A model generated the notes under the pieces. The model searched no databases. It worked only from the letters and a program-made list of their open reading frames with translations, and was not told the DNA's origin. Positions 1 to 64,000 of a stretch of 64,000 nt of DNA are shown in pieces (positions within the stretch are counted from its first letter, which is position 1; every line of letters begins with the position of its first letter). Origin of the DNA: Amphiscolops sp. MND2022 (lineage: Eukaryota); the NCBI GenBank assembly GCA_964187785.1, contig OZ076412.1, forward strand, positions 27,032,001 through 27,096,000, given 5' to 3'. The position numbers and the translations under genes are program-made.

Positions 1-39
1 ATTTTCCGATTTTTAAAGTTTTCATGCAATTTTTGTCTT

Positions 40-830
40 GCAATGGCTTTGAATGTTGAAAACGTTCAAAAGGTAAAAATTTAATTATCCAAAAATTTAG
101 AGGCTGTTTCGAAAAAATAAATGCAATTTTTTAAATTTTTTGACCGAATTTGAATAAAATTCCAAAAAGTTCAGATTTTTAACGTTTTTATGCAACTTTT
201 GTCAATTTTTTTACACTTGGTAGCTTAGTTTTTACACTTTTTACACTTGGAAAGTTAATAACGTCAGCAAGGAAATAATTCGTTGTCCAAGAGGCTTCTT
301 CGAAGAGATAAAAGAAGTTTGTTTTGAAAGAAAAACCTGCAATTCAGACCGAAATTGACAAAAATCCCAAAAATTCTGATTTTTAAAGTTTTCATGCAAT
401 TCTTGTCATTTTTTACACTTGGTAGCTTAGAAAGTTAAAAGCGTCAACAAGGAAATCATTCGTTGTCCGGGACGCCTTTGTTAAGAAATAAACGCAGTTT
501 GAAAAAAGCTCAAATTGCGACTAAAAATCACAAAAACTGCAAAACGTAACAGTTTTTCACGTTTTTGTCCGAGAGATTTCATGAATCATAACATTGAAAA
601 CGTCCAACAAAGAATGAACTCGTTGTCCAATAAGGTTGTTTGGGTAGATAAATGCTGTTTTGTAGAAACAAAAATTGCCACAATGACTCAAAGTAGTAAA
701 AATTTCAGTTTTTGATTTTCCCGCGGAATTTTTGTAAATTTTTCAACTTTTTCATAGATTTAACGTTTTTAACTCAGAAACTGCTAAACAACAACTGAAT
801 TCGTTGTCCAGTAGGTTTTTTGATGGGATA
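40..830. repeat. Degenerate tandem (satellite-like) repeat, ~160-180 bp period
   Basis: The motif aacgt..acaa....aattcgttgtcc recurs near 260-290, 440-470, 600-630 and 780-810, with similar flanking text (ttttcatgcaa..ttttgtca, cacttggtagcttag). Confidence 0.6.
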
Positions 831-2687
831 AGTGCCGGTTTCTGATGAAAATGTGCTTTAGTTTGACACAAAAAGTTCCAGTTTATGTAGCTTCATGCTG
901 TTTGTGTACAATTTTTTGAAAACTTTTGTGAGTTGAAGGTTCAAACCAATCAAAGGCGAAAAGCAGGTATGTAGTTTCCTTCAAAGAAAAATTGCAGTGT
1001 TTTACATCATAAATACTTCAAAACGACACAAGTGAGTCGGAAAGTGAAAGAATTGAAATTTTAAACGTTTTTGTGCAAACGTTTCGAGAGTTAGAATAAC
1101 AGAATGGTTCAACAACAAATGCAGTTGATGTCGAGTTGGCTTTTGTGGGAGGTATTGGCTGATTTGTGTTTGGAAAATGTCTCAATATGAACCGAAAAAG
1201 TATAAAAATCGAGTTTCCTTGCTTGACAATTTTAGTGACTGTTTGTGAACGTCTTTTAGTATACCTTTTGAAGGAAAACATTGCAGTTTTCTGTGTAGAA
1301 CATTATCTCAGGATGACCCAAATGAGTCGAAAGTCCGAAACTTATCCGAAAAACGAATTTTGGAATTTTCGTAAGTTTCATATATTTTCCTATATTAGAT
1401 GAATGAAAACATTCAACAGCAAACAAACGCGAATCAGTAGACTTTTGGAAAATCAATTGAATTTCATGTTCGAAAAGAGCCTCAAGATGGCTCAAAATAG
1501 TCGAAAAAAAAATTGGCGGTCGTTCTACAAATTAGTGGATTTTCAATAACTTATCAAAATTTCGTAATCTAAAAGTTTGTATTTTTGAATAGGCATGCAG
1601 AATTTTCAAAGAAATTCCAATTTTGTATGTAAAAAGTTCGTCAGAACGACGGAAAATAAATGAAAAATCAATTTTTTATTTTCGAAATATTGATTTTTTT
1701 GTAAACTTTCGAGCACTTTTGTAATTGAACGTCTGGATCCGTTATCCAATAGGCGTTTTTAAAAAGTCATCTACATTTTCTTGGATAAGTTCGCAAAGTT
1801 GTCGAAAAAGCAAAATTTTCCAAACTTCGCGCAAAATTATATAAAAACAATTGATTGGTTAGGTTTTGGTATACACAAAAGCCGACAAAAAACAAATAGG
1901 TGTTTGGTGTGTCCTTGAAATGGTGTGTTTGTTTCCTTCTGAAATGAGATGACATTTTTCAAAAAGTGTCAAACCTTTTTTCATCAAACTTCTATGCGTT
2001 TTCATAGCGCAATGGCTACTCTTGAGTCTCATAAATATATCACTGTTAGAACAGTTTGGACGGAAAATATCCTGCTGGTCAGCGGGCGTCCTGTTTCTAA
2101 TTCCGTCCTCAACTTACAGACTTTTGGGCAAGTCAATGAGCAATAAAAAAGCTGGGATTAGTTTGTATTAGAAGTGTTAAGTAACACTTGTGAGCTCAGA
2201 AAACAGACATAAAAAGGTTGGAAGTTACTTAGCATAAATAAAACATTGCTTTTCAAAATTGACAACGCCAAGATTGACTGTAGATTTTGAACCATTCAAT
2301 ATTGTCGCATTGTACATTGTATGTATAATCATATACATCCCTTGTGCATAATTTGTTCGTTTCAAAGGCTGCCATTTTGTTCTGCAGCAGTGTCATCGTC
2401 GTTTCAGTTTGTTATGCACTGTCGTCTCCAGCACTCGGAGTGGGAAATCGCTGCAAATTGAAGAACCACGTCACATTTTCCAGTGACGCCTTTTCATTTT
2501 CAGGACTTTACCTCTGCAAAAGGCAGCTTCTATCACACACATAGACAGCTGAACAAATCAGCTAAAAGCTCTGGAACTACTCGATCAGCTGTATATGCTG
2601 ATCTGATATCTTGTTTGCTGTAGAAATTCTGCTCTGTAGAGATTGAAACCCGTTTCTGAGAAGTTACACTGATTGTGGGTTTCAAAC

Positions 2688-2860
2688 ATGATGATGAGCA
2701 GCCATCACAGGAGGACCAACCACCATAGCAGCATGGGGGCCCTTTCAAGCTCCACCTCCATGAAGGGTGACGAGGAGGGCGACAGTAGAAGGAGTCACGT
2801 GCGGGGAAGTGGGGGCGGCAGTACCAACACTTCTCTCTCTGGTGACGAGGAAGAAGGCAG
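2688..2860 (+). CDS. RUNDC1: RUNDC1 exon 1 (putative start; Ser/Gly/Glu-rich)
   Basis: ATG at 2688 and donor CAG|GTTTGT at 2861. Phase 2 fits the acceptor at 3809. Low-complexity, with no homology support of its own. Confidence 0.6.
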
Positions 2861-5800
2861 GTTTGTGCATCCAATACATGTTCTCTCGAAAGATTCTTTT
2901 AACAATATAACAATGCGGGTGTCAAGATACCTCTTTTTAAACCCGGAAGCAAACACAACGAAGCATGATTTTGTTTTAATTTGATATTAATTCTAATCAA
3001 ATGAAGTTTTTCATTTATAGTTTTCCGTTTTGTGGGACAGAATAATGAACAACTATAGGGGGAATATATTTTATGCTTGAAGCCTTCAAAGCTTGCTGAA
3101 ATACTTACATTCCGGACGATGCCTCGTTTTTCTGGGCTTTGTGTAAAGCCATTGTTTGGCTGAAAGCCCGTAGTTTTCAATCTATTGTCACCCACTTCCA
3201 GTATTTTCTTATTGAGATCCGCAATTTGGTACGATGTCCTAGTCGTTTTCCCGTTCGTGAGAAAAAATCTAAAAGGTTGGCTCGGTCTTATTCAATCAAA
3301 ACTTTTTTGATTTCAAGCGTTAATTACTTTACGCGTGCCGTGCATTCTTAGCCATTTTTCTCGTAAAATCGAAATTGAATGAACTTTGACTCAATGTTGA
3401 TGCTGCATTTTGTTGAAGAATGAATTTTAGTCGGCGCTTTTCTTTAGAAAAGAGTACTATATTCATGGCTTTTCGTCAGTTTTTTTTGATACACCTGAAG
3501 CAGCCAAAATAGTTCTACAAGTTTTTCAATTTTGGTGGTTAGTTACCTCTCGACGTCATTTGGCCTAGTTTGTTTCAAAATTTTCTTAATCGGAGTGATT
3601 TGATTTCTAGCCACCTTTTGATTTTTAACATGAACAAAGCAAAGCGTTGTACAAGCATAATGGGCTATGTTCGGTCCATCCGAAGATTTTAGAAAAAATG
3701 AAAAAAAAAGCCGAAAATTTCCCCCATTCTTGGTTTTGAGGTTTTCTGAGAGGATAACACTTTTCAGAGTCCAAAGGGTGACCTCGTTGATTATTTTTTT
3801 GTTATTCAGTGGACCAGAGGAGGAGGAAATAGCATCTGCTGCGTCCGTGGGTGACGTGAGTGCCGGCAGCAGTAGACATATTTCCAGTCGCTTCGGACCA
3901 AGACTGGCTCCCATCGGAGCCGAGCAGGACTCTACCGGGGGGAGTGTCGCCGACTCGCTTCCCGGGGCCGGTACAACCACTAGTTCTTTGTCAGGTAAAG
4001 AGCCACTTGTAAGAATGACAAGTTTAGTCGGTGAAGCACGAAACAACAAGACGTCTAAAGTTGGCGCCCCTTTTAAAGCTCAAAAAGTCTCAGCGTTCAT
4101 AATGCTCAAGGTGGCTCTTGGGAAAATTTTCATCGCTTTCAGAGTAGTTCAAATTATCGGAAGGGACAACCTGCGGACTCGAAAACGCCTTTATTTTGAT
4201 GAAAACATCAGAAATACCCAAATTGATGGGAAAAATTTCGAAAAAAGTCTCAGTGGCGAAAAGCCCAAAGATGGGAAGTTTAAAGCTTGAAACGTTTTTT
4301 TGGAAGTTGAAACACGAGAAAAGCGAAGGACCCTTTGGTTTATTTCGCCGACTAAAATAGGAGCGAAATGTTTTTAATTGAATTTCTACGTGTGGATTCG
4401 ATTCACCCCAGCTTAATCTTATTGGAGGATTTCGAGTTAATTGGTAGTCAGATTAAAGTATGCATGCTTTGATAGTTGCTGGTTCAGTCAATGTCTCCTG
4501 TAGAATAGCTTCACAATGCTGTTATCTTTGACTGTAAACGCTCCAAAATAACATTCAATTCATGTATGTAATTTTGATAGATCTCACTCTTCATTTCTAT
4601 ATTGGAAATTTCTATATATTTTTGTATTGAGACGCACAATACCCGATCCTAATTGTAGTTCGAAAAGCCATCGTGTAAAAACTTGATGGCTGTGAAAGCA
4701 TCGACCAAGGGATGGAAAGAAGAATAGTTCCGTGATTCATTTTATGGCTTGAGATGTAGGTGTAATATTTTGTGTCCAGGGGGCGGTCTGGACTCTTCGG
4801 TGGAGGTTAAACTAAGCAGGCTGAAGTTGCTGGAAGAGCAGCAAGAGGATCTCAATTCCAGTCTCCTCAACCTCACTTCCCACTTCGCCCAAGTGCAGTT
4901 CAGACTGAAGCAGATCATCAATGCCCCGCCCCATGTCAAGCAGGACTTGCTGGCTGAACTGGAAGAATTCGCTGGCAAGGGATGTGTCGACACCAGACAT
5001 GGTAAGTTAGTTACTTAATTACCTACATCTTAATGAATGATTACAATAGCTCTCTACCATAACCGTTAGTGATTGACCGGCAGTTCCTTTTACCAATTAT
5101 TTTTCAGCATTTTTAGATGCTTGCCGGTAGAAAGCGTTTCTTTAACCATTCATTCCCTTGTAGACGGTGACGCCTGGTTTTATGCGCTGCTCTCGAAAAG
5201 TATTGAAAGCTGTCGATGCAGCGTTTTCTCGCCATATTCTGCAGTTTTTGTCAGAAAGTGCTCATTGGCTTATTAATAGTTTGCCAACAGCTGCCATATT
5301 TTTCACTTGGAAAGTGAGATAGAATAGAGGCTATTAACTTTTTTCTTTTACCTGTTTCTTTTACCCTTTTTGAAAATTCAGTCTTTTCCAGGAAAATTAA
5401 TTAGGCTGGCTGATATTTTGCGAAAATCAATAATTGAGATAGTTCGCAGAAATCAGCCGTTTACATTTTTATTTCCAATGTAAATGAAACTATAGTTAGC
5501 TGAAGCTTCTCAGAAACGTAAATTACGAAAAATAATCTATAATGTAAATGAATATTGGCCCGCGTTTAAAAGCCTTTTCCGAACAAAATCCTTATGAACT
5601 TGCAATTCAAAAACTCAAACATTCAGGTAGTGGTGATAACGAACTCCAATGAACGAAATCAAGTATATTAACTTTTTCGGTACTTATTTTCGAATCCGGG
5701 TAATTTATATCATATAGCAATATAAACTTCGTTGGGTTAATGATATTATTATTTGAATCAATAATTCGTATATTAGCGCTTTACCTTTGGGGTTTTTTTA

Positions 5801-8800
5801 ACATCCATTCTTTTGATGTTTTTGAAGATTTTAAAAAATTGAAGGGGGACTCTTTAGAGACATTGAAAATTTTCGGAAAAAGTCTCACAAAGCCGAAAAA
5901 GAGGGGAAAGTCCCAGGAAGAAGGTTCCTAAACTTCCAGAACAGGATTTGGCTCTATAATCTGAAAGAAAATCCTAAATAGGAAGTAGAATAATGTTATG
6001 AAGAGTACATGTGTGTTTGTTGCAGTGAAGAAGAGCAAAGAGAGTCTGGTGAGTGTGACGGGGGCAGGGGCCAAGAGCAGCCAGGAGGACATGTCTGCGG
6101 AGGAGCACGAGGCCAAGATAGCCGAACAGAAGCAGAAGCAGCAGGAACTCATATCAGGTACCAGCCAATGTGAAATGAAAATGTGTATGTAGTAGGCCCA
6201 TGTTCAAAGAAATTGACAAATTCTTTTCTAATCTGAAAAACCTAGGAAATATTTTATACTTGTTTGGTTCTTAGCAGAATACTGAAGCGACATTGACGCG
6301 GGCTGTCAATTTTTGGCTCAGTTTGTAAAGGTTCGATTGGGTTTAGGAGAAATTAGCCTTCTGAGATTCTTGATCAATAGTGTTTAGGAGTTAGTTTGCG
6401 ACTATGCCGCCTCACTGGTCGCACCAGTTTGTAAAGGTTCGATTGGGTTTAGGAGAAATTAGCCTTCTGAGATTCTTGATCAATAGTGTTTAGGAGTTAG
6501 TTTGCGACTATGCCTTCCTAAACCTTTACAAAAGTTGTCTCTAGGTCTTCCGAGTTCGCAGGAAGGACTTTGTTTCGAGAGAAGAGTTTGAATATATGAA
6601 AAGAATTTGAATTAGTTCGAGTATTATATTCAACAATGTTTGTTTTTACACAATACGCAAGAATACAATACAAACAAAATAATGTAATCATCCAAGTTGA
6701 CACAAATATCCAATCAATAATATCTGAATTGTTTAGCATTCACCACAAATAAATACATCAATTATTTAGGGAGCAATGTTCAGGTAAGTTGTGTAAGTAC
6801 TATAAAAACTGGAATTTTCTGATCTTATTGTCCAACAATTTGGTTAGGACAAGTGTGCTGACTTTTGACCAGAATTACAGTCTATTCAGACCGGTTTGGG
6901 GTTCCTAGAGTTCTCAACAATGTAGTGAGAGTTACTAAGTCTATTGACAATTTACGTGACAGGTTTGTCACACGTTCTAGCTTATAGGAAGCGAAGAACT
7001 AGCTTATAGGAAGCTGAGAGTTAAATAAAATAGTTTTAGCCTATATGACCAGCCAATTACTAGGTCGAAGACAGGATTGTCTTGAGCATAGACTTATAAG
7101 AAGTCTTGCGAATCTAAGTAAATTAAGGGTCTTATCTAACCAGCATTCGCTAGGTTTTTGTTCGGACAAGATTGCCGATTGGGCTCGATCCAGAGGTTCG
7201 GTGCCGTGTTCTAAGAGTTTTAACCTATTGCAATGGACCAGCAAGTTTGCTAGGTCGAGAGGAAGACAAGTTTGTCTAAAGACTTTGAAGAAGTCTTGTG
7301 AGTCTAAGTGAGTTAAAGGCCTTATTTCAACCAGCAGTTTGCTAGGTTGCTTTTTAGACAAGATTGTCAGAATTCTGTTCAATACTTTATAAGGTTACAT
7401 GCATTTTACTTTTTAATCAGTTTGTTTTACTTGCAAGTTAGCTGCAGTTATTGAAATGATCTAGACTAGCAGTCGCTAAGTCTTGACGCAATCGCGTACT
7501 AAGAGGAAAGTGATCTCCGTCGAGAATTGTTTGGGAGCGTTTAGCTCTAGTTAGTTTTCCCTATGATTTTCATAGGAGAACCTTGTCGGTTGTTTGTCTC
7601 TTCAGTCACTAGGACTGGGGGTTGTCTATAAAAGACAGGTAGGAAAAGGGAGCAAAGAAAAAAGAGAGAAATTTTGAGTTGTGAATTTTGAAGTTATTTT
7701 CTAAGTTAAAGAAAATAACTAACCTGAAGTTTGAAGCAAAGATTGGGTCGGAGAGATTTGTTCTCGCAAGAGAGAGATTTTTTTGAGAGAGATGATTTAT
7801 AGCAGAGGCGAAGAGGAGAGTCAGAGTGAGAGTGTGTGAGAGATTTATGCGAGAAAATTATGAATCAATTTGCTAGAGTCCGGCTTTTTTATACGAGCCG
7901 ACCGAACGGTACAACCAATCAAATCGATTGGCGTTTTTCATTGGATACGAAATTATTTCGTCATTATCTCGTCAATATTTTGTCCATAATTGGAATCGCA
8001 TTCACTATTGGATGCAACCGAATAGAAGTCGGCGGGGATTGCATCAGCTACCGAATATGTTCGGCTAACCGAGTTGGCTGACGCAACTCTTTGTATTTGT
8101 CAGGGGAATTAATCCTCTCAAGTGGGGGACTTTGTTCCCACTTGAGAATTCTTTTTGTTTAAAATTGAGAATTTGGCCGTACAAGTGGCGCCTATTATTC
8201 TCTTTTCAGAGATATTTACTGGCACAAGTGGCGTCGCATATTGTCTTTTTCAGGGGAGATAAAAGATAATTGTTTGCACAAGTGGCAAGCGTTTTCTTTT
8301 GTAGAGGGGAATTCTCCCTTTCATATGACGCGCAGCTGTAATTTTGTTTATCTCTAAAATTCTTTCAAGCGTGCCTGGAGAATTGAAAGAATTTGAGTAA
8401 GAGTTCACAAAAATTGAATAAAAAAAAATTCTAGCTCCGATTGAATAATTTTCTAAATATGTTTTTTTCAAATATTAAATTGAAGAAAAAGTTGTGTTAA
8501 ACACAACAACTCACCCGGGGTTTAAGAATGATTAAGTTGAAAGGGGGGCATACAGGGTATTTATGACTTTTACTTCGAAAAATATGGAATTGTTTTTTAG
8601 CCAGGGGTTCTCTGGGTTCATGAGTTCATCATGTGGGATGAAGCACAAGATGGTGATTGCTGTATTGCTGGCTGTGGGAATAGGTTTCTTGAAGCACTCA
8701 CTGTTGTTGTTATTCGTCACAATGAGCTGTTTGTAGGGTTTGTAAATATTGCCTTGACCAAGGAGGTGTATCTCGATAACGCCTTGGAAGGGCCAAGTGA

Positions 8801-11800
8801 GTATCTCATCGTAGGGTCCCGGACACATAGCCAAGCATACTGACATGTATTTCCCTTTGGCAGTGTCGATGCCATAAGGATAAGCTCGTAGATGAAAGGT
8901 GTACCCAAAGGGTTGTGAGAAGAAGATAGGGCTACAGACGTCTTTTAGGCAATTAGGATCACAATAGGGTGCTCTTACATGAGACAAACTTTTTTCGTAT
9001 TTTTCAGCATTCTGAAAAATATCAGAGAATTGATCAAGCCTCCAAATAACTTTGTAGAGGTTCCAATCCCGTGGAATTGATTTCTTTTCGATACGAAGGA
9101 CTCGCATCTCAAGTGCGTCGAGCTTTTTACTGATCTCGTGTATCATATCAGAATCAAATGTGTCATCTTTATATTGGGTGATATTGAGTTTTTGTCGAAG
9201 CAATAGTAACTCATTGATTAGGGAGTCCGTAAGGGACCTCTCATCTTCCAATTGTTCAATAAGGGTAGATGAGCTTGTGTTCATCCTGATAGGTCGTTCT
9301 GAAATTCAATGGAAAAGACTTTAAATAAATGCTGAAATAGCTCTAATAGGTACCACAATTCTCTGGTAGCCTAGGGTCGGATTTTCCAATGTAAATTCTT
9401 GACGGTTAGAATCCCAGAATACAATATTCCAATGATTATATTCGCGTTTCAAAAGATAATTTAATTCGGTCCGGAATCGTGGGTTCCTGGTGAAAATATA
9501 TTTATTAGCAGCTTCCTCGTTTTTTCGTTGTTGTCGTAGTTTTTCGTGAGCCGAGAGGGAAGCTTTTTGCCTTTTGTGAGAACGCTTGATGGACGTTGAA
9601 TGAGGTCGTTTAGTGGGTAGAGGTGTTGTTTTTAAGTTGTTGGGCGGAGGAGGTGGTGCTGTTTCAGTAACACCTTCTGCAATAGTTTCCGTTGAGAGAA
9701 ACTCTAAATCTGTTGGGGAAAGCAAGGGGAGATCAAGTAGTCCGCTGTTGTCGAGTTTTGGTTCACCTGTTAATAACTCGATTTCTTCAGCCACAGTTTT
9801 GTCGGTTTGCATATTCTGAATACTAAACATAAAAAATACAATTACACTGGAGAAACAGTATGGGTATTCGAAGTAGGGGGCCTACTTATGGCAGGGTAAA
9901 TGTGTTCGAGGGTTTCGTGCTCATTGTAATTTTTGTCTGGAGGGGTATCTGAGACCATTGGGTCATGTTGGGGAACTTGATTAAGTGTTGATATCATCGA
10001 AACTGTGAATAGATTGTAGGTTGCTGATAGAAGTATTTTGCCAATACCCCAAGAAGCTCCTGTAACTCGGTGTAGTTCAAATGAGCGAAATGTTATAACA
10101 ATCACGTTGACCAAAAACTTGATAAGAAGAAATCCACCAAACCACTGTCCCAATTTGCTAAACCAGTATTCGATAATACCAAAAGTGCTGATGAACTGTT
10201 CCTTGAAATATCCTGGTGATATCATGTTATCCACATAGAAATTTGTACGTGGTGCAAAGTAACCAAATTCGTCTGGTCCTTTGTCGGCAGCCGAAGGTAT
10301 AATGAGTTCTCGTGAAAACTTTTGCAAAGCATTCCTCGAAGCCGCGCTGATCAGAATATTGTCCCAAAAATCGCTGAGTTGTCCTTTTGTGTACATTCCA
10401 GCATCTTGAGACTCATCGAAAGCATCTTTTGTGAAAGGAGAAATCTCTTTCGGACCGAAGATAGCAGGTCTATCTCTATGTGTAGGCTCTGGATTCAAAG
10501 AAAACCAAGAGTCCTTGTCCTGCATATCTAGTTGAAAAAGGTTCTTTATTCTGTCTGTGCAATTTTGGGTATTTGCGTTGGGGTAGGTTTGTCTGGTGAT
10601 GGGGTCTACGAATTGAATTTGTCCCTTGTAGAATATGGGTATTTTGTCATAACAATTGTTCATGACATGAAGAGGTGATGAAATCAGTGGGCATGAATAG
10701 AGCCAGGCGAGACTACCATCAGTTTCAAGGAACATGGATCTATTTCCAGTAAGCATGTATCCAGCAAGGCGTGGATTTTCCAAAGACAGCATTAAAATAG
10801 TTAGAATTTGGGTCCGTTCCTGTTCGCACTGGTTTTTCAACATTTGAATTTCGGAAGATTGCAGTGCTCGGGTGCTTTCGAAGAACAGGTAATCCAGTTT
10901 TGTTCCAACTTGCATTTCATAATCCATGTTGAGCCAAGTATTAACGTACTTGTCTTTAACTGTGGCATCTCTGTTGTACACGTAAAGTCCAGGTTTCCCA
11001 GAATTGTCTGTGGAGTATTGGAGGGTATAAGATCCTCTTGTTATCCCCATCTTTCTTCCGGAAGCCATGTCAAATCCACCGGTATGTATCACAATGTACA
11101 TGGACTCGTAATTTGTGGGATATACGTCGTTTGGTTTGTTGCAGAATTTTTGAGGGTAGTTCTTCACTTCGAACAAAAATTTGGAGGAAGAATCGTTGGT
11201 GCTCACCATGTGATACCTGTGTTCATTCTTTATCATATTTACATGTTCTTCTTTCAATACTGAAAGTACACAGTTATCAGGGTGATCCCAAATATAGGCG
11301 TAGGGATCCAAGGATGTGCTTTGGCAACCCAGATCGTCAAGTTTGCATGGGAGAGGATTTCCATTTACATTGTGAACTGTTCCATCTCTCAGCTTGACGG
11401 GTAGTGTAACATCTTGAATGTGACTCTCAAAAGTATCTTTGATCATCCAAGACCTTCCAGTGCAATGGTTTCTGTTTTCTTCGCTCTTCTTTCCATTCGT
11501 ATAGGACTGAGTTAGTTTGTTTCCCTTTTTAAACTGGACCATGTGATCCAATATTTGTATCTTTCCCTCTTCTCGTGCTCTTCGACATTGTTCGGGGCTC
11601 ATATCGATATCGCTAGTTATTGTACTTTGTTCTGCATCGATACTCGCATGGTCATGATATCCACAATGCCATTTGAATCTACTGTGCTTTAGGCGGCACA
11701 TAGTGGCATTGAGTTCTGTACGAAAGTGCTTCGTGTAGACAGTGATTATGGCTGGGTTGATTTCAATATTTTCTGGGGAAACGTGGCAGGGTCTCACTTG

Positions 11801-14800
11801 ATTGAGCGCATATAATTTGTTTTCGGTCATTTCTCCACAGTCATAATGCGATACACTAAGCCTTTGTGCGATGTCATCCAGGTTTGGATTGGGGAGGCCA
11901 TTGATTAGGGAGTAGCACGTAATGAATAATATCAAAATTTTACTGCACATTTTGGAACTAACTGGGAGAAATCTTAGGTGTTTGCCAGAGCTCAGTTTTC
12001 AGCAAACTGTTAAGAAAAAATCAAAAAGAGGAAAGTTAAACGGTAGCTTGCTAACCGAGAGTTGGTGGAGTCGAATTTGACAACCAGTTAGAATCAAATT
12101 GATTCTATTGTTGAAGAATGTTCTTCAGAAACGAGAGTTGGTGGAGTCGAATTTGACAACCAATTAGAATCAAATTGATTCTGTTGTTGAAGAATGTTCT
12201 TCAGGAACTGAAACGAGACAATTATTGCCTAACGTTTTCAACCAGGGTGAACACCGAATTTGTATTTGGTAGCTTGCTAACCAAAAATAGGTGTAGTCAC
12301 AGTGATCACTGCTTTAGATTTGAGATTGGTGCACAGGTCTATGGATTGAAGATTTCAGTGTCTGGCTCAATTGATAGCCGTTTTCATAAGTACTGAAAGT
12401 ACACTCTGTTATCAGAAGTGAAGTTATGGAATTTGGGATTTGAAGTGAAAGTTGAGAAAGAGGATCGTAAAATTTTATTTACCAAACAAAAATTTATTTC
12501 AAAACGGAAATGAGATGAAATTTACAAATCATAAAACTGGATAAGATCCTTGTACAATTTGCTATATTTAGGTGAAGTGACACACTCAATGTCCATGACA
12601 CTGGTTAATTCACCTAACACAAGCAGATCAAATTTGGTGATGTGCCTTTCAGGCTTCTGTTCGTATGACAGGAGGGAAGCGGCTAGTGACGCGTATAGAA
12701 GGGTGTCCTTGTAGATTTGTTTCTGATACTTTTTGTCAGGCAGGTCGTAACGTTCAAAGTGAACGCAAATCTTGAATTCGTAGGTCCAAGTCCACCGAAT
12801 ATAGGTGATCAAAAATTGTTTGTTGTTTTCAGCAACGAAAATAGTCCAGGGGCAATTGAAACTGAGTTCTTCGTACTTTTTCTCCCAGAGGGTATCCCAG
12901 TAAATAGTAGGAGGAGGATAAATTTGAGTAATCCTCGGTTTTGTTCTTTTGCGTGAGTCTTTTTTGAGAATAGACTGTGGGTTCATTAGAGATGGTTGTT
13001 TTCTCCTCTGAACAAATCCGAAGGTATGTCTCCCACAAATTTCATAAGGTGGAGAAAATAGTCCCAATATACTGAATGTTGATCTACAAAAACAATATCT
13101 TTTTTCGAGGTGATGTAGTGCTTTACATAGATATAGATTCTGTCTTGATGCAGCTCAGTTCTATAGATCCGGTAGAATTCGTTTTCAATTTTGATGTAGG
13201 TCATACGACGAACTGAAATAGTCAAAAGTTTTTTACCCACGGCAGAGATTGATACTATGATCGTTACCGTGCTGAAAAGTTATTTACCCACGGCAGAGAT
13301 TGATACTTTGATCGTTACCGTGCTCGTTTTTGTGAAAAATTCTTTACCCACGGCAGAGATTGATGCTATGATCGTTACCGTGCTGAAAAGTTATTTACCC
13401 ACGGCAGAGATTGATACTTTGATCGTTACCGTGCTGAAAAGTTATTTACCCACGGCAGAGATTGATACTATGATCGTTACCGTGCTGAAAAGTTATTTAC
13501 CCACGGCAGAGATTGATACTTTGATCTTTACCGTGTTCAATTTTGTGAAAAAGTTATTTACCCACGGCAGAGATTGATACTATGATCGTTACCGTGCTCA
13601 ATTTTGTGAAAAAGTTATTTACCCACGGCAGAGATTGATACTATGATCGTTACCGTGCTCAATTTTGTGAAAAAGTTATTTACCCACGGCAGAGATTGAT
13701 ACTATGATCGTTACCGTGCTCAATTTTGTGAAAAAGTTATTTACCCACGGCAGAGATTGATACTATGATCGTTACCGTGCTCAAGAATTTCTGAAACGAA
13801 GGACTACAAATTAGTTATCAGTTTACGTTAAAATGACAATGAAGAGAAGAGAAAAAGAATTTTGACAAGAAGACTTTTATTTACAATATTAGAAATCTTC
13901 CATTTCCTGCCACAGCTTTAGAGTTTCAAGGAAATCAATGTACATATCATTGTAGCTCGATTTTTTACAAACATTGTCCATCTGGCTAGAGATGGTGTTG
14001 AGAGCGTCGACTTCTTGTTTTGATAGCTGTGGTTCGGGTTTCCTCATGAACGTTACTAACGCCGCAGTGAGGGACGCATAAAGGAATGAACCGGGTTTGA
14101 CCCATTTGTGGTATTTTTGTTTGGACCGGTAGTTATGGAATTTAACTTCTACATCAGCAGTTGGGTGCCAACTCCAACTTAGTTCGTCGATGATCATCGA
14201 GATTTCTTCTAATTCGGGCATGATATTCCAGGGGCAGCATTTGAAATTTATTTTGTTTATAATCACAATAGGGATGTCGTACGCAATGACAGGCTTCATC
14301 TTTGGTTGGCTTGGGCTGAAGTTTGGTCAAAATAGATACTAAAGCACGAAAATGCTGCTTGACTTACTTGGTAAAATTTAAACAAATTTTACAATTGCAA
14401 GAGCTGGATTTTTCAAAAAGCAAAATTTCATACTATTGTTTTTGTTCTTTTCACAAGGTTCTCCTTTAACAAGGCTTTGTCTTGTTTTCTTTTGTTTGTC
14501 TACTTCTTTTGTTTCCTTTTGTAGTCTTTATTGAATAGATTCTTGCATTCTTTTGTTTTCTACATGCTTTTGTTGTTACATGCAGTGGTTCCTTTTGTAA
14601 ACTCCTTTCAGTTGTTGACTTTTGTTTTTCGTTTTCTATGGTTTGCATCACTGGCTTTCATCGGCTTGTTTTGTAAAGATCGCGCTTTTGTTGTTGGATA
14701 ACGGCGGGTGCCATATGTGTTTTTGAAGTATAGTGTTGAAGTTAGCTTTGTATTGAATGCGCTTTTGTTATGGTTCAGTTCTTTTGGTGCCATGTGTTTT

Positions 14801-17800
14801 CGAGTGGTTTGAAAAGTTGTTTGTTCACAATGTGCTTTTGTAATGGTTCAATTCTATGGACGCCATGTGTGTTTTTGAAGTGGTGGCCCAAATTCGGTTT
14901 GTGTTGAATGCGCTTTTGGATGTTATTCTGATCTCTTCACATTTACAAGTAAGTTCGGTTTTCATTTTCAACTTTTGCTTTTTCTTGAATTTTTGGTAAC
15001 GTGTATATGACACGCTCGACCGCCGAAAAAGAAGTAGAGAAAAAAGTTTGAGCCATATGGTGGTGAAGCTTGGAGAGAAAGAAATGAAAGAAAAACAATT
15101 TTGAAGAACGGAGTGGAAAATGGGGGAAATTTTTAAACGGCATAAGGGGGGTGGTGAAAACGAAATTTGAGGTTGTAATTTAGTTGCGTTTCTTTAGGCT
15201 GTTTAGTACACGATGAACCGTTTGCCATTTTCTACCGCGGATGATGCTTATCTGGCACCAGATCTTTTTGCGGATATGCGATCATTGGTGACTGATTTGG
15301 AACTACCAATGATGGCGGGGACGACAGCGGTGGGCGAGGTGTTGCGACGCCCAGAACCACTCCGGAGAGCAGTGAGATTGGCGTTAGGCGAGCACGTAAG
15401 TTGTTGAGTGGTGTAACTTTTGAAGCTAAGACATTGTGGAGAAGAGATTTTGAATTAGTTCTTAGCACTAAGAGTAAAAAGGAAATGGAAAGTATTGTCT
15501 TTAGCTTCGATTGTATAAGTTCTGTAGTTGCAGTTTCTAAGTACGATAAGGTAAACAGAGACGGAATGTTTGTGAAATTAATGTTTTTGTGTATTGATTG
15601 CAGTTTGTTTTAGTGGAGATCGAAGCTACAGTCCGGAGCCAAGGACGTTTGGATTTTTAAACTAAAAGCCATTGTACGGGGATGGGAGATGACTGCTCCA
15701 CAAGATCGGCCGGACATAGCCCGACGGCTGGATCGGAGTCAGTTTTTTCAAGTGCTGCAGGACTTGGCGGAGTTGGGGGGATATATGGTGTGCCTCTGCG
15801 CGGGGCATCCTAAGCCGCCTCCAAATGGGGCGACTGTTGTCCCTGCCGAAAGGGAAGATTTATTATAAACTTTTGTTTATATTGTAAATATTTTGTTTTT
15901 GTGTTTTTATTATTTTAATATTATTTTTGTAATACTTCTGTTTTGACTTTAAATTGTAGGTTGAGAAGTAAGAGAACGTTTTTGACAGTTATAATTTCTA
16001 AAAGTTTAGCTAGAGGAGAAGGATTAGCTAAAACTTTGAGGAATCGCCTCCGTGGAGGCTTGTTGATTAAAACATCAACAATCACAGTGCTATCTATTCC
16101 AGGCAGTTCGACCATTTAAGGCGAACCGCCATAGCACAATTTTTCTTTGTAGTTTTTGTCTCTTGGGGAGACTTGTTGGCGAAAAACCGTCAACAGTCAC
16201 AGTGGCATCTATTCCACGCAGTTCAACCATTTAAGGTGAACCGCCGTACCACAAAATTTTTGTTAACAGAGTTTGTAATTAGGTGATATAAAAATGTCAA
16301 ATTTTTTGAAAAGACAGATGATCAAAAATCCCGATCCAAGAAGTTGTAGGTAACAAGCATGTGTACTGATTACAATTTCCAATAAGGCTGGGGAATTGTC
16401 CAGTGTTATTCGGGGCCAAAAAAAAGGACCGAAGAATTTGGGATTCTGAAATAAGGGTTGACACAATTTTGTACACAATTAAGGTTTTTTATCGGGGGGT
16501 AATTCTGTCCCTGTGCCTCATGACGCAGAGAATGGTGTGTAGTATCCAAATTATGTAGAGCTAGTGTTGTGAACTGAAAAGGTAGATCAGGATTTTGGCG
16601 GGACTTAGTATTAATTGATGTAATAAATGCTAGTGTTATCATTTATTTTTTAATCTTTATAGCCTTTTCTCTCAATGTCTCGGAGGGAACTGCCAGGGGT
16701 GCTTCGTTCGTATTTGGGGTTTTTGGGTTTTTCGGAAAACCGTGTAGTTACCTTCTTTTTGAAGTTAGATAGTTTTCCTGTTTTTGGGGAAACTTGATCA
16801 GGGGGAGACACTGTGTGGATTGGAGGAACGGATGGGAGAACCGGTGTTCTCTTGGGTAGGGGAGTGTTAGAAGAGAATGCGAGTGGTAAGACTGCCACAG
16901 GGAGACGTGGTGTTTGCATAGGTGGAAGTGGATTTGTTCCACAGCTTTGAGGGATACGTTCCCTTAGAATGGAATTGTTAGACGTAGATGGGATCGGGGT
17001 GTGAAATTGTGGGGTTTTCGGAGAAAGGATTCCAGAATCGGTACTGGGGGAAAATTCAGAACCCTTAGAAGTATTGTTATTCGATCCTGAAAGTGGAGTG
17101 ATAATGAGTGGCATAAAATCTAGTTTATGCTCAGGTTGTCCCGAGTTGTGTTTGTCAATTTGAGTTTGGACCAAACGCTTGTAAAAATTATCGTCCTGTT
17201 CTACAGGAGCGTAATTTGTCAGCAATGGGGGTAAAGTTTCCTCTTTGGGAAAATACTCTAGTAAGTGGTTTCGGTGAGTTACTTTAACATTTTCGGGGTT
17301 CTCATCTTCTTTAATCTCGTATGTGGTATTGGTTATTTGTTTTGTTACCGTGAAAGGTCCCACTCGTAATTGTTTCAATTTCTGTGATTTGGATAGGTCG
17401 GGTTTGTGATTCTCCAATAGGACCTTTTGACCAACCGCGAGCGGTCGTCCTAGTTTGAAACGGTTCCGATACTCATGAGCTTTCGATGTGATCTCTCTAC
17501 ATCTTTTGTAGGTAGATGAGTATATTGATTTGAAGTCGTTTTCTCTTGTAAGTAGTTCGGAAGATAACTGTGGTCTAAGGAGTCGATCGAGGGACTTGTT
17601 TCTGAGGTTATTCTCACTATGGGTGTGAGGTTGTAAATCTGCACAAAATTCTGATTTACATTGTTTGTTTTTGTCGCGAATTAGCCCAAGTTTCAAAGTC
17701 ATCGGTATTTGAGGTTTGACGCCGAAGACAATCTCGTAGGGGGTCATACCCGTTGTGTAATTTACGCTTGTGTTATGGGCAAAAGCGAATTTAGATGCAA

Positions 17801-20800
17801 GTGTTGACCAGTTGTTTCCTGACTCGTTGGTGAAATTCCTCCAGTATCTCATGAGGTGTTTGTTTTGGACTTCAACTTTGCCATTTGTCCAGGGCGAATA
17901 AGCAGTGCGCGGTGCCAGCGTTATTCCGAACTCTTTGGTCCAATTTACAAAATCGCGGTTGATAAACGCTGAGCCATTATCGTGGACAATTTTTTGGGGA
18001 ATGCCGTAGGATGTGATCCATTTTTCTAGGGCATTGATTGTGGTCTGAGCTCCTGTATCTCGGACCGGATAGACTCCAAGAAATCTTGAGAATGCATCTA
18101 CTACAACTAGACAATGTGTATTCAGGTTACTGCTTGGTCTGATGGGACCTTTGTGGTCGATATGGATTGTTTTGAAGGGGGTTGTCTCGAGTTCGCCCCA
18201 TTGTTCAAGAGGAGCTTCTTGTAGATCGTGTCGTTTAGACTTGTTAGTCTGGCATTGTAGACAATCTTCTATCAGGGATACTATCCACTTATATCGTCCA
18301 GGCCAAAAGAAATTTTGTCTGATGTTTTCGAATGTTTTAAATATGCCTGGGTGGCCACTGTGAGTATGAGCGTGGGCCAGATTAAAGAGGGGTAGGAATA
18401 ATGATAAGGGGACACAGATTTTCATTTCGCATTTGTCCGTCCCATGAATAGGTTCGTTATAGCAGAGTAGGTTGCTTTCTTTATCGAGAAAAAGTTGATT
18501 GAAATTGTTGAAGTACGACAGCAAAGCCTTCGATTGGTGAATCTCTGGTGTTTTGGCGTTCGGCTTATTCTTGTTTCTAACCCAAGCTCGTACAATTTGT
18601 AATACAGGATCGTTGATTTGTTCTGCAACTAAGGTGGTGATGTCCAAATCAGCGGTTTTAGAGTAATCGCTGAGTTTTTGTAAGAGGTCTTTGGTATCAA
18701 CGTGTGGGAATTGCTCGACATCTAAATTCTTGTTCAATAGAGGCCTTTCACTTTTCTGTGAAATGTTCTTTTCTTTCGCAGTTGATTTATCGCGATAGAA
18801 CTCGTGATCTTCGTTGGAAAGGTGAAGTTCGGCGATTTCCTCTTCATCGTCACTGGAATCGGTTTCGATGTCGTCTATTCTACTATACTCGGGTTCATAC
18901 TGTATTTTGTATGAGGGTAGACAGAGGTTTTTGTATTGATTGATGGATTTTCCCAGTTTGAAACAGTCAGCGATGTCTTGGCGAGTCGCCATTACTGTTT
19001 GTTGGTTCTCATAGTGCTCTACTTCATGTTCTTCTCCGTCATTCTTGAGATGGAGTAGCCTTTGATCTTTGCCTTTTTGGCAGAGGATAGGGAAAAAGTC
19101 ATTGCTGCCACAATGACCATCGTCATTATGCTCGATTGCATAGTGTACTTTCGATCCAAATTCATCATAGAAACTGATATCTCGCGGTATTTCTTTGTGT
19201 AGTTTTTGTAAGTTTTGGGTTTCTTCCAGCGTGACATTTCTACTAAGTATGTCTGGGAATGCGAGGTTGGATCCTTTAGTCCAGATGATTTTGAGGTTTT
19301 GGAACTTGGTGATGATTACCTGATACTTGAAAAAGCGATGTGAAAGCTGTCCTTTTCTTCCCCAGAGGTATAAAATAGGTTTGTGATCGCAATAGAGGTA
19401 TATTGGAAATGGAGATCCAATAATGTAGTGTTCGTATGTTTGGAGTGCTGATACTATGCCACACAATTCGCGATGAAGGGTGGACATCTTTTGTTCAGCT
19501 TTGTCAAATACGCGGGAATTGAAAGAAACTATCCTTTTTCCTTCTGGAAACTGTTGAACTAGTATACAACCAGTACCAACGTTCGAAGAATCGACGTGTA
19601 TGTGGAAGGGGTACTCAGTTGAAGGGACAGCAAGAATAGTGTCCTCACATATACGACTTTTTATATCAGTGAAGAGGTCTTCGTGTTCTTTCGTCCATTT
19701 GAAAGGCGTTGTAGCTTTTATCAAATCGTAGAAGGGCTGGCTATCCACGTGTAAGTTTTTGATATAGCAACTGTAAAATCCAAGACAGCCAAGTACTTTC
19801 ATCACATCTCTTTTACTTTCGGGTGATTTTAAGTTTTTTAGATCCTGTACTCTTTTTGCTAAGGGTTGTATTCCTTGTTCAGAAATAACATGTCCTAGGA
19901 ATTTGACTTTCCTGATGAAGAAATTCGTCTTCTCAGGTGCAGCTTTAAGTCCGGCTTTCCTCAGGAGCTGATGGTACTCATGAATTATCGTGAACATTTC
20001 TTGTTTGGTCTGAGCCTGCATAAGACTGTCATCAAGATAGGTGATAGCTTGTTTTCGCTTGATGAGGGGCTCAAAATGTATAGCCATGAGACGGCTAAAA
20101 AAGTTTGGAAGTCCACAGAGTCCGTAGAAACCACGTACATACGTGTACTGTTTTCCGCCGATAATAAAACTAGTGAGTTTTTGGGTCTCGTCGCTCAAAG
20201 GTACTTGGTGATATGCGCAGGATAAATCGCTGACCGTGAAGTACTTTCCGTTAATCCGAGTCATAATCATCTGAATGGGATCCAATGGCCATGAGTAATT
20301 TGTCAGATCTGTTATGGAATTTAAGTAGCGGGCGTCGATTACTAACTTTACGTAGTCTGCTTTGGGCATCAGAATGATCGGATTGACAAAAAGGGAACCT
20401 AGTTCGTCATCGTCTCCCATTTCTCTAATGATATCGGCTTCTTGGAGTTGTCCAAGTAACTTCTCAAGTTTGTCCTTCAAGTGAAGGGGTACTTTGCTTG
20501 GTCGTTGTTTCTTGAGTTCTGAATTGGCTTTGAGTGTTACGTGAAATTTTTGACGTACTTTTCCCACGTCGAATTTGTGTTGCGAATACACGTCTGCTGA
20601 GTCAATAAGCATATCTATTAGGACAACCAATTCTTCATCTTGGAGGTCAGTATATCGGAAATCGAATTTTTTCACATATTCCTTGATTTCTTCACGCTGA
20701 TATTGGAGGTAGTATTCTATCAAAGCGTCGTTATCTTCTTTTGTTCTAAGTTCAACAAATTGTTCTGTACAGGGTGGCTGACAAGATTTAGCGTCCGTAG

Positions 20801-23800
20801 CAAAATCTGTTTCAAGTTCTTCAGTACCATTAGCAAATTGTTCTGTATAATAGTCAATATCTCCTTCTTCTACTTCTTCTTTTCGTATGGAAGCGTTAAC
20901 AAGTTGGAGGTTCGGTTCGTTTCGTGATACGATCTCGACTTTAATATGTCCATAATCGAAGCTGTTACGGATTATGTCCAAAGCTCCTTTCCAGTGGATG
21001 TTATCTAAGCCATCTTCAATTTTGGGTATTGAAATTGCAGGTATATTGTTTAGTTGTGCGTGTCCAACCAAATTTTCGATGCAATTGCGAAAATCTTCGG
21101 GTTTAATTTTTTCGTAACATCTCTTTTTTGCAACTAGTCCATAGATGAAGCGATTGGCTTCGTTATCCCAAAAGGGTAAAACTGATCCGACGAAAGGTTT
21201 CGACTGGTTCACGAAATTCTGAAAATCTTTCTTCTGTTCGCACAACCTTTTTGCGAACGTGGTTGTCATTTTTCCATCTGCTGAGACACAAAAGGCTAGA
21301 TTTGCATTTGAGGCTCGAAGGGTCTCGCCGGAGCCGTGGCTTAGAAAAACTTGTTGATCTCCTTCGTGTTCGAAGGGAACTGTTGAGTGTAGCAAGAAAC
21401 AGTCGTTGTAGTCTGGGTTTTCCTTTAAAATTGTGTTGACCATCGTGACACAATCCTTTATCTGGAACTTTGGTCGTTCTTTTTCCTGTAGGTCTATGAC
21501 AGCATGACCAATTATTCCTCTATTAAGGGTTATTTGGTGATTTCGATTATTTTCAATCAAAATTGGCAGGTGGGATTCGGACTTCGTACATAAAACATTC
21601 ACAAAGGTAAGTCCTGTTTTGACTGCATTTTTGTGGGGTGTGAATGATGTTCCGGGTGCAAAATGTCTGTTATTTTCGCGGGAGTACTTGTGTAGGCGGG
21701 TAGTTTTGGCATCGATGCAAATTGGGTTATCTGTTCGTATTGTTTCGACCTTTGAAACGTACGGGAAGGGTTTGGTAGCACAAAGGTTACCGTAGCAAAT
21801 CGTGTTAGGACTGTCTTTCAATTCGATTGCAGGCAAATCAAAATGTAATTTAGAAACAAGTTGACGGCAGAAATCTATTCCCAGTAAATTGGGTGTCTTC
21901 GCTTCTGTTATCCAAAACTTTAGCTCTACAGGATGGAGTCCATCCGAGTCGAAACTGAATGTGATTGTTGTTGATCCAAGCATCGGTATAACTTCGCCAG
22001 TATAGGTTTTAGTCAGCTGTTTGCTCCTGACTACCGTGATGGGTTGTCCAAACTGTGCAATTTCCTCAAAAGCTCTGTAATTGATGATTGAACAGGCTGC
22101 TCCTGTATCTAGCATGAATTCTATTTCTAACCCACTATCTTTTTTGGAGTCTCCGGTGGGAAAAAAGAAGAGATTTAGGTGAAAACGTGATTTGAGGTTA
22201 CTTTCTTCGTCAGGTCGCGGAGACTTTAGCAGTTTAAAGGGTTGAACGAGATTGTACTAACTCTGTCCTGTCCTTCTTCGTCAATGAACTGTACGGAGTT
22301 TGGGAAACTGTTATTGTTGGTTGGGAAATTTCGGTTGTACTCAGAATTTGTGTTTTGTGGTCGTGCACTGAAGTTATACGGGCTATTTGGCCTATTTCCA
22401 GTATAGGGTGTATTGTTTCGCAAATTGGTACTAGTCGAAGTTGGTCTACTACCTGAAGAGTGATTGTTATTGCCACTGAAGTTGTTGAAGTTGTTCGACT
22501 GCTGAGGATTATTTCGGTTCCAGTTTTCATTTCGATTGTTCCCTTCGTTAGGTCTGCCTCTGTTGAAGTTTTGGTTCGACTGTTGGTTGCTTCTTTGATT
22601 ATTGGTGAAGTTCGGTCTTGGTGAAGACTGATAATTTTGTTGTGATCCAAATCCGGGTCCCTTCCGTTTGTTGTAGTCGTTGGTGAAGGTGACCTTCTTC
22701 TCTTCATTAGCTCGTGATTGTGCTCTCTTGGCTTCGTCATCGTAGATCTTCTTTCGGCAATATTGGAGTGTATGACCATTCCTTTGGCAATATTTACAAA
22801 ATCGTGTGATGTTTTGGCGGGACGTGTTATTTACGTCTACTGCAGAGACGTGATAGTCATGACAGTGAGAGGATGGGCATCCGTAGGGTAGGGAGTTAGT
22901 TACAGCTAAAGAGTTGATTTGTTGTTCTTTTAGCATATTCTTCATTGCGTTGATGTCTTCTCGTAGTTCGTTTATCAACGTTTTTTGGTTTTGTGAGGAG
23001 TTCGGAGCTAGTTGAGAGCTGATAGTAAAAACAAGGTCTTTATTAGTTACGTGTTCCTGAAATTGTTCCCAAGTAGCGTTGGGGTGTTCAATTAGGTATT
23101 GGTGAGCCTTGTTCTTTAGTTCGTTGGGCGTTAGTCCTCTGACTGCAAATTCAATGTACTTTTGCCTTCTTTGAGCGTTCAGTGCAGCTCTAGCTGCATT
23201 ATCAGCATTTTCTTCGTCTGGCCATCCTCTATCGACAGCTCGTTTCACTCGGTGAAAGTAGTTCTTTATTATTTCTTCATTCCCTCTGACACTGTTTTCT
23301 GCAGTTATTCTGTATCTGTATTTATCTCTATTGTCGGAAAAGCGGGTTAGGAAATGGGTTCTAATATGTTGCCAATCGTGTCCATCTCCTATGTTGTCTG
23401 TATACCACTCGGCGGCAGGTCCTCTTAGTAGGGATGAGAAAAGTGCTTTTTTGCGAAATAAGTATCTTGCTCGATCGTCATCATTGTCGGGTTCATGGCC
23501 CATCGAGAAATTGATTTTGTTCTCAACAGTTGTGAGAAATGATCTGACATCTTGTTCGGGGTCGTTTCCTGAGAATTTGTCCAAAGCGAGGTCGGGAAAT
23601 GAAACTGTGTTATCTGCCATTCCTCTCTTTTGCTTGAATGTGCCTCACTGGTCGCACCAGTTTGTAAAGGTTCGATTGGGTTTAGGAGAAATTAGCCTTC
23701 TGAGATTCTTGATCAATAGTGTTTAGGAGTTAGTTTGCGACTATGCCGCCTCACTGGTCGCACCAGTTTGTAAAGGTTCGATTGGGTTTAGGAGAAATTA

Positions 23801-26800
23801 GCCTTCTGAGATTCTTGATCAATAGTGTTTAGGAGTTAGTTTGCGACTATGCCTTCCTAAACCTTTACAAAAGTTGTCTCTAGGTCTTCCGAGTTCGCAG
23901 GAAGGACTTTGTTTCGAGAGAAGAGTTTGAATATATGAAAAGAATTTGAATTAGTTCGAGTATTATATTCAACAATGTTTGTTTTTACACAATACGCAAG
24001 AATACAATACAAACAAAATAATGTAATCATCCAAGTTGACACAAATATCCAATCAATAATATCTGAATTGTTTAGCATTCACCACAAATAAATACATCAA
24101 TTATTTAGGGAGCAATGTTCAGGTAAGTTGTGTAAGTACTATAAAAACTGGAATTTTCTGATCTTATTGTCCAACAATTTGGTTAGGACAAGTGTGCTGA
24201 CTTTTGACCAGAATTACAGTCTATTCAGACCGGTTTGGGGTTCCTAGAGTTCTCAACAATGTAGTGAGAGTTACTAAGTCTATTGACAATTTACGTGACA
24301 GGTTTGTCACACGTTCTAGCTTATAGGAAGCGAAGAACTAGCTTATAGGAAGCTGAGAGTTAAATAAAATAGTTTTAGCCTATATGACCAGCCAATTACT
24401 AGGTCGAAGACAGGATTGTCTTGAGCATAGACTTATAAGAAGTCTTGCGAATCTAAGTAAATTAAGGGTCTTATCTAACCAGCATTCGCTAGGTTTTTGT
24501 TCGGACAAGATTGCCGATTGGGCTCGATCCAGAGGTTCGGTGCCGTGTTCTAAGAGTTTTAACCTATTGCAATGGACCAGCAAGTTTGCTAGGTCGAGAG
24601 GAAGACAAGTTTGTCTAAAGACTTTGAAGAAGTCTTGTGAGTCTAAGTGAGTTAAAGGCCTTATTTCAACCAGCAGTTTGCTAGGTTGCTTTTTAGACAA
24701 GATTGTCAGAATTCTGTTCAATACTTTATAAGGTTACATGCATTTTACTTTTTAATCAGTTTGTTTTACTTGCAAGTTAGCTGCAGTTATTGAAATGATC
24801 TAGACTAGCAGTCGCTAAGTCTTGACGCAATCGCGTACTAAGAGGAAAGTGATCTCCGTCGAGAATTGTTTGGGAGCGTTTAGCTCTAGTTAGTTTTCCC
24901 TATGATTTTCATAGGAGAACCTTGTCGGTTGTTTGTCTCTTCAGTCACTAGGACTGGGGGTTGTCTATAAAAGACAGGTAGGAAAAGGGAGCAAAGAAAA
25001 AAGAGAGAAATTTTGAGTTGTGAATTTTGAAGTTATTTTCTAAGTTAAAGAAAATAACTAACCTGAAGTTTGAAGCAAAGATTGGGTCGGAGAGATTTGT
25101 TCTCGCAAGAGAGAGATTTTTTTGAGAGAGATGATTTATAGCAGAGGCGAAGAGGAGAGTCAGAGTGAGAGTGTGTGAGAGATTTATGCGAGAAAATTAT
25201 GAATCAATTTGCTAGAGTCCGGCTTTTTTATACGAGCCGACCGAACGGTACAACCAATCAAATCGATTGGCGTTTTTCATTGGATACGAAATTATTTCGT
25301 CATTATCTCGTCAATATTTTGTCCATAATTGGAATCGCATTCACTATTGGATGCAACCGAATAGAAGTCGGCGGGGATTGCATCAGCTACCGAATATGTT
25401 CGGCTAACCGAGTTGGCTGACGCAACTCTTTGTATTTGTCAGGGGAATTAATCCTCTCAAGTGGGGGACTTTGTTCCCACTTGAGAATTCTTTTTGTTTA
25501 AAATTGAGAATTTGGCCGTACAAGTGGCGCCTATTATTCTCTTTTCAGAGATATTTACTGGCACAAGTGGCGTCGCATATTGTCTTTTTCAGGGGAGATA
25601 AAAGATAATTGTTTGCACAAGTGGCAAGCGTTTTCTTTTGTAGAGGGGAATTCTCCCTTTCATATGACGCGCAGCTGTAATTTTGTTTATCTCTAAAATT
25701 CTTTCAAGCGTGCCTGGAGAATTGAAAGAATTTGAGTAAGAGTTCACAAAAATTGAATAAAAAAAAATTCTAGCTCCGATTGAATAATTTTCTAAATATG
25801 TTTTTTTCAAATATTAAATTGAAGAAAAAGTTGTGTTAAACACAACAAGTTGTGTCTCATTCTTCATCGAAAAAGTTACTTTTATCTTTCTGAGTTCAAT
25901 TCATGTTCTTTGAAATTAAACTACAAGAATATTTTATCCAATTACAGTGAAAGATATTGTTCAAGATCTCGAAATAGCGTGATATTTCTACCAAAGAAAC
26001 CTTTGAAGAAATTGAGAAATACTTTAAGGTTGCTTCTGTAATTTTGAACGTTGTTTCTGCGGAGGGGTACATCGATGTTGAAATCCACAAAGGGAGTCTT
26101 TTCAGATGTATAGAAGAGAATGTATACTTCACTGACAGTAAACTCGGATTTTTTACTTGTTTGTATTTAATGAAATCAGTAGTCACAAAAATTTTTGATT
26201 GCACCTTGCTGGGCTTCTAATTAGCGAGAGGTGTTGTTTCATTTCCATGTAAGGAAATACATGTATTGTCATTCTAATTCGTGATACTATTTTTGACCGA
26301 ATGCGTTCATTTTAAAATCAGCCTATATTTGTGTTTGTACTTATTTACACTCCCTTTTCCCCTAGTCTTCTCTACCTCCCGAGCATCTATAAAAAGAAGG
26401 AAAAACGACCTCTTTCTCTATTCAACTCAATCGTCGTCGACGCAAATTTCAATTTAATCCCATTTTCTCCTTCGTTCCGTCTTGTTTTACGGTGACGTAA
26501 ATGTACATCCATATTTGTCGCATCGGTTTCGCTTTCGTGTCGTGATTAGCGGCATTGGTATTAGCAAGCTTAGCCGATTTATGAAGTAATTGGCTTTGGG
26601 TACACCGAAAAAGTGATAGTATTACGTCATTGGGGTTGGATGACGTCAGCAAAGGATGAATGGGATAAAGGAAGGAATGAAAATAGAATTGTGAGTGGGA
26701 GAAATTCCCCAGAGTTGAAAAACAGTGAAATGAAGTGGATGCTAAGGTAGAACATCATGGAATGGTGACGTCACGTACTTCCACATCACGAATTGAGTGT

Positions 26801-29800
26801 GGCTCTCAAAAGCAGAAAGTTGTGACACAAATAGCATTGATTCACCTCAAATTGAAGATCTTGGAATTCTAAAGTTATCAAAAGATGCTGTAAAAATATT
26901 TCACATCTAATAAAAGACAGTTTTTGAGTTTATTCTAGCAGTCAAATAAAACTTAGCTGATGACTGGCAGGATTTTGGTGGTGGAAAATGAGAAATTTTA
27001 AGTGGGAAAAATTAATTAATTAATGTACTTTTATACGCATCAAACAATTGGAGAATGGTGTTTTGCACTACAGAGTACAGCATAGAAATGTCTCTGGTAT
27101 GCTGAAGTTGACTTCAAACAGGTTGCCTGATTTGAAGACGTTTTCACAAAACGTTGCAACTGAAACCCTCTTTGCCTGAAAGAACCCATCTGGCCCAGGA
27201 CAACTTGCTGTCAGTGTAGGGAGGATATCGGAACCTATGGTTGGCCCCTTCCACCAATCGTGTGGGTACCTCCATACAAGACTTACCATGAGAAAAGGCA
27301 TCAAAGGAGAACTTGCCATGGTAGCAGCCGGTGCCACTTTCTCCCACGCCACCGAAGGGCAAAGAAGGCAAGCCTCCTTGTAGCATTGCGTCATTGGCCA
27401 CAAACATACCACAAGTTGTAGAATTGCGCCATGCATCAATGGTTGACTTGGCGTTTGTGAAGACGTATAGACTCAATGGTTTGGGCTTGGTCTGCACAAA
27501 ATTGATGGCCTCGTGTAGACTCTCCACTGGCATGATGGGCAGAACTGGCCCGAATATCTCTTCCTGCATACACTTCTGACTTTGTTTGGCGTTTGTTATA
27601 ATTGTAGGACTGATGTACCGCTTGCTTTTGTCACGTCCTCCTCCATAAAAGATTTCCACGCCGTCTTCCGTGAGAAAAGATTCCACTCTGTCGAAATGTC
27701 TTTCGTTGACTATCTTCCCGTAATCTGGCGAGCTTGATGCATCGCTGGTGTAAAAGCTATCGATTACTTCCTTCAGCTGATTCTTGAGCTTTTCCTGAAA
27801 TTGAAACATGAGTTGATGCCATATTTAGGAAAAAGAAATGTGAATTAAGAATCGGTATAAAATATACGTCGTTCAAAAATAGAATTCCAAAAAACTGTAC
27901 ATTTCTAATGATATGACCGCAAGTTTTGATATCCTATTCTTTTCTGTTTATTTCATATACATGAAAGACATGGAAAGTGACATGGAAAACCATATTTAGA
28001 AGCTTAATTTTTAAAAATAGCCAGTTTTTGCTCCCCCTAGTATGGCGAACTATTCTATGCAAATAATTAGTGTATCTTGGTTTTTTTCTAAAATACCAGA
28101 AACAAAGGCAATTTTTATTCATTTGCTTGTAGAATTGATTTGGTTGAGGATTCAGACTAATTGATTAGTTCAGTTCGAGGTGGAAAACACAAACCTGCAT
28201 TTCTTTTGAGCACAATACGTAATCAGGGGCAATACAAGTCTGTCCACAGTTGACCAACTTGGCCCAGGCGAGTCTATTAGCTGTTATGGTGAGATCTGCA
28301 TCATCTGCCACGTATACTGGACTTTTGCCTCCCAGTTCCAAAGTAACGGGCGTCAAATATTTGGCAGCCGCAGTCATAACTATCTTTCCCACGGGCGAGC
28401 TTCCTGTGTAGAATATTTTGTCAAACTGCTGCTCCAACAGAGCCGTGGTCTCTGGTATACCCCCTGTGACGACTTTGAAGCATTCCTCGTCTAAGTACTT
28501 AGGTACCAGTTTCTCGATAAGCTCCGCAGTGGCTGGTGCCATTTCTGATGGTTTCAGTATTGCGCAGTTACCGGCTGCGATGGCGCCCACTAGCGGCAGG
28601 AAGGTGAGCTGCACAGGGTAGTTCCACGCGCCAATGATCAAAGTGACCCCATAGGGATCTTTTTGTATATAGCAAGACATGGGTTTGTACAACAGAGTTT
28701 TGGAAACATACTCAGGTTTCATCCAACTGCTAACGTTCTTCACGGCATGCTCGATGTCTGTTTCGAGGATATCGGTTTCAAACAAAACTGCTTCCGCCCT
28801 GCATTTGCCCAAATCTTTTCTCAAAGCCTCCACGAAATCGCTCTCATTTTTGGTAATGAGTGTTTTCAAGGCCTTTAGTTGATCTTTTCTGAAAGATTCA
28901 GTTTTCGTGCGCCCGGTTAAGAAAGCGGCCCGCATAGACTGTACCAGTAATTCCATATCTTCTTTCATTGCTAGGATGCTAGCTGATGTTGTGTGTTTGA
29001 ATTGGTATGAAAGCAAGAAAGCAACTAGTTTCAGACTTGTGAGACTAATAAACTGAGTTCTACGCCAAAGTACGATCACAGGACAGAAAATGTACGTCAA
29101 CTAAATAGTATTCTGGTGCTATTTTAAGATACACTGAGATGCTAGTTTCTATTGCTTGGATATTTCTCACTAACAAGAATTTAATCTACTGAATATTTGC
29201 AATCAAATCTACAGCTGAATGCGATCTAGAGAGTCAATGGCTAATGCCTTCGGCACCACTTCTGTCTGATTTCATTATGGTATCATTTGGATGCTTGCAA
29301 AGTGTGCATAATCTGCGGACTTTGTTTCATATTTTGTAAAGGTTTTATTTCACATCAGCCCAAGAGGTCGTTCCAAATTCAGCTGATCGTGGATAAGGTC
29401 GTTAGAAGAATATTTGGAACTTTTCAAAACTTCATTTTCAGCTCTGTGAGTAAATGTTCTGAGGATAACCTCAATGAGTTCGAAATATGCAGTTGAAGAT
29501 TTTAAACGTGAAAACAGCCCAATTTTTTTATGATTCATATGTTGTATATTTTAAAATAAATTCTCAACCTTGCTCTCATAAGAATTTTTAAAATAGTAAT
29601 TCAAAACATATTCTTCACTTTTGGTCAAGAAAACCACTTGCTAAGGTTTTGAATATTTGTTTTTATGGGACCGTTATTAACACGGAATAGGCTCTGCAGT
29701 TTGCAGCGTATATGACACCCTATTTTTCTCAGGCATGGCCTCACTGCAACATGGGCATCCCGGACGGTTTCTTTTTCAACATGAACTGGGTTTCAGTACG

Positions 29801-32800
29801 TACGGTCCTTGTTTGGTAGCTTTAGATGAAAAAATTCAAAACACACATGAAACAAACCAAGGCATTCCCGATTTGCATTATACCTTTGTACCGAGACAAA
29901 GCATCAATGTCAGTGTATTAATTGGCAAATATCCCAGTGTAAATCGCGCTCCCTGTTGCTTTTCTATCATGGAGTGAATCTCCTGACTTTTTTGGGTTGA
30001 TGACTTCACTTCAGTTCAGAGTGTTTACACCGCTAATCAGAGAATTAGCGACCGCGTCGAATTTTTTCAGCGATTGTGTATTAGTGATTCAAATTAGCCG
30101 CAATTAATAATATATTGTCCAAATTCAAAAAATTTTGCGGAAAATGCACGAATTTTCAAAATGAATTTCGAAACATTCCAACTCTTCATCTGTAAAGCAC
30201 ACACAATATTTAAAAAGTTCCAAGTTTTTTTTCTTACAAAAATGGAATTAAGTAATTGTTCTATTTTTTTTTAAAATCATAAATTCAAACATTTTATAGT
30301 TTGACGAAAAAGTTTTTCAGCGAAATAGCGATTTTGAAATTAGCGATTAGCGAAAAAAAATGAGCGATGTCAAAACTCTGCTTCAGTTGGTTTTTACCGA
30401 AGAATTGATCGTTAAGTCATTTTATTCTACTGTTGTTTGTTCAGAGCTGAAGGAGCAGTTGATGGAGTTGGAGACGTTTGCGTACGAGAGTGGACAAGGT
30501 GAGTTGCCGCAGTCGGTGTTGGTGGAGAAGCAGAAGGCGATGATCGATCAGCTGAGGAGCAGACTCAACATCAATCTGGACGATTTTGACCACCTCTCCA
30601 CCGAGGAGCTGAAGAAGATTGTCGACTCATCCCTCCAGAGGTACTGTACTATTACTACAGAGATACACAAGCTGCTACTACTTACTCATATTGACCATCA
30701 AAATGTCTTCCAATTACATCATACAACATACATCATTCCCAACAATGTGAAGCATTCGAGCTTCTCAATTCATTTTTCAAAATGTACCCAAAACTAATGT
30801 GTGTTGGTGACAGCTAAGTTTTTAAAAACTTGTATTGCTCTGTCCATAACTTCAATTTTATTGAGACTTGAAGCCTTAACATGAATGATCTGGACCATCG
30901 TTACCGTTGCAGACCACCATAGTTTTGCTTCGCACTGTCGCTTTGAAAACATGAATTATGGGCTAGATTGTTACGATTATGTTTTGATGTGTGGAACGTT
31001 ATTTGAAATGACTTTGTTGCTCTGTTTGTTTGGCCAGGATAATCAACCCTGCGAAAGCCAAAGAGGACCTGTTGTACCAGCTGCAATCTCAGATCAGCGA
31101 CCTGGAGCGCTTCATCGATTTCCTCATGGCTGAGGGCAGCGTGGCCCCTGTCGGCAACCAGGCCTTGTGCTCCTGCAACCGCAAGTGTCCAGTCCACAAT
31201 GAACACGACCACCACCACCACTCTCACGATTGCGATTCTTCTAGGTCTACATCAGCGGCAGACTCAACAACTACTTCCAAGAGAAAGTTCCTTAGTTAGT
31301 CATACTGCACAAAGCCAATAACATCAGAGAATATAGGGTTGTGATGGGGCTAAAGAGGGAAAACTACGCTTAAAACTGGAGTTTAATTTTGTAACCCACA
31401 TGCATGACGAATTTCAACGACCGAAATGAGAATCATCCTGTTTAGCTAGGATGTTTCATTTTCGTGGAAATTATTCTCGGTATCATTCCCGGTCTAGATA
31501 GGTACAGATAGGTCCGCTCAATTAGCCTAATTCGTGACTCTACGCACCGGGTGGAAAGATTAAACTGACCAATTAACTGAATTGCAATATGTTTGCCACT
31601 CAACTATTGCCTTATTTTTTTTCCGTTCAATATTTGTATACTCGAGGAGTGAAAGTCTGCGGTTTTCAAAATGATTTGGGGTTTAGATCTATAGATTTTT
31701 CAGAAGGTGGCGGAAGCGATGAAGAGAAGAAGCAGCAACGACAAAAGCAGGAGACGTACAACACAGTGAAGAAGACCATGTATCTCATCCAGATGTACCT
31801 GCTGGCTAATATGAGCTGCGTGGGGGGAGGTGTCGGCGCTGCAGGGGGTTCCAAGGCACAGGGCAGTGGCCGGAGACACAACAACTCCTCAGAGAGCGAG
31901 ATGCGCTCCGAGAAGGACGAGTTCGATCATCAGTTCAAACTCAAACTCAACAAACTTTCCAAAACAGTCGACACTGTCATCCAGTTAAACTCCGAGTTAG
32001 TAACTTTTTTTCACATCAACAGCCAACAAACATGGTTACTGTTTTCTGCCTCAAACTCTTCGGCCCATAACTTATTGCAAAGAATAGTCAGCCTTCTGTC
32101 GCAATTAAAGGCATTTGTTGACGATTGGAACTTGTTTGCTGAGGAGACCATTAAAGTTTAACATAACTCGGCTCAAAAACCAATTGGTTTTTGATCATAT
32201 GGAGGACCTTGATGGATCAAAATTGATCGAGAGTGGAAATGTCCATTAAATGGTTGGATTTTGTGTAATGTTTCAGAAGTTTTTAATACCGTTGATGACA
32301 AGACAACTTGAACAATAACTATAAATCCAACTTTTTAGCATTGCCATAAAACCTTCCACTGTCAAGTAGTTGTTTTAGGGACTATTTTGGCATTTTAGGA
32401 CGTGTATGGACACGGACTATTTCTCTGACTCATCTGACACTCCTTCAGTGCTTGTAAACGCGGAACTTCTCAAAACTGTGCGGCGCAATCTGGTCTACAG
32501 CTTGAAAGAGCTCCTGCAGTTTGCAGTCATACCATCAGGCTCGACAGGCAAAGAGTCCTCCTCTGTCATTTCTCCCTTCAACTGCTTCAGTGGTCGCTCG
32601 GCCAGACTGAAGAGAAACAGTGCTGCGATGGCTGCAGCCCATATATGGCAATTGTTTTTGGCTTACTACGAAATCAAACATGGTAACGACTATGTTCACA
32701 CTCCAGCCAGAAAGTTGACGGATGCCTTCAGGTTGGACAGTTTTGGCGGCAGCGGGACAGGGCTTAGTGCATCTTCGACTAATGTAAGCTCTGGTGGAGG

Positions 32801-33426
32801 CTCTACTCCCGGAGGTGGGAGTCGCAACAGCAGGCATGTTAACATCGCTCATTTTTTTGGCCAAATTGATATTGAAGTATTGAGAATTGTTATAAAGTTT
32901 TTTTTCGAAAGTTGAATTGATCATATGTTACTAAGCTATTCTTTGATTTCAAATTTTTAAAATTCGGATAGTTGTTTCCTATGTTTCCAAAAGCGAGGAT
33001 CTTGCGATGCTGCAAAATATTGTCAAGATTTTTTCCCAAAAAAATGAAATTGTTTTTTTCTGGATCAATTGATATTGTATGTATTATACTTTCGACAACA
33101 GGTCACAAGCCATCACTGCGAAACAGACTTTACTCACTGCAATCTATGACATAGTATCTACTCACGAGCCATTGAAGAGAACCTACGACTCACAGTTCAA
33201 GGCTTTTGTGTGTCGTGGTCTGAACGAAAAGCGACTGGGCTTGTGGTTCCGCCTTGTACTGAGGACACAAGAAATAGTGGAGCGCTATTACTCCAGCTGG
33301 AACTTCATGACCAAGGCCTACTTTGATGACATCACCAAACTGCTGGAAAAGCTCTCCCATTACAACTTCTCACTGCCCGTTAACATGGCGGTACAGCCCA
33401 TCCGAAATATCAAAGACGCCTTCTGA
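2688..33426 (+). CDS. RUNDC1: RUN domain-containing protein 1, 9 coding exons, 738 aa predicted
   Basis: Exons 2688-2860, 3810-3994, 4780-5001, 6026-6157, 30445-30640, 31038-31294, 31704-31995, 32399-32833, 33102-33426 are all phase-compatible and sum to 2217 nt. The peptides LNSSLLNLTSHFAQVQFRLKQI, LETFAY, IINPAKAKEDLLYQLQSQISDLERFIDFL and KQTLLTAI, and the C-terminus FSLPVNMAVQPIRNIKDAF, closely match RUNDC1 as I recall it. Confidence 0.92.
3810..3994 (+). CDS. RUNDC1: RUNDC1 exon 2
   Basis: Acceptor ttattcag| and donor CAG|GTAAAG. GC-richer than its flanks; frame matches the track ORF (SGPEEEEIA...SSLS). Confidence 0.75.
4780..5001 (+). CDS. RUNDC1: RUNDC1 exon 3
   Basis: tgtccag| ... 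|GTAAGT; encodes LLEEQQEDLNSSLLNLTSHFAQVQFRLKQI...ELEEFAGKGC. Confidence 0.93.
6026..6157 (+). CDS. RUNDC1: RUNDC1 exon 4
   Basis: ttgcag| ... CAG|GTACCA; encodes EEHEAKIAEQKQKQQELIS, which continues in phase into exon 5 (ELKEQLMELETFAY). Confidence 0.88.
6324..8508 (-). repeat. 3' LTR (2,185 bp)
   Basis: Direct repeat of 23663-25847. The track ORFs inside both copies are identical and spot checks by eye found no mismatch. Confidence 0.96.
6409..6426 (-). other. Ectopic 18-nt PBS copy inside the 3' LTR, within a 106-bp tandem duplication of the U5 end
   Basis: gcctcactggtcgcacca lies between two identical 85-bp units (6324-6408 and 6430-6514) and is identical to the true PBS at 23642-23659. 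Confidence 0.93.
8509..8522 (-). other. PPT position, atypical (element sense aaaccccgggtgagt|TGT)
   Basis: Directly abuts the 3' LTR, but only GGGTGAG is purine-rich. Confidence 0.4.
8532..9284 (-). CDS. Element-borne TRAF-like protein (coiled coil + MATH/TRAF-C; no RING or zinc fingers), 250 aa
   Basis: N-terminal heptads, then IWRLDQFS, SPIFFSQPFGYTFHLRAYPYG, GKYMSV, GPYDEILTWPFQG and WLKNNSIFFEVKV. These are colinear with the TRAF-C consensus (IWKI..F / SP.FYT..YGY.M..R.YLNG / GTHLS / GEYD.LL.WPF / ..DD.IFI...V). Confidence 0.9.
   Translation of the reverse strand: MNTSSSTLIEQLEDERSLTDSLINELLLLRQKLNITQYKDDTFDSDMIHEISKKLDALEMRVLRIEKKSIPRDWNLYKVIWRLDQFSDIFQNAEKYEKSLSHVRAPYCDPNCLKDVCSPIFFSQPFGYTFHLRAYPYGIDTAKGKYMSVCLAMCPGPYDEILTWPFQGVIEIHLLGQGNIYKPYKQLIVTNNNNSECFKKPIPTASNTAITILCFIPHDELMNPENPWLKNNSIFFEVKVINTLYAPLST
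9321..9830 (-). CDS. Element-borne orphan ORF, 169 aa (163 aa from the second ATG)
   Basis: Uninterrupted ORF between env and TRAF with an acidic N-terminus, a PPPPP run, basic KRSHKRQK and an aromatic C-terminal segment. No family recognised. Confidence 0.7.
   Translation of the reverse strand: MFSIQNMQTDKTVAEEIELLTGEPKLDNSGLLDLPLLSPTDLEFLSTETIAEGVTETAPPPPPNNLKTTPLPTKRPHSTSIKRSHKRQKASLSAHEKLRQQRKNEEAANKYIFTRNPRFRTELNYLLKREYNHWNIVFWDSNRQEFTLENPTLGYQRIVVPIRAISAFI
9842..11950 (-). CDS. env: Env: chuvirus-G-like (predicted class III) fusion glycoprotein, 702 aa
   Basis: Signal peptide (KILILFITCYSLING), early YDC, Cys-rich ectodomain with several N-x-S/T sequons, a C-terminal block WLYSC...CYDKIPIFY...FVDPITR...C that resembles chuvirus G, and a TM segment (WFGGFLLIKFLVNVIVITF). 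Confidence 0.8.
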   Translation of the reverse strand: MCSKILILFITCYSLINGLPNPNLDDIAQRLSVSHYDCGEMTENKLYALNQVRPCHVSPENIEINPAIITVYTKHFRTELNATMCRLKHSRFKWHCGYHDHASIDAEQSTITSDIDMSPEQCRRAREEGKIQILDHMVQFKKGNKLTQSYTNGKKSEENRNHCTGRSWMIKDTFESHIQDVTLPVKLRDGTVHNVNGNPLPCKLDDLGCQSTSLDPYAYIWDHPDNCVLSVLKEEHVNMIKNEHRYHMVSTNDSSSKFLFEVKNYPQKFCNKPNDVYPTNYESMYIVIHTGGFDMASGRKMGITRGSYTLQYSTDNSGKPGLYVYNRDATVKDKYVNTWLNMDYEMQVGTKLDYLFFESTRALQSSEIQMLKNQCEQERTQILTILMLSLENPRLAGYMLTGNRSMFLETDGSLAWLYSCPLISSPLHVMNNCYDKIPIFYKGQIQFVDPITRQTYPNANTQNCTDRIKNLFQLDMQDKDSWFSLNPEPTHRDRPAIFGPKEISPFTKDAFDESQDAGMYTKGQLSDFWDNILISAASRNALQKFSRELIIPSAADKGPDEFGYFAPRTNFYVDNMISPGYFKEQFISTFGIIEYWFSKLGQWFGGFLLIKFLVNVIVITFRSFELHRVTGASWGIGKILLSATYNLFTVSMISTLNQVPQHDPMVSDTPPDKNYNEHETLEHIYPAISRPPTSNTHTVSPV
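12056..12204. repeat. Tandem duplication 2 x 73 bp (period 76) upstream of env
   Basis: cgagagttggtggagtcgaatttgacaacc...gaagaatgttcttcag occurs twice with 2 mismatches; each copy contains the near-palindrome tagaatcaaattgattcta. Confidence 0.9.
12522..12986 (-). CDS. Accessory protein B, 154 aa (paralog of 13889-14299)
   Basis: The first in-frame ATG at 12986 overlaps the upstream stop (TAATG); the track's 13067 start is a TTG. Shares CPW, W.W, KY.K, LYASL.A.L, KPE and MD..C with protein A. Confidence 0.78.
   Translation of the reverse strand: MNPQSILKKDSRKRTKPRITQIYPPPTIYWDTLWEKKYEELSFNCPWTIFVAENNKQFLITYIRWTWTYEFKICVHFERYDLPDKKYQKQIYKDTLLYASLAASLLSYEQKPERHITKFDLLVLGELTSVMDIECVTSPKYSKLYKDLIQFYDL
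12986..13204 (-). CDS. Accessory small ORF, 72 aa (MTYIKIENEF...)
   Basis: ATG at 13204 lies 8 nt after a TTTTGAC..TTTCAG acceptor. Its TAA overlaps the next ATG. Confidence 0.65.
   Translation of the reverse strand: MTYIKIENEFYRIYRTELHQDRIYIYVKHYITSKKDIVFVDQHSVYWDYFLHLMKFVGDIPSDLFRGENNHL
13232..13783. repeat. 10-copy tandem array of 51/60/61-bp hairpin-forming units
   Basis: Units start at 13232, 13283, 13343, 13394, 13445, 13496, 13557, 13618, 13679 and 13740. Core tttacccacggcagagattgatactatgatcgttaccgtgct contains a cacgg...ccgtg inverted repeat. Confidence 0.95.
13889..14299 (-). CDS. Accessory protein A, 136 aa
   Basis: ATG lies 16 nt after a TTTTGAC..TTCAG acceptor and AATAAA lies 8 nt after the stop. 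Clear paralogy to protein B. Confidence 0.8.
   Translation of the reverse strand: MKPVIAYDIPIVIINKINFKCCPWNIMPELEEISMIIDELSWSWHPTADVEVKFHNYRSKQKYHKWVKPGSFLYASLTAALVTFMRKPEPQLSKQEVDALNTISSQMDNVCKKSSYNDMYIDFLETLKLWQEMEDF
14700..14915. repeat. Degenerate repeat, about 3 imperfect copies
   Basis: Recurring tgaatgcgcttttg..atggttca.ttct..gg.gccatgtgt..ttttgaagt. Confidence 0.55.
16046..16252 (-). other. Duplicated three-hairpin RNA structure with compensatory changes
   Basis: The units 16046-16137 and 16158-16252 differ in sequence but keep pairing in all three stems (see findings). Confidence 0.75.
16650..22238 (-). CDS. pol: Pol polyprotein: protease - dUTPase-like spacer - macrodomain - RT - RNase H - insertion - integrase
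   Basis: DTGA at 22098-22109, YLDD at 20028-20039, RNase H (HVDSS..ELCG..CDH), HHCC zinc finger (HTHSGH...CLQC), integrase D,D35E (IDH / HDNG / KVE) and a GPF motif. The frame is open from the slippery site to the stop at 16650. Confidence 0.96.
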   Translation of the reverse strand, partial: FKLLKSPRPDEESNLKSRFHLNLFFFPTGDSKKDSGLEIEFMLDTGAACSIINYRAFEEIAQFGQPITVVRSKQLTKTYTGEVIPMLGSTTITFSFDSDGLHPVELKFWITEAKTPNLLGIDFCRQLVSKLHFDLPAIELKDSPNTICYGNLCATKPFPYVSKVETIRTDNPICIDAKTTRLHKYSRENNRHFAPGTSFTPHKNAVKTGLTFVNVLCTKSESHLPILIENNRNHQITLNRGIIGHAVIDLQEKERPKFQIKDCVTMVNTILKENPDYNDCFLLHSTVPFEHEGDQQVFLSHGSGETLRASNANLAFCVSADGKMTTTFAKRLCEQKKDFQNFVNQSKPFVGSVLPFWDNEANRFIYGLVAKKRCYEKIKPEDFRNCIENLVGHAQLNNIPAISIPKIEDGLDNIHWKGALDIIRNSFDYGHIKVEIVSRNEPNLQLVNASIRKEEVEEGDIDYYTEQFANGTEELETDFATDAKSCQPPCTEQFVELRTKEDNDALIEYYLQYQREEIKEYVKKFDFRYTDLQDEELVVLIDMLIDSADVYSQHKFDVGKVRQKFHVTLKANSELKKQRPSKVPLHLKDKLEKLLGQLQEADIIREMGDDDELGSLFVNPIILMPKADYVKLVIDARYLNSITDLTNYSWPLDPIQMIMTRINGKYFTVSDLSCAYHQVPLSDETQKLTSFIIGGKQYTYVRGFYGLCGLPNFFSRLMAIHFEPLIKRKQAITYLDDSLMQAQTKQEMFTIIHEYHQLLRKAGLKAAPEKTNFFIRKVKFLGHVISEQGIQPLAKRVQDLKNLKSPESKRDVMKVLGCLGFYSCYIKNLHVDSQPFYDLIKATTPFKWTKEHEDLFTDIKSRICEDTILAVPSTEYPFHIHVDSSNVGTGCILVQQFPEGKRIVSFNSRVFDKAEQKMSTLHRELCGIVSALQTYEHYIIGSPFPIYLYCDHKPILYLWGRKGQLSHRFFKYQVIITKFQNLKIIWTKGSNLAFPDILSRNVTLEETQNLQKLHKEIPRDISFYDEFGSKVHYAIEHNDDGHCGSNDFFPILCQKGKDQRLLHLKNDGEEHEVEHYENQQTVMATRQDIADCFKLGKSINQYKNLCLPSYKIQYEPEYSRIDDIETDSSDDEEEIAELHLSNEDHEFYRDKSTAKEKNISQKSERPLLNKNLDVEQFPHVDTKDLLQKLSDYSKTADLDITTLVAEQINDPVLQIVRAWVRNKNKPNAKTPEIHQSKALLSYFNNFNQLFLDKESNLLCYNEPIHGTDKCEMKICVPLSLFLPLFNLAHAHTHSGHPGIFKTFENIRQNFFWPGRYKWIVSLIEDCLQCQTNKSKRHDLQEAPLEQWGELETTPFKTIHIDHKGPIRPSSNLNTHCLVVVDAFSRFLGVYPVRDTGAQTTINALEKWITSYGIPQKIVHDNGSAFINRDFVNWTKEFGITLAPRTAYSPWTNGKVEVQNKHLMRYWRNFTNESGNNWSTLASKFAFAHNTSVNYTTGMTPYEIVFGVKPQIPMTLKLGLIRDKNKQCKSEFCADLQPHTHSENNLRNKSLDRLLRPQLSSELLTRENDFKSIYSSTYKRCREITSKAHEYRNRFKLGRPLAVGQKVLLENHKPDLSKSQKLKQLRVGPFTVTKQITNTTYEIKEDENPENVKVTHRNHLLEYFPKEETLPPLLTNYAPVEQDDNFYKRLVQTQIDKHNSGQPEHKLDFMPLIITPLSGSNNNTSKGSEFSPSTDSGILSPKTPQFHTPIPSTSNNSILRERIPQSCGTNPLPPMQTPRLPVAVLPLAFSSNTPLPKRTPVLPSVPPIHTVSPPDQVSPKTGKLSNFKKKVTTRFSEKPKNPKYERSTPGSSLRDIERKGYKD
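20925..21345 (-). other. TARG1/OARD1 (Poa1p-like) macrodomain within Pol
   Basis: LAFCVSADGKM...RFIYGLVAKKR...SIPKIEDGLDNIHW...IKVEIV aligns by eye with human TARG1 LAHCISEDCRM...RYIYYLITKKR...SMPRIGCGLDRLQW...IKITVY. Confidence 0.85.
22226..23620 (-). CDS. gag: Gag, 464 aa
   Basis: Capsid-like motifs (LRGPAAEW, FLTRF, VRGL), zinc knuckle CKYCQRNGHTLQYC and an N/Q-rich tail. ATG lies 21 nt after the PBS. Confidence 0.93.
   Translation of the reverse strand: MADNTVSFPDLALDKFSGNDPEQDVRSFLTTVENKINFSMGHEPDNDDDRARYLFRKKALFSSLLRGPAAEWYTDNIGDGHDWQHIRTHFLTRFSDNRDKYRYRITAENSVRGNEEIIKNYFHRVKRAVDRGWPDEENADNAARAALNAQRRQKYIEFAVRGLTPNELKNKAHQYLIEHPNATWEQFQEHVTNKDLVFTISSQLAPNSSQNQKTLINELREDINAMKNMLKEQQINSLAVTNSLPYGCPSSHCHDYHVSAVDVNNTSRQNITRFCKYCQRNGHTLQYCRKKIYDDEAKRAQSRANEEKKVTFTNDYNKRKGPGFGSQQNYQSSPRPNFTNNQRSNQQSNQNFNRGRPNEGNNRNENWNRNNPQQSNNFNNFSGNNNHSSGSRPTSTSTNLRNNTPYTGNRPNSPYNFSARPQNTNSEYNRNFPTNNNSFPNSVQFIDEEGQDRVSTISFNPLNC
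22232..22238 (-). promoter_or_regulatory. -1 ribosomal frameshift site U UUA AAC joining gag to pol
   Basis: The heptamer is in gag phase two codons before the gag TAA, and a -1 slip enters the pol frame. A downstream 8-bp stem AGUCUCCG/CGGAGACU forms between 22218-22225 and 22148-22155. Confidence 0.85.
23642..23659 (-). other. Primer-binding site TGGTGCGACCAGTGAGGC
   Basis: Lies 3 nt after the 5' LTR. Its complement GCCTCACTGGTCGCACCA has tRNA 3'-end layout (T-stem CCTCAC + 7-nt acceptor + A + CCA), resembling elongator tRNA-Met. Confidence 0.9.
23663..25847 (-). repeat. 5' LTR (2,185 bp)
   Basis: Direct repeat of 6324-8508; contains the ectopic PBS copy at 23748-23765. Confidence 0.96.
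25057..25360 (-). promoter_or_regulatory. Candidate LTR promoter: CCAAT cluster, TATAAA (25135-25140) and major splice donor CAG|GTTAGT (25062)
   Basis: Four element-sense CCAAT motifs at about 25265-25350, TATAAA downstream of them, and the donor 73 nt after TATA. Confidence 0.6.
26493..26773. promoter_or_regulatory. Cluster of four CRE/ATF-type motifs
   Basis: TGACGTAA 26493, TTACGTCA 26622, TGACGTCA 26641 and TGACGTCA 26766. Confidence 0.5.
27144..28968 (-). CDS. ALDH3: Class 3 aldehyde dehydrogenase, ALDH3B-like, 2 exons (28968-28195, 27794-27144), 474 aa, nested antisense in the RUNDC1 intron
   Basis: IIGAWNYP, FYTGS, catalytic TLELGGKSP and NCGQTCIAPDY, EEIFGP, PFGGVGESG; phase-0 GT-AG intron; C-terminal CaaX CNVL, like the CaaX of ALDH3B1. 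Confidence 0.93.
30445..30640 (+). CDS. RUNDC1: RUNDC1 exon 5
   Basis: gttcag| LKEQLMELETFAYESG...LSTEELKKIVD |GTACTG. Confidence 0.92.
31038..31294 (+). CDS. RUNDC1: RUNDC1 exon 6
   Basis: ggccag| IINPAKAKEDLL...FIDFL; donor GTTAGT chosen because its phase fits the next exon. Confidence 0.85.
31704..31995 (+). CDS. RUNDC1: RUNDC1 exon 7
   Basis: ttttcag| ... |GTTAGT; phases 1 and 2 fit the neighbouring exons. Confidence 0.75.
32399..32833 (+). CDS. RUNDC1: RUNDC1 exon 8 (start of RUN domain)
   Basis: LKTVRRNLVYSLKELLQF...IWQLFLAYYEIKHG..TPARKL. The 3' end is uncertain: GC donor at 32834, or a weaker GT donor near 32732. Confidence 0.8.
33102..33426 (+). CDS. RUNDC1: RUNDC1 exon 9 (terminal)
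   Basis: KQTLLTAI...FKAFVCRGLNEKRL...NIKDAF then TGA. Confidence 0.93.
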
Positions 33427-34429
33427 GTCATCCAGTGGACCATACCGAATGCGGCATATGAGAGATGAGAGAATTGGAAAATCAAAATGTTAGTGCTTTT
33501 CTTTTCATTCAACTCGCTAACTGAACCCTCGTGCGAAGTACTTCATATAATACACATAAAGAACCGTGTAGTTTCTGGTTACCCCATTTTTATGCTTGTT
33601 CCAGGAAAACGGTTTTGGACGTCTTCTGAGAGCGATAGAGCTTGGCTCGAAAGGATAAATTTGTACACAACTGTGATGGTAATATCTGCGTTTCATTGCC
33701 TGTTTGTAACTTGAGTCACAACTGTACATTGCAGGGGAAACATGCTTCCTACACCCGGCTTTCTTCCAACTGTCATTGTCATTTGCGAGGCTGCCCCTCC
33801 ATTGAAGTTTCCATGTCCCTGTTTGATACGACTACTGAAGCCTGTCATTATTTCCACTTTGCATCCTTGCTTTAATTAACATTACAGTTGGCTGGATTGG
33901 GTGTGCTGATTCTCAAAACAAGTCGCCCGCTGAGCACCGGAATATTTTCCGTCCCGAAGTATTTTGGCGACGACAATATCTTGAGTAAGGCTCGAGCGTA
34001 GACAAACTACGAACTCGCGAAAAAATATATATTTTGACATTTCTTTGTTCATTTTCTTTTTTTAACGAGAAAATTGCATATTTCTCTATACAAAAATATG
34101 CTAAGTAGTCATATTTGGTGTTGAACTCGGTGGATATTTATACCCACGAAAACATTTAAAAACTGAACTGATCAAAAGCTGCATAATAATCGTCAAAAGT
34201 GGAAATTTGTCTATTTAAGGTACTTTTGTAGGCACTTTTTTTCACAATTTTTTCAAAAATTTTCACAATTACATATGCTACGAACGCACTTTTGTGGTAT
34301 TTGAGTTCAATGGAAAAACCTCTATCATTTGGGAATAACATTGGAAAATTGCATTTTTTGTGAAATACGTGGTTAAGTTAGTAATTTTCTTTCCCATACA
34401 TGAAGTAAAGGGACGGGAAATAATAAGAC

Positions 34430-34750
34430 GGGAACGTCTAAAGTCGGAGCTATATCTAAGGCTCAAAAAGCGCAAAGTTTTTAGAACTGTAAAATGGGGA
34501 CTTTTTGGGCTTTTTGAAAATCCAGTTTGTTGCAAAATTTTTGAAAAATTGAAGGGGGACCCTTTGTAGACAAAAAAATTCGAATAAAAAGTCGCACAGT
34601 GCCAAAAAAAATGAAAGAGGGCACCCTTCAGTCTCGTCCGCTTTCGCAAATGCTCGAAAAAGTTTCTGGCTAAAGCAAGGACTCGAACCCGTGACCGCTG
34701 GGTTCACCGTAAACCGAGTAAAGAGTAAAGTCTGTACTAAAAAGTGGTAC
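34430..34750. repeat. Dispersed repeat family with a tRNA B-box (related copies near 4060-4360, 5800-5910, 36780-37190, 39600-39990)
   Basis: Shared aaggctcaaaaa / aaaattgaagggggaccc motifs. An identical 18-mer ggactcgaacccgtgacc (B-box GGTTCGAGTCC on -) occurs at 34679 and 39951. Confidence 0.55.
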
Positions 34751-36779
34751 ATTCACGATGAGGGCTGTGGTCTGACGAAAAAACTAGCCACTGTAATATT
34801 CGGGCTCTTTTCACTAGAATCGTTTCCAAATGCTGTGAAATTTATTTTCCAAGATTTATGATTTGTACGGGAGAACGTGAATGACGCGCATGGCCGTCTT
34901 GGCAGGTTCAAAATATTTGTAGGTGTCTACTAGGTGAACAAAGAAACGGAACGCACGAAAATTTCACTTCGAAATCGTAATATTTGTGAAGAAGACAGAA
35001 ATTCACTGTTGTCAAGCTGGAGCTATCATTGCGTAATCAATTGTTCAACCAATGTTGGTTCAAGCCTTCTGAAAATGTCTAGACATATTTACCAGTCAAT
35101 TCATTCTTTTTTGGGATGTGTGAAAGTTCATTCGCTCCGGAAGTTCAAAGTTTAGAAAAGAAATATTTAAGGTTTGAGAGTTTGAAAATTTTATGCTATG
35201 TTTCGTTTTTTGGTTTACTTAGTAGAGTAGTAGAGCACCTACAATGGTGCATTTCTTCTTTAAGGTCAACAATATTCCAGCCTCTCCCTCCTGCATTATG
35301 AGTTCGGCGGACAGCTGTGGAGTATAATACGTTTGCTATTTTTATTTTTGTTCATTTTCCTTTTCTGTTATTAGTGTTTTATGCAATACTCATTAATCAT
35401 TTTGTTGTTTCGCAATTTCATCAATTCTTTTCCTATTTTCTTCCGTTCAGTTGTTGTAAAACATGTACAAATCAATAAATACAAAGAATGACAATTTGAA
35501 TATTACTGCAGTTTATGTATAAAGTGGATACAAAGTGATATATCAAAAGCAGCATCTAGACCACTTGTGCTGATTTATCGTTTGGTTCAATTTGTAATCA
35601 ATGTTTATTTTATAATACATCTGCTGGGCATTCGGTTTAAAATCTTAGTTTTATTCAAAAATTCATTAAAAATGCTTATGAAAGTTCGATTCGAATTTAT
35701 TGCTTTTTTAGTTTCTTCTCTGACCCTTCAGTCAAGCAAGTAGTTCGTGAGAAGCATAATTGAAATTCTAATTCAAGCCTCAAGCTTCAAAATTTCCATT
35801 ATTTTGGTGATAGAAAATTATCAAGCACTGTCAGGTTTGAGAAACTTGAAAGCGTTGAAGTTTGAACGAGCCATTTTTTCTACCGTAAACGAAAACTATC
35901 GCAGTGCCACTGCGCTTCTCCACTAAAAACTAAACGTGTAAACAAGCCATGTGCGGCATGTGCCAGCTTCTTGTGAGACAAAAATCAAAAGTATTTCAAA
36001 TAGTCAAGGAACTTTTGAATACGTTCACTGACGTTTCCCACAGTTTCCGAAATTTGAATGAAGGACACAGCTTAAAAGTTTTTTTCGATTGAAAACATTT
36101 AAAAAGCAGCGAGAGCCTTCTTTAGAAATAGAATTTTTTTCGAATTAATATCACTGACGAAAAAACTAATACAACATTGGACTAAATTTTTTGAAATAAA
36201 AGACCCTGGTGTCCCTGAAAGACCCTGAATCCTTTTGGCTGTTTTAGATCTTTTAAAAATGAGGTTTTAAAAATGATTGCAGAAAAATTCTGGTTACATC
36301 GATGGTATTGAACGAAACGTCACTACGTAGTCCGTTTTTCAGTCGGCGATCTTGTAGAAAACGCAGACTCTAATAGATGACCAGCGAACTGACACATTTT
36401 TATGAAGGTCTTTCTTTAAGTTCAATTTCATAAAATGCAATTCATATGCTACTTAGCCTACTTGGACAAGTTAACGCACGTTTCTTTCCATGACTTCCAC
36501 TGTCTGTACATGAATTCGAATCCTGCGTTAAAACGAAAACTATGCTTGCAAAAGTATAGGGAGGCTGAGTTTTTCGGCACTAAAATGATCAATACAAGAA
36601 TTTTGGGTTGTACAATAGAAAATTTTGGAAAGAAAAAACTTCAGTCTTTGCTACTTTCTTACACCGTATTTTCCACGTCGCAAGTTGAAAAAATACGACT
36701 TCTGAATCCAAATATAAACGACCTAGCCCTTCATTTGAGCAATTTTTCTGATGAAATTTCTAGAAGTAATCGAAACAAG

Positions 36780-37200
36780 CCGGGACCGGCCCAAGTCGGC
36801 GCCATATCCAAGGCTCAAAAATAGCGAAAAGACTTCCAAGTGTCAAGTGCTAAAGTCTCACAATGCCGAAAAACTGAAAAGGGGGACCCTTTGGGGTTTT
36901 TCAACATCCAATCTGTCGCAAAACATCAAAAAATTGAAAGGGGAAAAAATTTTGTTTTCGGAAAAAAATCTCAGTGCCAAAAAAACTAAGGGGGGACCCT
37001 TTGGTCTCGCCCGGTATGGTATGTTACGCGAAAAAACCTTTTTGGTTCAGTTCGCTAGGCCAAATAGTGCATTTTGGTGCAATAATATTTTGTAGAACTT
37101 TTAAGAACTATTTTGGTCAGTTCGTGTGGATAGAAAAAAGTTACTATAATAGTCGCGTTTCACTTCATGAAGCGCCGACTAAAAATGGACCACTGTAGTG
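36780..37200. repeat. Copy of the same dispersed repeat family
   Basis: tccaaggctcaaaaa, gggggaccctttg (twice), aaaattgaaggggaaa, gccgactaaaa. Confidence 0.5.
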
Positions 37201-40060
37201 ACAGCTGGAAAACACTTACCGCAATAAAAGTCCTACTCCTTTCAAAAAGCGTCGGCTCAATCGTTAACGAGCATGTAAAAAGTTACTCGTACTTGATTTC
37301 TCAAGCAATTTTTCAATTTTTTGTCAGTGGCATCCGCGTTATTTTGGCTATTTTTTCATGCGTAGGTTTTTCAGGTAGTTTTCAAATGTTTGATGGATAG
37401 TTCGGAAACTTTTTGGACTACCATTTAACTGCAAAAAATAAAGTTTTGACTTGGTTTTTTGGCCTAAACGAAATTATTTTGTTGAAAAACCCTTTTTTGA
37501 GGCATCCATGCTGTATTGCTTATTCAACCTCAATGGTGTCTTCTGGGATGATTATTGCATGTGGTTTTCGATAAGCACGTGGGTGTCAAAGTTACAGAGA
37601 AAGATCAAATTAATTTTTGCGGCAAAATTGTGGGAATTTCTGGCGAGCCGAGCCATTTTCAACACTAGAGAGATTTGGTACAGCGACCAAAACGTAATCA
37701 GCGAGAGACAGGGTTGGCCAAAATGTGTTTCTTTACCAGAAAAATGTTTAAAACGTTTTAAACGTTTAAAACATTTTTTTTTCGTGTTAGGAACAACAAA
37801 GAATCATCAGTTTTTTTACTTGCAGGAAATTGAGTTTAAACTATAATTTTAAGATATTTACCTGTTTGATCAGAAGAGTGCACTTTTGAGAAGTGTTTTT
37901 TCAACCGATCCACCAGCGGCGCACACTCGTATTGTCAGCTGCGACTTTTGCCTTGTTGGGGGCAATTTTGTCAAACTCCGCCCAAATTACATCAAGTTTT
38001 CGAAATTTTGCTGACATTCAAAACTCATCAGAAAATATTCCAAACATTGAGCAAACCATTAGAAAAATAACATTTAAAAACATGCAAAAAATCAAGTGTT
38101 TAAAACAGTGTTTTAAACACCCCCTGTTTAAAACATGCCAACTCTGGCGAGAGACTTCTGAGATCTCATTCGGTTTAAAAAAGCCTAACAAGAAATTGCA
38201 GTAAACGGCATATTGTCAAGTTGGATCCGCTCAAGGTCCAAATACGGCAAAGTAAAAATTGCTCAGGCATTGTATTTGGGGATCTGAAAAATCTCGCAGT
38301 GCCGAACAAAGCACATTGGTCAAAGCAAAAACTGAAGAAAAGTTGCACTGTATCGAGAAATCCAGCGGTGGGTCTTTTTGTTCCGTAATATGCCTAAGGC
38401 TACACTAGACAGCCAAAAAGCTAAGGATACTTGAATTCGCTGAAAAAAATTCCAAATCGAAATAGTTTTACATTTTCAATTGACACAAAAATCCCAGAAG
38501 CAAACCTTTTTCCAATTTCAATTAGAGGTACAAAGGCATTAGAGGCTGCTTTGAAGTGAAAAAAAGTTATAACACTAGGCTCCTTTTTAACTTTTGGCAT
38601 TTTCTGAAAGATCATGCAATATCTCGAAAACCTCTGTTAGTAACAAAAAAGTACTACAAAAAACTTTGTGCAATTGGTTTCGGTCTCTAACGTTTAATTC
38701 TAACGCTTTTTCTGAAAATGCCCACCTCATGAATTTACACTGCAACTTGATCACAAAATGAGAATTTTCTTTAGACTGAATAACTACTGTTTTTGGCTGT
38801 CATTTTCTAAGAAGGTATTTTCAGAAAGCGTTAAAGATGTAAGCAAGTAACAGAGCGGTGTAAAGGCTACGAAAACAAAAACCAGGGACGTTTTTCTTCT
38901 GCCAGTGGTTTTCGAGATTGTGTAATGGAGTTAGTGTAAATTCAATGTCATATTTTTCAGAATTTTGATTCGACATCGAAACAAAAAATGCCATTGTAAC
39001 TCTGTTATAATATTCTTGTGATGAAAATTCCGGAGACTTTTTTGTAAAAGAATTAAATTAAATCGAAAGATTTTGCGTTTTGAAACAATGTCAGCCAAAT
39101 TCAGTGTCTTTAGTTTTTGGTACCATAGAAACTGTCTAGCAACTTGGAACATTTATGTTGAAGAGCGGATTTCCTGAATGTGTGCGAAATCAAGTATTAC
39201 AAAAAACGCAGTGGCACTGAAAAATTCTCTTTTGAAACAAAATTAAAACACTTTCAGCCTCAGTTTTGGGCAAAAAGTATAGGAATACTTTAAACTCGAA
39301 AGATTTCTAAAGATCCAAAAACTAGTTAATGCACTCATGCATGGGAAATTTCAGTTTGAGAAAGTATTTCTGTGATTTCTGCCTCGCATCATTCAATATA
39401 ATTTGACAATAACGTTAAAACTTCGGGAACAGGCCTTTTTGTTACATGGTATAACAACAACCGGGAACGACTCAAGTCGGCACCCCCTCAAGGTTCCAAA
39501 AAGTAAAGTATTTTAGATAGGCAAAAAGACACTTTTGTTAAAATTTATTCAAATATTAAGCGCCAAAAAATACCTCAAGGGATACGCATAATACTCCAAA
39601 TCCTTTTATCCCAACTCGAGACTTTCAGAAAAAAATTGAGGAAAAAGTTTTTCGAGACTTCGAATTTTTTTATATAGGTCTCCGGTAGGTTGCATTGTGC
39701 CGAAAACCATGAGGAGTCCTGTATGCTCGCAACACGTTTCGTTTCTAGTAAATAAAATGAGGGGGATTCGATAAAAGCAAATTAGAAAAAAAGTCAAGGA
39801 ACAAACGCCGGTCTTGCAAAAAAAAAACGAAATTCGTATACAGCGTGCTGAGAAAAAAAATCTTTTTGAAGAATCTCCGAATGCCGAAAATTGTAAAAAT
39901 GGGGACACTTTGGGCTTTGCTAACACACGTTAAAGTTTTTGGCTGAGCTGGGACTCGAACCCGTGACCGTTGAGTTCCCCTAATCCGATTGGTAGAAGTT
40001 ACAAGTTAGTAAGCAAAAGTTTATAAAGCTAATAGAGCGCCGAGTAAAAACCTTAGTACT

Positions 40061-43000
40061 TGTTGTATTTCTAAGCTAGGTTAAGATAGGACAAGACTAT
40101 AAAAAATCAATTGTATTTTGTAACTCTATCTCGTATCAAAACTATACGGTTAATGTCTACAAAATATAAATCTATGGTTTTAAGTATGTTTGAAATAACT
40201 TGTTAGGTAGTCTAGATTTTGTGGAGCTCATTCGGGATCAACACCGTATAATATTTCCTCCTCTCTCCGAGCTTCATCTAGTTGAATGCTGACGTTCCGG
40301 GGGAGGGTATTTCGTCAGGCATGAAGTCGGCTGGCTTGTGTGTGGTCGTCGGTTGTGGTGTTCCCTTGCGGGTGATCCAGTTCGAACCTGTAACAAGTTA
40401 AGTATTTTTCATCCCCAGAAAGTTCCAGTATATGGTATACAACCGTATCTATTCGGTTTGTTTGTGTTTCGGTTAGATCGCCGTGTTTTACTCAATATTC
40501 TCACCGTGGTGTTTCGTCATCGGTGTGGATTTGGATTACATCTTCATCGGGGTTGGTTCGTATCGGCTCGTACCGACCATCCCGTTCCGATGTATAGTAA
40601 CTTCGGTTGCCGGTTTCTTCCGGCATTTCTTCGTCGTCATCATCGATTTCATCCTCCGTCTCCGACACACTCGTCTGTCGGTTTTGACAATTTTTAGTTT
40701 GCCGTTCAGGATGTCGCGCAGTATCTCATCCCATCGGCCGTACTTTCCGTCCAACCCTCTCAGGCAGTGGCGGTTTTTGGATGTGATTTCGGCATTTGTT
40801 ATTGCCGTATCTCTTCGATTCTTCTTCTCGGTCTGAAACAGTGGTCCCGAAATAAATTTTTGGGGTATTATTTTTCCCGTATTTGTTTTTACGGTAATTT
40901 CGGTACCGTCAAATGCCGTTTGAATTTTTTTTTTGAAATTTTCCTTTTAGTGATTTTTTGTTGTGATTTTTTTTCTACGAATTTAAAAGCGTAACTAACC
41001 GATTTTTTTTTCTTCGGTGACTTCGGGCCTTCGTTGGCTTGCTTTTCCTCGGTCTTGGTCCTTGCCATGACCATGTGGTTTGTGATCTCGCCATCCGCAT
41101 CGCGACCCACATAGATTGGAATCTTCGGTTTGTTTGGTGCTGAAATAGATTTTTCTGACCAATCCGAAAAATATGTCTTCCCGTCTTTAACTATATTAGT
41201 TAATTCAGTTCTCGGTTTTCTACCGTGATATAGTTCAAATGGTGTTCTTTTCAACCCGGTATGTATTGTGAAGCGCATTACTCGGAGTGCTCGGTTAACG
41301 CTTTCGTTTAGGTCCGCTCCTTCTAAATTTTTTAACATTAGGTTTTTCAAAGTTTGTATCGCTCTTTCAAAAACTCCGTTTCCCGTAGGTAGTCGGGGTC
41401 AACAGTACTCGATTTCTATGTTTCGGTTTTTACAAAATTCTTTGTATTCTCTTGTTCTAAAGGCTTCCCCTTTATCTGATTGGATCTTTTCCGGTATTCC
41501 GTATGGATTAAAATTATTTGTTAGAAAATTTAAAACTTCCTTTGTTTCGGCGGTTTTGCATATTTTTACTGTAGGCCATTTACTAAAGCGCTCTACCGCT
41601 ATTAAAATTTGGACGTCCCCGTTTATTCGTTTGTTATGTACTTTTCCGGTGAAATCGATTTGTATTTCTCGCCCCGGTTCGGTTAGTTTTTTCAATTTTC
41701 CGTAATGATTATTTGGTAGTTGGTATTTTAAATTTTTACCTGATGCAAGGCAGGCGATGCAGTCCTTGACCTTGTTCTCGATATCCCGGTTAATGTCCGG
41801 CCACCAGAAAAATTTCGCTTCGGCTGTCATCTTTGTCATGCCGGCATGACCGAAATGTAAGATATCAAGTAGTCTTCTTCGGAGATCCACCGGAACTACT
41901 ATTTGATCATCCATGAATACGAGTCCCCATCGTATAGAGAGCTTGTCGAATACTGTTCTGTATCCGTCAGGAGTTGTATCTCTATCCTCCCGTCTCATGC
42001 TTTCTCTGACTCTTGTGAGTTCGGGGTCAATGGCGGTCTTTGAAATTAAATTTTTTAGGTCCAGCATAAATTCAAGTTCGGCCTTTTTTATTGTGTTTTT
42101 GGTTACCTTTTTGTTTCCGGATAACTTTCCCACAATATGGTTTATCTGGATGTAGTGAGCTTCCTTGGCGTCTGTATTGAATTTGCTGAGATCAACTATT
42201 GGAAGGTTATCTCCTCTCATGATAACTCTGTCTTCCTCGGATTCGGGTTGTTCGAGTTCTAGTTCGCCTTCCTCCGGACTTTCGGTTTCCTCATTTTCTT
42301 CGATCAGTGGTTGATAGCCTCCGTCCAATTGGTTCGTTTTTTGTAGCAGTTCCGCACCTATCTCTGCTATCTCTTCTCGGCTGCATTTGTGCGGGCGAGT
42401 CGGTGCGAAGATTGTCCGTTGTGTATGTGGATCGTATCTCCTTCTCAGTGTTCCCGGTTTTGATAGGGCATATCTCAACTCGACCAGTCTGCGTGTTTCC
42501 GGGCTTTTATTTCTTCTCCTTATGATATCCATAATTTCTCGTGTCTTGCCCCAGTGATAAAAGTTGTCTCTGTCCATATCGGTAATTTCCGTATTTGAAT
42601 TTGGTGATTCCTTTTTTTTTGAATGTTGTTTGAATGCTGTTTCAATTTGCAGCTTGACTTTGACGCGCTAATTTCGGACTGCCCGGATGTATTTTTCTCA
42701 CTTCGGTTTCTTTTGTTCACGCCGCTTTTGTTCTGGAATGTTCTATTCGATTGTGATTGCTTGTTTTGTTGCTCAGTTATTCTTTCCGACGTACCACTAT
42801 CTATTTCGGTTGCGTGTTTGCTGTCATTTGATTGGTCAGCGAATAATTGTCCGTATTTCAAATTTAAACTCGCTTGTTCGGATACTATGTTATTTACGTA
42901 TTCCTCATCGTAATTTTCATCCGGTGTAGCTCCCCCTACCGGATTTCTACTAAGAAAGTTCGTGAATTTCAGATTGCTTCCAGCGATATGTTGCATTGCG

Positions 43001-45855
43001 ATATCGAAGTGTTCTAGCCGGTCTAACCACCGAGTTAACGTTGCACTGTATTGTTTATTGCATCGGTTTTGTTTCATTAGTGGTTCCAATGCTTAGTGGT
43101 CTGTATATAAATATACTTTCTTTCCGTAGAGAAAAAATCGGAATTTTTCTAATCCCCACACTACCGCTAGTAATTCCAATTCACCGATTGAATAGTTTTT
43201 TTCGGTATCGTTCAATTATCTACTACTGTACGCAATCGGTTTTTTGTTCCCGTCGTCTTGTTTTTGCCATAAAGTAATTCCGAGTCCTGTTTTTTTTGCG
43301 TCGGTTGTTACCATGTTACCTTCGTCCTTCGCGTAGTGTGCTAAGCATGGACCTTCGGTTAACATTTGTTTTATCCGGTTGAAGTCCGTTTCTTGTTCCT
43401 GTCCCCAATTCCATGGTTCATTCTTTTTGAGTAGTTTTCTCAATCGGTCGGTTCGTTCCGAAAGTTTCGGGAAGAATTTTGCCAAATATTGTATGTCCCA
43501 GAGAAATTATTTCAGATCTTTCGTATTTTTCGGTGCTTTCAACTTTAGTATGGCATCCACTTTTTCTTCATTCTGTTTTATTCCGTTTTCATTTATTTCG
43601 TGTCCGAGCCATGTTGTCTCATTCATGAAGAATTCGGATTTCTTTTTACTCGCTCTGTATCCGGCTTTTTCCAAATTATTTAGGACATCGAAAAGTTTTT
43701 TCTCATGGTCTTGTTTGCTTCCCCGTGTTGCGACAATTATATCGTCTAGCCATGCCGGTGTGCAGTATTCGAGTGTTCGGTCAATTTTTTCTTGAAATAT
43801 GGTCGGTATATCGGCAAGTCCGCAAAACCTTTTTTTGAATCTATAGTATCTACTGAAATTTCCCCCGGTTAGTGCAAAGACACATTGTCAGCTTGTTTCT
43901 TCTGAAAGCTTCGTTTGTCCGGATGCATAGTCCAAATCAGTCTTTGATAGGAATAGTTGTACTGTCCGGTCACGTGTAATTTCTACCGAAATTTGGTTTA
44001 GTAATTCTTCCATATTTTGCATATGGGTCACATTTTAATGCAGCTGTCGTTGAGATTTCGTGAATCGAGTGCAAATTTTCCCGATTTATCTCACTTTTTT
44101 GTGATTACTATTGGCAACACAAAACTATCTTCATCTATGTCGTTATTTTTTTCTAGGTGTCCGGTACGGATTAGTTTTTCTAGTTCCTTTCCGACGTCTT
44201 CTTGTAAGTGTAGTGGTACCGGTCTTGCTTTTTGTTTGATTGGGTAGTGTCTCGGTTTGAGTTGGATTTTTATTTCGGTATCTTTCATTGTTTCGTTGTT
44301 TTCAAATAGGTCTCGGAATATCCCGAATATTCTCTCTTTCTCTGATTGGTTGTTCTCGGCCAATTGTATACTACCGATTGTGAGTTTGAATGTTTTCATC
44401 CAATCCATTCTTAGTAAGAGTGTAATGTCTGTTCTTTCGGTTTTTGAGATTTCCATCTTCTGTTTGTTATTTTCGTACTCGATGTTCACCGGAATCTTTC
44501 CCCGAAACTTTACTTCATTTTTGTTTACATCTTGGTATCGGTTCGTTACTTTCTGTATTTCGGTCAGTTTCATTATTCGTTTTTCCGGTTACATTATTGA
44601 TATTGGAGATCCGGTGTCAATTATAAATTCTTTCGCTATGCCATTGATTTTCACTGTTGCGGTGTAGTGTTTGTTCGTTTCTTCAATTTTATCGATTTCT
44701 TTTATGTGTTGTATGTCTTCATCTGACTCGCATGATGATTCGTTCGGTTCATTCAATTCTTCTTCGGTTAGTCTTTTCACTGTTCGGTTGTTGTTGAATT
44801 TCTGTCTGCATGCTTTTGCGTAGTGTCCTTTCTTTCCGCACATGTTACAGTTCACTTCGGTTGCGGGGCATTTATGCAGTGGTGTCCAGTTAGGGGCGTT
44901 ACAATATCTGCACGGTCGATTACCGGAATTTTTGTTCTTCGGTTTCACTCCGAATTCTTTGTATTGGTTCCTCTTTTATTATGTGTTTTTCTTTCGTTGA
45001 TATCAGGGCTTCCGGAATTGTATTCTTTTGTCTTTCTTTTCGTACTTGTTCTGTTTCATTAGTTCGAATATTTTCTCCATTTCCAGAGTTTTCTCTTTAT
45101 TTACTTGGTCTCGTATTTTTTTAAATCGGTAATGGCTGTCATGTACTTCGATATTAGCAGTTCTTCAGCCGAGATCGTGTTAAAATTACATTCTTTTTCA
45201 ATTTCGATTAGCCGTCTCCAGAATTCTTCCGGTGTCTCATCTTCGGTCTGTTTGGCCCAGAAGAAATCTCCTTGGTTGTGGTAAGTGTTTGGTTTCGGCA
45301 TATAGAACTCGGTGAATAACCGAATTAGGTCCAGTGTTTTTATGCTATCGGGTTCCGTTTTGAATTTAGACCTGGTTATTTGGTAGAGTGCTTCCGGTCC
45401 CACGCCCCATATGAAATCTTCTTGGACGGTTTGCTCTTCCGTACCAGTTGGTTATTTCTTCCCCTTTCATCAGTGGGGTGATATTTATTTTGTGTTCCCT
45501 TTTGCAAAACTACCGGAATCTTTCTAGCCATTGTGTCGGTGTGGTGTGAAGACCGGGTTTCCGTCCATAGCTTTTGCTTCTAGATTCAGTACGATGTTTC
45601 TTTCACCCATATTAATAAAAAGTTCGTTGTAATTTTTGTTAAAAATTGGCTGACTGCGCCATGTTGTATTTCTAAGCTAGGTTAATATAGGACAAGACTA
45701 TAAAAGATCAGTTGTATTTTGTAACTCTATCTCGTATCAAAGCTATACGGTTAATGTCTACAAAATATAAATCTATGGTTTCAAGTTTGTTTGTAAACAA
45801 CTTGTTAGGTAGTCTAGATTTTGTGGAGATCGTTCGGTATCAACACTGTATAACA
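40061..45855 (-). mobile_element. Decayed Ty3/Gypsy LTR retrotransposon, Mag-like (5,795 bp)
   Basis: TSD GTACT (40056-60 and 45856-60). LTRs 40061-40253 and 45662-45855 differ at about 13 positions (~93% identity). PBS TGGCGCAGTCA 45651-61; PPT GGAGAGAGGAGGAAA 40254-68. Tandem knuckles CRYC..H.C / CNMCGKKGHYAKAC, DTGS, WLDD, RNase H and integrase motifs, with many frameshifts and stops. Confidence 0.92.
40889..45403 (-). pseudogene. Fragmented gag-pol of the Mag-like element
   Basis: Track fragments 45101-45403 (gag), 44589-44948 (knuckles, protease), 44091-44573, 43216-43485 (RNase H), 42520-43089, 41399-42577 (integrase) and 40889-41350 lie in different frames. Confidence 0.9.
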
Positions 45856-46776
45856 GTACTTTCGTGAAAAATGAAAAGGTACAAAAATGCGAACCCAAAC
45901 TTTTCGTGGTAAAACGTTCTTGATTCTGAATTTAAGAACGGTTACTCATGTTTTTATAGGAGTAAGAAATAATAGACAATATGTTCAAAAGCAATGGTAA
46001 CCCTCTGCGATGTTTCTTGCATGTCCCGTATGAATATCATTTTTGACGAGTCCCGCTGTTATCGAGAAACGTTTCATAGGATTGTTCACAACTCAGTCGA
46101 AACTCGACAGCTTGTCTTCTTATGAGAATAAATCGAACCCCTATTTAGACTAACCAGGAGTTGAACCCGGCCTTCTAGAATACATGCCCGTGCAAACTTA
46201 GATGTTTAGTTCTTTTTCTTCCGAAATGGTTTATTTTCGGATCTCTTTATTCTTCTCTCCCGAAAATAAATTCGCCGCTCGAAAGAAACAATCTCAGTCA
46301 GTTAATCTGCTGACAGGGTTCAGTGTCGGCAGCTTTCCATGCTAAATTTGGGTCAGACTTCTTTTTTTCTAGAATTACGTGAGCTTACTGGAGCCGCTTG
46401 AACGTTCCTCCATCTCCGCTAATGCACACTACCAAGGTTTTTGGCGCGTAGTAATCCTTGCCAGAAAAATCGACGTTTTAAAAACATTTGCCTAATGTTT
46501 GCATTTCCTTAGCCTTCAAATAAAAAATTGTTTCTGAGTATTAAAAATTTTGATGAGATTCAACATTTTGCGGAAGCAAAACCGCTAAAAACGGCAGAGA
46601 ATCAGTCAACTGCACCGAAACAACCGACAAGTCTGGATGAGAAGCATGACTGAGAAGTACTTGTTCAAATCAACAAATATAAACTTTTTGTATAAATGAC
46701 TTTTTCATCGACATGGGATTGCCAGTAAAAATCATTCCGTGCAGCACAAAACAATGCAGAAGAAACCAGGGGACAA

Positions 46777-46802
46777 GAAAGAAAGAAAGAAAGAAAGAAA
46801 GA
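46777..46802. repeat. (GAAA)n microsatellite
   Basis: aagaaagaaagaaagaaagaaagaaa. Confidence 0.8.
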
Positions 46803-46984
46803 GGTCTACAAGAACGAGAAAACTTGCTCGAGAAGATATGGGTTAACATATACCACAAATCTTTTCTTGACATTCGCAACTTTTTGTCCAATATTTGTTT
46901 CATTCCTCCAAAGAACCCGCCTCTTCAATTTACAATAGGGTAGTCGATTTGTGACCAACAATCTTCACAACGGAATATCTTTTG

Positions 46985-47246
46985 ATAGATTCTGTCGCAA
47001 GCTGCCTCTTGCGATGGTAATTATTACCAGAATACCACAGATGCGAACGAATCGGCACCCTAGGCAATCTGCCAGTATAGCAGACTTGGACATCACTTCC
47101 GCCGGACTACAAAATGAACTGGTAATGAACACTTTATACATCAAGGAACACTTGTACATCTATAGTGCCGTATGGTAATAATGGTATTTATGTCCATATG
47201 AACGAGTACTATACGTTACAAGTTGAATCAATGTTGCAATAAAAGC
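46985..47246 (+). repeat. Older repeat interrupted by the BEL/Pao element; continues at 55340-55400, paralog at ~60895-61240
   Basis: caagctgcctcttgc.atggta, acttggacatcac and ccatatgaac.agtactatacgtt.caa.ttgaatcaatgt.gca are shared with the copy near 61 kb. Confidence 0.75.
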
Positions 47247-50200
47247 TGAAAAGGCCTGAAAGTTGACAACCGAAAATAACCCAAAATTTGGTACATTCGA
47301 CGAGCCACAATTCAACATCGAATAAGAAATTGACGCCCGGATTAGTGACAACCCTAATATTTTGACCCAAACTACCGATCTAGGACAAAAAACTGGAACT
47401 TATTTCGATTTTTTATTTTTTTATTTTTTTCTGGGGGGTTTTGGACTTTTCGATCAATATATCACTTTTACGGCAAATATCGCCCTCCATTTCCTGTTTA
47501 ACCCACTTTAGCCCTCATATTTGTTTGTGATCGTGTTGTGCGAACATATTTGAGTATTTGTAGCCAATATTAGCCTACTTAGATAGGCAGAAAGTGCCCA
47601 AGATAGTGTATTTACTGATCACGAAAGTGTAGTTACTTGTTGTGAATCAGCGGATATACTCTCAGAACTTCATATTTACGCATAAATATTTGCTTCTATA
47701 TTGTTTACACTATTAGTCGATGTACCTGAGATGTTGTATAACCATATTAGAACGGAAAATTGACTTCTTGAAAGCAAGTTGTGGCTGTTTTAGAAGTTGA
47801 AATATTCAGTTATCATCACGGATTCGTAAAGTTTTCGGGAACTTTACAATTTTTTGCAAGTTAAATTTATCCCAGGGACAGGCCGACGGTTCGAACGCAT
47901 TAGCTACTAGAATCAGCTTTTACATTTTGGTGCCGCGACCCGGGAAGGTTGCGTTATAATTCACTATCTTTGACTTCTGTTCTTCGTTTCTTAGCTTTGT
48001 TAGATTTGCAGATACCCAACTGGTTTGCTCTTATCTTGAAGAAGAGCAAAATTCTTATTTAACTGGACATTGTACTATCGTCACAAAGGACTTGATTCAT
48101 TGTCCATCGGGTTGACCAAATTATTACATAGCAGGCAATTCAGCAGAAGTTATTGTACAAGGATGGCGACATTTGACCTAACCGACCCGAAAGTAATGAC
48201 GGTGAAAAAGGCGGAACAACACAGGTGTTGTTATTTTCGGACGCCTTGAAGAACTCAGCCAATGCCGCAGAATTGAGAGAACACGAACTGCGTATTGCTA
48301 AATCAATTGAGACAATAGCACAAATATCTTCGAAGTTCGAAGAACTGAAATCTAAAGGAAAAGATTACGAACCCGGCATTAACGAATTGGGTAGTCTTTA
48401 TCAAGATTATAGCAAATCCATTGAAGGAATAACTAACGAATGCAACAATTGCATTCACCTGCTCAAAGACAAGTATCAGTCAGACCGTCGCAAAGTCTTG
48501 CGTTGTCAAACGAGTGGGCTTGAACAACTTTACAAAGAATGCTCAACAATGTTCACAAACTGAAAGGATGTGATACTGTTCACACTAATTTGAAGGATAA
48601 AGGTCAGTTTCTACGTAACTGTAAGTTATCAGACCAATTTCACGACGCCCGCGTCAAGATTCAAGACGAAATAGTCAAGACGGATTCATTGATTGCACAG
48701 GGCGCTCGATCAACTAAGGTCAAATCAGCCTTACCAAAAGTTCGAGAGATAAAAGATGTAATGGACCAAGCTCTGAAGGAGCAACGCACTCTGATGAATC
48801 TGCATTTTGGCAATCGGGATTTCTTGGAACCGAAGGAAGCCATTCTAGCTGAAGTCGAGAGGGAACTTCAGAAAGCAACAATTGAATTGATCGGCTATGT
48901 AGATCCAGACAGCAAGGACAAGAATTCCCAGTCAGAAACACATAATGCTGACGACGAAACGGTAGGAGAGGAAAGTTCTGAAGCACGTGAGCTTTCGGTT
49001 AATGCTGAAACATATCAGGGCAAACGCAAAAAAAATGCTGTCGAGAAAATGGACCAAAGCTTGAAACTTTTGAAGAGTCTTAATGACACATTTTCTCGAG
49101 ACGAGTCAAGTAAATACGAGGAAGGCTCTACGAAATACGAAACTCCGGCAGCCGAGGATCAGGAACTGAAGCCATCTACCAGTAATTTTCCATCGACGAT
49201 GAAAACTGCTGCCAGTGAGCCCTCGAAGTATCAACATTCCAATACCGGTTCTCGATCTTCACGACTCAGTGAACGTCGGCGACTTGAAAGTCGAGCCAAA
49301 CTGCTTGAACAAGAATCACGAATGGCAATCGAGAAAAAGGAAAGAGAACTTGCGCTGAAACGCAAGCAGCGGGAAATAGAAGCAATGCAAGGGGAAACAG
49401 AGTTGGCTGATTTACGGGATCAGACCTCCCTGAAGATGCATGAAATGAAACTCCAAATCGAAGAAGCAAAAGGCTCTTGTAATGGGTCAACTGTTAGTCC
49501 AAGTCTGATGTCGATATCAATTGATGCCGATAAGAACAGCGACATCTAAAGCTGGTTAGATCAAAACAGTGACATTGTAGATATTCCAAAGCCAAATTCG
49601 CAGAATGTTGTGCAAACTGCAAATGAAACACTGTTATCTCAAACGACCCAGTGGCTTCAAGAATTTGTAGAGGACAACCCTCGAAAGTAAATGAGCGGAA
49701 GAACCCTTCTACTGACCGCAAAGGCGGAAGGGTAGGTGACCGAGGTGACAGAAGCCAAAGTCGATCAAAATCAAGAACATTCTCACCGAAACGACATCTC
49801 AATGCGAATTGCGAAGTGCCCAACAGGGTCTCACGTTTCGATTCATTGCCTTGCCAACAACCTGTCCTGCTCCAGTGGACAGTCCAAACATCCAGTCTAC
49901 CGAAATTGAAGATGACCGAATTTGCAGGTGATCCTCTGGAGTGGCTCGAATGGTCCAGTCTATTTAATGCAGTTATTCACAATGCGCCAATAGACGATAA
50001 CGCGAAAATGAGCCATTTGAAGACGTTGTTGAAAGGCAAAGCCAAAGCCGCAACCGCAGGCCTTGGTTACTCTGGAGCGTTATATCACACTGCCTGGGAC
50101 ACGTTAGTCCGCAACTTTGGTCGACACCAGACAGTGGTTAATGCTCAAATGAAACTTATCCACACGTACCCTTTCATCAAGTCTCACGACTCGGCGGCAA

Positions 50201-53200
50201 TTATCAAATATGCCTAACTCATACCGACGTGTGTTAGTGTTTTGAATCAGTACGGCTTTACTGGTGATCTTAGCTCAGAGTCTGTATTGAACAACGCTGT
50301 AAGAAAACTACCTCCAGAGCTGAAAACAAAATGGTTGTTCTATGCAAAAGGGCAAAAATACCAAACCGCAAACTTTAGTAAATTTAGTGAATGGTTGAAC
50401 GACATTGCATTCGTGCATGATGAACTGCTTGTTCAATTCAGGCAAAGCAGCGACAAGACCGACCGAACAAAAACAACAGGATCATCCATATCTGCGACCG
50501 CCAACGAAACTGGGTTGTCTACTTTTAATTCTAATCCAAAAGGTCCAATCAAATGTGTTGTCTGCAGCAATACCCATGGATTATGGGCTTGTGATGCCTT
50601 CAAGGAACTGACCCCTATCGACCGATACAAAAAGGTGAAGGAGAACAAATTGTGCTTCCTATGTTTCCGTGGGGGACATGCTGTGAAGGATTGCAAGATG
50701 AAAGAATGTGGAATCGACAGTTGCAAAAGACGTCACAACAGATTACTGCACCGACCGGAAGAGACCAAAAGCTCTAATACGACGTCAACGGAGATTGTTG
50801 AGACTCATGCAAGCGTAAGTTTGAACACTTTTGGCATTCTACCTGTGTACAAAGTGGAGCTCTCAAACAATGGGAACAGGGTGAAACTCCTGGCGTTCGT
50901 TGATAGTGGGTCTAGTCTGTCATGGATTGATAAAACGTCAGCAGATCAACTCAATCTGCAGGGAATCAAGCGCGGTCTAACTGTCAGCGGTATAAATGGT
51001 ACTGAATGCCACGACAGTGAGATTGTGAATGTCACCATTTATTCGAAGGATTACGGAAACGAAGATATCCAGATGGCTATTCATCAAAAACTGGTTATTG
51101 GTGAGAGTTTTAACGATATTCGAAATATGCAGAGTCAGTACCCTCAGCTGGCCAAAGTTCCTTCAAACAATTTCAATCTGAAAGATGTCAAAGTTATCCT
51201 TGGAACGGATTGCTTCTCATTGACTCGACCCTTAGAATATGAACGTGGACAGCCAGGTGAGCCCTGGGCAGTTCGATGTTCTTTGGGGTGGGCAGTCAGT
51301 GGACCATTGCCAAAAAAGATTGTGTCGTCACTGACATCATGTCATAGTTCGGTTTATCAATCTGCCGACTTCGACTTGAACGAGCAAATCAAGACATGGT
51401 GGGACAATGAAAGCTATGGTTCACGAGTAAAAGCGGATGGGCGATCCAGATCAGATGTTAAAGCACTCGAAACTTTGGAAAAGACAACGCGCTGTGAAAA
51501 TGACAGGTACACCGTGGGAATGTTGTAGAATTCTCCTCGTTCCAGTCTGCCAAAAAATTATCGAAGTGCTGTTAAGCAGTTCTTGTCACTCGAAAATCGA
51601 CTGGCCAAGAACCCAGAACTCAAAGATGCATATTCAGATACAATCAAGACGGATAAAGATTCGGGATATATTCGGATACTTGAACCTGCTGAGCTTCAAA
51701 ATACTAGAAATGATCCTCAGTGGTATTTACCCCATCACCCAGTAATTAACCCAAACAAACCTGGAAAAGTGAGGCGCGTCTGCAATGCAGCGAGCGAATT
51801 CGAGGGACAATCCTTGAACAAAAGTCTCTTCATTGGTCCAGATTTACTGCAAAATCTTGTGGGGATAATATTCCGGTTCCGGGAGAAGCCGTTTGGCATG
51901 AGCGCAGACATTGAAGCAATTTTTTTGCAGGTACAAGTCCCTCCAGAAGATGCTAAATGCTTTCGTTTCGTTTGGCGAAAAAATCAATCAGACGAAATAT
52001 CCACGTATGAATACACTCGGCATATATTTGGAGCCAAAGACTCGCCAACATGTGCAAATTATGCTCTACAACGTACAGCCATGGATAATGAGGAAGAATT
52101 CCCAGTCGCTTCTAGAATTGTGAAGCGAAATTTCTATATGGACGACTTCTTGTTTTCCGCCGAAAATATCCAGGAAGCTAAATCTTTGAAACAAAACCTG
52201 TTATCTCTTTTGCAGAAAGGCGGTTTCAAGCTTTCTAAATGGCAATCAAATGTGAAAGAATTGTGCGAGAAAAACAGTGACGTGGAGAGTGTTACGGCTT
52301 TGGGATTGGAATGGAACCTCATCTTGGATGATCTCAAACTATGCCGTGGTTTTGCAGGCAAAGATCATACCATAATCACTCACAGAGCAGTTCTGTCCGT
52401 GGCATCATCCATATTTGATCCATTGGGACTGGCTTCACCCTTCACAATCAGAATTCGTCTCATTTTACGACTTATTTGGCAGAAAGCTTTGAAATCTTGG
52501 TATGAAGAAATTCCGCAAGATGTTGCACAACAATATCTTGATTGGTTACAAGAAATTCCAGCCCTGAAGGAACTCTCAATAAACAGACATTATGGCTGGC
52601 ATCCTGGCAGTAATGTTCAATTACATGTGTTTGCCGATGCATCAGAAATGGGACTTTGTGTCGTTGCCTACTTGAGGTTTGAGGTTGATGACGAGGTCAA
52701 AGTTTCTTTCGTAATGGGGAAAACAAGAGTGGCTCCTATCAAAACTACTACAATTGCAAAACTGGAGCTTCAAGCAGCCCTTCATGCTTCACGGATAAAA
52801 ATATCCATCATAGAAGAACACGATTTCACCATAAATCAAGTTTTTATGTGGAGCGATTCATCAACTGTGATTCAATGGCTGAATGCATTTGAAAAGAAGC
52901 AGCAAATTTTTGTTGCGAATCGTATTGGTGAAATTCTCGAAAACACTAAACTGGGTAAATGGAATCATATCCCAGGCGCACAAAATCCAGCAGATCTTGG
53001 TACGCGAGGGATGAGAGCCAATGAAATCACGTCGGGTGTGTGGCTAAACGGGCCGGCGTGGCTGGTTGAGAACGAAGCTCACTAGCCAAAAGCTACTGCT
53101 TCGTGCACCAATGTTGAAGACACTTCAGAAACGTCTCAAGTGGTTACTCTATTGCCAAACAAGCCACTTGAGATACAATGGGAACGATTTAGTTCTTGGA

Positions 53201-55334
53201 CTAAATTAATTCACACAATTTGCTACATATTGCGCTGGAGACGACGCCATCAAAATAGAGGAGTGATTTCATTGGACGAATATCACTATGCAGAGCGAAT
53301 CACATTCAAATTGATTCAAAAGGAATCTTTTACGACTGAATATGATGCCCTAGTCAATGGAAAAGAGTTATCTTCCAAATCAAACATTGCACAACTTTGC
53401 CCATTTCTAGATGATCAAGGTATTATGAGAGCACGTGGGCGTTTATCAAAAGCTGATTTCGAATTCGATACTAAGCACCCAATCCTTCTATCATCCAAAC
53501 ATCCTGCAACGCGACTCATGATGCTGAAATGTCATTTGGACAGTTATCATTAAGGCGTGGAGAGTATGCGACATGAAATGCAACAGAAATTCTGGATATT
53601 GGGCCTGAGAAACGCCTTGCGGAACATCAAAAGTCGCTGCGTTCCATGTAGGAAATACAGTGCCGTTGTCCAAGCTCCAATCATGGCTGACCTACCCAGA
53701 GAAAGAGTGGAGAAAGTTGATTTTCCTTTTACTTATGTTGGAGTCGGTTATTTCGGGCCCATAGAGGTAAAATACATGAGAAAAACCTTGAAGAGATGGG
53801 TGTGTGTTTTTACCTGCTTGTCTACAAGGGCCATACACCTCGAAATGGTGTATTCGCTAGATACTGACTCCTGTCTGAGTGCTGTTTTACGATTCATTGC
53901 CACAAGAGGTCACCCATCGACAATTTGGAGCGATAATGGTACAAACTTCGTTGGTGCGAACAACGAGCTGAAGCAGTTTGCATCAATGTGGCAAAATAGC
54001 GACTTCCAAGAAAAACTTCAGCAAAAGAAGATCGTTTGGAAGTTCAACCCCGCTGCAGCGCCACATTTCGGAGGTTCGTGGGAGCGAATGGTGAAGACAT
54101 GCAAACAAGCCATTTACCACGTTCTGAATGGTCAGAGGCTTACTGACGAGCTTTCAGCTACGATTCTTTGTCTCACGGAGCAACTGCTAAATTCTCGGCC
54201 CCTTACACCTAACTCCAATGATCTTTCCGACATGGAAGCTTTGACACCTCATCATTTTCTATTGGGCCGGCCGAGTATTGCTATCCCATATTTACCAGAT
54301 GCGCAAAAGTACCAAAATCACAGAAAGATGTTCCGAGTTGCGCAGGCTCACATGGACAACATTTGGGCAAGATGGCTGAAAGAGAATCTCCCAGTGCATA
54401 ATATTCGCCAGAAATGGTACAAGGAACGTCCACAACTGAAAGAAAACGACCTGGTGTGGATAATCGATCATCGTGAAAAACGGGGTTTTTACCGCCTTGG
54501 TAGAGTCAAAAAATGTCATTTTGGGAATGATGGTAATATTCGATCTTGTGACATCCTCACCCAATCTGGGGTTGTTTCTCGACCTACAGTCAAGTTGTCC
54601 CGTGTATTGGACGCCACTGGGTGTGTTCCTCCCCAAGAGAAACACAGGGCCGGCGATGAAAAGGCCTGAAAGTTGACAACCGAAAATAACCCAAAATTGG
54701 GTACATTCGACGAGCCATAATTCAACATCGAATAAGAAATTGACGCCCGGATTAGTGACAACCCTAATATTTTGACCCAAACTACCGATCTAGGACAAAA
54801 AACTGGAACTTATTTCGATTTTTTATTTTTTTATTTTTTTCTGGGGGGTTTTGGACTTTTCGATCAATATATCACTTTTACGGCAAATATCGCCCTCCAT
54901 TTCCTGTTTAACCCACTTTAGCCCTCATATTTGTTTGTGATCGTGTTGTGCGAACATATTTGAGTATTTGTAGCCAATATTAGCCTACTTAGATAGGCAG
55001 AAAGTGCCCAAAATAGTGTATTTACTGATCACGAAAGTGTAGTTACTTGTTGTGAATCAGCGGATATACTCTCATAACTTCATATTTACGCATAAATATT
55101 TGCTTCTATATTGTTTACACTATTAGTCGATGTACCTGAGATGTTGTATAACCATATTAGAACGGAAAATTGACTTCTTGAAAGCAAGTTGTGGCTGTTT
55201 TAGAAGTTGAAATATTCAGTTATCATCACGGATTCGTAAAGTTTTCGGGAACTTTACAATTTTTTGCGAGTTAAATTTATCCCAGGGACAGGCCGACGGT
55301 TCGAACGCATTAGCTACTAGAATCAGCCTTTACA
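47247..55334 (+). mobile_element. BEL/Pao LTR retrotransposon (8,088 bp), coding region decayed
   Basis: TSD AAAGC (47242-46 and 55335-39). 678-bp LTRs 47247-47924 and 54657-55334 differ at about 6 positions. PBS TGGTGCCGCGACCCGGGA (tRNA-His-like) at 47928. DUF1759-like gag, three Cys/His knuckles, DSGS protease, YMDD RT, Pao RNase H (HVFADAS) and integrase (IWSDNGTNFVGA, FGGSWERMV). Confidence 0.95.
48163..54669 (+). pseudogene. BEL/Pao gag-pol broken by 5 in-frame stops and about 3 frameshifts
   Basis: Stops at 49547, 50215, 51526, 53083 and 53551. Frame changes near 48220, 48545 and 49670. Confidence 0.9.
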
Positions 55335-57099
55335 AAAGCAGTGAATTAGTGTGAAACACTTTAGGTAACTTCAATCGAAAAGGAATTGCGTTCAATTGGC
55401 GTTGTTTAATCACATGGCAGGACCGAGAGTGCTACCACTTGTGCTGTAGTCTCCATCCATATAAAATTAGCGATGATTCGTTATTTTATTACAGGCTTAA
55501 GGTATGTACACATGGTCATGTTGTTGTAATGTATTCCCAAACCGATACAAATACTGTTCGTCTGATCTGATACTTGTTTGTGTTCCATACCTTCAATCAA
55601 TTTAGTCTATTTGTGATATATTTATATTTTTCTGATGCCCTCAGCCAGTTAAAAAAATGCTAACAAAAAGCGCTCTAGACAAACGGACGTTATGTGTGAT
55701 CTTGAAAATATGGCTATATTTTAGAGAAAAGTTTCAGAAAGTGGGTTTTGAAATCACCCTGATAATATAGAAGAAAAACTCGGTTGACAGGGAAGGAACA
55801 GTGGGTCGACACGATGTCAGTTCGACTACATGTAACGGCTGCTTGATCCATTCACTTGTCCAAACTTTACGCCGCCCCAAAATACGGTGCTCGGTACTGC
55901 AGATCGTTACCGAACACTGCTTGTTCCGTAGAAAAAAAGTATCTTGATTTGGTGGGATCCAAGGATCCCGAATTGCATTTTTTCCTTGTCTCTTAACATG
56001 TCCAACTCTCTACAAGCTGAAAGTAACTAACTTAGTCGCCCTAAATTGTTTAAATTGTTGGCGAAAAGACGAAAAGAGGTAAAGAAGTGAATTGAGAATT
56101 GAAAAGGTCCTCAGACCCAACTTGGCTATAGCTATTCAGTTGTTAAAATCTCTATCTAGTAATTGTATAAAAATGGTTAACAATTCCTCAGAAAATAGAA
56201 GTCAAACATGAAGTATAAACATATGACATTCAAGTGAAATAATAAAGTTATTGGTTATGTAAACAAACCATACAGTGAATGGTCGTGAATGTTGAGTAGG
56301 TGGGGTCGAAAGTATGTTAACACATTGAAACGATCATAGATTTCAACAGAGTTTCTTTTCTTTCAAGGTCAATTGAGAAAATCACATAATAACTTGTATA
56401 GCAAAATTGGGTTTTCATGGGGTCTGACCTAGATAATTTTTGGTGTTAATTGCTTGGAACCCAGGGGAGTTACGGGGTTAGGTGCTCCGAGTCAAAAATA
56501 AGGATAGCATCACCAGTATATGTGCCAAGTTTCGAAATGATCGATAGAGTGATTCACACGGACAGGGGTGGTGTTTTTCTCCCAAGCTCATTTCTGCTGA
56601 AACTTCTAATTTTCTAACAGAAATCTTGACAATGTTTCTTAGTGTTTTGAGATATATGTTTCATCTGCCACGTTCGAATTTCATTTTCGCGTCTTGCAAT
56701 TGACTGGCGCCAAAACTACAAGAAAACACTAATACTTTGGGAGAAGGTTTCAAGTTCCCGTTTAAACAGTAACCAAGTAGAGTGATCAATACGAAAGTAA
56801 ATTCTCAGAGGACAAATAAACTATCAAAAATTAAATTTGACCTCAATTCTCAAATATTAGTTGCGATAAACACTGCAATAACGAAGCGAAGGATTCCAGA
56901 ACTAAAAGATAGTTTTGGTGCACTAGAAAACGGGTTGAATGCAAGACTCATCCTTAATTCTGTTGGCTTACATATGAGCTCCGAATGTACTTTGACTATT
57001 GAAATCACTTCTAAACAATCCAAAAGGAATATGGACAATGTTAATTTTACTCACTAATTTAGAGTGAGCTCTATAGAGTCACAAACTAGTGAAAAAGAT

Positions 57100-59480
57100 T
57101 GTGAAATGACGACAGGATCGAGATGTCTTGATTCCAGTTAGAGAGGAGCACTGACGAAGCGTTGGTAATTACGGGACATACAGGTATCAACCCTTGACGC
57201 TATGAAACAACAAAAGGACCGACTCTTTAAACTTGAAATCTCCAAGGATAACAAGGATAAGTGTGATGTAACTCCAAGGATATCGTCTGAGCGACGAGAC
57301 GTGGGAATAGGTATTGAAGTAGTATGCAAACGAGGGTATTTACTTTAGCGAGGTGTGGCGTCAACAAGGTCCACTCGAGTTCCAATCTGCCCCCAGTGGA
57401 ATTTCAAGGTATTGAAGCACGGAGAAGTCTATGCGTCTCAAGACGCTATATCTTTGCTTATGTATCTGCTCTGCAACTGATACTTTTTCGAATCTAGAGG
57501 AGCTCTGGATGGAGACCATGCTTGAGTAAGGAACGTTTGTAGAGAAGCTGTGTGAGTGGAGGCGAAAATCCGGTACTACTAACTAATTGAGGTTTGCCAG
57601 AGATTGCAGAGGTAGGACAGGAGACACAATTCAGCTGTGGTCTCTCCAACTGTCCGCCCAGTATGTCGGATGAAAACGCGACAAAGTCGATTGTCACGCC
57701 ACATTCTGACATGAAGGAGCAAGAATCCGCATTGAATTTCGAACTTAACCGGTGAAAACCCACTCGTCGCTATGTCCTCTATAAGCTGCATGAACATTTG
57801 GTGAAAAAAGACCAAAACAGGAAACCCCCAACTAATTACAATCACTTAGAAGTTCTTAGTACTATCAAGATATTTGTATTTAGTCAAAAGGACCGTACTC
57901 ACTATAAAATCTACTTACGGAGAGATGTTCTTTGCCCCAATTGATATCTCGAAACTGGACTTGGTGGCAGGCCAAAGTCTGTAGAGAGTGAATGCTGCCG
58001 AAAGATAGTAGAGAATGCCTCAAGACTGATCATTGGACTCTGACTCGGTTTTCCGAGGATGAAGTCATGTGGTCATGACCGGCCATGAACTCGTCAAAAA
58101 ACGGCAGCTTCTGTCCGATATAACCGAGTTCGTCAACTTGGACTTTTGGGAGTTCTCACTCGAGTTGGCAAGGCGTCAGACGGTTTACGTCTCAGAGGTG
58201 TACATGATGGGTAATAGTCTTGGTGACTGGATCTTCAACCCTGAGATGGTTGTTTCTCCATCGTTGGTCCCTATGGAGGTGTCGTTCGGTAGCATGGTGC
58301 CAAAGAACTTGCTTCACTCCTCGACTTATTAGAGACCTTATGTACGTTACTTCAACAAATCAGAAAATAAAACTTGTAAGAGTTCCTTTTTGGTTTACAG
58401 AGACGAAGGTACGGGTCCACGTCATCCCCTCGAAAAACTCCTCTCTTAATATTCTACAGGAACGACTAGCTCCATTGCTGTTCGGTGTTGTCGTCGTTTT
58501 GCTTGGACGTATTTTGATGGTCTTCTCTTAGTCAGTCAAGGCCTCTTGCTCCAATGAGGCAAGCTTTTGGGCCGTGGGACTGTTACAAGTTTCCTGTGTC
58601 ACTTGATCCACAAGGTTAGTGAGACGAGAACTGGCTACTGTTAGAGAAGGCAAGTGAACAGATGAAGGGAATCTGCGCGTGTAATCAAACGAAAAACCGG
58701 TACTGGCGAAATCATCGTCGCTTCGTATTCCTTCTCTATCACCGCTTTGACAGGCCTCACTTTTGCCATGAGAACCAGCTTCAGATTCAGACCAAATCGA
58801 AGGATTTTTAATTGGGGAGATCAAGGCTGCTAACGTAGAGGGTTGTAGTCCAATGTACTCGATGTCAGAGTTGTTTAAAAACTCGGCTGCACTGCTATGT
58901 CTTGCGTTGCCGAGCTATGGTGGCTGAGACCAAATGTTCTCGTCTTCAGACAAGTCAACAGAGGACGCATGTTGGGTGAACGGACAATCCCGAGAGTACA
59001 ATCCTGAGGTTTTCAACTGTGGCTTTTCCCTTTTTCCGCTTCGGACCACCGGGAATATTGCTGCCAGGGTTATTAAAAATATGTGGAGAGTCAAGATATG
59101 TCACAGTGTGTCCAGGTTCCGTTGGAGTTTCCAAGTATGATTCCAAGTTAGGTAAAGGAGCAATCTCGAGTGGCTGACCGATGCTCTCCTTGTCTAAGGC
59201 ATTGTTGACCTCAGGTTCAGAACACGTCTCATGCTCAGTCTCCAACAATTCCATCTTCCTAGCTATATGAGCTCCACAGCTTTCACCAGAGCCGCTACTA
59301 CTTGGAATTAGGGACAATAGATTTGGGGTTAAGTTGCTAGTTTGACCCTGGTAATCGGCAGTGACGGTAGCTTGTCCTGTGGGAATTACTTACTCTGAGC
59401 TCAGTAGCCTGAGCGGTGGTAGTGTCAATTGTGAAAGTTTCCATTGCTTCTGCTGCGCGAAATTGCCAATTTCTTCTTTT
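57100..59480 (-). pseudogene. Decayed ORF of an unidentified repeat or transposon
   Basis: Protein-like fragments across frames (CRILREEFFEGMTWTRTF; VLWHHATERHLHRDQRW; FMSECGVTIDF; LKHGLHPELL) with many stops. Confidence 0.4.
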
Positions 59481-60894
59481 CCTAAAAACGAAATGCGGTT
59501 CAGTTCCTGTATAGAAATTCATCTAGCTGCTAGTATCTGATATCCTTTAAGCGCCTTAAGCCTCAATTACTTTATTGTATTCTCTTTCTTAAGTGACGGA
59601 GCCTGCCAACGAAATGCGCAAATTCACATCATTCCATTTCTTCGAGTAGCCCTGAAAACTTTTACTTGGAGCTGGGTGCAGCCCACACTATAATTATTCA
59701 TTTAGTTAGCCTTATTTATTGATCATTTTGCTCATTTCTTTTTCCATTTATCAACGTGAGCTGATGAGCTAACTCAATTACTGTAATCAGGAGCAACAAG
59801 AGTCTTTTACAATTGTTGTTGATAGGGAGATAGTGATGGTAAACACTTCTGCTGCCAATAAACCTTTTTGGGATGCTAGTGCATCGACCTCAAGTGGCAA
59901 TTGAAAATCATTTCACAAGATGTGGTAAACATTCATTGAACGATAAAAACTGGGAAAAAGACAAAGATTGAAATTTAGAAGACTGTATGGGGGGATCATG
60001 AGGCGATCAGGCAGATTCCCCGCTTCGCTTTCCTGCGGATTGAATGAATGTGGATCTTAGTTTTACCGGGCGACGTCGAATCATTTTATCAATTTCATAA
60101 TTAAACGTCAGTCACAAGCATCAAGATTGCGATAAAGATATCTAACCAGCAGTACAAAGAAGAAATTTTTGATCCATCCACAATCGACAAATTGTCCCGT
60201 TCCTCAGTACGCTCTTCCTGATGAAGTTATGGAAGTGGGTTCAGTGGCTTCTATCAACGATCTGGACGACCAGAGTAGACACAAAAGCCACAATTATGTC
60301 ATCGCCTGCTATCGTGAAGCACCGGTTTTTCCTTGCCAGCTAGTAGTCGGTCGGGCGATGATATCAGAGATAGCGCAATGCTTAAATGACCTGAGCCTTC
60401 CAGCTGAAGAATTCGCGCAGTCAATTGGATCATATTCAGAACCATCTAGCGGACTGACTGACTGGTTGGTGGGGTATCGTCCTATAAATTCTTACGAAGC
60501 AAATGACTCAAATAACCTAATTACCCACTATAGTCAATTGGAACCAGTGCTCGAATCGTTTATGTTGCGCCCTTCGACTAATTGACTGATTAAGTCCCTT
60601 CAATCGATTTCTTAGAGGACTGATGGTCAGGGAAAGATGAGAATCAATGGTTCGGAAAACCACATTATACGGGACTGGAAATCAGTGCTAGTTGGCTGTG
60701 CGAACAACTCAATGATGATTACCATGTCGATTGTGCGGTATGCGGGAAGCCTTTCCCCGCTATCAAATAGTAAATCACGCTATGATGTTTCGGGTGCACC
60801 CATTTAAGGTGAGAAATCTAGAGAGAAAGAAAGGGGAGATGCAACGCTGTTCAAGCTTTAACCAAAGCTGGAATTTTCATTCATGTGCCCACGG

Positions 60895-61240
60895 GGTTGT
60901 CACAAGCTGCCTCTTGCCATGGTAGCTTTTACCAATCTACCTCAGCTTGAGACTGCTCTGCACCCCCAGGCGTTCTGCCTATTTACGAAACTTGGACATC
61001 ACGTCCACCGGACAACCACACAAACTAGTAAGGAACCATTTTTTCATAGTCATGAAAACTTTATAATTGTACATCTCTATTGCCTTAAGATTATGATAAA
61101 GATTTTGGTATTTACATCCATATGAACAGTACTATACGTTGCAAATTGAATCAATGTCGCAGTAAATGCAGTAATTTTGTGTGAATCAATTTAGATAGCT
61201 TTAATCGAAAAGGAAACGCTTTCAACTGGTACGATGCTGT
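60895..61240 (+). repeat. Uninterrupted paralog of the repeat hit by the BEL/Pao element
   Basis: Reads through the site equivalent to the TSD (gcagtaaatgc|agtaatt versus gcaataaaagc|agtgaatt). Confidence 0.75.
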
Positions 61241-62489
61241 AGTCCGTTTGACGCGTTGTCAGCAATTTCCGTCAACCAATAACATTTCAGCCTTCCCCAC
61301 CGAATTTGGGTGGGTTTGTAAATCATCTTGATAAGAAGGAAGAAGTTGATTTTCTTGAGAGCGAAAACCGTGTGTTTTTTTCTTTTTGGTACCCTGTAGA
61401 AGTGTATTTTTGGCGCTGTTTGGTTTTCAATTTTTTTCTAGGAAACAGTGGGAAACTGAAACGTGTCGTCTATTCATTTTTTTTAACATGCAAAGCCAGT
61501 GAATAGTCTGGTTGGTTAATTTTTTTGGCAAAAAATACTTGTTGATATGCGGATGTTAAATTCGAAACATTTTTTGGTTTCTAAGGTATTCAGAAAAAAA
61601 ATCACTTTTTTCAACTAAAACATTTTCAATATTCAAAGCTATTTCGGTTTCTACCAATGTCGCCGGATTGTTAATAGCTTTTTCAGACGTCTACGCCATT
61701 CTAAACTGAACATTCGTATTTGTTATTTATGTTCCCTTTGGGTGTCAAACAGAAACTTGAACAGAATTTTCGAGACAGACACGAATGTACATATTGGGTG
61801 TAAAAAGAAGTTGGCCGTTGGTCTGGCGGTTACCACGTTTGTTTCCGATCAGAAGGACGGGGTTCGCATATGACAATGTACATTTAAAAAAAATCGTTCG
61901 AATGAGAAAGCGCAATGTTTCCTTTTAGATTTTTCATATCTCAAAGACATAAAAAGTGTTTTTACAAGCCCAAAGGGCCTTGGATAATTTTTCCCCTCTG
62001 TGAATTCATGAGATTTTGCTCAATTATTTTACCTGAGAATGCTGAAGAAACTTTGCTCTTTGTTAGCTTTATCCTGATTTGGCTTTAGCGCCGATTTGAG
62101 CCGTTTCCCAATTGTTCCTCGTCAAACGCCATTCACATGCTTTGCAACATTAGCGGAAAAAAGATAGGTTCGTTTGTTGCAAGTCAGAAAGTATAATAGC
62201 AAACTTTCAGTGTGCAGTTTTATTGGTTTTTCTGTAAGTTTCAACAAAATTTTTCCGACAATCGATGATTACTACTCTACCTCCAGCTCAACCATTTTTA
62301 AAAATTTTTTTAGCCTTTCGTGGTTTTCCAAATAACAATATTCAATAAAAGTTGAGCAACGTCTAAAGTGAAAAAAAAGTTGGTTCATTGTTTTTCGAAT
62401 TTATAAAATATGAACTTGAAGAATAAGCAAGTGAATAAAAACGCAGCAATATATACAGTACAGTCTTATGAATAGATCAATATAAACAA

Positions 62490-63980
62490 TCAAGTGGCAC
62501 AAAGATGGGAAAAAGCACCTGAAACGAGTTTCTGGACGACTATGGGGGGAATATAATGACTCAGAGTGTCGGCGGACTGGGAAGATTTTGGCAACGTCTC
62601 TCTAAGGTGTTTGTGACCCGCGTTTTCAGCTACTTTTTGCATGTTTGTGTTGCCAACTTTAGAAGGAATCGTCACTTCTATAACGACGCCCCCTGGTGGC
62701 ATAAACGTGCTCATCACGTGACCTGCACCATGTATGGCAAAAAATATGTCGGTCTTGCTCATGAGCTCAATTTGCTGTTTTCCTGACAAAGTGTCTAGCT
62801 GAACCTCCGTGATATTTATTCTGTCTTGAAATTGTCCCATGGTTGATAAAACTTCCTTCTCGTTGGAAACTTTGCGTGAAATTTTCCCAGCTGGGTTTCC
62901 CAAATGATTCACATAATCGCGTCTCCAAACTGCAGTTAACCTTAAGGAAGAGCAGTTTCTCGGAATTGGATTTATTCCTAACTTTTCATAGGCCTCTTGA
63001 CGGAAGGTAGAGAACATTGTACGTATAGCAACAGATCGGGTTTTGAGGAAAAGACTGTGACGTCTGTGGAAACGAGCGACAAAGTTGGAAGCAAAAACAT
63101 TTTTTGGTGGTCTTGTTTGGTTGAAGTCTGTCAGCTGATGAACTTGGTCTTTTCCAAAAAACACGTGCCAAAAACTGTCTGTTGGGCTTGCAGGATGTCC
63201 GTCCAACCAAATAATGTGAGTGACGTCATCAGATGATGCTACATCCATACTTTTGATGATATGAAATACGTCGAATATGTCAATGACTGCCCAGAACGGA
63301 TTTGCGTACTCGCTCCGAATGATGCCAACCAGCCAATCAAAAACAAGGAAAGGAGGCGCTGTAGGTGACGTGGTTTGATATGAGAAGCTAACTTCAGAAA
63401 GATATTGGATCTGAAGATCGGCAGTGCACCCTATCTCGACCTTTGACAGTTTCACTGGGGGATCATCGCTCTTTTTACAAACCTGAGACAAAAAAGGGAG
63501 CTTGAAGTAGAATATTTCGCCTCTGTCTTCGGTAGATTTGGAAACCTCGTTGGTTGAAATTAAAGCATTTCGCAGAATTGTAAACTTAGTTTCAGTAGAA
63601 ACCAACTTGCCTGAAAATGAACAGATATCACCTTTCAAGTCTGCAAAATTGGGCATAACGTTTTGCCTATTTTGCCCCGTAGTTTGAGAATGCTGGTTCT
63701 TAGATTCAATTTTTTCACTGTCAAGTTTAGGACTTTCGGTTTCTGGTTGCCTTTCTTGGCCCCTAGGTTGGATATGTTGGTGTTTCTGATAAAAAGTAGG
63801 TAAAGATGAGTCTTGAGCTGCTTCTTTAGCCAGAAGAAAATCAGATAAATCGGGTTCCGTTGCACGATGTCTGCTGAGAGATAGAGCAAGCAGGAAGAAG
63901 AGGTATATAAACACTAGTAAATAAATCCATGATCTAATTTTAACAATCGGGCTCTTCATCTGATGGCAAATTGACACCAT
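62490..63980 (-). CDS. Glycosyltransferase family 61 (EOGT/POMGNT2-like), single exon, 496 aa
   Basis: Type II anchor (WIYLLVFIYLFFLLALSL) and stem, then RRDY..H.....ISRKVSNEKEV, QIELMSKTDIFFAIHGAG and FMPPGGVVIE, which are typical of the GT61 C-terminal half. Confidence 0.82.
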   Translation of the reverse strand: MVSICHQMKSPIVKIRSWIYLLVFIYLFFLLALSLSRHRATEPDLSDFLLAKEAAQDSSLPTFYQKHQHIQPRGQERQPETESPKLDSEKIESKNQHSQTTGQNRQNVMPNFADLKGDICSFSGKLVSTETKFTILRNALISTNEVSKSTEDRGEIFYFKLPFLSQVCKKSDDPPVKLSKVEIGCTADLQIQYLSEVSFSYQTTSPTAPPFLVFDWLVGIIRSEYANPFWAVIDIFDVFHIIKSMDVASSDDVTHIIWLDGHPASPTDSFWHVFFGKDQVHQLTDFNQTRPPKNVFASNFVARFHRRHSLFLKTRSVAIRTMFSTFRQEAYEKLGINPIPRNCSSLRLTAVWRRDYVNHLGNPAGKISRKVSNEKEVLSTMGQFQDRINITEVQLDTLSGKQQIELMSKTDIFFAIHGAGHVMSTFMPPGGVVIEVTIPSKVGNTNMQKVAENAGHKHLRETLPKSSQSADTLSHYIPPIVVQKLVSGAFSHLCAT

Positions 63981-64000
63981 CTTTGAAGTATCGCGGGAGG

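Follow-up and report, generated by a model that had tools for sequence, protein, structure and literature searches.

Identification of the element

Does the complex gene layout at this locus belong to a single retroelement, and if so, what would its additional genes do? The locus lies in a 64,000-nucleotide stretch of Amphiscolops sp. MND2022 DNA (contig OZ076412.1; here called the window) and was found to be a 19.5-kb env-bearing Ty3/Gypsy-type retrotransposon with a macrodomain and five accessory genes. The complex layout was confirmed to be genuine. From LTR to LTR the element occupies 6324..25847 on the minus strand; all features below are on the same strand except for the target-site duplication and a tandem array, which are given without strand. 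Its 5' LTR (23663..25847) has TG...CA ends and, like the matching 3' LTR (6324..8508), is 2,185 bp long. The two had appeared identical in an earlier sequence-only reading, and their alignment showed zero mismatches over 2,185 bp. The insertion is flanked by a 4-bp target-site duplication, AACT (6320..6323, second copy 25848-25851). An 18-nt primer-binding site (23642..23659) can pair with the 3' terminus, CCA included, of a host tRNA-Met(CAT), which from its features we take to be of the elongator type. The plus-strand primer tract (..CCCCGGGTGAGT, 8509..8523) is atypical, and a similar tract was present in three element groups. A 106-bp duplication of the U5 end and primer-binding site was noted in both LTRs of the window copy and was absent from other copies.

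The TG...CA LTRs, short target-site duplication and tRNA primer-binding site are those of Ty3/Gypsy elements (Metaviridae), as is a Pol that runs PR-RT-RH-IN and keeps the DTG, YxDD and DDE motifs intact. When RT-RH was compared with solved retroelement enzymes, Ty3 was nearest (E value of 2.5e-35), followed by foamy Pol (1.6e-23), 8r0s (1e-21), presumably a caulimoviral-type polyprotein, and gammaretroviral enzymes (4e-15). A tree of 68 rows, with four short matches dropped and built without the GyDB/Repbase reference set, placed 23 rows in one clade on a branch of 1.69; this was a quick, midpoint-rooted tree that carried a long-branch warning. Judged by sequence, the element appears to sit on a long-branch Ty3/Gypsy lineage.

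Gag and Pol

The eight intact ORFs of the sequence-only reading were recovered as eight minus-strand ORFs free of internal stops. The gag ORF (22226..23620, 464 aa) encodes a Retrotrans_gag domain, one Cys/His knuckle-like motif and an N/Q-rich tail. The pol ORF (16650..22256, 1,868 codons stop to stop) encodes a protease (DTG), a spacer domain of ~130 aa, the macrodomain, RT (YLDD), RNase H, a bridge of ~290 aa, integrase (HHCC, DDE) and an SH3-like tail. Pfam matches across gag and pol were Retrotrans_gag, protease, RVT_1, RNase H and integrase. A sequence search of 230 aa of the bridge against the PDB for a "mini" or "pseudo" RNase H gave no match. At the gag stop (22226..22238) lies the proposed -1 frameshift signal, the slippery heptamer T TTA AAC. 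It was present in the window, in 10/10 fetched copies and in each of the two other families in which this site was examined. Gag-Pol would be made by -1 frameshifting at U UUA AAC.

The Pol macrodomain and a proposed role of the accessory genes

We think it probable that the element is autonomous, belongs with its env to an old "complex" sub-lineage of Ty3/Gypsy and is spreading at present, and that its accessory genes serve it by modulating the host cell. It is unlikely that these genes instead serve replication of the element (RNA export, assembly, trafficking or Env handling) and not immunity; on this view MATH would be a general scaffold or an adaptor in the ubiquitin pathway, and the macrodomain would bind nucleic acid or serve as a spacer.

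The macrodomain that had been recognized inside pol (20901..21383) matched Pfam weakly, below the cut-off (E value of 0.01), but gave a clear PDB match to TARG1/C6orf130 (E value of 1e-10), identifying it as TARG1/OARD1 type. It retains equivalents of Lys84 and Asp125, the TARG1 catalytic pair (PMC8120803), and appears to be of the cellular TARG1 type, not the viral anti-interferon MacroD type. Both glycine-rich loops, which bind phosphate in human TARG1, are altered in the macrodomains of the window element and L029 and near-canonical in those of L028, P0224-P0227 and P0229; the motifs are eroded in another family (P0228/P0230). Identity to the nearest family is only 42% for the macrodomain, versus 87% for RT. 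The altered or eroded motifs and low identity suggest that function has been relaxed or changed, which we count against the host-modulation explanation. Altered loops in a domain that is nonetheless constrained (dN/dS of 0.067, purifying selection) would suit a replication role, whereas the canonical TARG1 motifs retained in sister families speak against it. If the accessory genes do modulate the host, the TARG1 domain, which shares Pol with RT and integrase, might remove or mask ADP-ribose attached to the replication complex, to its RNA or to nicked cDNA; for the lineage we hold this with slightly less than even confidence, and for the window element's family with less.

The TRAF-like gene

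The 250-aa TRAF-like ORF (8532..9284) is predicted to begin with a helical stretch, followed by a TRAF-C/MATH domain (Pfam TRAF-mep_MATH, E value of 7e-22). The protein is without the N-terminal RING and zinc fingers of TRAF2-6; TRAF1 is likewise RING-less. The host TRAF-like gene, the donor and itself a divergent paralogue, has introns at two positions, both missing from the element genes, and the element gene appears to be an intronless, RING-less copy from this intron-bearing host gene family. An AU test of one versus several TRAF captures gave p values of 0.08 and 0.16. The descent from a host TRAF-like gene, the best PDB matches (TRAF1/5/2/3; TRAF1 E value of 4e-13) and the independent possession of TRAF-C by Burro elements, together with apoptosis regulators, argue against a generic role in replication; the rapid divergence among families, at only 23-32% identity, would be in keeping with one. 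The TRAF-C groove presumably differs from that of TRAF2, which, like the divergence of the donor, counts against host modulation. Under the host-modulation explanation, the chances seem about even that the captured protein is an adaptor decoy that would dampen receptor signalling to NF-kB, JNK or cell death, in either the producing or the receiving cell.

Env

The env ORF (9842..11950) encodes 702 aa with a signal peptide, one TM helix, 16 Cys and four N-glycan sequons. A separate env ORF 3' of pol encoding a signal peptide, Cys-rich ectodomain and TM agrees with errantiviruses in the broad sense. Env matched Pfam Monjiviricetes_fusion (E value of 1.4e-39) and is most likely a Monjiviricetes-type fusogen, unlike the Env of Drosophila errantiviruses, which is of the baculovirus-F type. 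Sequence searches of the PDB with the protein alone and with a 27-row profile gave no match, and no relatives were found in viral and metagenome contigs. The env dN/dS was 0.019 versus the sister subfamily, a constraint that would indicate use, not spread between animals. With Env, particles quite probably move from cell to cell inside the host and in the direction of germ or stem cells.

Other downstream ORFs

ORFs A (13889..14299, 136 aa) and B (12522..12986, 154 aa) are paralogues, a relationship overlooked earlier. Between them lies a 72-aa ORF (12986..13204) whose stop overlaps the ATG of ORF B and which matches a 71-aa ORF of a distant family at 38%; its candidacy as a third A/B paralogue was unsupported (hhalign probability of 0.1%). 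The predicted model of ORF B (pLDDT of 80) has four strands and three helices without a clear fold match: Foldseek found none in the PDB or BFVD at E<=0.001 (top VIA Z of 4.9), a result that is evidence neither for a new fold nor for the absence of one. The 169-aa ORF (9321..9830) has its conserved start at the second Met, giving 163 aa, with an acidic/Leu-rich start, a Pro-rich and basic middle and a C-terminal domain of ~70 aa that is kept in three families. A suspected likeness of this domain to Sm/Hfq proteins was borne out by no match in Pfam or the PDB, and an atlas search found no relatives of it or of ORF B. From its composition, we tentatively suggest that the 169-aa protein may act in the nucleus to regulate transcription or the export of RNA. 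In our searches four of the five accessory ORFs were without a known homologue, which would also be compatible with roles in replication.

A tandem array with a unit of ~61 bp (13221..13796) varied from 7 to 13 units across the 13 copies counted. Two further ORFs were rejected as genes: a 73-aa hydrophobic ORF in the LTR (dN/dS of 0.5-0.9, p>=0.22) and a 78-aa ORF downstream of pol, which had homopolymer indels in 4/10 copies.

Candidate expression signals

A TATA-like motif (25223..25234), kept in the sister subfamily, marks a putative LTR promoter from which genomic RNA would be transcribed. A candidate major splice donor, CAG/GTTAGT (25056..25067), lies in an island conserved in 10/10 copies and reads GTAAGT in the sister subfamily. 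Splicing would join this R/U5 donor to acceptors that precede A, 72, env, 169 and TRAF, and ORF B would be translated via stop-restart. As for the splicing signals reported earlier, acceptor-like sites precede 6/6 downstream ORFs and, scored ad hoc against 241 background ATGs, rank in the top 2.5-9.1%; they are weaker in other families, and several ORFs of the distant family have weak ones. The stop-restart signal was found as a TAATG junction from 72 to B in both the window and the sister subfamily.

It is quite unlikely that the downstream ORFs are resolved by spliced-leader trans-splicing, as in an operon, or by reinitiation, and not by cis-splicing from the LTR donor. Such a scheme would fit the tiny intergenic gaps (env-169, 11 nt; 169-TRAF, 36 nt), the T-rich YAG acceptors near ATGs, a gag without a donor-like site and the stop-start junctions that stand in place of acceptors in distant families. 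A pattern search of the distant family for a matching splice donor found none. Cis-splicing is favored by the CAG/GT(T/A)AGT island, kept in two subfamilies about 170 nt 3' of the TATA motif.

Young insertions and an old layout

In the genome, the full-length copies that the sequence-only reading had proposed to count comprised 32 two-LTR copies, 27 of them at full spacing, along with four single ends. The TRAF and 169 segment was present in at least 35 copies at 98-100% (40 of 96 candidates scored). The claim of a very recent element agrees with the identical LTRs and with 9/10 fetched copies having a target-site duplication and 0-1 LTR mismatches.

Purifying selection was seen on env, on the macrodomain and on each of the five accessory ORFs. 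Versus the sister subfamily, dN/dS was 0.13 for 72, 0.12 for B and 0.13 for 169 (all p<1e-6); ORF A was saturated, with a dN of 0.175 (p<1e-6), and env and TRAF (dN/dS of 0.052 for the latter) likewise gave p<1e-6. The order small ORFs-env-169-TRAF is common to two distant families, and a more basal, macro-less env-bearing family has env directly 3' of pol and no cassette. The insertions thus appear very young and the layout old, the complex organization being probably ancient within the lineage; what had been read as a recent virus is recent as an insertion but not in its organization, which is shared with the two distant families.

Passive cargo, a nested element or misassembly is a highly improbable explanation of the 8.5-16.6 kb segment: a few internally deleted copies (4/32 LTR pairs short) and the non-coding pol-A interval of 2.3 kb would suit it, but it is refuted by linkage (TRAF gene 5.6-11.4 kb from pol in 40/40 top pol matches), copy-specific identical LTR pairs with target-site duplications, strong purifying selection and gene order conserved in three families. 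The same linkage and selection answer two objections that the earlier reading had raised against itself, copies lacking this segment and unconstrained accessory ORFs. Because about 45,000 candidate pol matches were obtained in the 1.07-Gb genome, the wider lineage would form a major part of it.

Relation to known elements

Vertebrate complex retroviruses (lenti-, delta-, spuma- and epsilon-) have small accessory genes around env, some of them host-directed. The window element resembles them in its several small genes around env, probably expressed from spliced RNAs, but is not a member of the Retroviridae, with RT-RH closest to Ty3 among solved structures and a monjivirus-type fusogen as Env. 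It is doubtful that a Ty3/Gypsy lineage of invertebrates arrived independently at a complex, spliced and infectious cycle like that of lentiviruses and took from its host two counter-defence genes, one for a TRAF decoy and one for a TARG1 hydrolase that is packaged alongside RT and integrase. If true, TRAF signalling and the ADP-ribosylation of retroelement complexes by PARPs would be anti-retroelement defences in an invertebrate, and three accessory protein families without known homologue (A/B, 72 and 169) would be added.

The claim that this combination was undescribed proved overstated. Burro/GYPSM1 elements of planarians, giant, recent and abundant Gypsy-like LTR elements, are described as having a MATH_TRAF_C domain (encoded in Dugesia tigrina by an accessory ORF of its own), accessory ORFs, an env matching mononegavirus fusion proteins and an extra domain between protease and RT (PMC6431247). 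In Burro, env and most of the extras sit between gag and pol, in frame within one polyprotein of ~4,900 aa, whereas the window element has env and its five accessory ORFs as individual genes 3' of pol. The BIR, BCL2, ankyrin and SUMO-like domains of that polyprotein are matched in the window element by no Pfam hit for BIR, BCL2 or ankyrin, and the Burro paper makes no mention of a macrodomain (PMC6431247), whereas the window element's Pol holds a TARG1 domain. Fish epsilon-like ERVs likewise captured a macro domain (PMC4977317, citing Basta et al. 2009); these are described as true Retroviridae with macro as additional ORFs, not a Pol insertion (PMC4977317). Bdelloid rotifer Gypsy elements resemble the window element in having captured enzymes, in bearing env and in placing a domain between PR and RT; as described, they usually have one ORF3 with mostly neutral intragenomic variation, and the text consulted describes no TRAF-type cargo and does not use "macro" (PMC5408684).

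The "ancient errantiviruses" with HSV/gB-type env of Chary and Hayashi are multicopy Ty3/Gypsy gag-pol-env elements of non-insect animals whose Env, related to chuvirus/monjivirus glycoproteins, has a signal peptide, Cys-rich ectodomain and TM; the furin site is sometimes absent (PMC13524379), and the window element's Env has no RxK/RR site. These gB-type errantiviruses are already widespread, which lowers the novelty of the window element. They have three ORFs only, and "macro," "TRAF" and "accessory" are absent from the main text (PMC13524379). A search of the open literature, outside Repbase, GyDB and subscription journals, found no description of the window element's layout, and prior annotation is possible.

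A stepwise gain of retrovirus-like complexity outside vertebrates is visible inside one genome, which holds an env-only relative and three families with the full cassette and a Pol macrodomain, shown or inferred. Host-gene capture is traceable to an intron-bearing donor family, and the elements offer a direct way to test whether invertebrate retroelements are restrained by ADP-ribosylation and TRAF signalling. The errantivirus survey, as its text states, accepted a pol-env gap of at most 1 kb and a region of at most 10 kb (PMC13524379), size filters that exclude such elements and leave a blind spot; because its pol-env gap is 4.7 kb, the window element would be missed.

Structure, copy number and age of the element

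The main element runs from 25847 to 6324 of the window on the minus strand. When aligned to each other, its two 2,185-bp LTRs showed 0 mismatches, as the sequence-only reading had proposed; they start with TG and end with CA, and AACT lies on both flanks. The eight ORFs listed in that reading are all open in the window, and Pfam identified gag, protease, RT, RNase H and integrase arranged as in Ty3/Gypsy; beyond these, it detected a Monjiviricetes fusion protein as well as a TRAF-type MATH domain. The primer site comprises 18 nt complementary to a host tRNA end (CCA added); this pattern fitted 11 genomic places, seven of which have the exact 15 encoded bases, and ARAGORN called tRNA-Met(CAT) in one of three loci fetched. 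A 106-bp U5+PBS duplication was present in both LTRs of the window copy only, relative to the other copies compared, and may stem from a single reverse-transcription round on a template whose primer site had been doubled. The TSD AACT (window 6320-6323) is identical to the 4 bp that follow the 5' LTR (window 23659-23662), probably by chance since TSDs differ in other copies. A 73-aa hydrophobic ORF within the LTR (window 6518-6739 and 23857-24078, minus strand) is open in the sister subfamily as well as in every young copy, with no significant selection detected. Short direct repeats were observed at 12053-12208 (spacer before env), 16054-16264 (after pol) and 7029-7366 (in the LTR).

The TRAF+169 segment was found in 35 copies at 98-100% identity (40 scored of 96 candidates). 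The LTR-end 15-mer occurred 70 times in the genome and, with the window's two extra matches set aside, yielded 32 pairs and 4 singles, so that solo LTRs are rare; 27 pairs were spaced at 17.0-17.9 kb, four were shorter and one longer, bearing out a multicopy element. Ten of the best-scoring other copies were then fetched. Nine had a 4-bp TSD; among these, the two LTRs showed no mismatch in six copies (a 2-base gap being present in one) and a single mismatch in three, in agreement with the very recent insertion proposed; the tenth had 21 mismatches, lacked a TSD and looks recombinant. Undisrupted gag, A, 72, B and 169 ORFs were present in 10/10 copies, and undisrupted pol (one copy having a 5-kb deletion), env and TRAF in 9/10 each. 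Thirty full-length env copies were detected at ≥99% identity, 28 of them stop-free (63 scored of 8,427 candidates).

Misassembly is countered by the LTR type peculiar to each copy (97-99% identical to the window LTR), which is evidence against a collapsed assembly. As the copies had been selected via the TRAF segment, nested cargo was addressed by a reverse test starting from pol, which found a same-strand TRAF match at 5.6-11.4 kb from all 40 scored pol matches (of 441 candidates). The main element is a single genuine, young, multicopy element.

Candidate expression signals

The slippery sequence T TTA AAC at the gag stop is invariant in 11/11 young copies and is also found in L028 (distant family) and L029 (a Pol relative); no strong structure was predicted downstream (-6.2 kcal/mol over 80 nt). 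Putative acceptor-like sites precede 6/6 downstream ORFs in the window, are strong before 4/6 in the sister subfamily L022, and occur in the distant family only before the 71- and 169-like ORFs. A candidate TATA motif, followed about 170 nt further on by a donor-like island, is common to the window and L022.

Selection and ancestry of the accessory genes

Pairwise Nei-Gojobori counts between the window and L022 gave dN/dS values of 0.13 (72), 0.12 (B), 0.13 (169), 0.019 (env) and 0.052 (TRAF), while for ORF A dN was 0.175 and dS was saturated (each p<1e-6), indicating purifying selection on the accessory ORFs. Between the window and L029 Pol, dN/dS was 0.067 in the macrodomain and 0.011 in RT. 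As judged from these and the following family comparisons, the accessory genes are under selection and old.

Elements of the distant family (L023/L028) measure about 19.1 kb, have a 4-bp TSD and LTRs that are 99.6% alike, and share their PBS and slippery site with the main element. The cassette of this family encodes a homologue of 72 (71 aa), three A/B paralogues and a 169 homologue; its env is 62% and its 325-aa TRAF 32% identical to those of the window. The third family, L037, shares the gene order of the main element: it has A/B-like ORFs (best E 2e-7), an env and a 169 homologue of 61% and 43% identity, respectively, and a MATH gene (E 9e-12, 23-24%); its Pol is as long as that of macro-bearing P0225, suggesting that it too has the macro insert. 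A 214-aa Ser/Ala-rich antisense ORF lies inside this cassette (L037:687-1331, minus strand), with no match in a Pfam search.

In the L038 family, Pol lacks the macro insert and env starts 111 nt after pol. An unrelated ORF follows env (519 aa, L038:3991-5550, minus strand); it has a long predicted coiled coil and gave no match in Pfam or PDB. This family has env but no TRAF or A/B match in 9 kb, and we infer from this one basal family that env was probably gained first and the macrodomain and cassette afterwards. In a quick RT-RH tree (four short matches dropped), one 13-row clade (96) takes in all macro-bearing rows and nests in a 23-row clade, with a branch of 1.69 from all other Gypsy rows. 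The best match of P0225 in G000 was 65%, none being close, and the macro clade therefore probably spans other hosts too. The P0235 and P0108 clusters of macro-less pol and env relatives come from contigs of equal size (13,247 and 6,653 bases), which suggests that the two genes are linked in another dataset.

The TRAF-like gene

The best solved-structure matches of the window TRAF-like protein were TRAF1, 5, 2 and 3, and no RING was found in its ORF. Of 440 MATH candidates in the genome, at least 150 were matches, and most of these belong to repeated copies. A single-copy host MATH gene (C3 near 90.867 Mb) has one GT-AG intron ahead of the MATH exon and another ahead of the last MATH strand, the latter also found in a second host paralogue (L034). 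Both introns are absent from the element TRAFs, whose identity to the C3 gene is 42% in the window and 48% in the distant family; they were therefore captured via spliced mRNA. The distant-family TRAF also matches the upstream exon of this gene (41%); the window TRAF gave no match there. Tree tests neither supported nor rejected a single capture (AU p 0.08, 0.16); the identical position of TRAF in three families favours a single capture or replacement in place. Going by general TRAF biology, the RING-less TRAF-C of the element may serve as a dominant-negative adaptor. A BEL/Pao element whose frames are long and open (L035:2913-6999, minus strand) was observed some 2 kb upstream of the first exon identified for the host TRAF-like gene.

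The Pol macrodomain and the A/B and 169 proteins

The macrodomain reported within pol was confirmed by a match to human TARG1/C6orf130 (E 1e-10), though it falls below the Pfam cut-off. According to PMC8120803, Lys84 and Asp125 form the catalytic pair of TARG1, and the substrates of TARG1-like enzymes are modified acidic residues and the ends of nucleic acids. Equivalents of both residues are present in the window. The two glycine-rich loops depart from the canonical form in the window and L029, whereas those of L028 and of the protein relatives P0224-P0227 and P0229 come close to it; in P0228/P0230 they are eroded. Enzymatic activity in the main element's family appears doubtful. Placed between a spacer domain and RT, the macrodomain would accompany the replication complex, and this points to a putative role in shielding that complex over one as a free anti-immune enzyme.

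A and B are paralogous to each other (31%, E 2e-16), and their family comprises 60 clusters at 50% identity; a confident model of B gave no structural match. The 169 protein starts with an acidic, Leu-rich stretch, carries a basic patch and ends in a conserved C-terminal domain; from this composition, we would guess that it is a regulator.

Comparison with known systems

PMC6431247 describes Burro/GYPSM1 as giant like the main element and as having TRAF-C, accessory ORFs and a mononegaviral-like env, but as encoding a single polyprotein in which env lies between gag and pol. The gB-type errantiviruses, according to PMC13524379, are widespread and, unlike the main element, have three genes only; the filters of that survey would leave the main element out. 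Macro-domain ORFs are reported for fish epsilon-like ERVs in PMC4977317. By its sequence features, the main element is complex-retrovirus-like in layout and Ty3/Gypsy in Pol and, on the features tested, belongs to neither Burro nor Retroviridae. The term complex retrovirus thus stands for the layout and fails for membership. The supposedly unmatched combination holds in that no description of the layout was found in the literature searched (Repbase and GyDB being outside that search), but Burro/GYPSM1, in the account cited, already joins TRAF-C, env and giant size. Overall, the observation was confirmed and its interpretation in part. The boldest reading, that a complex and infectious retroelement evolved independently and carries two genes directed against host defence, seems rather unlikely.

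Other features of the window

A host class-3 aldehyde dehydrogenase gene (27147-29100, minus strand) has its 3' end 1.3 kb from the main element's 5' LTR. A small decayed Gypsy-like element (40061-45855, minus strand) has LTRs of about 190 bp (94% alike), a probable 5-bp TSD (GTACT) and a pol about 25% identical to that of the main element. The BEL/Pao element at 47247-55334 (plus strand; 678-bp LTRs, 99.1% alike; 5-bp TSD AAAGC) encodes Peptidase_A17, RT, integrase and DUF5641, with in-frame stops interrupting the pol frame. It is adjoined by a repeat of about 260 bp (46993-47246 and 60898-61169, 71% alike), possibly an older element split by the BEL insertion.

What the first reader, a model, noticed from the sequence alone, without database searches (positions are those of the whole stretch)
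8532..9284. Captured RING-less TRAF gene as the last cistron of a retroelement
Seen: an intronless 250-aa ORF of coiled coil + MATH with the diagnostic TRAF-C motifs, ending 23 nt before the 3' LTR, which is where retroviral transduction of cellular mRNA often lands. Known: TRAF2/TRAF6 constructs lacking RING and zinc fingers act as dominant negatives on TNFR/TLR-to-NF-kB/JNK signalling, and some large DNA viruses carry TRAF homologs. Inference: a decoy that poisons TRAF trimers or occupies receptor tails to blunt antiviral or apoptotic signalling. It also has a Cys-bearing insert (PYCDPNCLKDVC) before the first conserved strand.
Basis: partly seen in the sequence, partly recalled or inferred. 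Interest (0 to 1): 0.92.

Follow-up and report, generated by a model that had tools for sequence, protein, structure and literature searches.

The report
Retroelement carrying a TRAF-domain accessory gene
A young, apparently intact, envelope-bearing Ty3/gypsy retroelement of an unannotated marine invertebrate (possibly an acoel worm) carries a host-derived TRAF immune-signalling adaptor stripped of its catalytic parts as its last gene. Related elements have kept this gene under purifying selection, so a retrovirus-like element outside vertebrates may manipulate host signalling.

Summary
It encodes 250 aa: N-terminal helices plus a TRAF-type MATH domain (Pfam PF21355, 7e-22). All 50 best PDB fold matches are TRAF1-6, and there is no RING or zinc finger. 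It stops 23 nt before the 3' LTR of a 19.5-kb Ty3/gypsy element (6324-25847) with identical 2185-bp LTRs, a 4-bp target duplication, gag, pol, a Monjiviricetes-type fusion env and a 169-aa orfX.

It is not a one-off transduction:
- The order env-orfX-TRAF recurs in 16 dispersed copies and in four diverged lineages (TRAF identity 68, 59, 42 and 29%).
- The element TRAFs form one clade (bootstrap 99).
- Synonymous sites are saturated while pN is 0.25.
- Variants shared between copies are 3 synonymous and 0 nonsynonymous.
- A cellular relative has an intron where the element gene is continuous.

The "Cys-bearing insert" is not special. The closest cellular-type TRAFs have the same loop, and its cysteines vary among element copies.

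The decoy or dominant-negative mechanism is plausible but untested; the fish megalocytivirus vTRAF, the nearest viral analogue, is pro-apoptotic. I found no report of a retroelement-borne TRAF. Verdict: real, a new variant of a known kind, interest about 0.72.

The parts
25848..25851 (-). Target-site duplication (AACT), 5' side
   Evidence: The same 4 nt flank both LTRs once the LTR ends are fixed by comparison with 11 other copies.
23663..25847 (-). 5' LTR (2185 bp, TG...CA), 100% identical to the 3' LTR; contains a 106-nt tandem duplication near its 3' end
   Evidence: Offset comparison; termini from other copies; tandem repeat.
23642..23659 (-). Primer-binding-site-like 18-mer starting TGG, 3 nt after the LTR
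   Evidence: Read from the sequence. The tRNA was not identified; this is an inference.
22226..23620 (-). gag (464 aa)
   Evidence: PF03732 Retrotrans_gag, 3.4e-5; the cluster has 89 members.
16650..22115 (-). pol (at least 1821 aa): protease motif, RT, RNase H, integrase (H2C2, rve, p58_C) in Ty3/gypsy order
   Evidence: Pfam hits. The ORF listing starts at the first ATG, which sits on the protease motif, so the frame probably opens upstream and is read as gag-pol (inferred).
13889..14299 (-). Small ORF (136 aa), paralogue of the 181-aa ORF
   Evidence: BLASTP 31% identity, E 4e-16; conserved in L001; no Pfam hit.
13224..13779 (.). Tandem array of about 10 units (period 51-61 nt) between the two small ORFs
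12522..13067 (-). Small ORF (181 aa, TTG start as listed), paralogue of the 136-aa ORF
9842..11950 (-). env (702 aa): Monjiviricetes-type viral fusion glycoprotein with a C-terminal membrane anchor
   Evidence: PF24664, 1.4e-39; hydrophobic peak near residues 603-625; intact in 16 of 16 copies.
9321..9830 (-). orfX (169 aa): disordered acidic/proline-rich N-terminus, a basic stretch, and a conserved C-terminal domain of about 70 aa; no known family
   Evidence: No Pfam or PDB match; conserved in L002, L004 and L006.
8532..9284 (-). TRAF-domain-only accessory gene (250 aa); the finding itself
9066..9284 (-). N-terminal helical / TRAF-N-like part (residues 1-73; helices 4-38 and 45-67)
   Evidence: AF2 model; heptad test; alignment to the TRAF1 coiled coil.
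8559..9065 (-). TRAF-C (MATH) domain (residues 74-242)
   Evidence: Pfam; AF2 beta-sandwich with pLDDT mostly above 90; Foldseek top 50 all TRAFs.
8509..8531 (-). 23-nt spacer between the TRAF stop and the LTR; its 3' half is conserved in the diverged element L002 (polypurine-tract/att region, inferred)
6324..8508 (-). 3' LTR (2185 bp)
6320..6323 (-). Target-site duplication (AACT), 3' side

Best explanation
The ORF is a host-derived TRAF adaptor reduced to its TRAF domain (a proximal coiled coil plus TRAF-C/MATH, with no RING and no zinc fingers). It is carried as the 3'-most gene of an envelope-bearing Ty3/gypsy retroelement family. It was acquired once, long ago, probably from a processed transcript of a TRAF1/2/3/5-like cellular gene, and has since been inherited with the element under purifying selection. 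It therefore serves the element. The most likely mode of action (inferred, not shown) is as a catalytically inert TRAF mimic. It would trimerise through the proximal coiled coil and use the conserved peptide-binding face of the MATH domain to occupy receptor or adaptor motifs, or it would mix into host TRAF trimers. Either way it would redirect or damp TRAF-dependent immune, stress or death signalling in cells where the element is expressed. Identity and selection are shown (confidence about 0.95). The direction of the effect, inhibition versus activation or apoptosis, is not shown. The confidence figure given is for the whole statement including the mechanism.
For: Identity:
- Pfam PF21355 at 7e-22.
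- phmmer against PDB hits only TRAFs, ordered TRAF1/5/2/3, then TRAF4, then TRAF6.
- AF2 mean pLDDT is 83.8, and all 50 best Foldseek PDB matches are TRAF domains at E about 1e-12.

Part of the element, not a neighbouring gene:
- It holds the same position in 16 copies with different flanks.
- It holds the same position in four diverged lineages, L003, L002, L004 and L006.

Single old capture: the element TRAFs are monophyletic, with NJ bootstrap 99.

Processed origin: the cellular-type relative in L007 has a GTAAGT intron inside MATH where the element gene is continuous.

Selection:
- Window versus L002 gives pS 0.85 (saturated) against pN 0.245.
- Window versus L001 gives 6 synonymous to 3 nonsynonymous differences, pN/pS about 0.13, the same as env.
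- Among 16 copies, variants shared between copies are 3 synonymous and 0 nonsynonymous. Singletons are 5 synonymous, 8 nonsynonymous and 1 stop.
- The gene is intact in 14 of 16 copies.

Mechanistic hints:
- The helix next to MATH has heptad periodicity.
- R133 and D140 are kept in the three intact lineages, and Y135 is kept or becomes F. By the PDB alignments these correspond to the Arg/Tyr/Asp of the TRAF2 peptide groove; the residue correspondence rests on my knowledge of TRAF2 and is an inference.

Precedent: viral TRAF-domain proteins of megalocytiviruses are the best BFVD matches (PMC3352826).
Against: There is no expression, interaction or signalling evidence of any kind. No transcript was found in the collections (the sources of all relatives are genome or metagenome assemblies). 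The serine-rich strand that contacts peptides in vertebrate TRAF2 is not obviously kept (alignment). Helix 4-38 shows no clear heptad register. The studied viral TRAF (ISKNV ORF111L) activates apoptosis rather than acting as a silent decoy (PMC3352826), and cellular TRAF1, which naturally lacks a RING, both promotes and restrains signalling (my knowledge). The gene evolves about twice as fast as env at the protein level and is lost or decayed in some copies. The within-family counts are small. The host, and therefore its TRAF pathway, is not identified with certainty.
Confidence: 0.55

Rival explanations
1. The TRAF-domain protein is an activator or pro-death factor rather than a decoy. It would scaffold host adaptors (TRADD-like proteins, IAPs, TRAF2-like proteins) to switch on NF-kB/JNK or caspases. 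That could drive LTR transcription or help release and spread of enveloped particles.
For: The closest viral structural analogues are megalocytivirus vTRAFs. One of them binds TRADD and induces caspase-8 apoptosis (PMC3352826). The element carries a fusion env, so cell-to-cell spread is plausible. RING-less TRAF1 can enhance signalling (my knowledge).
Against: There is no direct evidence. No TRAF-binding motif is conserved in the element's own env tail or other ORFs. An element inherited through the germ line is expected to be harmed by killing its cell.
Confidence: 0.2
2. The MATH domain is used for the element's own life cycle. It would act as a peptide-binding adaptor that links Gag, Env or orfX to host trafficking or ubiquitin machinery, as SPOP/USP7-type MATH domains bind substrates, and would have nothing to do with TNFR/TLR-type signalling.
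For: It is always adjacent to env and orfX with very short spacers of 7-39 nt. orfX co-varies in presence with it.
Against: Fold and sequence are specifically TRAF-type, not SPOP/USP7/meprin-type. The TRAF-N-like coiled coil is kept. No canonical TRAF-binding motif is conserved in the element's proteins.
Confidence: 0.15
3. It is a neutral passenger: a recently transduced host fragment with no function, kept open only because the copies are young.
For: The LTRs are identical and the copies are at least 98% alike, so within this family open frames alone prove little. Two of 16 copies have lost the frame.
Against: Intact orthologues exist at 59% and 42% identity in diverged elements with saturated synonymous sites. 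The element TRAFs are monophyletic. Variants shared between copies are all synonymous.
Confidence: 0.03
4. It is a cellular gene that merely lies next to an LTR, through an assembly or annotation coincidence.
For: None beyond the a priori possibility.
Against: It lies between the two identical LTRs and inside the target-site duplication. It sits at the same place in 16 copies with unrelated flanks.
Confidence: 0.01

Closest known systems
Viral TRAF proteins of megalocytiviruses (ISKNV ORF111L; orange-spotted grouper iridovirus TRAF2-like protein)
   Same: Virus-borne, host-derived proteins that keep the TRAF domain. They are the best BFVD structural matches (E 2e-11 to 2e-12) and act on host death and immune adaptors (PMC3352826).
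   Different: They are carried by large dsDNA viruses of fish, not by a reverse-transcribing element. Sequence identity is about 19-20%, so they are an independent capture. Their known effect is pro-apoptotic.
Cellular TRAF1 and truncated TRAF2/3/6 'TRAF-domain-only' constructs
   Same: The architecture is a coiled coil plus TRAF-C without a RING. The best PDB sequence match is TRAF1 (4e-13).
   Different: TRAF1 keeps one zinc finger and is a regulated host gene. Here nothing lies N-terminal of the helices. Identity to vertebrate TRAFs is only 20-25%.
Host-derived genes kept between env and the 3' LTR of retroviruses (v-src of Rous sarcoma virus; rv-cyclin of walleye dermal sarcoma virus; v-rel as a captured NF-kB-pathway gene)
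   Same: A cellular coding sequence, intron-free, sits at the 3' end of the genome just before the LTR. As with rv-cyclin, it is a stably inherited accessory gene of a replication-competent lineage (my knowledge).
   Different: Those are vertebrate Retroviridae, whereas this is a Ty3/gypsy (Metaviridae-like) element of an invertebrate. The captured gene here is an immune adaptor, not a growth regulator.
Envelope-carrying Ty3/gypsy elements of metazoans with gB/chuvirus-like glycoproteins, and bdelloid LTR elements with captured ORF3s
   Same: The backbone is gag-pol plus a fusion glycoprotein of negative-strand RNA virus type (PF24664; PMC13524379; PMC7642597). The bdelloid elements show modular capture of extra ORFs (PMC5408684).
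   Different: Neither paper mentions TRAF or MATH, and PMC13524379 does not mention acoels. This element carries at least four further ORFs after pol and is 19.5 kb long.

Membership tests
TRAF family (TRAF domain) | C-terminal TRAF-C / MATH beta-sandwich of TRAF type | tested here: met
   PF21355 scores 78.5 bits against a cut-off of 27.4. All 27 PDB sequence hits and all top 50 Foldseek hits are TRAF1-6.
TRAF family (TRAF domain) | TRAF-N coiled coil directly preceding TRAF-C | tested here: met
   AF2 predicts a helix at 45-67 abutting MATH. Its heptad signal is reached by 15 of 2000 shuffles. It aligns with the TRAF1 coiled coil. The distal helix 4-38 is inconclusive.
TRAF family (TRAF domain) | N-terminal RING and TRAF-type zinc fingers (canonical TRAF2-6 architecture) | tested here: not met
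   There is no RING or zf-TRAF hit in this ORF or any other ORF of the element. The protein starts 3 residues before the first helix. It is therefore a TRAF-domain-only protein, not a canonical full-length TRAF.
TRAF family (TRAF domain) | Homotrimer formation and binding of receptor peptide motifs | not testable with these tools
   Only a monomer model could be made. The groove residues R133 and D140 are conserved and Y135 is Y or F; the correspondence to TRAF2 is inferred.
Ty3/gypsy LTR retroelement (Metaviridae-like) | Two LTRs with TG...CA ends, a target-site duplication, and a PBS next to the 5' LTR | tested here: met
   The 2185-bp LTRs are 100% identical. The termini are fixed by 11 other copies and the TSD is AACT. 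An 18-nt TGG-starting PBS-like site is present; its tRNA is not identified.
Ty3/gypsy LTR retroelement (Metaviridae-like) | gag plus pol with the order protease-RT-RNase H-integrase | tested here: met
   Pfam positions along the 1821-aa pol, plus gag PF03732.
Envelope-carrying (errantivirus-like) gypsy elements | A viral fusion glycoprotein gene downstream of pol | tested here: met
   PF24664 Monjiviricetes_fusion at 1.4e-39. It has a C-terminal hydrophobic anchor and is under purifying selection. Phylogenetic placement of pol within named errantivirus clades was not tested.
Acutely transduced retroviral gene (v-onc type) | A recent capture, usually at the cost of viral genes, confined to one lineage | tested here: not met
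   gag, pol and env are all intact alongside it. The gene is shared by lineages down to 29% identity and is monophyletic.

The most novel reading that the evidence does not exclude
An invertebrate 'complex retrovirus': a currently or very recently active, envelope-bearing Ty3/gypsy lineage, possibly of acoels. It has kept for a long time a host-derived immune or death-signalling adaptor mimic (vTRAF), together with further accessory genes (orfX and two paralogous small ORFs). This would make it the first reverse-transcribing element known to carry a TRAF-pathway modulator.
Probability: 0.45. Interest if true: 0.85.

Novelty: new variant of a known kind. Interest (0 to 1): 0.72.

Why it matters
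Host-derived immune modulators are a hallmark of large DNA viruses and, in a few cases, of vertebrate retroviruses. LTR retroelements of invertebrates are generally thought of as gag-pol(-env) machines. A TRAF-domain gene held under purifying selection through deep divergence of an env-bearing gypsy lineage would show that such elements also invest in manipulating host signalling. It would also give a natural 'dominant-negative-like' TRAF to compare with engineered ones. And it would point to TRAF-dependent pathways as relevant to retroelement control in an early-branching or poorly studied animal group. Finally, it offers a dated marker (a single capture) for tracing this element family.

Tried and rejected
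- **Env-tail binding.** I looked for a TRAF-binding motif in the env cytoplasmic tail or other element proteins. No conserved major or TRAF6-type motif was found, so the idea was dropped.
- **Cys-bearing insert as a zinc or disulfide site.** Rejected, because the cysteines are not conserved and the loop is shared with cellular relatives.
- **Host identification through the GT61 gene at 62.5-64 kb.** There were only two hits and none was named.
- **Names for the closest cellular-type TRAFs.** None carries a name.
- **Scans of IMG/VR and JGI metagenome contigs for relatives.** Nothing was found.
- **Rfam on the window.** No family matched.
- **Structure prediction of orfX.** A PDB profile search for orfX and a PDB sequence search for env found nothing.
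- **RING or zinc-finger exons upstream of the cellular relative in L007.** None was evident in the ORF listing. This is inconclusive, so I make no claim about the donor's N-terminus.
- **dS estimates between lineages.** These failed because synonymous sites are saturated, so only pS and pN are given.
Full report
**1. What is at the coordinates**

The interval 8532-9284 is closed in the + strand frame. On the minus strand it is a 250-codon ATG-to-TAA ORF. Pfam assigns residues 115-240 to TRAF-mep_MATH (PF21355, 7.3e-22, 78.5 bits against a cut-off of 27.4) and to MATH_2.

A phmmer search of all PDB chains returns 27 sequences, every one a TRAF. The order is TRAF1 (4e-13), TRAF5, TRAF2, TRAF3, then TRAF4, then TRAF6.

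An AlphaFold2 model built on 31 relatives has mean pLDDT 83.8. It shows helices at 4-38 and 45-67 and a beta-sandwich at 76-242, mostly above pLDDT 90. Foldseek against the PDB gives TRAF domains for all 50 best matches (E about 1e-12, TM to target 0.66-0.79). No SPOP-, USP7-, meprin- or Siah-type MATH appears among them.

No RING or TRAF zinc finger is found in this or any other ORF of the element.

The helix next to the MATH domain has a clear heptad pattern (15 of 2000 shuffles reach it) and aligns with the TRAF1 coiled coil. The distal helix gives no clear register in my crude test.

**2. The element around it**

Comparing the window with itself at an offset of 17,339 nt shows two 100% identical repeats. 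Their true ends were fixed by the point where 11 other copies diverge into unrelated flanks.
- The LTRs are 2185 bp with TG...CA ends, at 6324-8508 and 23663-25847.
- They are flanked by a 4-bp duplication, AACT.
- The element is 19,524 bp long and lies on the minus strand.

In element order it carries:
- a TGG-starting PBS-like 18-mer;
- gag (464 aa) and pol (at least 1821 aa) with RT, RNase H and integrase in Ty3/gypsy order;
- about 4.7 kb holding two paralogous small ORFs (31% identity, E 4e-16) on either side of a tandem array;
- a 702-aa env that matches the Monjiviricetes viral fusion glycoprotein family (PF24664, 1.4e-39) and has a C-terminal hydrophobic anchor;
- a 169-aa orfX without known relatives;
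- the TRAF ORF;
- 23 nt of spacer, then the 3' LTR.

Spacers between env, orfX and TRAF are 11 and 36 nt here and 7-39 nt in relatives.

The rest of the window holds host genes: an ALDH3-type gene at about 27.1-29.1 kb and a GT61 glycosyltransferase at 62.5-64.0 kb. It also holds other retroelement remains.

**3. Is the gene part of the element, and for how long?**

The exact protein occurs on 16 contigs, and its 90% cluster has 61 members.

I fetched 14 further copies through their orfX protein, that is, not selected on TRAF. All have env-orfX-TRAF-LTR in the same register, at different genomic sites.

The same order is also found in diverged elements from this and other assemblies:

| Locus | gag | pol | env | orfX | TRAF | State |
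|---|---|---|---|---|---|---|
| L002 | not covered | not covered | 79% | 47% | 59% | intact over the stretch covered |
| L004 | 66% | 65% | 62% | 48% | 42% | TRAF intact |
| L003 | no match | no match | matched in several pieces | matched in several pieces | 68% | decayed |
| L006 | no match | 59% | 45% | 40% | 29% | decayed |

In L002 the stop codon again lies about 22 nt before a conserved LTR start.

In a neighbour-joining tree of the MATH region the element-borne proteins form one clade with 99% bootstrap. They are separate from the cellular-type TRAFs. This indicates one old capture, not a recent transduction.

**4. Origin**

The nearest proteins outside the element clade are 40-43% identical over MATH (P0093, P0100, P0104) and have long coiled-coil N-terminal parts.

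The gene of P0093, in locus L007, has a GTAAGT intron of about 190 nt inside the MATH domain. The element gene reads straight through that point. This fits capture of a processed transcript.

I could not show that the donor had a RING. None of these relatives carries a name.

The loop with the quoted cysteines has the same length as in these cellular relatives, which have a similar C-x-x-C-S-P segment. The cysteines are replaced in other element copies. It is not an insert peculiar to this gene and is unlikely to be a metal or disulfide site.

**5. Selection**

*Window versus L002.* Synonymous sites are saturated in all three genes; pN differs.

| Gene | pS | pN |
|---|---|---|
| TRAF | 0.85 | 0.245 |
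| env | 0.84 | 0.132 |
| orfX | 0.875 | 0.379 |

*Window versus L001.* TRAF has 6 synonymous and 3 nonsynonymous differences, giving pN/pS of about 0.13. That equals env (0.14) and orfX (0.15).

*Sixteen copies*.

| Gene | Variant class | Synonymous | Nonsynonymous | Stop |
|---|---|---|---|---|
| TRAF | shared by two or more copies (arose while the lineage was replicating) | 3 | 0 | 0 |
| TRAF | singletons (mostly after insertion) | 5 | 8 | 1 |
| env | shared | 24 | 5 | 0 |
| env | singletons | 18 | 19 | 0 |

The TRAF frame is intact in 14 of 16 copies. The other two have each lost it.

The TRAF counts within the family are small. The deep comparisons carry the argument.

**6. Mechanism**

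*Shown:* a TRAF-type fold, a proximal coiled coil, no catalytic or zinc-finger part, and long-term purifying selection within a mobile element.

*Inferred:* a trimeric, inert TRAF mimic that competes for receptor or adaptor motifs, or mixes into host TRAF trimers.
- Supporting detail: R133 and D140 are kept in all three intact lineages, and Y135 is Y or F.
- By the PDB alignments these fall where TRAF2 has the Arg, Tyr and Asp that hold receptor peptides. That correspondence rests on my knowledge of TRAF2 and was not tested.
- The serine-rich strand of vertebrate TRAF2 is not obviously kept.

The direction of the effect is open. The best viral structural analogues are megalocytivirus vTRAFs, and ISKNV ORF111L binds TRADD and triggers caspase-8 apoptosis (PMC3352826). 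I found no conserved TRAF-binding motif in the element's own proteins.

**7. Host**

All relatives come from unannotated ENA assemblies. For the neighbouring ALDH3 exon, the best named hit is Symsagittifera roscoffensis, an acoel, at 66% identity. Molluscs and others follow at 55-60%. The host is therefore tentatively an acoel or other xenacoelomorph. This is weak evidence from one paralogous gene family.

**8. Novelty**

Full-text searches found the following:
- viral TRAFs only in large DNA viruses;
- env-carrying gypsy elements with chuvirus/gB-like glycoproteins in many metazoans (PMC13524379, PMC7642597), with no mention of TRAF or MATH (PMC13524379 checked) or of acoels (PMC13524379 checked);
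- captured extra ORFs in bdelloid elements (PMC5408684) that are esterases or exonucleases.

I therefore rate this a new variant of a known kind: virus- or retroelement-captured host genes, and viral TRAF mimics.

- In one search my script printed, for some broken copies of relatives, the query range of the best local alignment. That indirectly bounds a break. I do not repeat or use those numbers.
- None was entered into a tool or used as evidence.

Noticed in passing
window 9321-9830 (-); L002 2241-2729; L004 992-1480: orfX always sits between env and TRAF. It has a variable acidic/proline-rich N-terminus with a leucine-rich patch, a basic stretch, and a strongly conserved C-terminal domain of about 70 aa with no Pfam or PDB relative. 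A Rev/Rex-like export or regulatory role is a guess only.
   Followed up: partly
window 12522-14299 (-): Two paralogous small ORFs (181 and 136 aa, 31% identity, E 4e-16) flank a tandem array of about 10 units (13224-13779) in the 4.7-kb stretch between pol and env. Both are conserved in copy L001. About 2.3 kb after pol has no ORF above 78 aa.
   Followed up: partly
window 6324-6514 and 23642-23853: The 3' end of each LTR carries a 106-nt tandem duplication. Its unit includes a copy of the LTR-end-plus-PBS sequence, so a second PBS-like site lies inside the LTR.
   Followed up: no
window 9842-9990 (-), env C-terminus: The env cytoplasmic tail ends in a motif conserved across three lineages: a Y-P-x-I type tyrosine signal and a terminal S-P-V, which resembles a PDZ-binding end.
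   Followed up: no
L008 and L009 (contigs of 39 kb and 194 kb; also Logan L010): One of the closer TRAF-like relatives (P0101, 33% identity, with a zinc-finger remnant) lies in densely packed, apparently intron-free contigs. These also hold HSP70, protein kinases, a BIR+RING IAP-like gene, a MAM-domain gene and two more MATH genes, and were seen in three independent datasets. It looks like a giant virus or a very compact genome carrying several TRAF-like genes.
   Followed up: no
representative search hits P0070-P0098: Many proteins carry 4-13 tandem TRAF-type MATH domains (up to 3052 aa) and rank among the best profile hits. Their organisms are unknown.
   Followed up: no
window 40889-44573 (-) and 48539-54780 (+): Other retroelement remains are present: gypsy-type integrase ORFs, and a BEL/Pao element (Peptidase_A17, RT, rve, DUF5641). 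A BEL/Pao element also lies next to the decayed TRAF copy in L003.
   Followed up: no
window 27144-29100 (-) and 62490-63980 (-): Host genes: an ALDH3-family gene in two large exons, whose best named relative is from the acoel Symsagittifera roscoffensis (66%), and a single-exon GT61 glycosyltransferase with almost no relatives in the protein collection.
   Followed up: partly
window 7041-7382 and 24380-24721 (-): A 113-aa TTG-started ORF lies inside each LTR. It was not tested and may be chance.
   Followed up: no

Follow-up and report, generated by a model that had tools for sequence, protein, structure and literature searches.

Structure and gene content of the element

The window analysed here, a 64,000-nt stretch of the genome of the acoel Amphiscolops sp. 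MND2022, holds a young 19.5-kb env-carrying Ty3/gypsy element, which lies with all of its features on the reverse (−) strand. The same genome holds spliced-leader (SL) RNA genes. The 5' LTR (23661..25848) and its identical partner, the 3' LTR (6322..8509), are 2188 nt long with 0 mismatches and are accompanied by an AACT target-site duplication. A primer-binding site (23643..23659), starting with TGG at 23659 and common to families F1–F4, follows the 5' LTR, and a second copy of it lies inside the LTR end at 23749–23765; no tRNA gene was found within the 64-kb window. A search for a polypurine tract before the 3' LTR revealed only a short G-rich run, alike in all families. The gag gene (22226..23620; 464 aa; PF03732) is overlapped by the pol frame (16650..22256), with a slippery-like site near 22241. 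The pol product contains reverse transcriptase, RNase H and integrase domains in that order, and a protease was recognized as a motif only, without a Pfam match. The LTR pair, the primer-binding site, the gag-pol order and the order of the pol domains agree with the features of the Metaviridae given in the ICTV profile (PMC7879559). The family of the window element is referred to as F1, its sister subfamily as F1b and the further families as F2, F3 and F4, among which F3 and F4 are the most distant. A metagenome scan with env gave 12 pattern matches, 0 of them confirmed, and no literature on this element was found, as judged by titles and abstract openings.

Six genes are located in the 3' part of the element. 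ORF A (13889..14317 with its acceptor; 136 aa) and ORF B (12522..12986; 154 aa) are paralogues with 31% identity (E 3e-15). Between them lie an ATG-free array of 51/61-nt hairpin units (13221..13791), opened by an acceptor at 13791 that stands 90 nt below an AATAAA, and a 72-aa ORF (12986..13214 with its acceptor), the stop of which overlaps the start of B (TAATG). The 702-aa env (9842..12008) matches only the PF24664 Monjiviricetes fusion family (E 1e-39), and we take it to be a class III-like fusogen; it does not have the character of a retroviral class I Env. It is followed by an orphan gene (9321..9823 with its acceptors; 163 aa from the ATG at 9812), the product of which has no Pfam family and no Atlas match, and by a TRAF-type MATH gene (8532..9300 with its acceptor; 250 aa; PF21355). 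Family F4 has a lineage-specific gene whose ATG is preceded, at 6 nt, by an acceptor of its own.

LTR promoter and leader splice donor

The LTR TATA of the initial annotation, at 25140, is absent from the aligned F1b sequences. The conserved promoter (25227..25258), kept in F1b and F2, consists instead of an ATTGG box (25258) and TATAAAA (25232); it stands 170 nt above the LTR donor, and transcription would start near 25200. The R-region donor CAG|GTTAGT (25057..25062) is present at 25062 as annotated, aligns with CAG|GTAAGT in F1b, and corresponds to GT[T/G]AGT after an ATG-free leader in F2–F4. Its U1 match (8/9) ranks in the top three on the element sense strand. The annotated use of the same GTTAGT donor in host RUNDC1 was also recovered, at two of the eight donors of a 9-exon model that reads open over 739 codons with a terminal stop only and encodes a RUN domain. 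A candidate poly(A) hexamer, ATTAAA (24751..24756), is located downstream of the donor and has an aligned ATTAAA in F1b. A perfect donor at 14367 was dropped, since it is not kept in F1b (ATAAG or TTAAG in 10/10 aligned).

We read genomic copies of the element as fossils of spliced RNA. For a donor serving all subgenomic mRNAs, the R-region site is conserved, and the own-family copies with the leader joined to any acceptor number 0, versus 58 with an unspliced leader; nor is the leader followed by a non-G base in any genomic copy. The absence of such copies is weak evidence, because a leader-to-acceptor splice removes the primer-binding site.

Splice acceptors of the 3' genes

Pyrimidine-rich YAG acceptors had been proposed just before the exon starts at 14315, 13212, 11961, 9815 and 9298, and were confirmed there, 16, 8, 11, 3 and 14 nt from the respective ATGs; the generalization to each 3' cistron fails for ORF B (12986), which has none. 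A YYYAG 3–16 nt before the ATG is found in five of the six 3' cistrons versus 22/204 other sense ATGs (binomial P ~5e-5 to 4e-4), a test that is post hoc because the distance window was derived from the finding itself. The branch-like TTTTGAC motif shared by the A and 72-aa acceptors has just two occurrences over the 15,151 nt of internal sense strand, both at these sites, but is absent in F1b (0/18 copies at the 72-aa site, where the adenine is absent in 5/18, and 0/17 at A). Its adenine lies only 10–12 nt from the AG, and usual branch points sit farther away. The sites identified beyond those of the initial annotation are donors at 12281 and 12055 and acceptors at 13791, 12393, 12208 and 12007.

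The acceptor of A (AG 14317–14316) illustrates turnover: among 17 F1b copies with a match, it stays at −16 in nine, has moved to −6 in seven and is absent in one. The YAG of the 72-aa ORF (13213) is kept at −8 in 21/21 F1 and 17/18 F1b copies, and that of TRAF (9299) at −14 in 21/21 F1 and 18/18 F1b copies, with CAG and TAG alternating. Three possible acceptors, at 12007, 11962 and 11958, precede env; the annotated CAG at 11962 is present in the window and is missing in 5/21 own-family and 16/16 alignable sister copies. The retention of acceptors with CAG/TAG exchange and their replacement when lost support the view that selection acts on the splice acceptors which open the 3' genes; for A, the 72-aa ORF, env and TRAF, it is conservation that argues for this. 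Upstream of env, a candidate small exon (12282..12392; 111 nt) ends at the donor G|GTTAGC at 12281, which is kept in 19/21 F1 and 15/18 F1b copies and has no junction among the genomic copies. A second small exon (12056..12207; 152 nt), free of ATG, ends at the internal donor at 12055, kept in 21/21 F1 and 17/18 F1b copies. No junction at the TRAF acceptor was seen, because 34 of the 35 own-family TRAF matches adjoin an orphan.

Intron-loss copies and a start-codon mini-exon

Direct traces of splicing were found across env. An env-containing intron (9823..12055; 2233 nt; GTTAGC..TTTAG) is absent exactly at its GT..AG boundaries from one own-family copy (L123), which is 96.5–98.7% identical to the window and joins the internal donor at 12055 to the acceptor TAG at 9823. 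The orphan acceptor had been assigned to the CAG at 9816; the spliced copy uses the TAG 7 nt upstream. Homologous env introns are exactly absent from L132 (F2) and from L102/L103 (F3), and thus, as in complex retroviruses, a 3' accessory gene is reached by a second splice over env in three families. The probability of such exact GT..AG loss from random deletions is 0.0028, or 4.5e-5 with a stricter motif. Intron-loss copies occur once per family (in the own family, 1/34 orphan matches), and 12 of the 14 examined orphan-upstream regions are without the splice; these fossils prove that the splice occurs, not that it yields the main or a useful product. Four other deletion junctions were inspected, and none is splice-like: three short own-family copies (3/29 close LTR pairs) that resembled spliced copies lack GT..AG at the ends of their deletions, one of which has a 14-nt microhomology, and the same holds for an orphan deletion in L085.

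In F3/F4, the last cassette ORF is followed by ATG-NNN-NNN|GTTAGT in 20/20 further copies, and in 18/20 of them the orphan frame starts from the acceptor TAG and has no Met. The F3 junction of this mini-exon was predicted from the Met-less orphan frame and afterwards found in L102/L103; the orphan of F3/F4 takes its only ATG from the conserved upstream mini-exon. The LTR leader is ATG-free and therefore cannot start the Met-less orphan; the SL also lacks an ATG and ends in a TAG in frame with the orphan, so it cannot start it either, and therefore cis-splicing is needed at least there. A probe for the mini-exon gave seven matches, six of them unrelated.

Host spliced leader at element acceptors

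The SL sequence of S. roscoffensis (PMC9911081) has 2836 matches in the genome, including SL|GT gene arrays. Two of the 20 F3/F4 copies, L085 and L088 (both F3), carry the SL exactly at the internal cassette acceptor, where the other 18 have TTCTCAG. This junction has four exact genome matches, from two places, and L085 starts with the first 39 nt of the LTR, followed by the SL. An SL joined at an element acceptor, as in Cer1, was thus found in the sister family F3 only. The SL fused to the five named exon starts of the window has 0 genome matches. The SL followed by A/C gave 225 matches, with no element exon start among the first 100 listed, read by eye; SL + TWC gave two and SL + HAW 53, none an element exon start (SL probes ending in D miss some copies). 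The SL is also absent from 18 F1b regions. An SL-exon look-alike in L122 was discarded, as it does not align to the elements at that place. Hence no own-family SL-acceptor junction is among the matches listed; such fossils are rare.

Proposed expression programme and alternatives

The initial annotation explained the 3' genes by alternative 3' splice-site choice from one leader donor. The acceptors, the splicing at the orphan acceptor (three exact intron losses) and the conserved LTR donor sustain this proposal, whereas the single donor does not hold: the only junctions found use the internal donor upstream of env or, in F3, the host SL, and "one donor, five acceptors" fails if taken as exclusive. 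We consider a layered programme of an LTR-transcribed element, in which entry by the LTR or the SL is followed by a second, internal splice and then by reinitiation, to be the probable one. As the entry step, an internal acceptor would receive a capped 5' end, either through cis-splicing from the donor in the R region or through trans-splicing of the host SL; for the window family we infer this step, and the SL route is shown in F3. The donor just upstream of env would then be joined to the orphan acceptor, a splice shown in three families by the intron-loss copies. Retention of the intron would give env mRNA and its removal orphan mRNA, a choice resembling that between env and tax/rex or rev in complex retroviruses, and in F3/F4 the upstream mini-exon would provide the orphan's only ATG. 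Later cassette genes may be reached by stop-restart at overlaps between consecutive ORFs, from the 72-aa ORF to B in the window and from the orphan to TRAF in F2–F4, whereas in F1/F1b the separate acceptor of TRAF would serve it. Short mRNAs probably terminate at AATAAA signals located inside the element, after pol, A and B, and the unspliced RNA would be both the genome and the gag-pol message.

The alternative that survives best, though unlikely, is operon-like: internal poly(A) sites would divide the RNA, and the cassettes downstream would be capped by the SL, with the LTR donor mainly binding U1 against polyadenylation in the 5' LTR. The SL fossils at the internal acceptor in F3 fit it, as do the position of the LTR donor upstream of the conserved ATTAAA, the U1 suppression shown in the available part of an account of foamy viruses (PMC3694450), and AATAAA followed by TTTYAG 73–91 nt on at three places in the window and 4/4 checked in F1b/F2, a spacing chosen post hoc. 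Against it, no SL junction at an exon start of F1, F1b or F2 is among the matches listed, and the F3/F4 orphan requires cis-splicing. Direct splicing of the LTR donor to five alternative acceptors as the whole programme is still less probable. It accounts for an 8/9 U1 match kept in F1b and for the enrichment of the five acceptors, and its products would rarely leave copies, the primer-binding site being removed; it conflicts with the internal donor documented in three families, the lack of an acceptor at B, the Met-less F3/F4 orphan that an ATG-free leader cannot start, and the SL junctions in F3. Internal promoters driving the 3' cassettes, with splicing only local, are a very improbable explanation: no promoter-like element was identified, and the conserved LTR donor would be reduced to a poly(A) role. 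They have precedents, in the available parts of the accounts, in env of Oikopleura Tor3b/4b (PMC4402516) and in tas/bet of foamy viruses (PMC3694450); an internal promoter with an outron would likewise yield SL-headed RNAs, and about 2.3 kb between pol and A have no assigned role. That the motifs arose by chance in AT-rich DNA, where ~11% of ordinary ATGs are preceded by a YYYAG at such a distance and a GT[AGT]AGT hexamer is expected roughly once per kb, is hardly probable given three exact intron losses, two SL junctions and the turnover at A. Chance is refuted for the orphan intron and could account at most for individual sites, the env CAG at 11962 being an example.

Relation to known systems and significance

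The systems closest to the layered programme are C. elegans Cer1, HTLV and foamy viruses. HTLV tax/rex and HIV rev/tat/nef join a small upstream exon across env to a 3' gene, and in such double splicing the first exon can supply just the start codon. The acoel elements likewise join a small upstream exon across env to a 3' gene, the orphan, with a putative regulatory role; unlike them, HTLV and HIV have no SL trans-splicing. Cer1 is, similarly, a Ty3/gypsy element in an SL-using animal, and the available parts of two accounts describe a multiply spliced CERV mRNA that encodes an accessory protein and occurs both with SL1 and without it, alongside unspliced gag-pol RNA (PMC3315495; PMC10309623). 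Cer1, as far as these parts go, has one spliced product and no recognized env, in contrast to the class III-like env, six 3' genes, env-spanning intron, sister-family start-codon mini-exon and stop-restart cassettes of the acoel elements. In the foamy virus PFV, the major donor is an R-region site preceding the poly(A) signal, according to the available part of the account (PMC3694450); the conserved order of donor and ATTAAA suggests a similar LTR layout here, with a putative U1 role and an env that, unlike that of PFV, is not of retroviral type. Among the env-carrying Tor elements of Oikopleura, env of Tor3a is spliced from LTR RNA and Tor3b/4b use an internal promoter, and the available part of this account mentions neither trans-splicing nor an accessory cassette (PMC4402516), unlike what is seen here. 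Env-carrying Ty3/gypsy elements with a gB-type ENV share the combination of a Ty3/gypsy core and a class III-like fusogen; the main text describing them has 0 matches for acoel, Xenacoelomorpha, splic, TRAF or accessory (PMC13524379).

Taken jointly, these observations raise the possibility, which we put forward as a tentative one, that env-carrying Ty3/gypsy elements forming a large clade in acoels evolved the expression programme of complex retroviruses independently of them and added the host SL. Entry through the SL or the LTR would be combined with a mini-exon that carries the start codon and is joined across env to a regulator resembling Rev or Tax, and with stop-restart cassettes that have a captured TRAF domain at their end; the regulator would have the hairpin arrays as its RNA target, and SL-capped subgenomic RNAs would be copied back into the genome by the element machinery.

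Multi-step splicing to accessory genes is a mark of complex retroviruses, and among LTR retrotransposons the description found, in the available parts of the sources, is that of Cer1, with a single product. Intron-loss and SL-headed copies provide a method for mapping transcript structure in repeat-rich genomes without RNA data. With six 3' genes, and with cis- and trans-splicing acting on one type of RNA, the acoel clade is relevant to the question of what makes an acceptor pair with an upstream donor or with the SL.

The element and its relatives

The LTR element occupies 6322-25848 on the minus strand, within the fourth intron of a RUN-domain gene of the host, and its two LTRs (2188 nt) are identical and bounded by an AACT duplication. 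It encodes gag, pol (RT, RNase H and integrase), ORF A, a 72-aa ORF, ORF B, env, an orphan ORF without family match and a TRAF-type MATH gene. Env matches the Monjiviricetes fusion family PF24664, and the gene and LTR layout suggests filing the element in the Metaviridae (PMC7879559). Its own family, F1, has 34 full-length orphan matches in the genome at a threshold of at least 97%. Env identity to the window is 95% in the sister subfamily F1b, 62% in the sister family F2, and 57-61% over the aligned part in the sister families F3 and F4. F2 (locus L029, 5666-6883) carries two or three ORF B paralogues in tandem and lacks A.

The same host intron holds a two-exon gene resembling, by eye, aldehyde dehydrogenase (27068-29100, minus strand). 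Only a GC donor fits the last intron of the RUN-domain gene (32834-33101), and two more repeat-bounded elements with long broken ORFs lie at 40061-45853 and 47247-54956. A 73-aa hydrophobic ORF within the LTR (23857-24078; 85% identity in F1b) and an 83-aa hydrophobic ORF upstream of gag in F3 could each encode a small membrane protein. Part of U5 is duplicated at the LTR end (23661-23850 and 6322-6510), where it includes another copy of the primer-binding site; F1b and several F1 copies do not have this duplication.

Conservation of splice sites

Splicing was assessed from site conservation across copies and from fossils, i.e., genomic copies preserving the form of spliced RNA. The initial annotation proposed that one leader donor, CAG|GTTAGT at 25062, serves five acceptors upstream of the 3' cistrons. 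All six sites are present, and the GTTAGT donor does recur in host RUNDC1 (two of eight donors in the open host gene model). Acceptors precede five of six 3' cistrons vs 22 of 204 other ATGs in a post hoc test; ORF B has none. Neither the env CAG nor the TTTTGAC branch-like motif named there is conserved, its TATA is probably the wrong one, and other splice sites were overlooked.

Alignment of F1b to the window shows CAG|GTAAGT at the LTR donor, with identity increasing directly downstream. In six of six F2-F4 LTRs, an ATG-free stretch rich in pyrimidines is followed by GTTAGT or GTGAGT as its first donor-like hexamer, a kind of hexamer that is not rare; these LTRs do not align to the window at the donor, and the F3/F4 stretch starts were picked by eye. 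The TRAF acceptor stays at -14 across 18 F1b copies, CAG and TAG interchanging, the 72-aa acceptor is retained in 17 of 18, and the A acceptor has moved in 7 of 17, to -6 instead of -16. Env entry is variable, since both proximal AGs are lost in 5 of 21 F1 copies (all five having the 12007 site) and F1b retains just the TAG at -7. No ATG occurs between 12207 and the env ATG. The TRAF ATG lies 7 nt downstream of the orphan stop in F2 and overlaps it in F3/F4.

A 176-aa ORF specific to F4 (L038, 6128-6658) has a strong acceptor 6 nt upstream of its ATG; it looked MATH-like by eye and had no Pfam match. All three F3 copies examined (L034 7670-7702, L040, L043) have an acceptor-like YAG 6 nt upstream of the gag ATG, about 1 kb downstream of the primer-binding site, and a separate spliced mRNA for gag-pol may exist in F3. 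The window gag lacks such a YAG and has eight upstream ATGs.

Fossils of spliced RNA

Fourteen orphan-upstream regions, picked for odd frame length or unlisted env, were examined. The L123 copy shows 96.5-98.7% identity to the window and is colinear with it up to 18710 or further. The env intron (12055-9823; donor G|GTTAGC, acceptor TTTAG|) is precisely what this copy is missing; because the shared TTAG is also gone, the loss is not a microhomology deletion. The homologous intron is absent from L132 (F2). A random deletion would end in GT..AG with P 0.0028, or P 4.5e-5 for a stricter motif. Three of seven inspected deletion junctions are splice-exact (L102/L103, L123, L132); the other four are not.

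In F3/F4 the orphan frame begins at the TAG of the acceptor without any Met (18 of 20 further copies; one of the others had no match and one was broken). This orphan needs a phase-0 upstream coding exon, and neither the LTR leader nor the host spliced leader (SL) contains an ATG. A scan found ATG-NNN-NNN|GTTAGT directly past the last ORF of the 3' accessory cassette in all 4 first and all 20 further F3/F4 copies. The same copies contain another phase-0 candidate inside env, for which no fossil was found. A genome probe made of the mini-exon and a next base other than G had seven matches (control, two), six of them in unrelated sequence. The seventh, L102/L103, has the mini-exon fused precisely and in frame to the orphan exon, and a complete 3' LTR is present. 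The junction predicted from the Met-less frame is thus found in the genome. The env-spanning splice starts at an internal donor, and the single-donor part of the original proposal does not stand as an exclusive model.

No LTR leader joined to an acceptor was found in an own-family genome search (0 vs 58 unspliced leader copies); this says little, because any splice that uses the LTR donor takes out the primer-binding site (23659). The LTR donor is probably used. Internal promoters driving the 3' genes, which have a precedent in Oikopleura Tor elements in the available text of PMC4402516, seem very improbable.

Spliced leader at a cassette acceptor

SL trans-splicing affects 30.2% of S. roscoffensis genes, as given in the accessible part of PMC9911081, and its SL sequence has 2836 matches in this genome, which marks the host as an acoel or a near relative of acoels. 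Of 30 SL loci read, 19 are SL|GT genes and 11 have the SL fused to other sequence. The SL is used at an internal acceptor in F3: in 2 of 20 F3/F4 copies (L085, L088) it exactly replaces the TTCTCAG that precedes the first cassette in the other 18. Genome-wide, this junction has four exact matches at two places; genome probes for the SL joined to F1 exon starts gave none among the matches listed. The L085 head (reverse strand, 2438-2525) comprises the first 39 nt of the family LTR, a short gap, the SL and the cassette, possibly reflecting a template switch between subgenomic RNA and genomic cDNA. Hundreds of dispersed copies are headed by the full SL plus non-GT sequence (L046-L056 and the SL-match list), many in recurring families and some encoding Cys-rich starts that look by eye similar to LINE ORF1; the genome may contain many SL-headed retroelements.

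Proposed expression programme

We found no description of splicing in this clade in the literature, a term count of PMC13524379 included; subscription papers and supplements may bear on this. The element resembles complex retroviruses in its second splice and is set apart from them by env type; its donor placement may resemble that of foamy viruses (PMC3694450, in part). The nearest precedent is C. elegans Cer1, whose spliced mRNA has forms with and without SL1 in the portions available of PMC3315495 and PMC10309623.

Hairpin arrays, with a unit folding energy of -10 kcal/mol (no shuffled baseline for comparison), fall within the env intron in F3/F4 but precede it in F1 and F2, so a simple Rev-response layout fits badly. 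F1 and F2 share the repeat unit in conserved form despite its different position (window 13221-13790; L029 6965-7700), a different repeat lies upstream of env in F3/F4, and L021 has the primer-binding site fused directly to the array, with both LTRs retained. Regulatory roles for the arrays and for the basic orphan protein are speculative.

The multi-acceptor proposal is partly supported, and extended: transcripts would enter at the A, 72-aa, small-exon, env and TRAF acceptors, ORF B would be read by stop-restart, and internal poly(A) sites would follow pol, A and B, where AATAAA at 16647, 13881 and 12498/12479 lies 73-90 nt upstream of an acceptor-like site.

Follow-up and report, generated by a model that had tools for sequence, protein, structure and literature searches.

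The window analysed here, a 64-kb stretch of a 1.07-Gb animal assembly (G000:C4:27032001–27096000), contains a Ty3/gypsy LTR retrotransposon with an env gene, which lies on the minus strand (all coordinates given below for features of the element refer to this strand). The LTRs, gag, pol (RT, RNase H and integrase in order) and env are all present, and the element is young; its 5' LTR (23658–25848) and 3' LTR (6319–8509) are identical across 2191 nt. The order of its parts is gag, pol, ORF C, a tandem array, ORF A, ORF B, env, a 169-aa ORF and a TRAF/MATH ORF. A domain search located gag (22226–23620), pol (16650–22115) includes an OARD1/TARG1-like macrodomain insert, and env (9842–11950) encodes a Monjiviricetes-type fusion glycoprotein (PF24664). 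ORF C (13889–14299, 136 aa) is a paralog of ORF B (31% identity, E 2e-16) with a purine at position -3, and the tandem array (13224–13779) consists of about 10 copies of a 51–61 nt unit. The 169-aa ORF (9321–9830) has a strong candidate splice acceptor immediately before its Met7, the 250-aa TRAF/MATH-domain ORF (8532–9284) has a candidate acceptor 14 nt upstream, and the 5' LTR has a candidate donor (CAG/GTTAGT, GT at 25062–25061) downstream of an AUG-free leader.

Several further features of this locus are recorded here in their own right. The Pol macrodomain (20931–21353) lies between protease and RT and matches PDB 4j5q (E 6e-11), a similarity that was missed by Pfam. At the end of gag there is a TTTAAAC heptamer (22232–22238), which matches a -1 frameshift slippery site, and gag-pol expression is likely to proceed by frameshifting there. 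The 3' end of the LTR carries a 106-nt duplication (23642–23853 and 6319–6514) that repeats a primer-binding-site-like motif. The TRAF/MATH ORF just ahead of the 3' LTR is a captured gene with a strong candidate acceptor of its own and, speculatively, might act as an immune-signalling modulator. Elsewhere in the window (27144–28968, 33079–33426, 40061–45853, 47247–55334 and 62490–63980) are ORFs of the aldehyde dehydrogenase, RUN-domain and glycosyltransferase-61 kinds, together with a decayed gypsy-like element and a member of BEL/Pao.

The stop-start junction and its relatives

Between the tandem array and env are two small genes that share their boundary. ORF A (12986–13204), the first cistron of the cassette, encodes a 72-aa orphan protein and ORF B (12522–12986) a 154-aa orphan protein, and both have weak starts with C at position -3. 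The stop codon of A (TAA, 12988–12986) and the start codon of B (ATG, 12986–12984) overlap as TAATG (12984–12988), as the first-pass annotation had described, and the two motifs that it reported upstream, viz. GUGGGA at 13036–13031 and a second UGGGA at 13066–13062, are likewise present. Both ORFs are real coding genes under purifying selection. In comparisons with three copies from subfamily 1b, dN was 0.07–0.09 against a dS of 0.58–0.62 for A, and 0.06–0.15 against 0.71–1.42 for B. Neither protein has a Pfam match and both were blank in the Atlas; the homologs of B are all unnamed records (66–99% identity), and those of A are limited to three relatives and two weak partial matches. Structure models of A and B (pLDDT 69 and 77) gave best Z scores of 4.8 and 4.9; Foldseek returned nothing at E<=0.001, and neither protein was assigned a fold. 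Family 2 lacks the N-terminal extension of B (12878–12986). This extension, which contains two UGGGA motifs, is similar to the C-terminal half of A (a YWD motif and a tblastn overlap) and is perhaps an old partial duplication.

Relatives of the cassette were collected from the host's own genome, where they comprise subfamily 1a (young), subfamily 1b (80–88% identical) and family 2 (about 40% identical), the family labels being our own. Ninety loci, a non-random choice from the top hits, were fetched, and 74 intact copies of A could be read (26 from 1a, 19 from 1b, and 13 and 16 from the family-2 subfamilies 2t and 2o). The gap between the stop of A and the following AUG is -1 in all 58 copies of 1a, 1b and 2t, and 0, +2 or +3 in the 16 copies of 2o, so that all 74 copies fall between -1 and +3, with four junction geometries. 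Because it is conserved in this manner, the overlap exceeds what chance would produce; conservation of the UGGGA motifs was not established. The expectation that both TAATG and UGGGA would be conserved in related elements is thus borne out for the spacing of the junction, but not for the motif, since RUGGGA is found in 43 of the 45 family-1 copies and in none of the 29 from family 2. Spacing, in short, is conserved and the motifs are not.

These geometries also bear on the proposal that B is expressed as an A-B fusion by frameshifting or readthrough, or from an internal promoter or IRES, which we regard as very improbable. The B frame is open for 56 codons upstream of its AUG in subfamily 1a and one record (P0006) is a 171-aa fusion, both of which would suit a fusion product. 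However, this frame is open for just 7 codons upstream in subfamily 1b, the relative frame of A and B varies by subfamily (gaps of -1, 0, +2 and +3), and no slippery heptamer is seen in the sequence here.

The TAATG is one of the junctions in an accessory cassette whose ORFs are closely tiled. In family 2 four to six selected ORFs follow one another in a tiled chain with this junction at its head, in the order A, B1, an optional bridge of 10 aa, B2, E (36–40 aa) and D. All gaps along the chain lie between -4 and +10 in 20 of the 29 family-2 chains, the other 9 being broken by decay. For B1, B2, D and E, dN is well under dS in most pairs, and one B1 pair (L094–L095) has dN equal to dS. The cassette is bordered on either side by spacers of about 1 kb that contain no long ORFs, and hence its tiling does not reflect just a shortage of room. 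The 150 scored hits to D are all 63–100% identical, and none reaches a third family. The micro-ORF E between B2 and D (L083–L099, L127–L139) is itself conserved, with an in-frame length change and a dN/dS of mostly 0.1–0.3.

The UGGGA motifs and the host 18S rRNA

The first-pass annotation had explained the junction by termination-reinitiation of the type found in caliciviruses and influenza B, in which UGGGA tethers 18S helix 26. In such systems the TURBS presents an unpaired purine-UGGGA motif that pairs with the apex of ES7/helix 26, and a P1 stem ends 12–23 nt before the AUG (PMC11921876). Pairing of UGGGA with this apex is described as a requirement (PMC11921876; PMC3035654), and in yeast full activity is reported only when the motif matches the yeast loop (PMC11921876; PMC3035654). 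The junction described here shares the UAAUG geometry, an upstream RUGGGA and a predicted helix ending 12 nt before the AUG with the TURBS of caliciviruses, influenza B BM2 and Hapavirus (PMC11921876; PMC3035654). Its stop and start lie within a few nt of each other and GUGGGA has the purine that the motif calls for; the distal UGGGA is preceded by U and departs from the purine rule.

The host ribosome is where the likeness to TURBS systems fails. The 18S sequences of the host, which are very divergent in a way reminiscent of acoels, were retrieved and helix 26 was located by cmscan with RF01960. The apex is U-rich and lacks UCCCA in all 4 readable 18S copies (two near full length and two degenerate), a result that covers the copies in the assembly, from which the main rDNA array may be missing. 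The duplex of GUGGGA with the host apex has a predicted energy of -0.4 kcal/mol, compared with -7.4 for a matching hexamer. Thus, unlike in the TURBS systems, the host ES7/helix-26 apex is not complementary to the motif. A host-adapted TURBS was also considered and rejected: the best 11-mer duplexes to the host apex (-2.7 to -6.4 kcal/mol against a 1% background of -5.0) lie at differing positions in four representatives, and no conserved host-matched substitute motif was found.

Both motifs are made up of codons of A. The distal UGGGA (13062–13066) consists of the Trp47-Asp48 codons, which are fixed by the protein, and is therefore forced (P=1.0 in synonymous redraws). The proximal GUGGGA (13031–13036) consists of the Val57-Gly58 codons and arises in 8% of synonymous redraws. 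Two UGGGA motifs within 100 nt upstream are met at 1.0% of element positions, and two further copies of the motif are located downstream of the junction within B (12899 and 12887). The Val-Gly codons retain the motif in 16 of the 17 family-1 copies compared, which is in favor of a TURBS. However, the family-2 copies without RUGGGA include 13 that retain TAATG, and 2 of those 13 have no UGGGA of any kind; the distal UGGGA is also absent from 9 of the 19 copies of 1b and 2 of the 13 copies of 2t.

Folding was predicted for the region upstream of the junction. A P1-like helix of 8 bp (12999–13058; arms 13058–13051 and 13006–12999) would close 12 nt before the AUG, within the range given for P1 stems (PMC11921876), but a helix of this kind appears in 14.5% of synonymous redraws (P 0.145) and is not significant. 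It also does not covary: one C-G pair is broken in 14 of the 16 subfamily-1b copies with no compensation. A P1 stem should have C-G as its fourth pair; in this helix C-G is the fifth pair, or the fourth if the end pair frays. The GGG of the motif is paired in both the MFE and centroid folds, as predictions in which the MFE frequency is 1–11%, whereas the TURBS motif should be unpaired. The longest stretch has a folding z-score of +0.2 and the three shorter ones have scores of -0.9 to -1.2, none of them unusual, and an Rfam search returned just 2 chance-level hits. The TURBS reading is hence largely refuted and we consider it scarcely credible; the UGGGA motifs are almost certainly by-products of codons.

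Possible routes to the expression of A and B

With the pairing mechanism set aside, part of the original proposal of a bicistronic subgenomic mRNA stands: A and B are real and tightly coupled genes that can share one mRNA, their spacing being kept across families that are about 40% identical in protein. Our best reading of the cassette, to which we assign a probability of roughly 0.35, is that a spliced, polycistronic mRNA is translated through leaky scanning. Splicing would join the LTR donor with an acceptor ahead of ORF A to give a subgenomic RNA, and ribosomes would scan its AUG-free leader, some of them initiating at the weak AUG of A. The remaining ribosomes would slip past this AUG and two more weak AUGs to initiate at B, in the manner of RTBV and badnaviruses. 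The fusion of stop and start would then be mainly a matter of tight packing, and it may also permit some reinitiation. Leaky scanning and reinitiation without a TURBS, the two routes that act at the level of translation, are together somewhat better than an even bet.

The -3 position of A is a pyrimidine in all 74 copies of both families, whereas 13 of 13 tubulin and histone starts of the host carry a purine there (from 15 rows, minus one that was non-tubulin and one duplicate). The starts of gag, C, env and TRAF also have a -3 purine, as does Met7 in the 169-aa ORF. The first start is therefore weak, as leaky scanning demands. A strong candidate acceptor (13791–13798, score 5.6) would open a 586-nt AUG-free leader to A, and a further candidate acceptor (13213–13221) lies 8 nt before A. 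From the acceptor at 13790 to B, a distance of 804 nt, there are only four AUGs (the start of A, two others and the start of B), all of them weak. The interval between C and A (13205–13888, 684 nt), much of which is tandem array, contains no AUG, and its counterparts in two relatives are likewise AUG-free (630 nt in L061 and 584 nt in L080).

Leaky scanning also predicts that upstream ORFs should be purged of strong internal AUGs, and such a purge is found in family 2. In L094 and L087 the upstream cistrons have 0 internal AUGs with a -3 purine where 3.4 are expected (P about 0.01); the figures are 0 against 2.2 in L083 (P 0.06) and 1 against 3.7 in L095 (P 0.02), while weak AUGs and control ORFs match expectation. 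In A of the present element (72 codons) there are 0 strong internal AUGs against 0.47 expected, which is not significant; because this A alone has no power, the statistics of the purge come from family 2, where the four tested subfamilies are related and not independent. Among known systems, RTBV and badnaviruses provide the precedent, with fused stop-start ORFs, weak starts, few AUGs and leaky scanning (PMC5902531).

Several observations argue against leaky scanning. The AUG of B, with C at -3 in 45 of 45 copies, is weak, as is that of D in most family-2 copies, and the terminal cistron of a leaky-scanning mRNA should have a strong start. There is a -3 purine at B2, and at B1 in 11 of the 16 copies of 2o, which would restrict the leak to E and D. 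Further, a good acceptor is present before B in 45 of 45 family-1 and 13 of 13 2t copies. The acceptor before B leads to the principal rival, that B has its own monocistronic mRNA produced by cis-splicing from the LTR donor, or by spliced-leader trans-splicing, to an acceptor at 13008, and that the overlap is incidental. A dedicated spliced mRNA for B was named at the outset as the case that would overturn reinitiation, and it is a live rival which we hold to be a serious possibility, short of even odds.

The candidate acceptor for B (13008–13016, predicted exon start 13007) lies 21 nt before the AUG, on the Leu-Phe-Arg codons of A, and is host-like. Scored with a matrix built from host myosin genes (63 acceptors called and 45 kept), its AG at 13009–13008 reaches 2.75, which places it in the top 1.6% of 1031 AG sites of the element and at the 36th percentile of real host acceptors; 4.3% of synonymous redraws attain this score. 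Candidate acceptors are likewise present for A, env, TRAF and the 169-aa ORF (that of C is weaker, and gag and pol have none), and the LTR donor at 25062 matches host donors. LTR-element ORF3s are described as typically arising from spliced messages (PMC5408684), and spliced-leader trans-splicing of 30% of genes is reported from an acoel genome (PMC9911081). Against a dedicated mRNA, however, the AG at 13008 derives from conserved Phe-Arg codons, the synonymous change over codons 63–72 is reduced only to a borderline degree (P 0.064), and the start of B is weak, unlike those of host genes and of the other spliced ORFs. The weak start of A and the purge of AUGs are also left unexplained by it. 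The site fails in 16 of 16 copies of 2o, even though B1 in these copies is selected (dN 0.09–0.14 vs. dS 0.51–0.65).

Acceptor predictions along the family-2 cassette count in favor of leaky scanning. Within 60 nt upstream of the family-2 ORFs, strong acceptors are found only for A (median 7.8), with none for B1 in 16 of 16 copies of 2o, none for B2 in 18 of 18 copies and none for D in 25 of 25, D having weak candidates 72–120 nt upstream. These missing acceptors are weak evidence, because the acceptor test also misses env in most copies (env passes in 1 of 22 family-1 and 1 of 23 family-2 copies). Spliced retrocopies were sought with an exact pattern in which a nucleotide other than G comes after the LTR donor exon, so that exons beginning with G are missed, and 0 matches were obtained. 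The junction pattern gave 70 matches, of which two had no matching A hit and are internal deletions rather than acceptor joins. Inside A, at 13083, there is also an acceptor-like site (score 4.8) stronger than that of B; the first AUG after it is Met54 of A, which would begin a 19-codon ORF ending at the TAATG.

The weak starts of B and D, together with the strong start of B2, fit context-independent reinitiation better than leaky scanning. Serial termination-reinitiation along the cassette independent of a TURBS, as in SART1, hypoviruses and victoriviruses, or with the assistance of a TAV-like factor on the model of CaMV, is a further candidate, which we consider rather unlikely. The narrow range of the stop-to-start gap across four geometries is in favor of such a route, as are the short gaps maintained along the family-2 chains between spacers free of long ORFs. 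B, D and E have weak contexts, which agrees with a restart that does not depend on context, a property described for TURBS-type reinitiation (PMC10275272), and examples that lack motif 1 are reported (PMC5972666). However, serial reinitiation gives no reason for the weak start of A or for the selective loss of strong internal AUGs, and no conserved upstream signal is evident: synonymous conservation over codons 54–72 gives P 0.14 in family 1 and is not seen in family 2. The 10-aa bridge, moreover, may be a by-product, because its start Met already exists in B1. The fuller proposition that up to six selected accessory proteins are made from one spliced mRNA by serial TURBS-independent reinitiation, perhaps with a TAV-like orphan protein, is in our estimation improbable; if true, it would amount to a pararetrovirus-style polycistron operating on animal ribosomes.

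Relation to known polycistronic systems

Leaky scanning, the reading that we prefer, gives the cassette its closest counterparts in RTBV and badnavirus polycistrons (PMC5902531), which have tightly joined small ORFs, a weak first start and few, weak internal AUGs, and in green-algal bicistrons (PMC11291117), which show the same pattern of weak starts and few AUGs. Unlike these, the present cassette belongs to an animal Ty3/gypsy element, lies between pol and env, is probably carried on a spliced RNA and has up to 6 cistrons (in family 2), and it is known here from sequence. Stop-start coupling as such is already known in SART1 and several viruses (PMC5972666; PMC10275272), and the UAAUG coupling of SART1 and the reinitiation of CHV1, victoriviruses and LINE-1 resemble the junction as motif-1-free stop-start overlaps in retroelements or viruses (PMC5972666; PMC10275272). 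SART1 differs in being a non-LTR element whose coupling links ORF1 to ORF2 and is described as needing a downstream structure. The TAV-transactivated polycistron of CaMV (PMC5972666; PMC5902531) likewise has tightly spaced ORFs in a row within a reverse-transcribing element, but no TAV-like protein was identified here and the weak-start signature is not needed in the plant system.

The element as a whole resembles errantivirus-like, env-carrying Ty3/gypsy elements (PMC13524379) and ORF3-bearing LTR elements (PMC5408684), in which LTR, gag, pol and env are accompanied by extra, usually spliced ORFs. It is set apart from them by five accessory ORFs (A, B, C, the 169-aa ORF and TRAF/MATH) and by the Pol macrodomain. 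The first of these accounts (PMC13524379) makes no mention of acoels, splicing or accessory ORFs, and within the literature covered, most subscription journals lying outside it, no tiled multi-cistron cassette is described in an animal LTR element. For animal ribosomes, the translation of several long ORFs from one mRNA is generally considered to need special help. The lineage described here forms a natural series, with dozens of copies, four junction geometries and a cassette that is tiled, weak-started and purged of strong AUGs, and it makes the choice between leaky scanning, reinitiation and splicing directly testable in a retrotransposon.

A general check for annotations of this kind also follows from the analysis, viz. 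that UGGGA near a stop-start junction says little before the 18S loop of the host itself has been read. As a separate observation on the 18S sequences of this genome, an array of short 18S-derived fragments that end at helix 26 (L113–L119) is located at about 19.97–20.00 Mb of G000:C8.

Follow-up and report, generated by a model that had tools for sequence, protein, structure and literature searches.

A TARG1-class macrodomain with a remodelled ADP-ribose pocket within the Pol polyprotein of a Ty3/gypsy retrotransposon in Amphiscolops

The window analysed here is a 64,000-nucleotide stretch of contig OZ076412.1 from the 1.07 Gb genome assembly of Amphiscolops sp. MND2022; all coordinates are window positions. 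It contains a complete LTR element of 19,524 bp (6324-25847), whose features all lie on the minus strand. The 5' LTR (23663..25847) is 2185 bp long with TG...CA ends, and the 3' LTR (6324..8508) matches it at 100% over 2191 aligned bases. LTR ends, read directly, were flanked by a 4-bp target-site duplication (6320-6323 and 25848-25851). Given the identical 2185-bp LTRs and the flanking duplication, the element is a very recent insertion. A candidate primer-binding site beginning TGG (23643..23659) lies 3 nt past the 5' LTR. We refer to this element and its kin, including a subfamily A2, as family A, and to its sister as family B.

The gag ORF (22226..23644) encodes 472 aa stop to stop, with a Retrotrans_gag match at 3.6e-05. 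The pol ORF (16650..22256) runs for 1868 aa without stops and encodes, in order, protease, spacer, macrodomain, reverse transcriptase (RT), RNase H, integrase and an SH3-like C-terminal part. The aspartyl protease (21861..22133) carries LDTGA at residue 49; its Asp_protease_2 and gag-asp_proteas matches (Pfam residues 42-132) were below cut-off at E 0.002-0.007. RT and RNase H (19257..20576) were clearly matched (RVT_1 2.7e-16, RT_RNaseH_2 1e-24), with YLDD at residue 740, and Pfam also identified the integrase (17262..18410; H2C2, rve and C-terminal parts). Slippery sites for -1 frameshifting follow the rule X XXY YYZ. The gag and pol ORFs overlap by 31 nt in a -1 relation, the overlap holds a candidate frameshift site, CCCUUUAAAC (22232..22241), and UUUAAAC is also present in family B. 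This arrangement suggests that Pol is probably produced by frameshifting, as a Gag-Pol fusion.

Four further ORFs lie downstream of pol. An env-like ORF (9842..11998; 718 aa) encodes a chuvirus/gB-type fusion glycoprotein (Monjiviricetes_fusion 1.8e-39); the family-B env is 60% identical and scores 4.7e-39 against the same model. One accessory ORF (8532..9305) combines a coiled region with a TRAF-type MATH domain (TRAF-mep_MATH 7.7e-22) and is 27% identical to its family-B counterpart. Two others matched no Pfam family: a 186-aa ORF (9321..9881; 74% identity in subfamily A2, 57-58% over 86 aa in family B) and a 210-aa ORF (12522..13154; 80% in subfamily A2). The PR-RT-RNase H-IN order assigns the element to the Ty3/gypsy LTR retrotransposons; the upstream gag, TG...CA LTRs and target-site duplication are likewise those of the group. 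The intact gB-type env-like ORF within the LTRs places it among the env-carrying members, errantiviruses in the broad sense of PMC13524379.

Protease and macrodomain are separated by a conserved spacer domain of about 155 aa (21372..21836) with no assigned family. It is 61% identical in family B, and its dN/dS inside family A is 0.03. Neither Pfam nor PDB sequences gave a match to the spacer, and its weak atlas matches were all to unnamed eukaryotic clusters. A dUTPase-like identity was considered for it but found no support in these results, no such Pfam match being among them.

The initial annotation had read 20925-21345 as a TARG1/OARD1-type macrodomain fused in frame inside Pol between protease and RT, and both class and position were upheld. 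The interval corresponds to residues 304-444 of the uninterrupted ORF, within a segment at 20907..21371 (Pol residues 296-450; folded core about 302-445) that ends about 110 aa short of the RT. When PDB sequences were searched with phmmer, human TARG1/C6orf130 provided the sole significant matches, in five of six rows (E 3e-11 to 4e-11; sixth row E 0.63), and no MacroD-type protein was matched. A profile built from 11 element domains recovered TARG1 at 5.5e-42 and DarG at 2.7e-10, and the atlas match for the domain was Macro (score 0.95). The Pfam Macro model was sub-threshold on the domain alone (E 0.0034, 17.7 of 22 bits) and gave no match on whole Pol, so routine annotation misses the macrodomain.

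Structure prediction recovered the same fold. An AlphaFold2 model from an 83-row alignment reached pLDDT 84.9; because the alignment consists largely of intact relatives, the model speaks for the fold and not for the state of the pocket. A single-sequence model (pLDDT 37) was set aside. With the alignment-based model, Foldseek placed TARG1 first (E 9e-12, TM 0.80), as did VIA-align (Z 21.3, rmsd 2.0 A, 146 aligned residues). DarG followed at Z 18.3-19.1, and alphavirus macrodomains, at about 14, ranked under TARG1, DarG and Poa1p. The Pol segment is thus a TARG1/OARD1-type macrodomain of the ALC1-like class, a minimal macro fold nearest TARG1 and DarG, and the earlier statement that it differs in class from the MacroD-type domains of coronaviruses and alphaviruses was correct.

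The binding pocket was compared with that of TARG1, with residue numbers taken from PDB 4j5q (chain 7..152). Lys82 and Asp123 of the 155-aa segment paired with TARG1 Lys84 and Asp125 in the phmmer alignment, as had been proposed from LVAKKR and GLD. The Lys codon (21126..21128) was AAA in 16/16 family-A copies, and the Asp codon (21003..21005) encoded Asp in all 16 through two synonymous codons. Equivalents of Cys33, Ser35, Gly123 and Leu124 were also kept, some of the six through synonymous changes. Both glycine-rich loops were altered at the claimed places: MTTTFA pairs with MGAGIA (21252..21269), putting Thr and Phe at Gly43 and Ile44, and EDGLD replaces the phosphate-binding loop GCGLD (21003..21017), putting acidic residues at Gly121 and Cys122. 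Motifs start at 21269 (MTTTFA), 21137 (LVAKKR), 21017 (EDG) and 21011 (GLD). The initial account of these changes was incomplete, however, as four more had been missed (H32, T83, P91 and the GD motif). The Gly41 position is likewise replaced. At H32, G43, T83, P91, G121 and C122, family A carries Phe, Thr, Ala, Ile, Glu and Asp, so that both His32 and Thr83, which flank the active site, are gone.

Conservation was scored in 154 full-length homologous domains, obtained from 186 domain rows among the top 150 hits after 32 partial rows were excluded. The TARG1 residue was retained at His32 in 144 of these, at Gly43 in 147, Thr83 in 144, Pro91 in 141, Gly121 in 143 and Cys122 in 133. The family-A residues Ala (Thr83 position) and Glu (Gly121 position) occurred in 0/154. 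Asp125 and Gly123 were each present in 149. Lys84 was present in all 154, visibly degenerate second domain copies included, and is for that reason weak evidence of activity. Within family A the new pocket residues were the same in 16/16 intact copies read, except for Met at the Gly43 position in two. Ala at the Pro118 position in 4/16 copies corresponded to subfamily A2.

Because glycines were lost from the diphosphate loops, acidic residues were gained and His and Thr were replaced, ADP-ribose binding and cleavage have most likely been lost from the family-A domain, judging from its residues. A Lys/Asp catalytic dyad is described for the TARG1-type class (excerpts of PMC7050489 and PMC9411070). 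The TARG1 mutants G43E, I44E and G123E neither bind ADP-ribose nor catalyse its removal, yet retain RNA binding (excerpts of PMC5928194). In SCO6735, Glu in the phosphate-binding loop lowers activity and His24Tyr abolishes it (excerpts of PMC9411070); from motif spacing, we infer that His24 corresponds to TARG1 His32. Retained viral macrodomains with lost activity are recurrent, so there is precedent for such a state (excerpts of PMC10221186). Three observations count against loss of activity: the tested TARG1 mutants are Gly-to-Glu and the family-A Gly-to-Thr change is milder; the equivalents of Lys84, Asp125, Cys33, Ser35, Gly123 and Leu124 are all kept; and SCO6735, of the same class, is active with a different residue set. 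The domain has a net charge of -1 and a pI of 6.6, which gives no support to an RNA-binding version of a non-catalytic role.

It is unlikely that the family-A domain still removes ADP-ribose, possibly from other substrates than before, to guard element RNA, cDNA or proteins from host ADP-ribosylation. The Lys/Asp pair and Gly123 are kept in every copy, the macro fold is intact in the model, the domain is under purifying selection and the host has many PARP domains, as described below. Mechanism also varies inside the ALC1-like class, and since SCO6735 is active without the Lys/Asp pair (excerpts of PMC9411070 and PMC7050489), the altered-activity reading stays alive. These points are set against six replaced near-invariant pocket residues, an acidic phosphate-binding loop, TARG1 and SCO6735 mutants that were dead or weak when changed equivalently, and a lysine whose universal retention makes it uninformative. 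The initial proposal of a counter-defence eraser fits the sister family and other families with a canonical pocket. For family A it is doubtful, as the six residues lost are kept in 133-147 of the 154 homologues. An active eraser in family-A Pol is probably the wrong reading, while the TARG1 class of the domain is real and correct.

Relatives of the element were collected from the whole genome. Among scored DNA matches, 33/40 were at least 98% identical. Of 918 candidates from a protein search, 150 were scored: 33 matches were 97-100% identical, older relatives fell at 63-93%, and a group of about 80 lay at 41-44%. This last group is family B, with a Pol of 1853 aa, the same layout and the same env and MATH ORFs. 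Of 106 RT-based matches scored, 42 belonged to family A and 64 to family B. All six TARG1 pocket residues replaced in family A are kept in family B. Word-indexed searches with the lone domain returned near-identical relatives only (1/112 and 8/28 candidates), and profile searches were needed. Six older copies shared a break in or near an A-rich run of the domain. Decay or programmed recoding was considered for this break and rejected, as both frame directions occurred; slippage or read error is more likely, the run itself having been read in two of the six copies.

Searching the genome with the Pfam Macro model (150 of 294 candidates scored, 24 matches) revealed further families. Family C has a TARG1-class domain between RNase H and integrase, and families D and E have one after integrase; in all families other than A the canonical pocket is kept. 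Besides element copies, the search gave three strong matches that were not TARG1-like, and no host TARG1 gene was located among the 150 candidates scored. Family F (L038) has a gag-protease-macro ORF without RT. It was considered as a second case of the protease-RT position and rejected: its domain groups with family C (SH-aLRT 96, quick tree), and no RT was present in about 29 kb around it. We treat it as a putative deleted C-like element. In an RT tree of 20 rows, A/B, C and D/E formed three deeply separated, fully supported groups, the branching order of which is unsure because long branches meet. Three RT lineages in one genome thus carry a TARG1-class domain at three Pol positions. In the domain tree, 20 of 38 inner branches were unresolved. 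The initial annotation had named a domain common and inactive in this clade as evidence that would weigh against its proposal; the domain is indeed common in Gypsy elements of this genome, but looks inactive in family A only.

TARG1-like domains were also found in retroelements of other genomes. A profile search beyond the Amphiscolops genome gave 7929 proteins at E 0.001 or better. Among the top 150 hits, 66 longer ones were scanned; eight bear retroelement domains, and the remaining long hits were mostly cellular-type fusions (ligase III BRCT, NADAR, HMG, PNKP). A second profile search gave 62 hits, 61 of them ENA records and the other Thrips palmi XP_034249687.1. This protein and, from the first search, XP_048515211.1 of the sawfly Athalia rosae are Gypsy Pols in which the domain separates RNase H from integrase. 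Among the hits examined, the protease-RT position was seen only in families A and B and in records 60-98% identical to them. Five database relatives of family B and the insect Pols keep the six-residue pocket set, with single departures in two relatives. One database relative, P0219, has a deletion spanning the first loop. A phage search with the domain yielded three weak records.

Comparison of families A and B showed where the change had occurred. The macrodomain was 41.9% identical between them, the lowest value in Pol, compared with 87.9% for RT, 94.0% for RNase H, 87.7% for integrase and 52-62% for linkers and tail. At domain columns where the two families differ, B matched the residue most frequent in 70 outgroup rows at 27 and A did so at 8 (binomial p 0.002). 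The same counts were 4 vs 7 in RT-RNase H control columns (Fisher p 0.024 against the domain). The stem to family A carried 1.14 changes per column in the domain (quick tree), compared with about 0.11 over the whole A-B path in RT. The pocket changes are specific to the family-A lineage.

After this burst, the domain was held by purifying selection. The window copy and subfamily A2 are 90% identical over the domain with no length change, and differ by 45.5 synonymous and 15.5 non-synonymous changes (dS 0.70, dN 0.044, dN/dS 0.063), with 43/61 differences at third positions (p 3e-9). Linkers gave dN/dS values of 0.04-0.17 and RT/integrase 0.005-0.02 in the same comparison. The constraint on the family-A domain is like that on a folded non-enzymatic part; its dN/dS is no lower than that of the linkers and so is no proof that the domain has an independent function. 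Near-identical family-A copies had 1-3 domain changes, too few to judge selection.

These values bear on whether the domain is a pure relic that has no function and persists in frame within an essential polyprotein, from which misfolding or frame-breaking changes are purged. A dN/dS in the range of the Pol linkers and tail is consistent with such a relic, as are the loss of the Pro118 equivalent in subfamily A2 and the loop deletion in P0219. Even so, we consider it quite improbable: identity stays at 90% without length change across a dS of 0.7, surface and loop residues are fixed as well, and dN/dS is below that of the intact-looking family-B domain (0.18, on small counts of 14 and 10 changes).

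With moderate confidence, we favour the reading that the family-A domain is what is left of an eraser: still folded but no longer catalytic, and retained for a structural or binding function. A functional ADP-ribose eraser of the TARG1 class would have stood between protease and RT in the ancestor of A and B. Made within a frameshifted Gag-Pol, the eraser would have entered the particle along with RT and integrase, as its position in the polyprotein suggests. On the branch to A, change then came rapidly and remade the pocket: glycines disappeared from both glycine-rich diphosphate loops, one of which acquired two acidic residues, and the His and Thr next to the catalytic site gave way to other residues. 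The present domain retains the macro fold and would be kept by selection as a non-catalytic Gag-Pol module, most plausibly as a contact surface or spacer for polyprotein folding, processing or particle assembly. Ancestrally and in families B-E, a predicted eraser would be made with Pol and be present at reverse transcription and at exposed cDNA ends. Substrates known for TARG1 include ADP-ribose attached to acidic residues, to the phosphate ends of nucleic acids and to thymidine (excerpts of PMC7050489 and PMC9411070).

A search for PARP domains in the host genome gave 32 matches among 41 scored. Six of the eight long PARP ORFs fetched were helicase-PARP fusions, so the host has at least six; these are candidate ADP-ribose writers by their domain content. 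Such a fusion is one example of a host factor that the family-A domain could bind or divert if it had become a new, non-catalytic counter-defence module and the burst were an arms-race step. Burst followed by stasis is the pattern expected of a change in function, and the other host-facing ORF, the TRAF-type MATH protein, is also far more diverged between A and B than env (27% vs 60%). Relaxed selection followed by folding constraint would yield the same pattern, however, and A-B dS is saturated, so that positive selection is not demonstrable; we regard this possibility as quite unlikely. A broader proposal, which we also hold to be unlikely, is that ADP-ribosylation is an unrecognised invertebrate defence against LTR retrotransposons. 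An expanded family of RNA-helicase-PARP fusions would write the mark, TARG1-class domains captured by Gypsy elements at least three times, or into three Pol places, would erase it, and the family-A domain would have become a decoy or binder without catalysis.

Some retroelement proteins are annotated with Poa1p-like macrodomains in domain databases, and earlier notice of retroelement macrodomains is therefore likely. In positive-strand RNA viruses (with MacroD-type domains) and in phages, counter-defence by macrodomains is established. Among reverse-transcribing elements, the literature searched yielded only a passing mention, in fish retroviruses: one sentence of a review notes macro-domain proteins in fish endogenous retroviruses (PMC4977317). 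Many viral genomes are reported to contain TARG1-like homologues, few of which have the full set of essential residues (excerpts of PMC4245714). The searched literature, outside which lie most subscription journals and Repbase, contained no description of a TARG1-class domain in the Pol of a Ty3/gypsy element. A term search of a recent survey of env-carrying gypsy elements (PMC13524379) gave no mention of one: 'macro' occurred 0 times in the main text, and the four listed of its 10 supplement hits were all species names. The main text of PMC6338049 and the available part of PMC2774666 contained no macrodomain, and the available parts of PMC7729036 and PMC11642819 no retroelement macrodomain.

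Three Pol positions and three RT lineages in one genome, with insects in addition, suggest repeated selection for ADP-ribose removal. The A/B pair, one domain remodelled and one intact-looking with little difference elsewhere in Pol, offers a natural experiment in the passage from eraser to pseudo-enzyme. If the family-A domain were simply dead and the others housekeeping, the result would be a useful annotation fix only, for a domain that Pfam misses. The better question is what has led several retrotransposon lineages to carry TARG1-class domains, and which job the remodelled one does now.

Among known systems, human TARG1/OARD1/C6orf130 (PDB 4j5q, 4j5r, 4j5s) is the best match in sequence and structure, sharing Lys84/Asp125, Cys33, Ser35 and Gly123. 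The family-A domain differs in sitting within a retrotransposon Pol, in the replacement of His32, Gly41, Gly43, Thr83, Pro91, Gly121, Cys122 and the GD motif, and in its about neutral charge. The DarG antitoxin macrodomain (PDB 5m31, 5m3e, 5m3i) has the same class and fold, and the catalytic lysine is common to both (excerpts of PMC7050489). DarG is, however, 13-17% identical and belongs to a bacterial toxin-antitoxin context, and Pfam revealed no partner toxin gene among the element's ORFs. Alphavirus and coronavirus MacroD-type domains are also macro folds in a viral polyprotein, but of another class and 9-15% identical to the family-A domain. Epsilon-like fish endogenous retroviruses (Basta et al. 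2009) are likewise reverse-transcribing and have a captured macro domain (excerpts of PMC4977317), but are fish retroviruses. The Gypsy Pols of Athalia rosae and Thrips palmi, in records named 'uncharacterized', carry a TARG1-class domain in frame with RT, RNase H and integrase as family A does; theirs follows RNase H and precedes integrase, with two copies in Athalia, and has a canonical pocket. Env-carrying Ty3/gypsy elements with an HSV/gB-type (chuvirus-like) glycoprotein (PMC13524379) share the gag-pol-env layout and a fusion protein of the chuvirus family, to which family A adds the Pol macrodomain and three further 3' ORFs, including the MATH ORF.

A canonical-looking TARG1-class domain, of the ADP-ribose eraser type carried in Pol by the env-bearing element of family A, was also present in three other Gypsy families of the host genome, C, D and E (loci L041:2772-7565, minus strand, L040:2025-7409, plus strand, and L039:1439-7213, plus strand). 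In family C the domain lies between RNase H and integrase; in families D and E it is 3' of integrase, at the Pol C-terminus. An 845-aa gag-protease-macrodomain ORF was seen at L038:4926-7460 (minus strand). No RT was found near this ORF, which is probably a non-autonomous derivative with the macrodomain retained.

Database proteins P0037 (Athalia rosae), P0056, P0098 and P0102 showed a second, degenerate TARG1-like domain beside an intact one. Pseudo-domains of the TARG1 class are recurrent. Within family A, six older copies (L056-L061) had a frameshift near macrodomain residues 82-95, within or adjoining an A-rich run.

An ORF with a TRAF-type MATH domain (window 8532-9305, minus strand) lies directly before the 3' LTR of the element; it was 87% identical to its counterpart in subfamily A2 and 27% identical to that of the sister family B. 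This ORF is possibly a captured immune-signalling mimic. Another MATH-domain ORF was located at L062:6415-7566 (plus strand). About 3.5 kb (window 13154-16650) separate pol from the first of the 3' ORFs. This interval holds tandem repeats (13221-13832) and, on the minus strand, a frame of 145 codons (13892-14326) that is similar to the ORF at 12522-13154 and 70% conserved in A2. The LTR contains an exact internal duplication of 106 nt (window 23642-23853 and 6319-6514), composed of the LTR's own 3' end plus primer-binding-site sequence, and the element therefore has additional priming-site copies.

The window also contains two further LTR elements. One, a BEL/Pao element (47247-55334, plus strand), is interrupted by several in-frame stops and has 678-bp LTRs that are 99% identical; the other (40061-45853) is degraded, bears an integrase and has repeats of about 190 bp. 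Host-like ORFs in the window were an aldehyde dehydrogenase split over two frames (27144-29100) and a glycosyltransferase family 61 ORF (62490-63998), both on the minus strand. Directly downstream of a family-B copy was an ORF (L067:1054-3021, minus strand) that we take to be Hsp70-like by its N-terminus.

Six of the eight long PARP-containing ORFs fetched from the host genome were helicase-PARP fusions, located on contigs C4, C8 and C13: L070:1533-7475, L071:1246-6918, L072:806-7003 and L076:762-6398 on the plus strand, and L073:3253-9540 and L075:3838-9324 on the minus strand. Each is a single open frame of 1829-2096 aa in which a ZNFX1-like helicase of superfamily 1 is joined with either one PARP catalytic domain or two. 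The H-Y-E triad, a PARP motif, was found in two of the three PARP domains read. A published survey of PARPs (PMC4245714) nowhere uses the word "helicase". These fusions are a candidate family of RNA-sensing ADP-ribose writers, and merit separate study.
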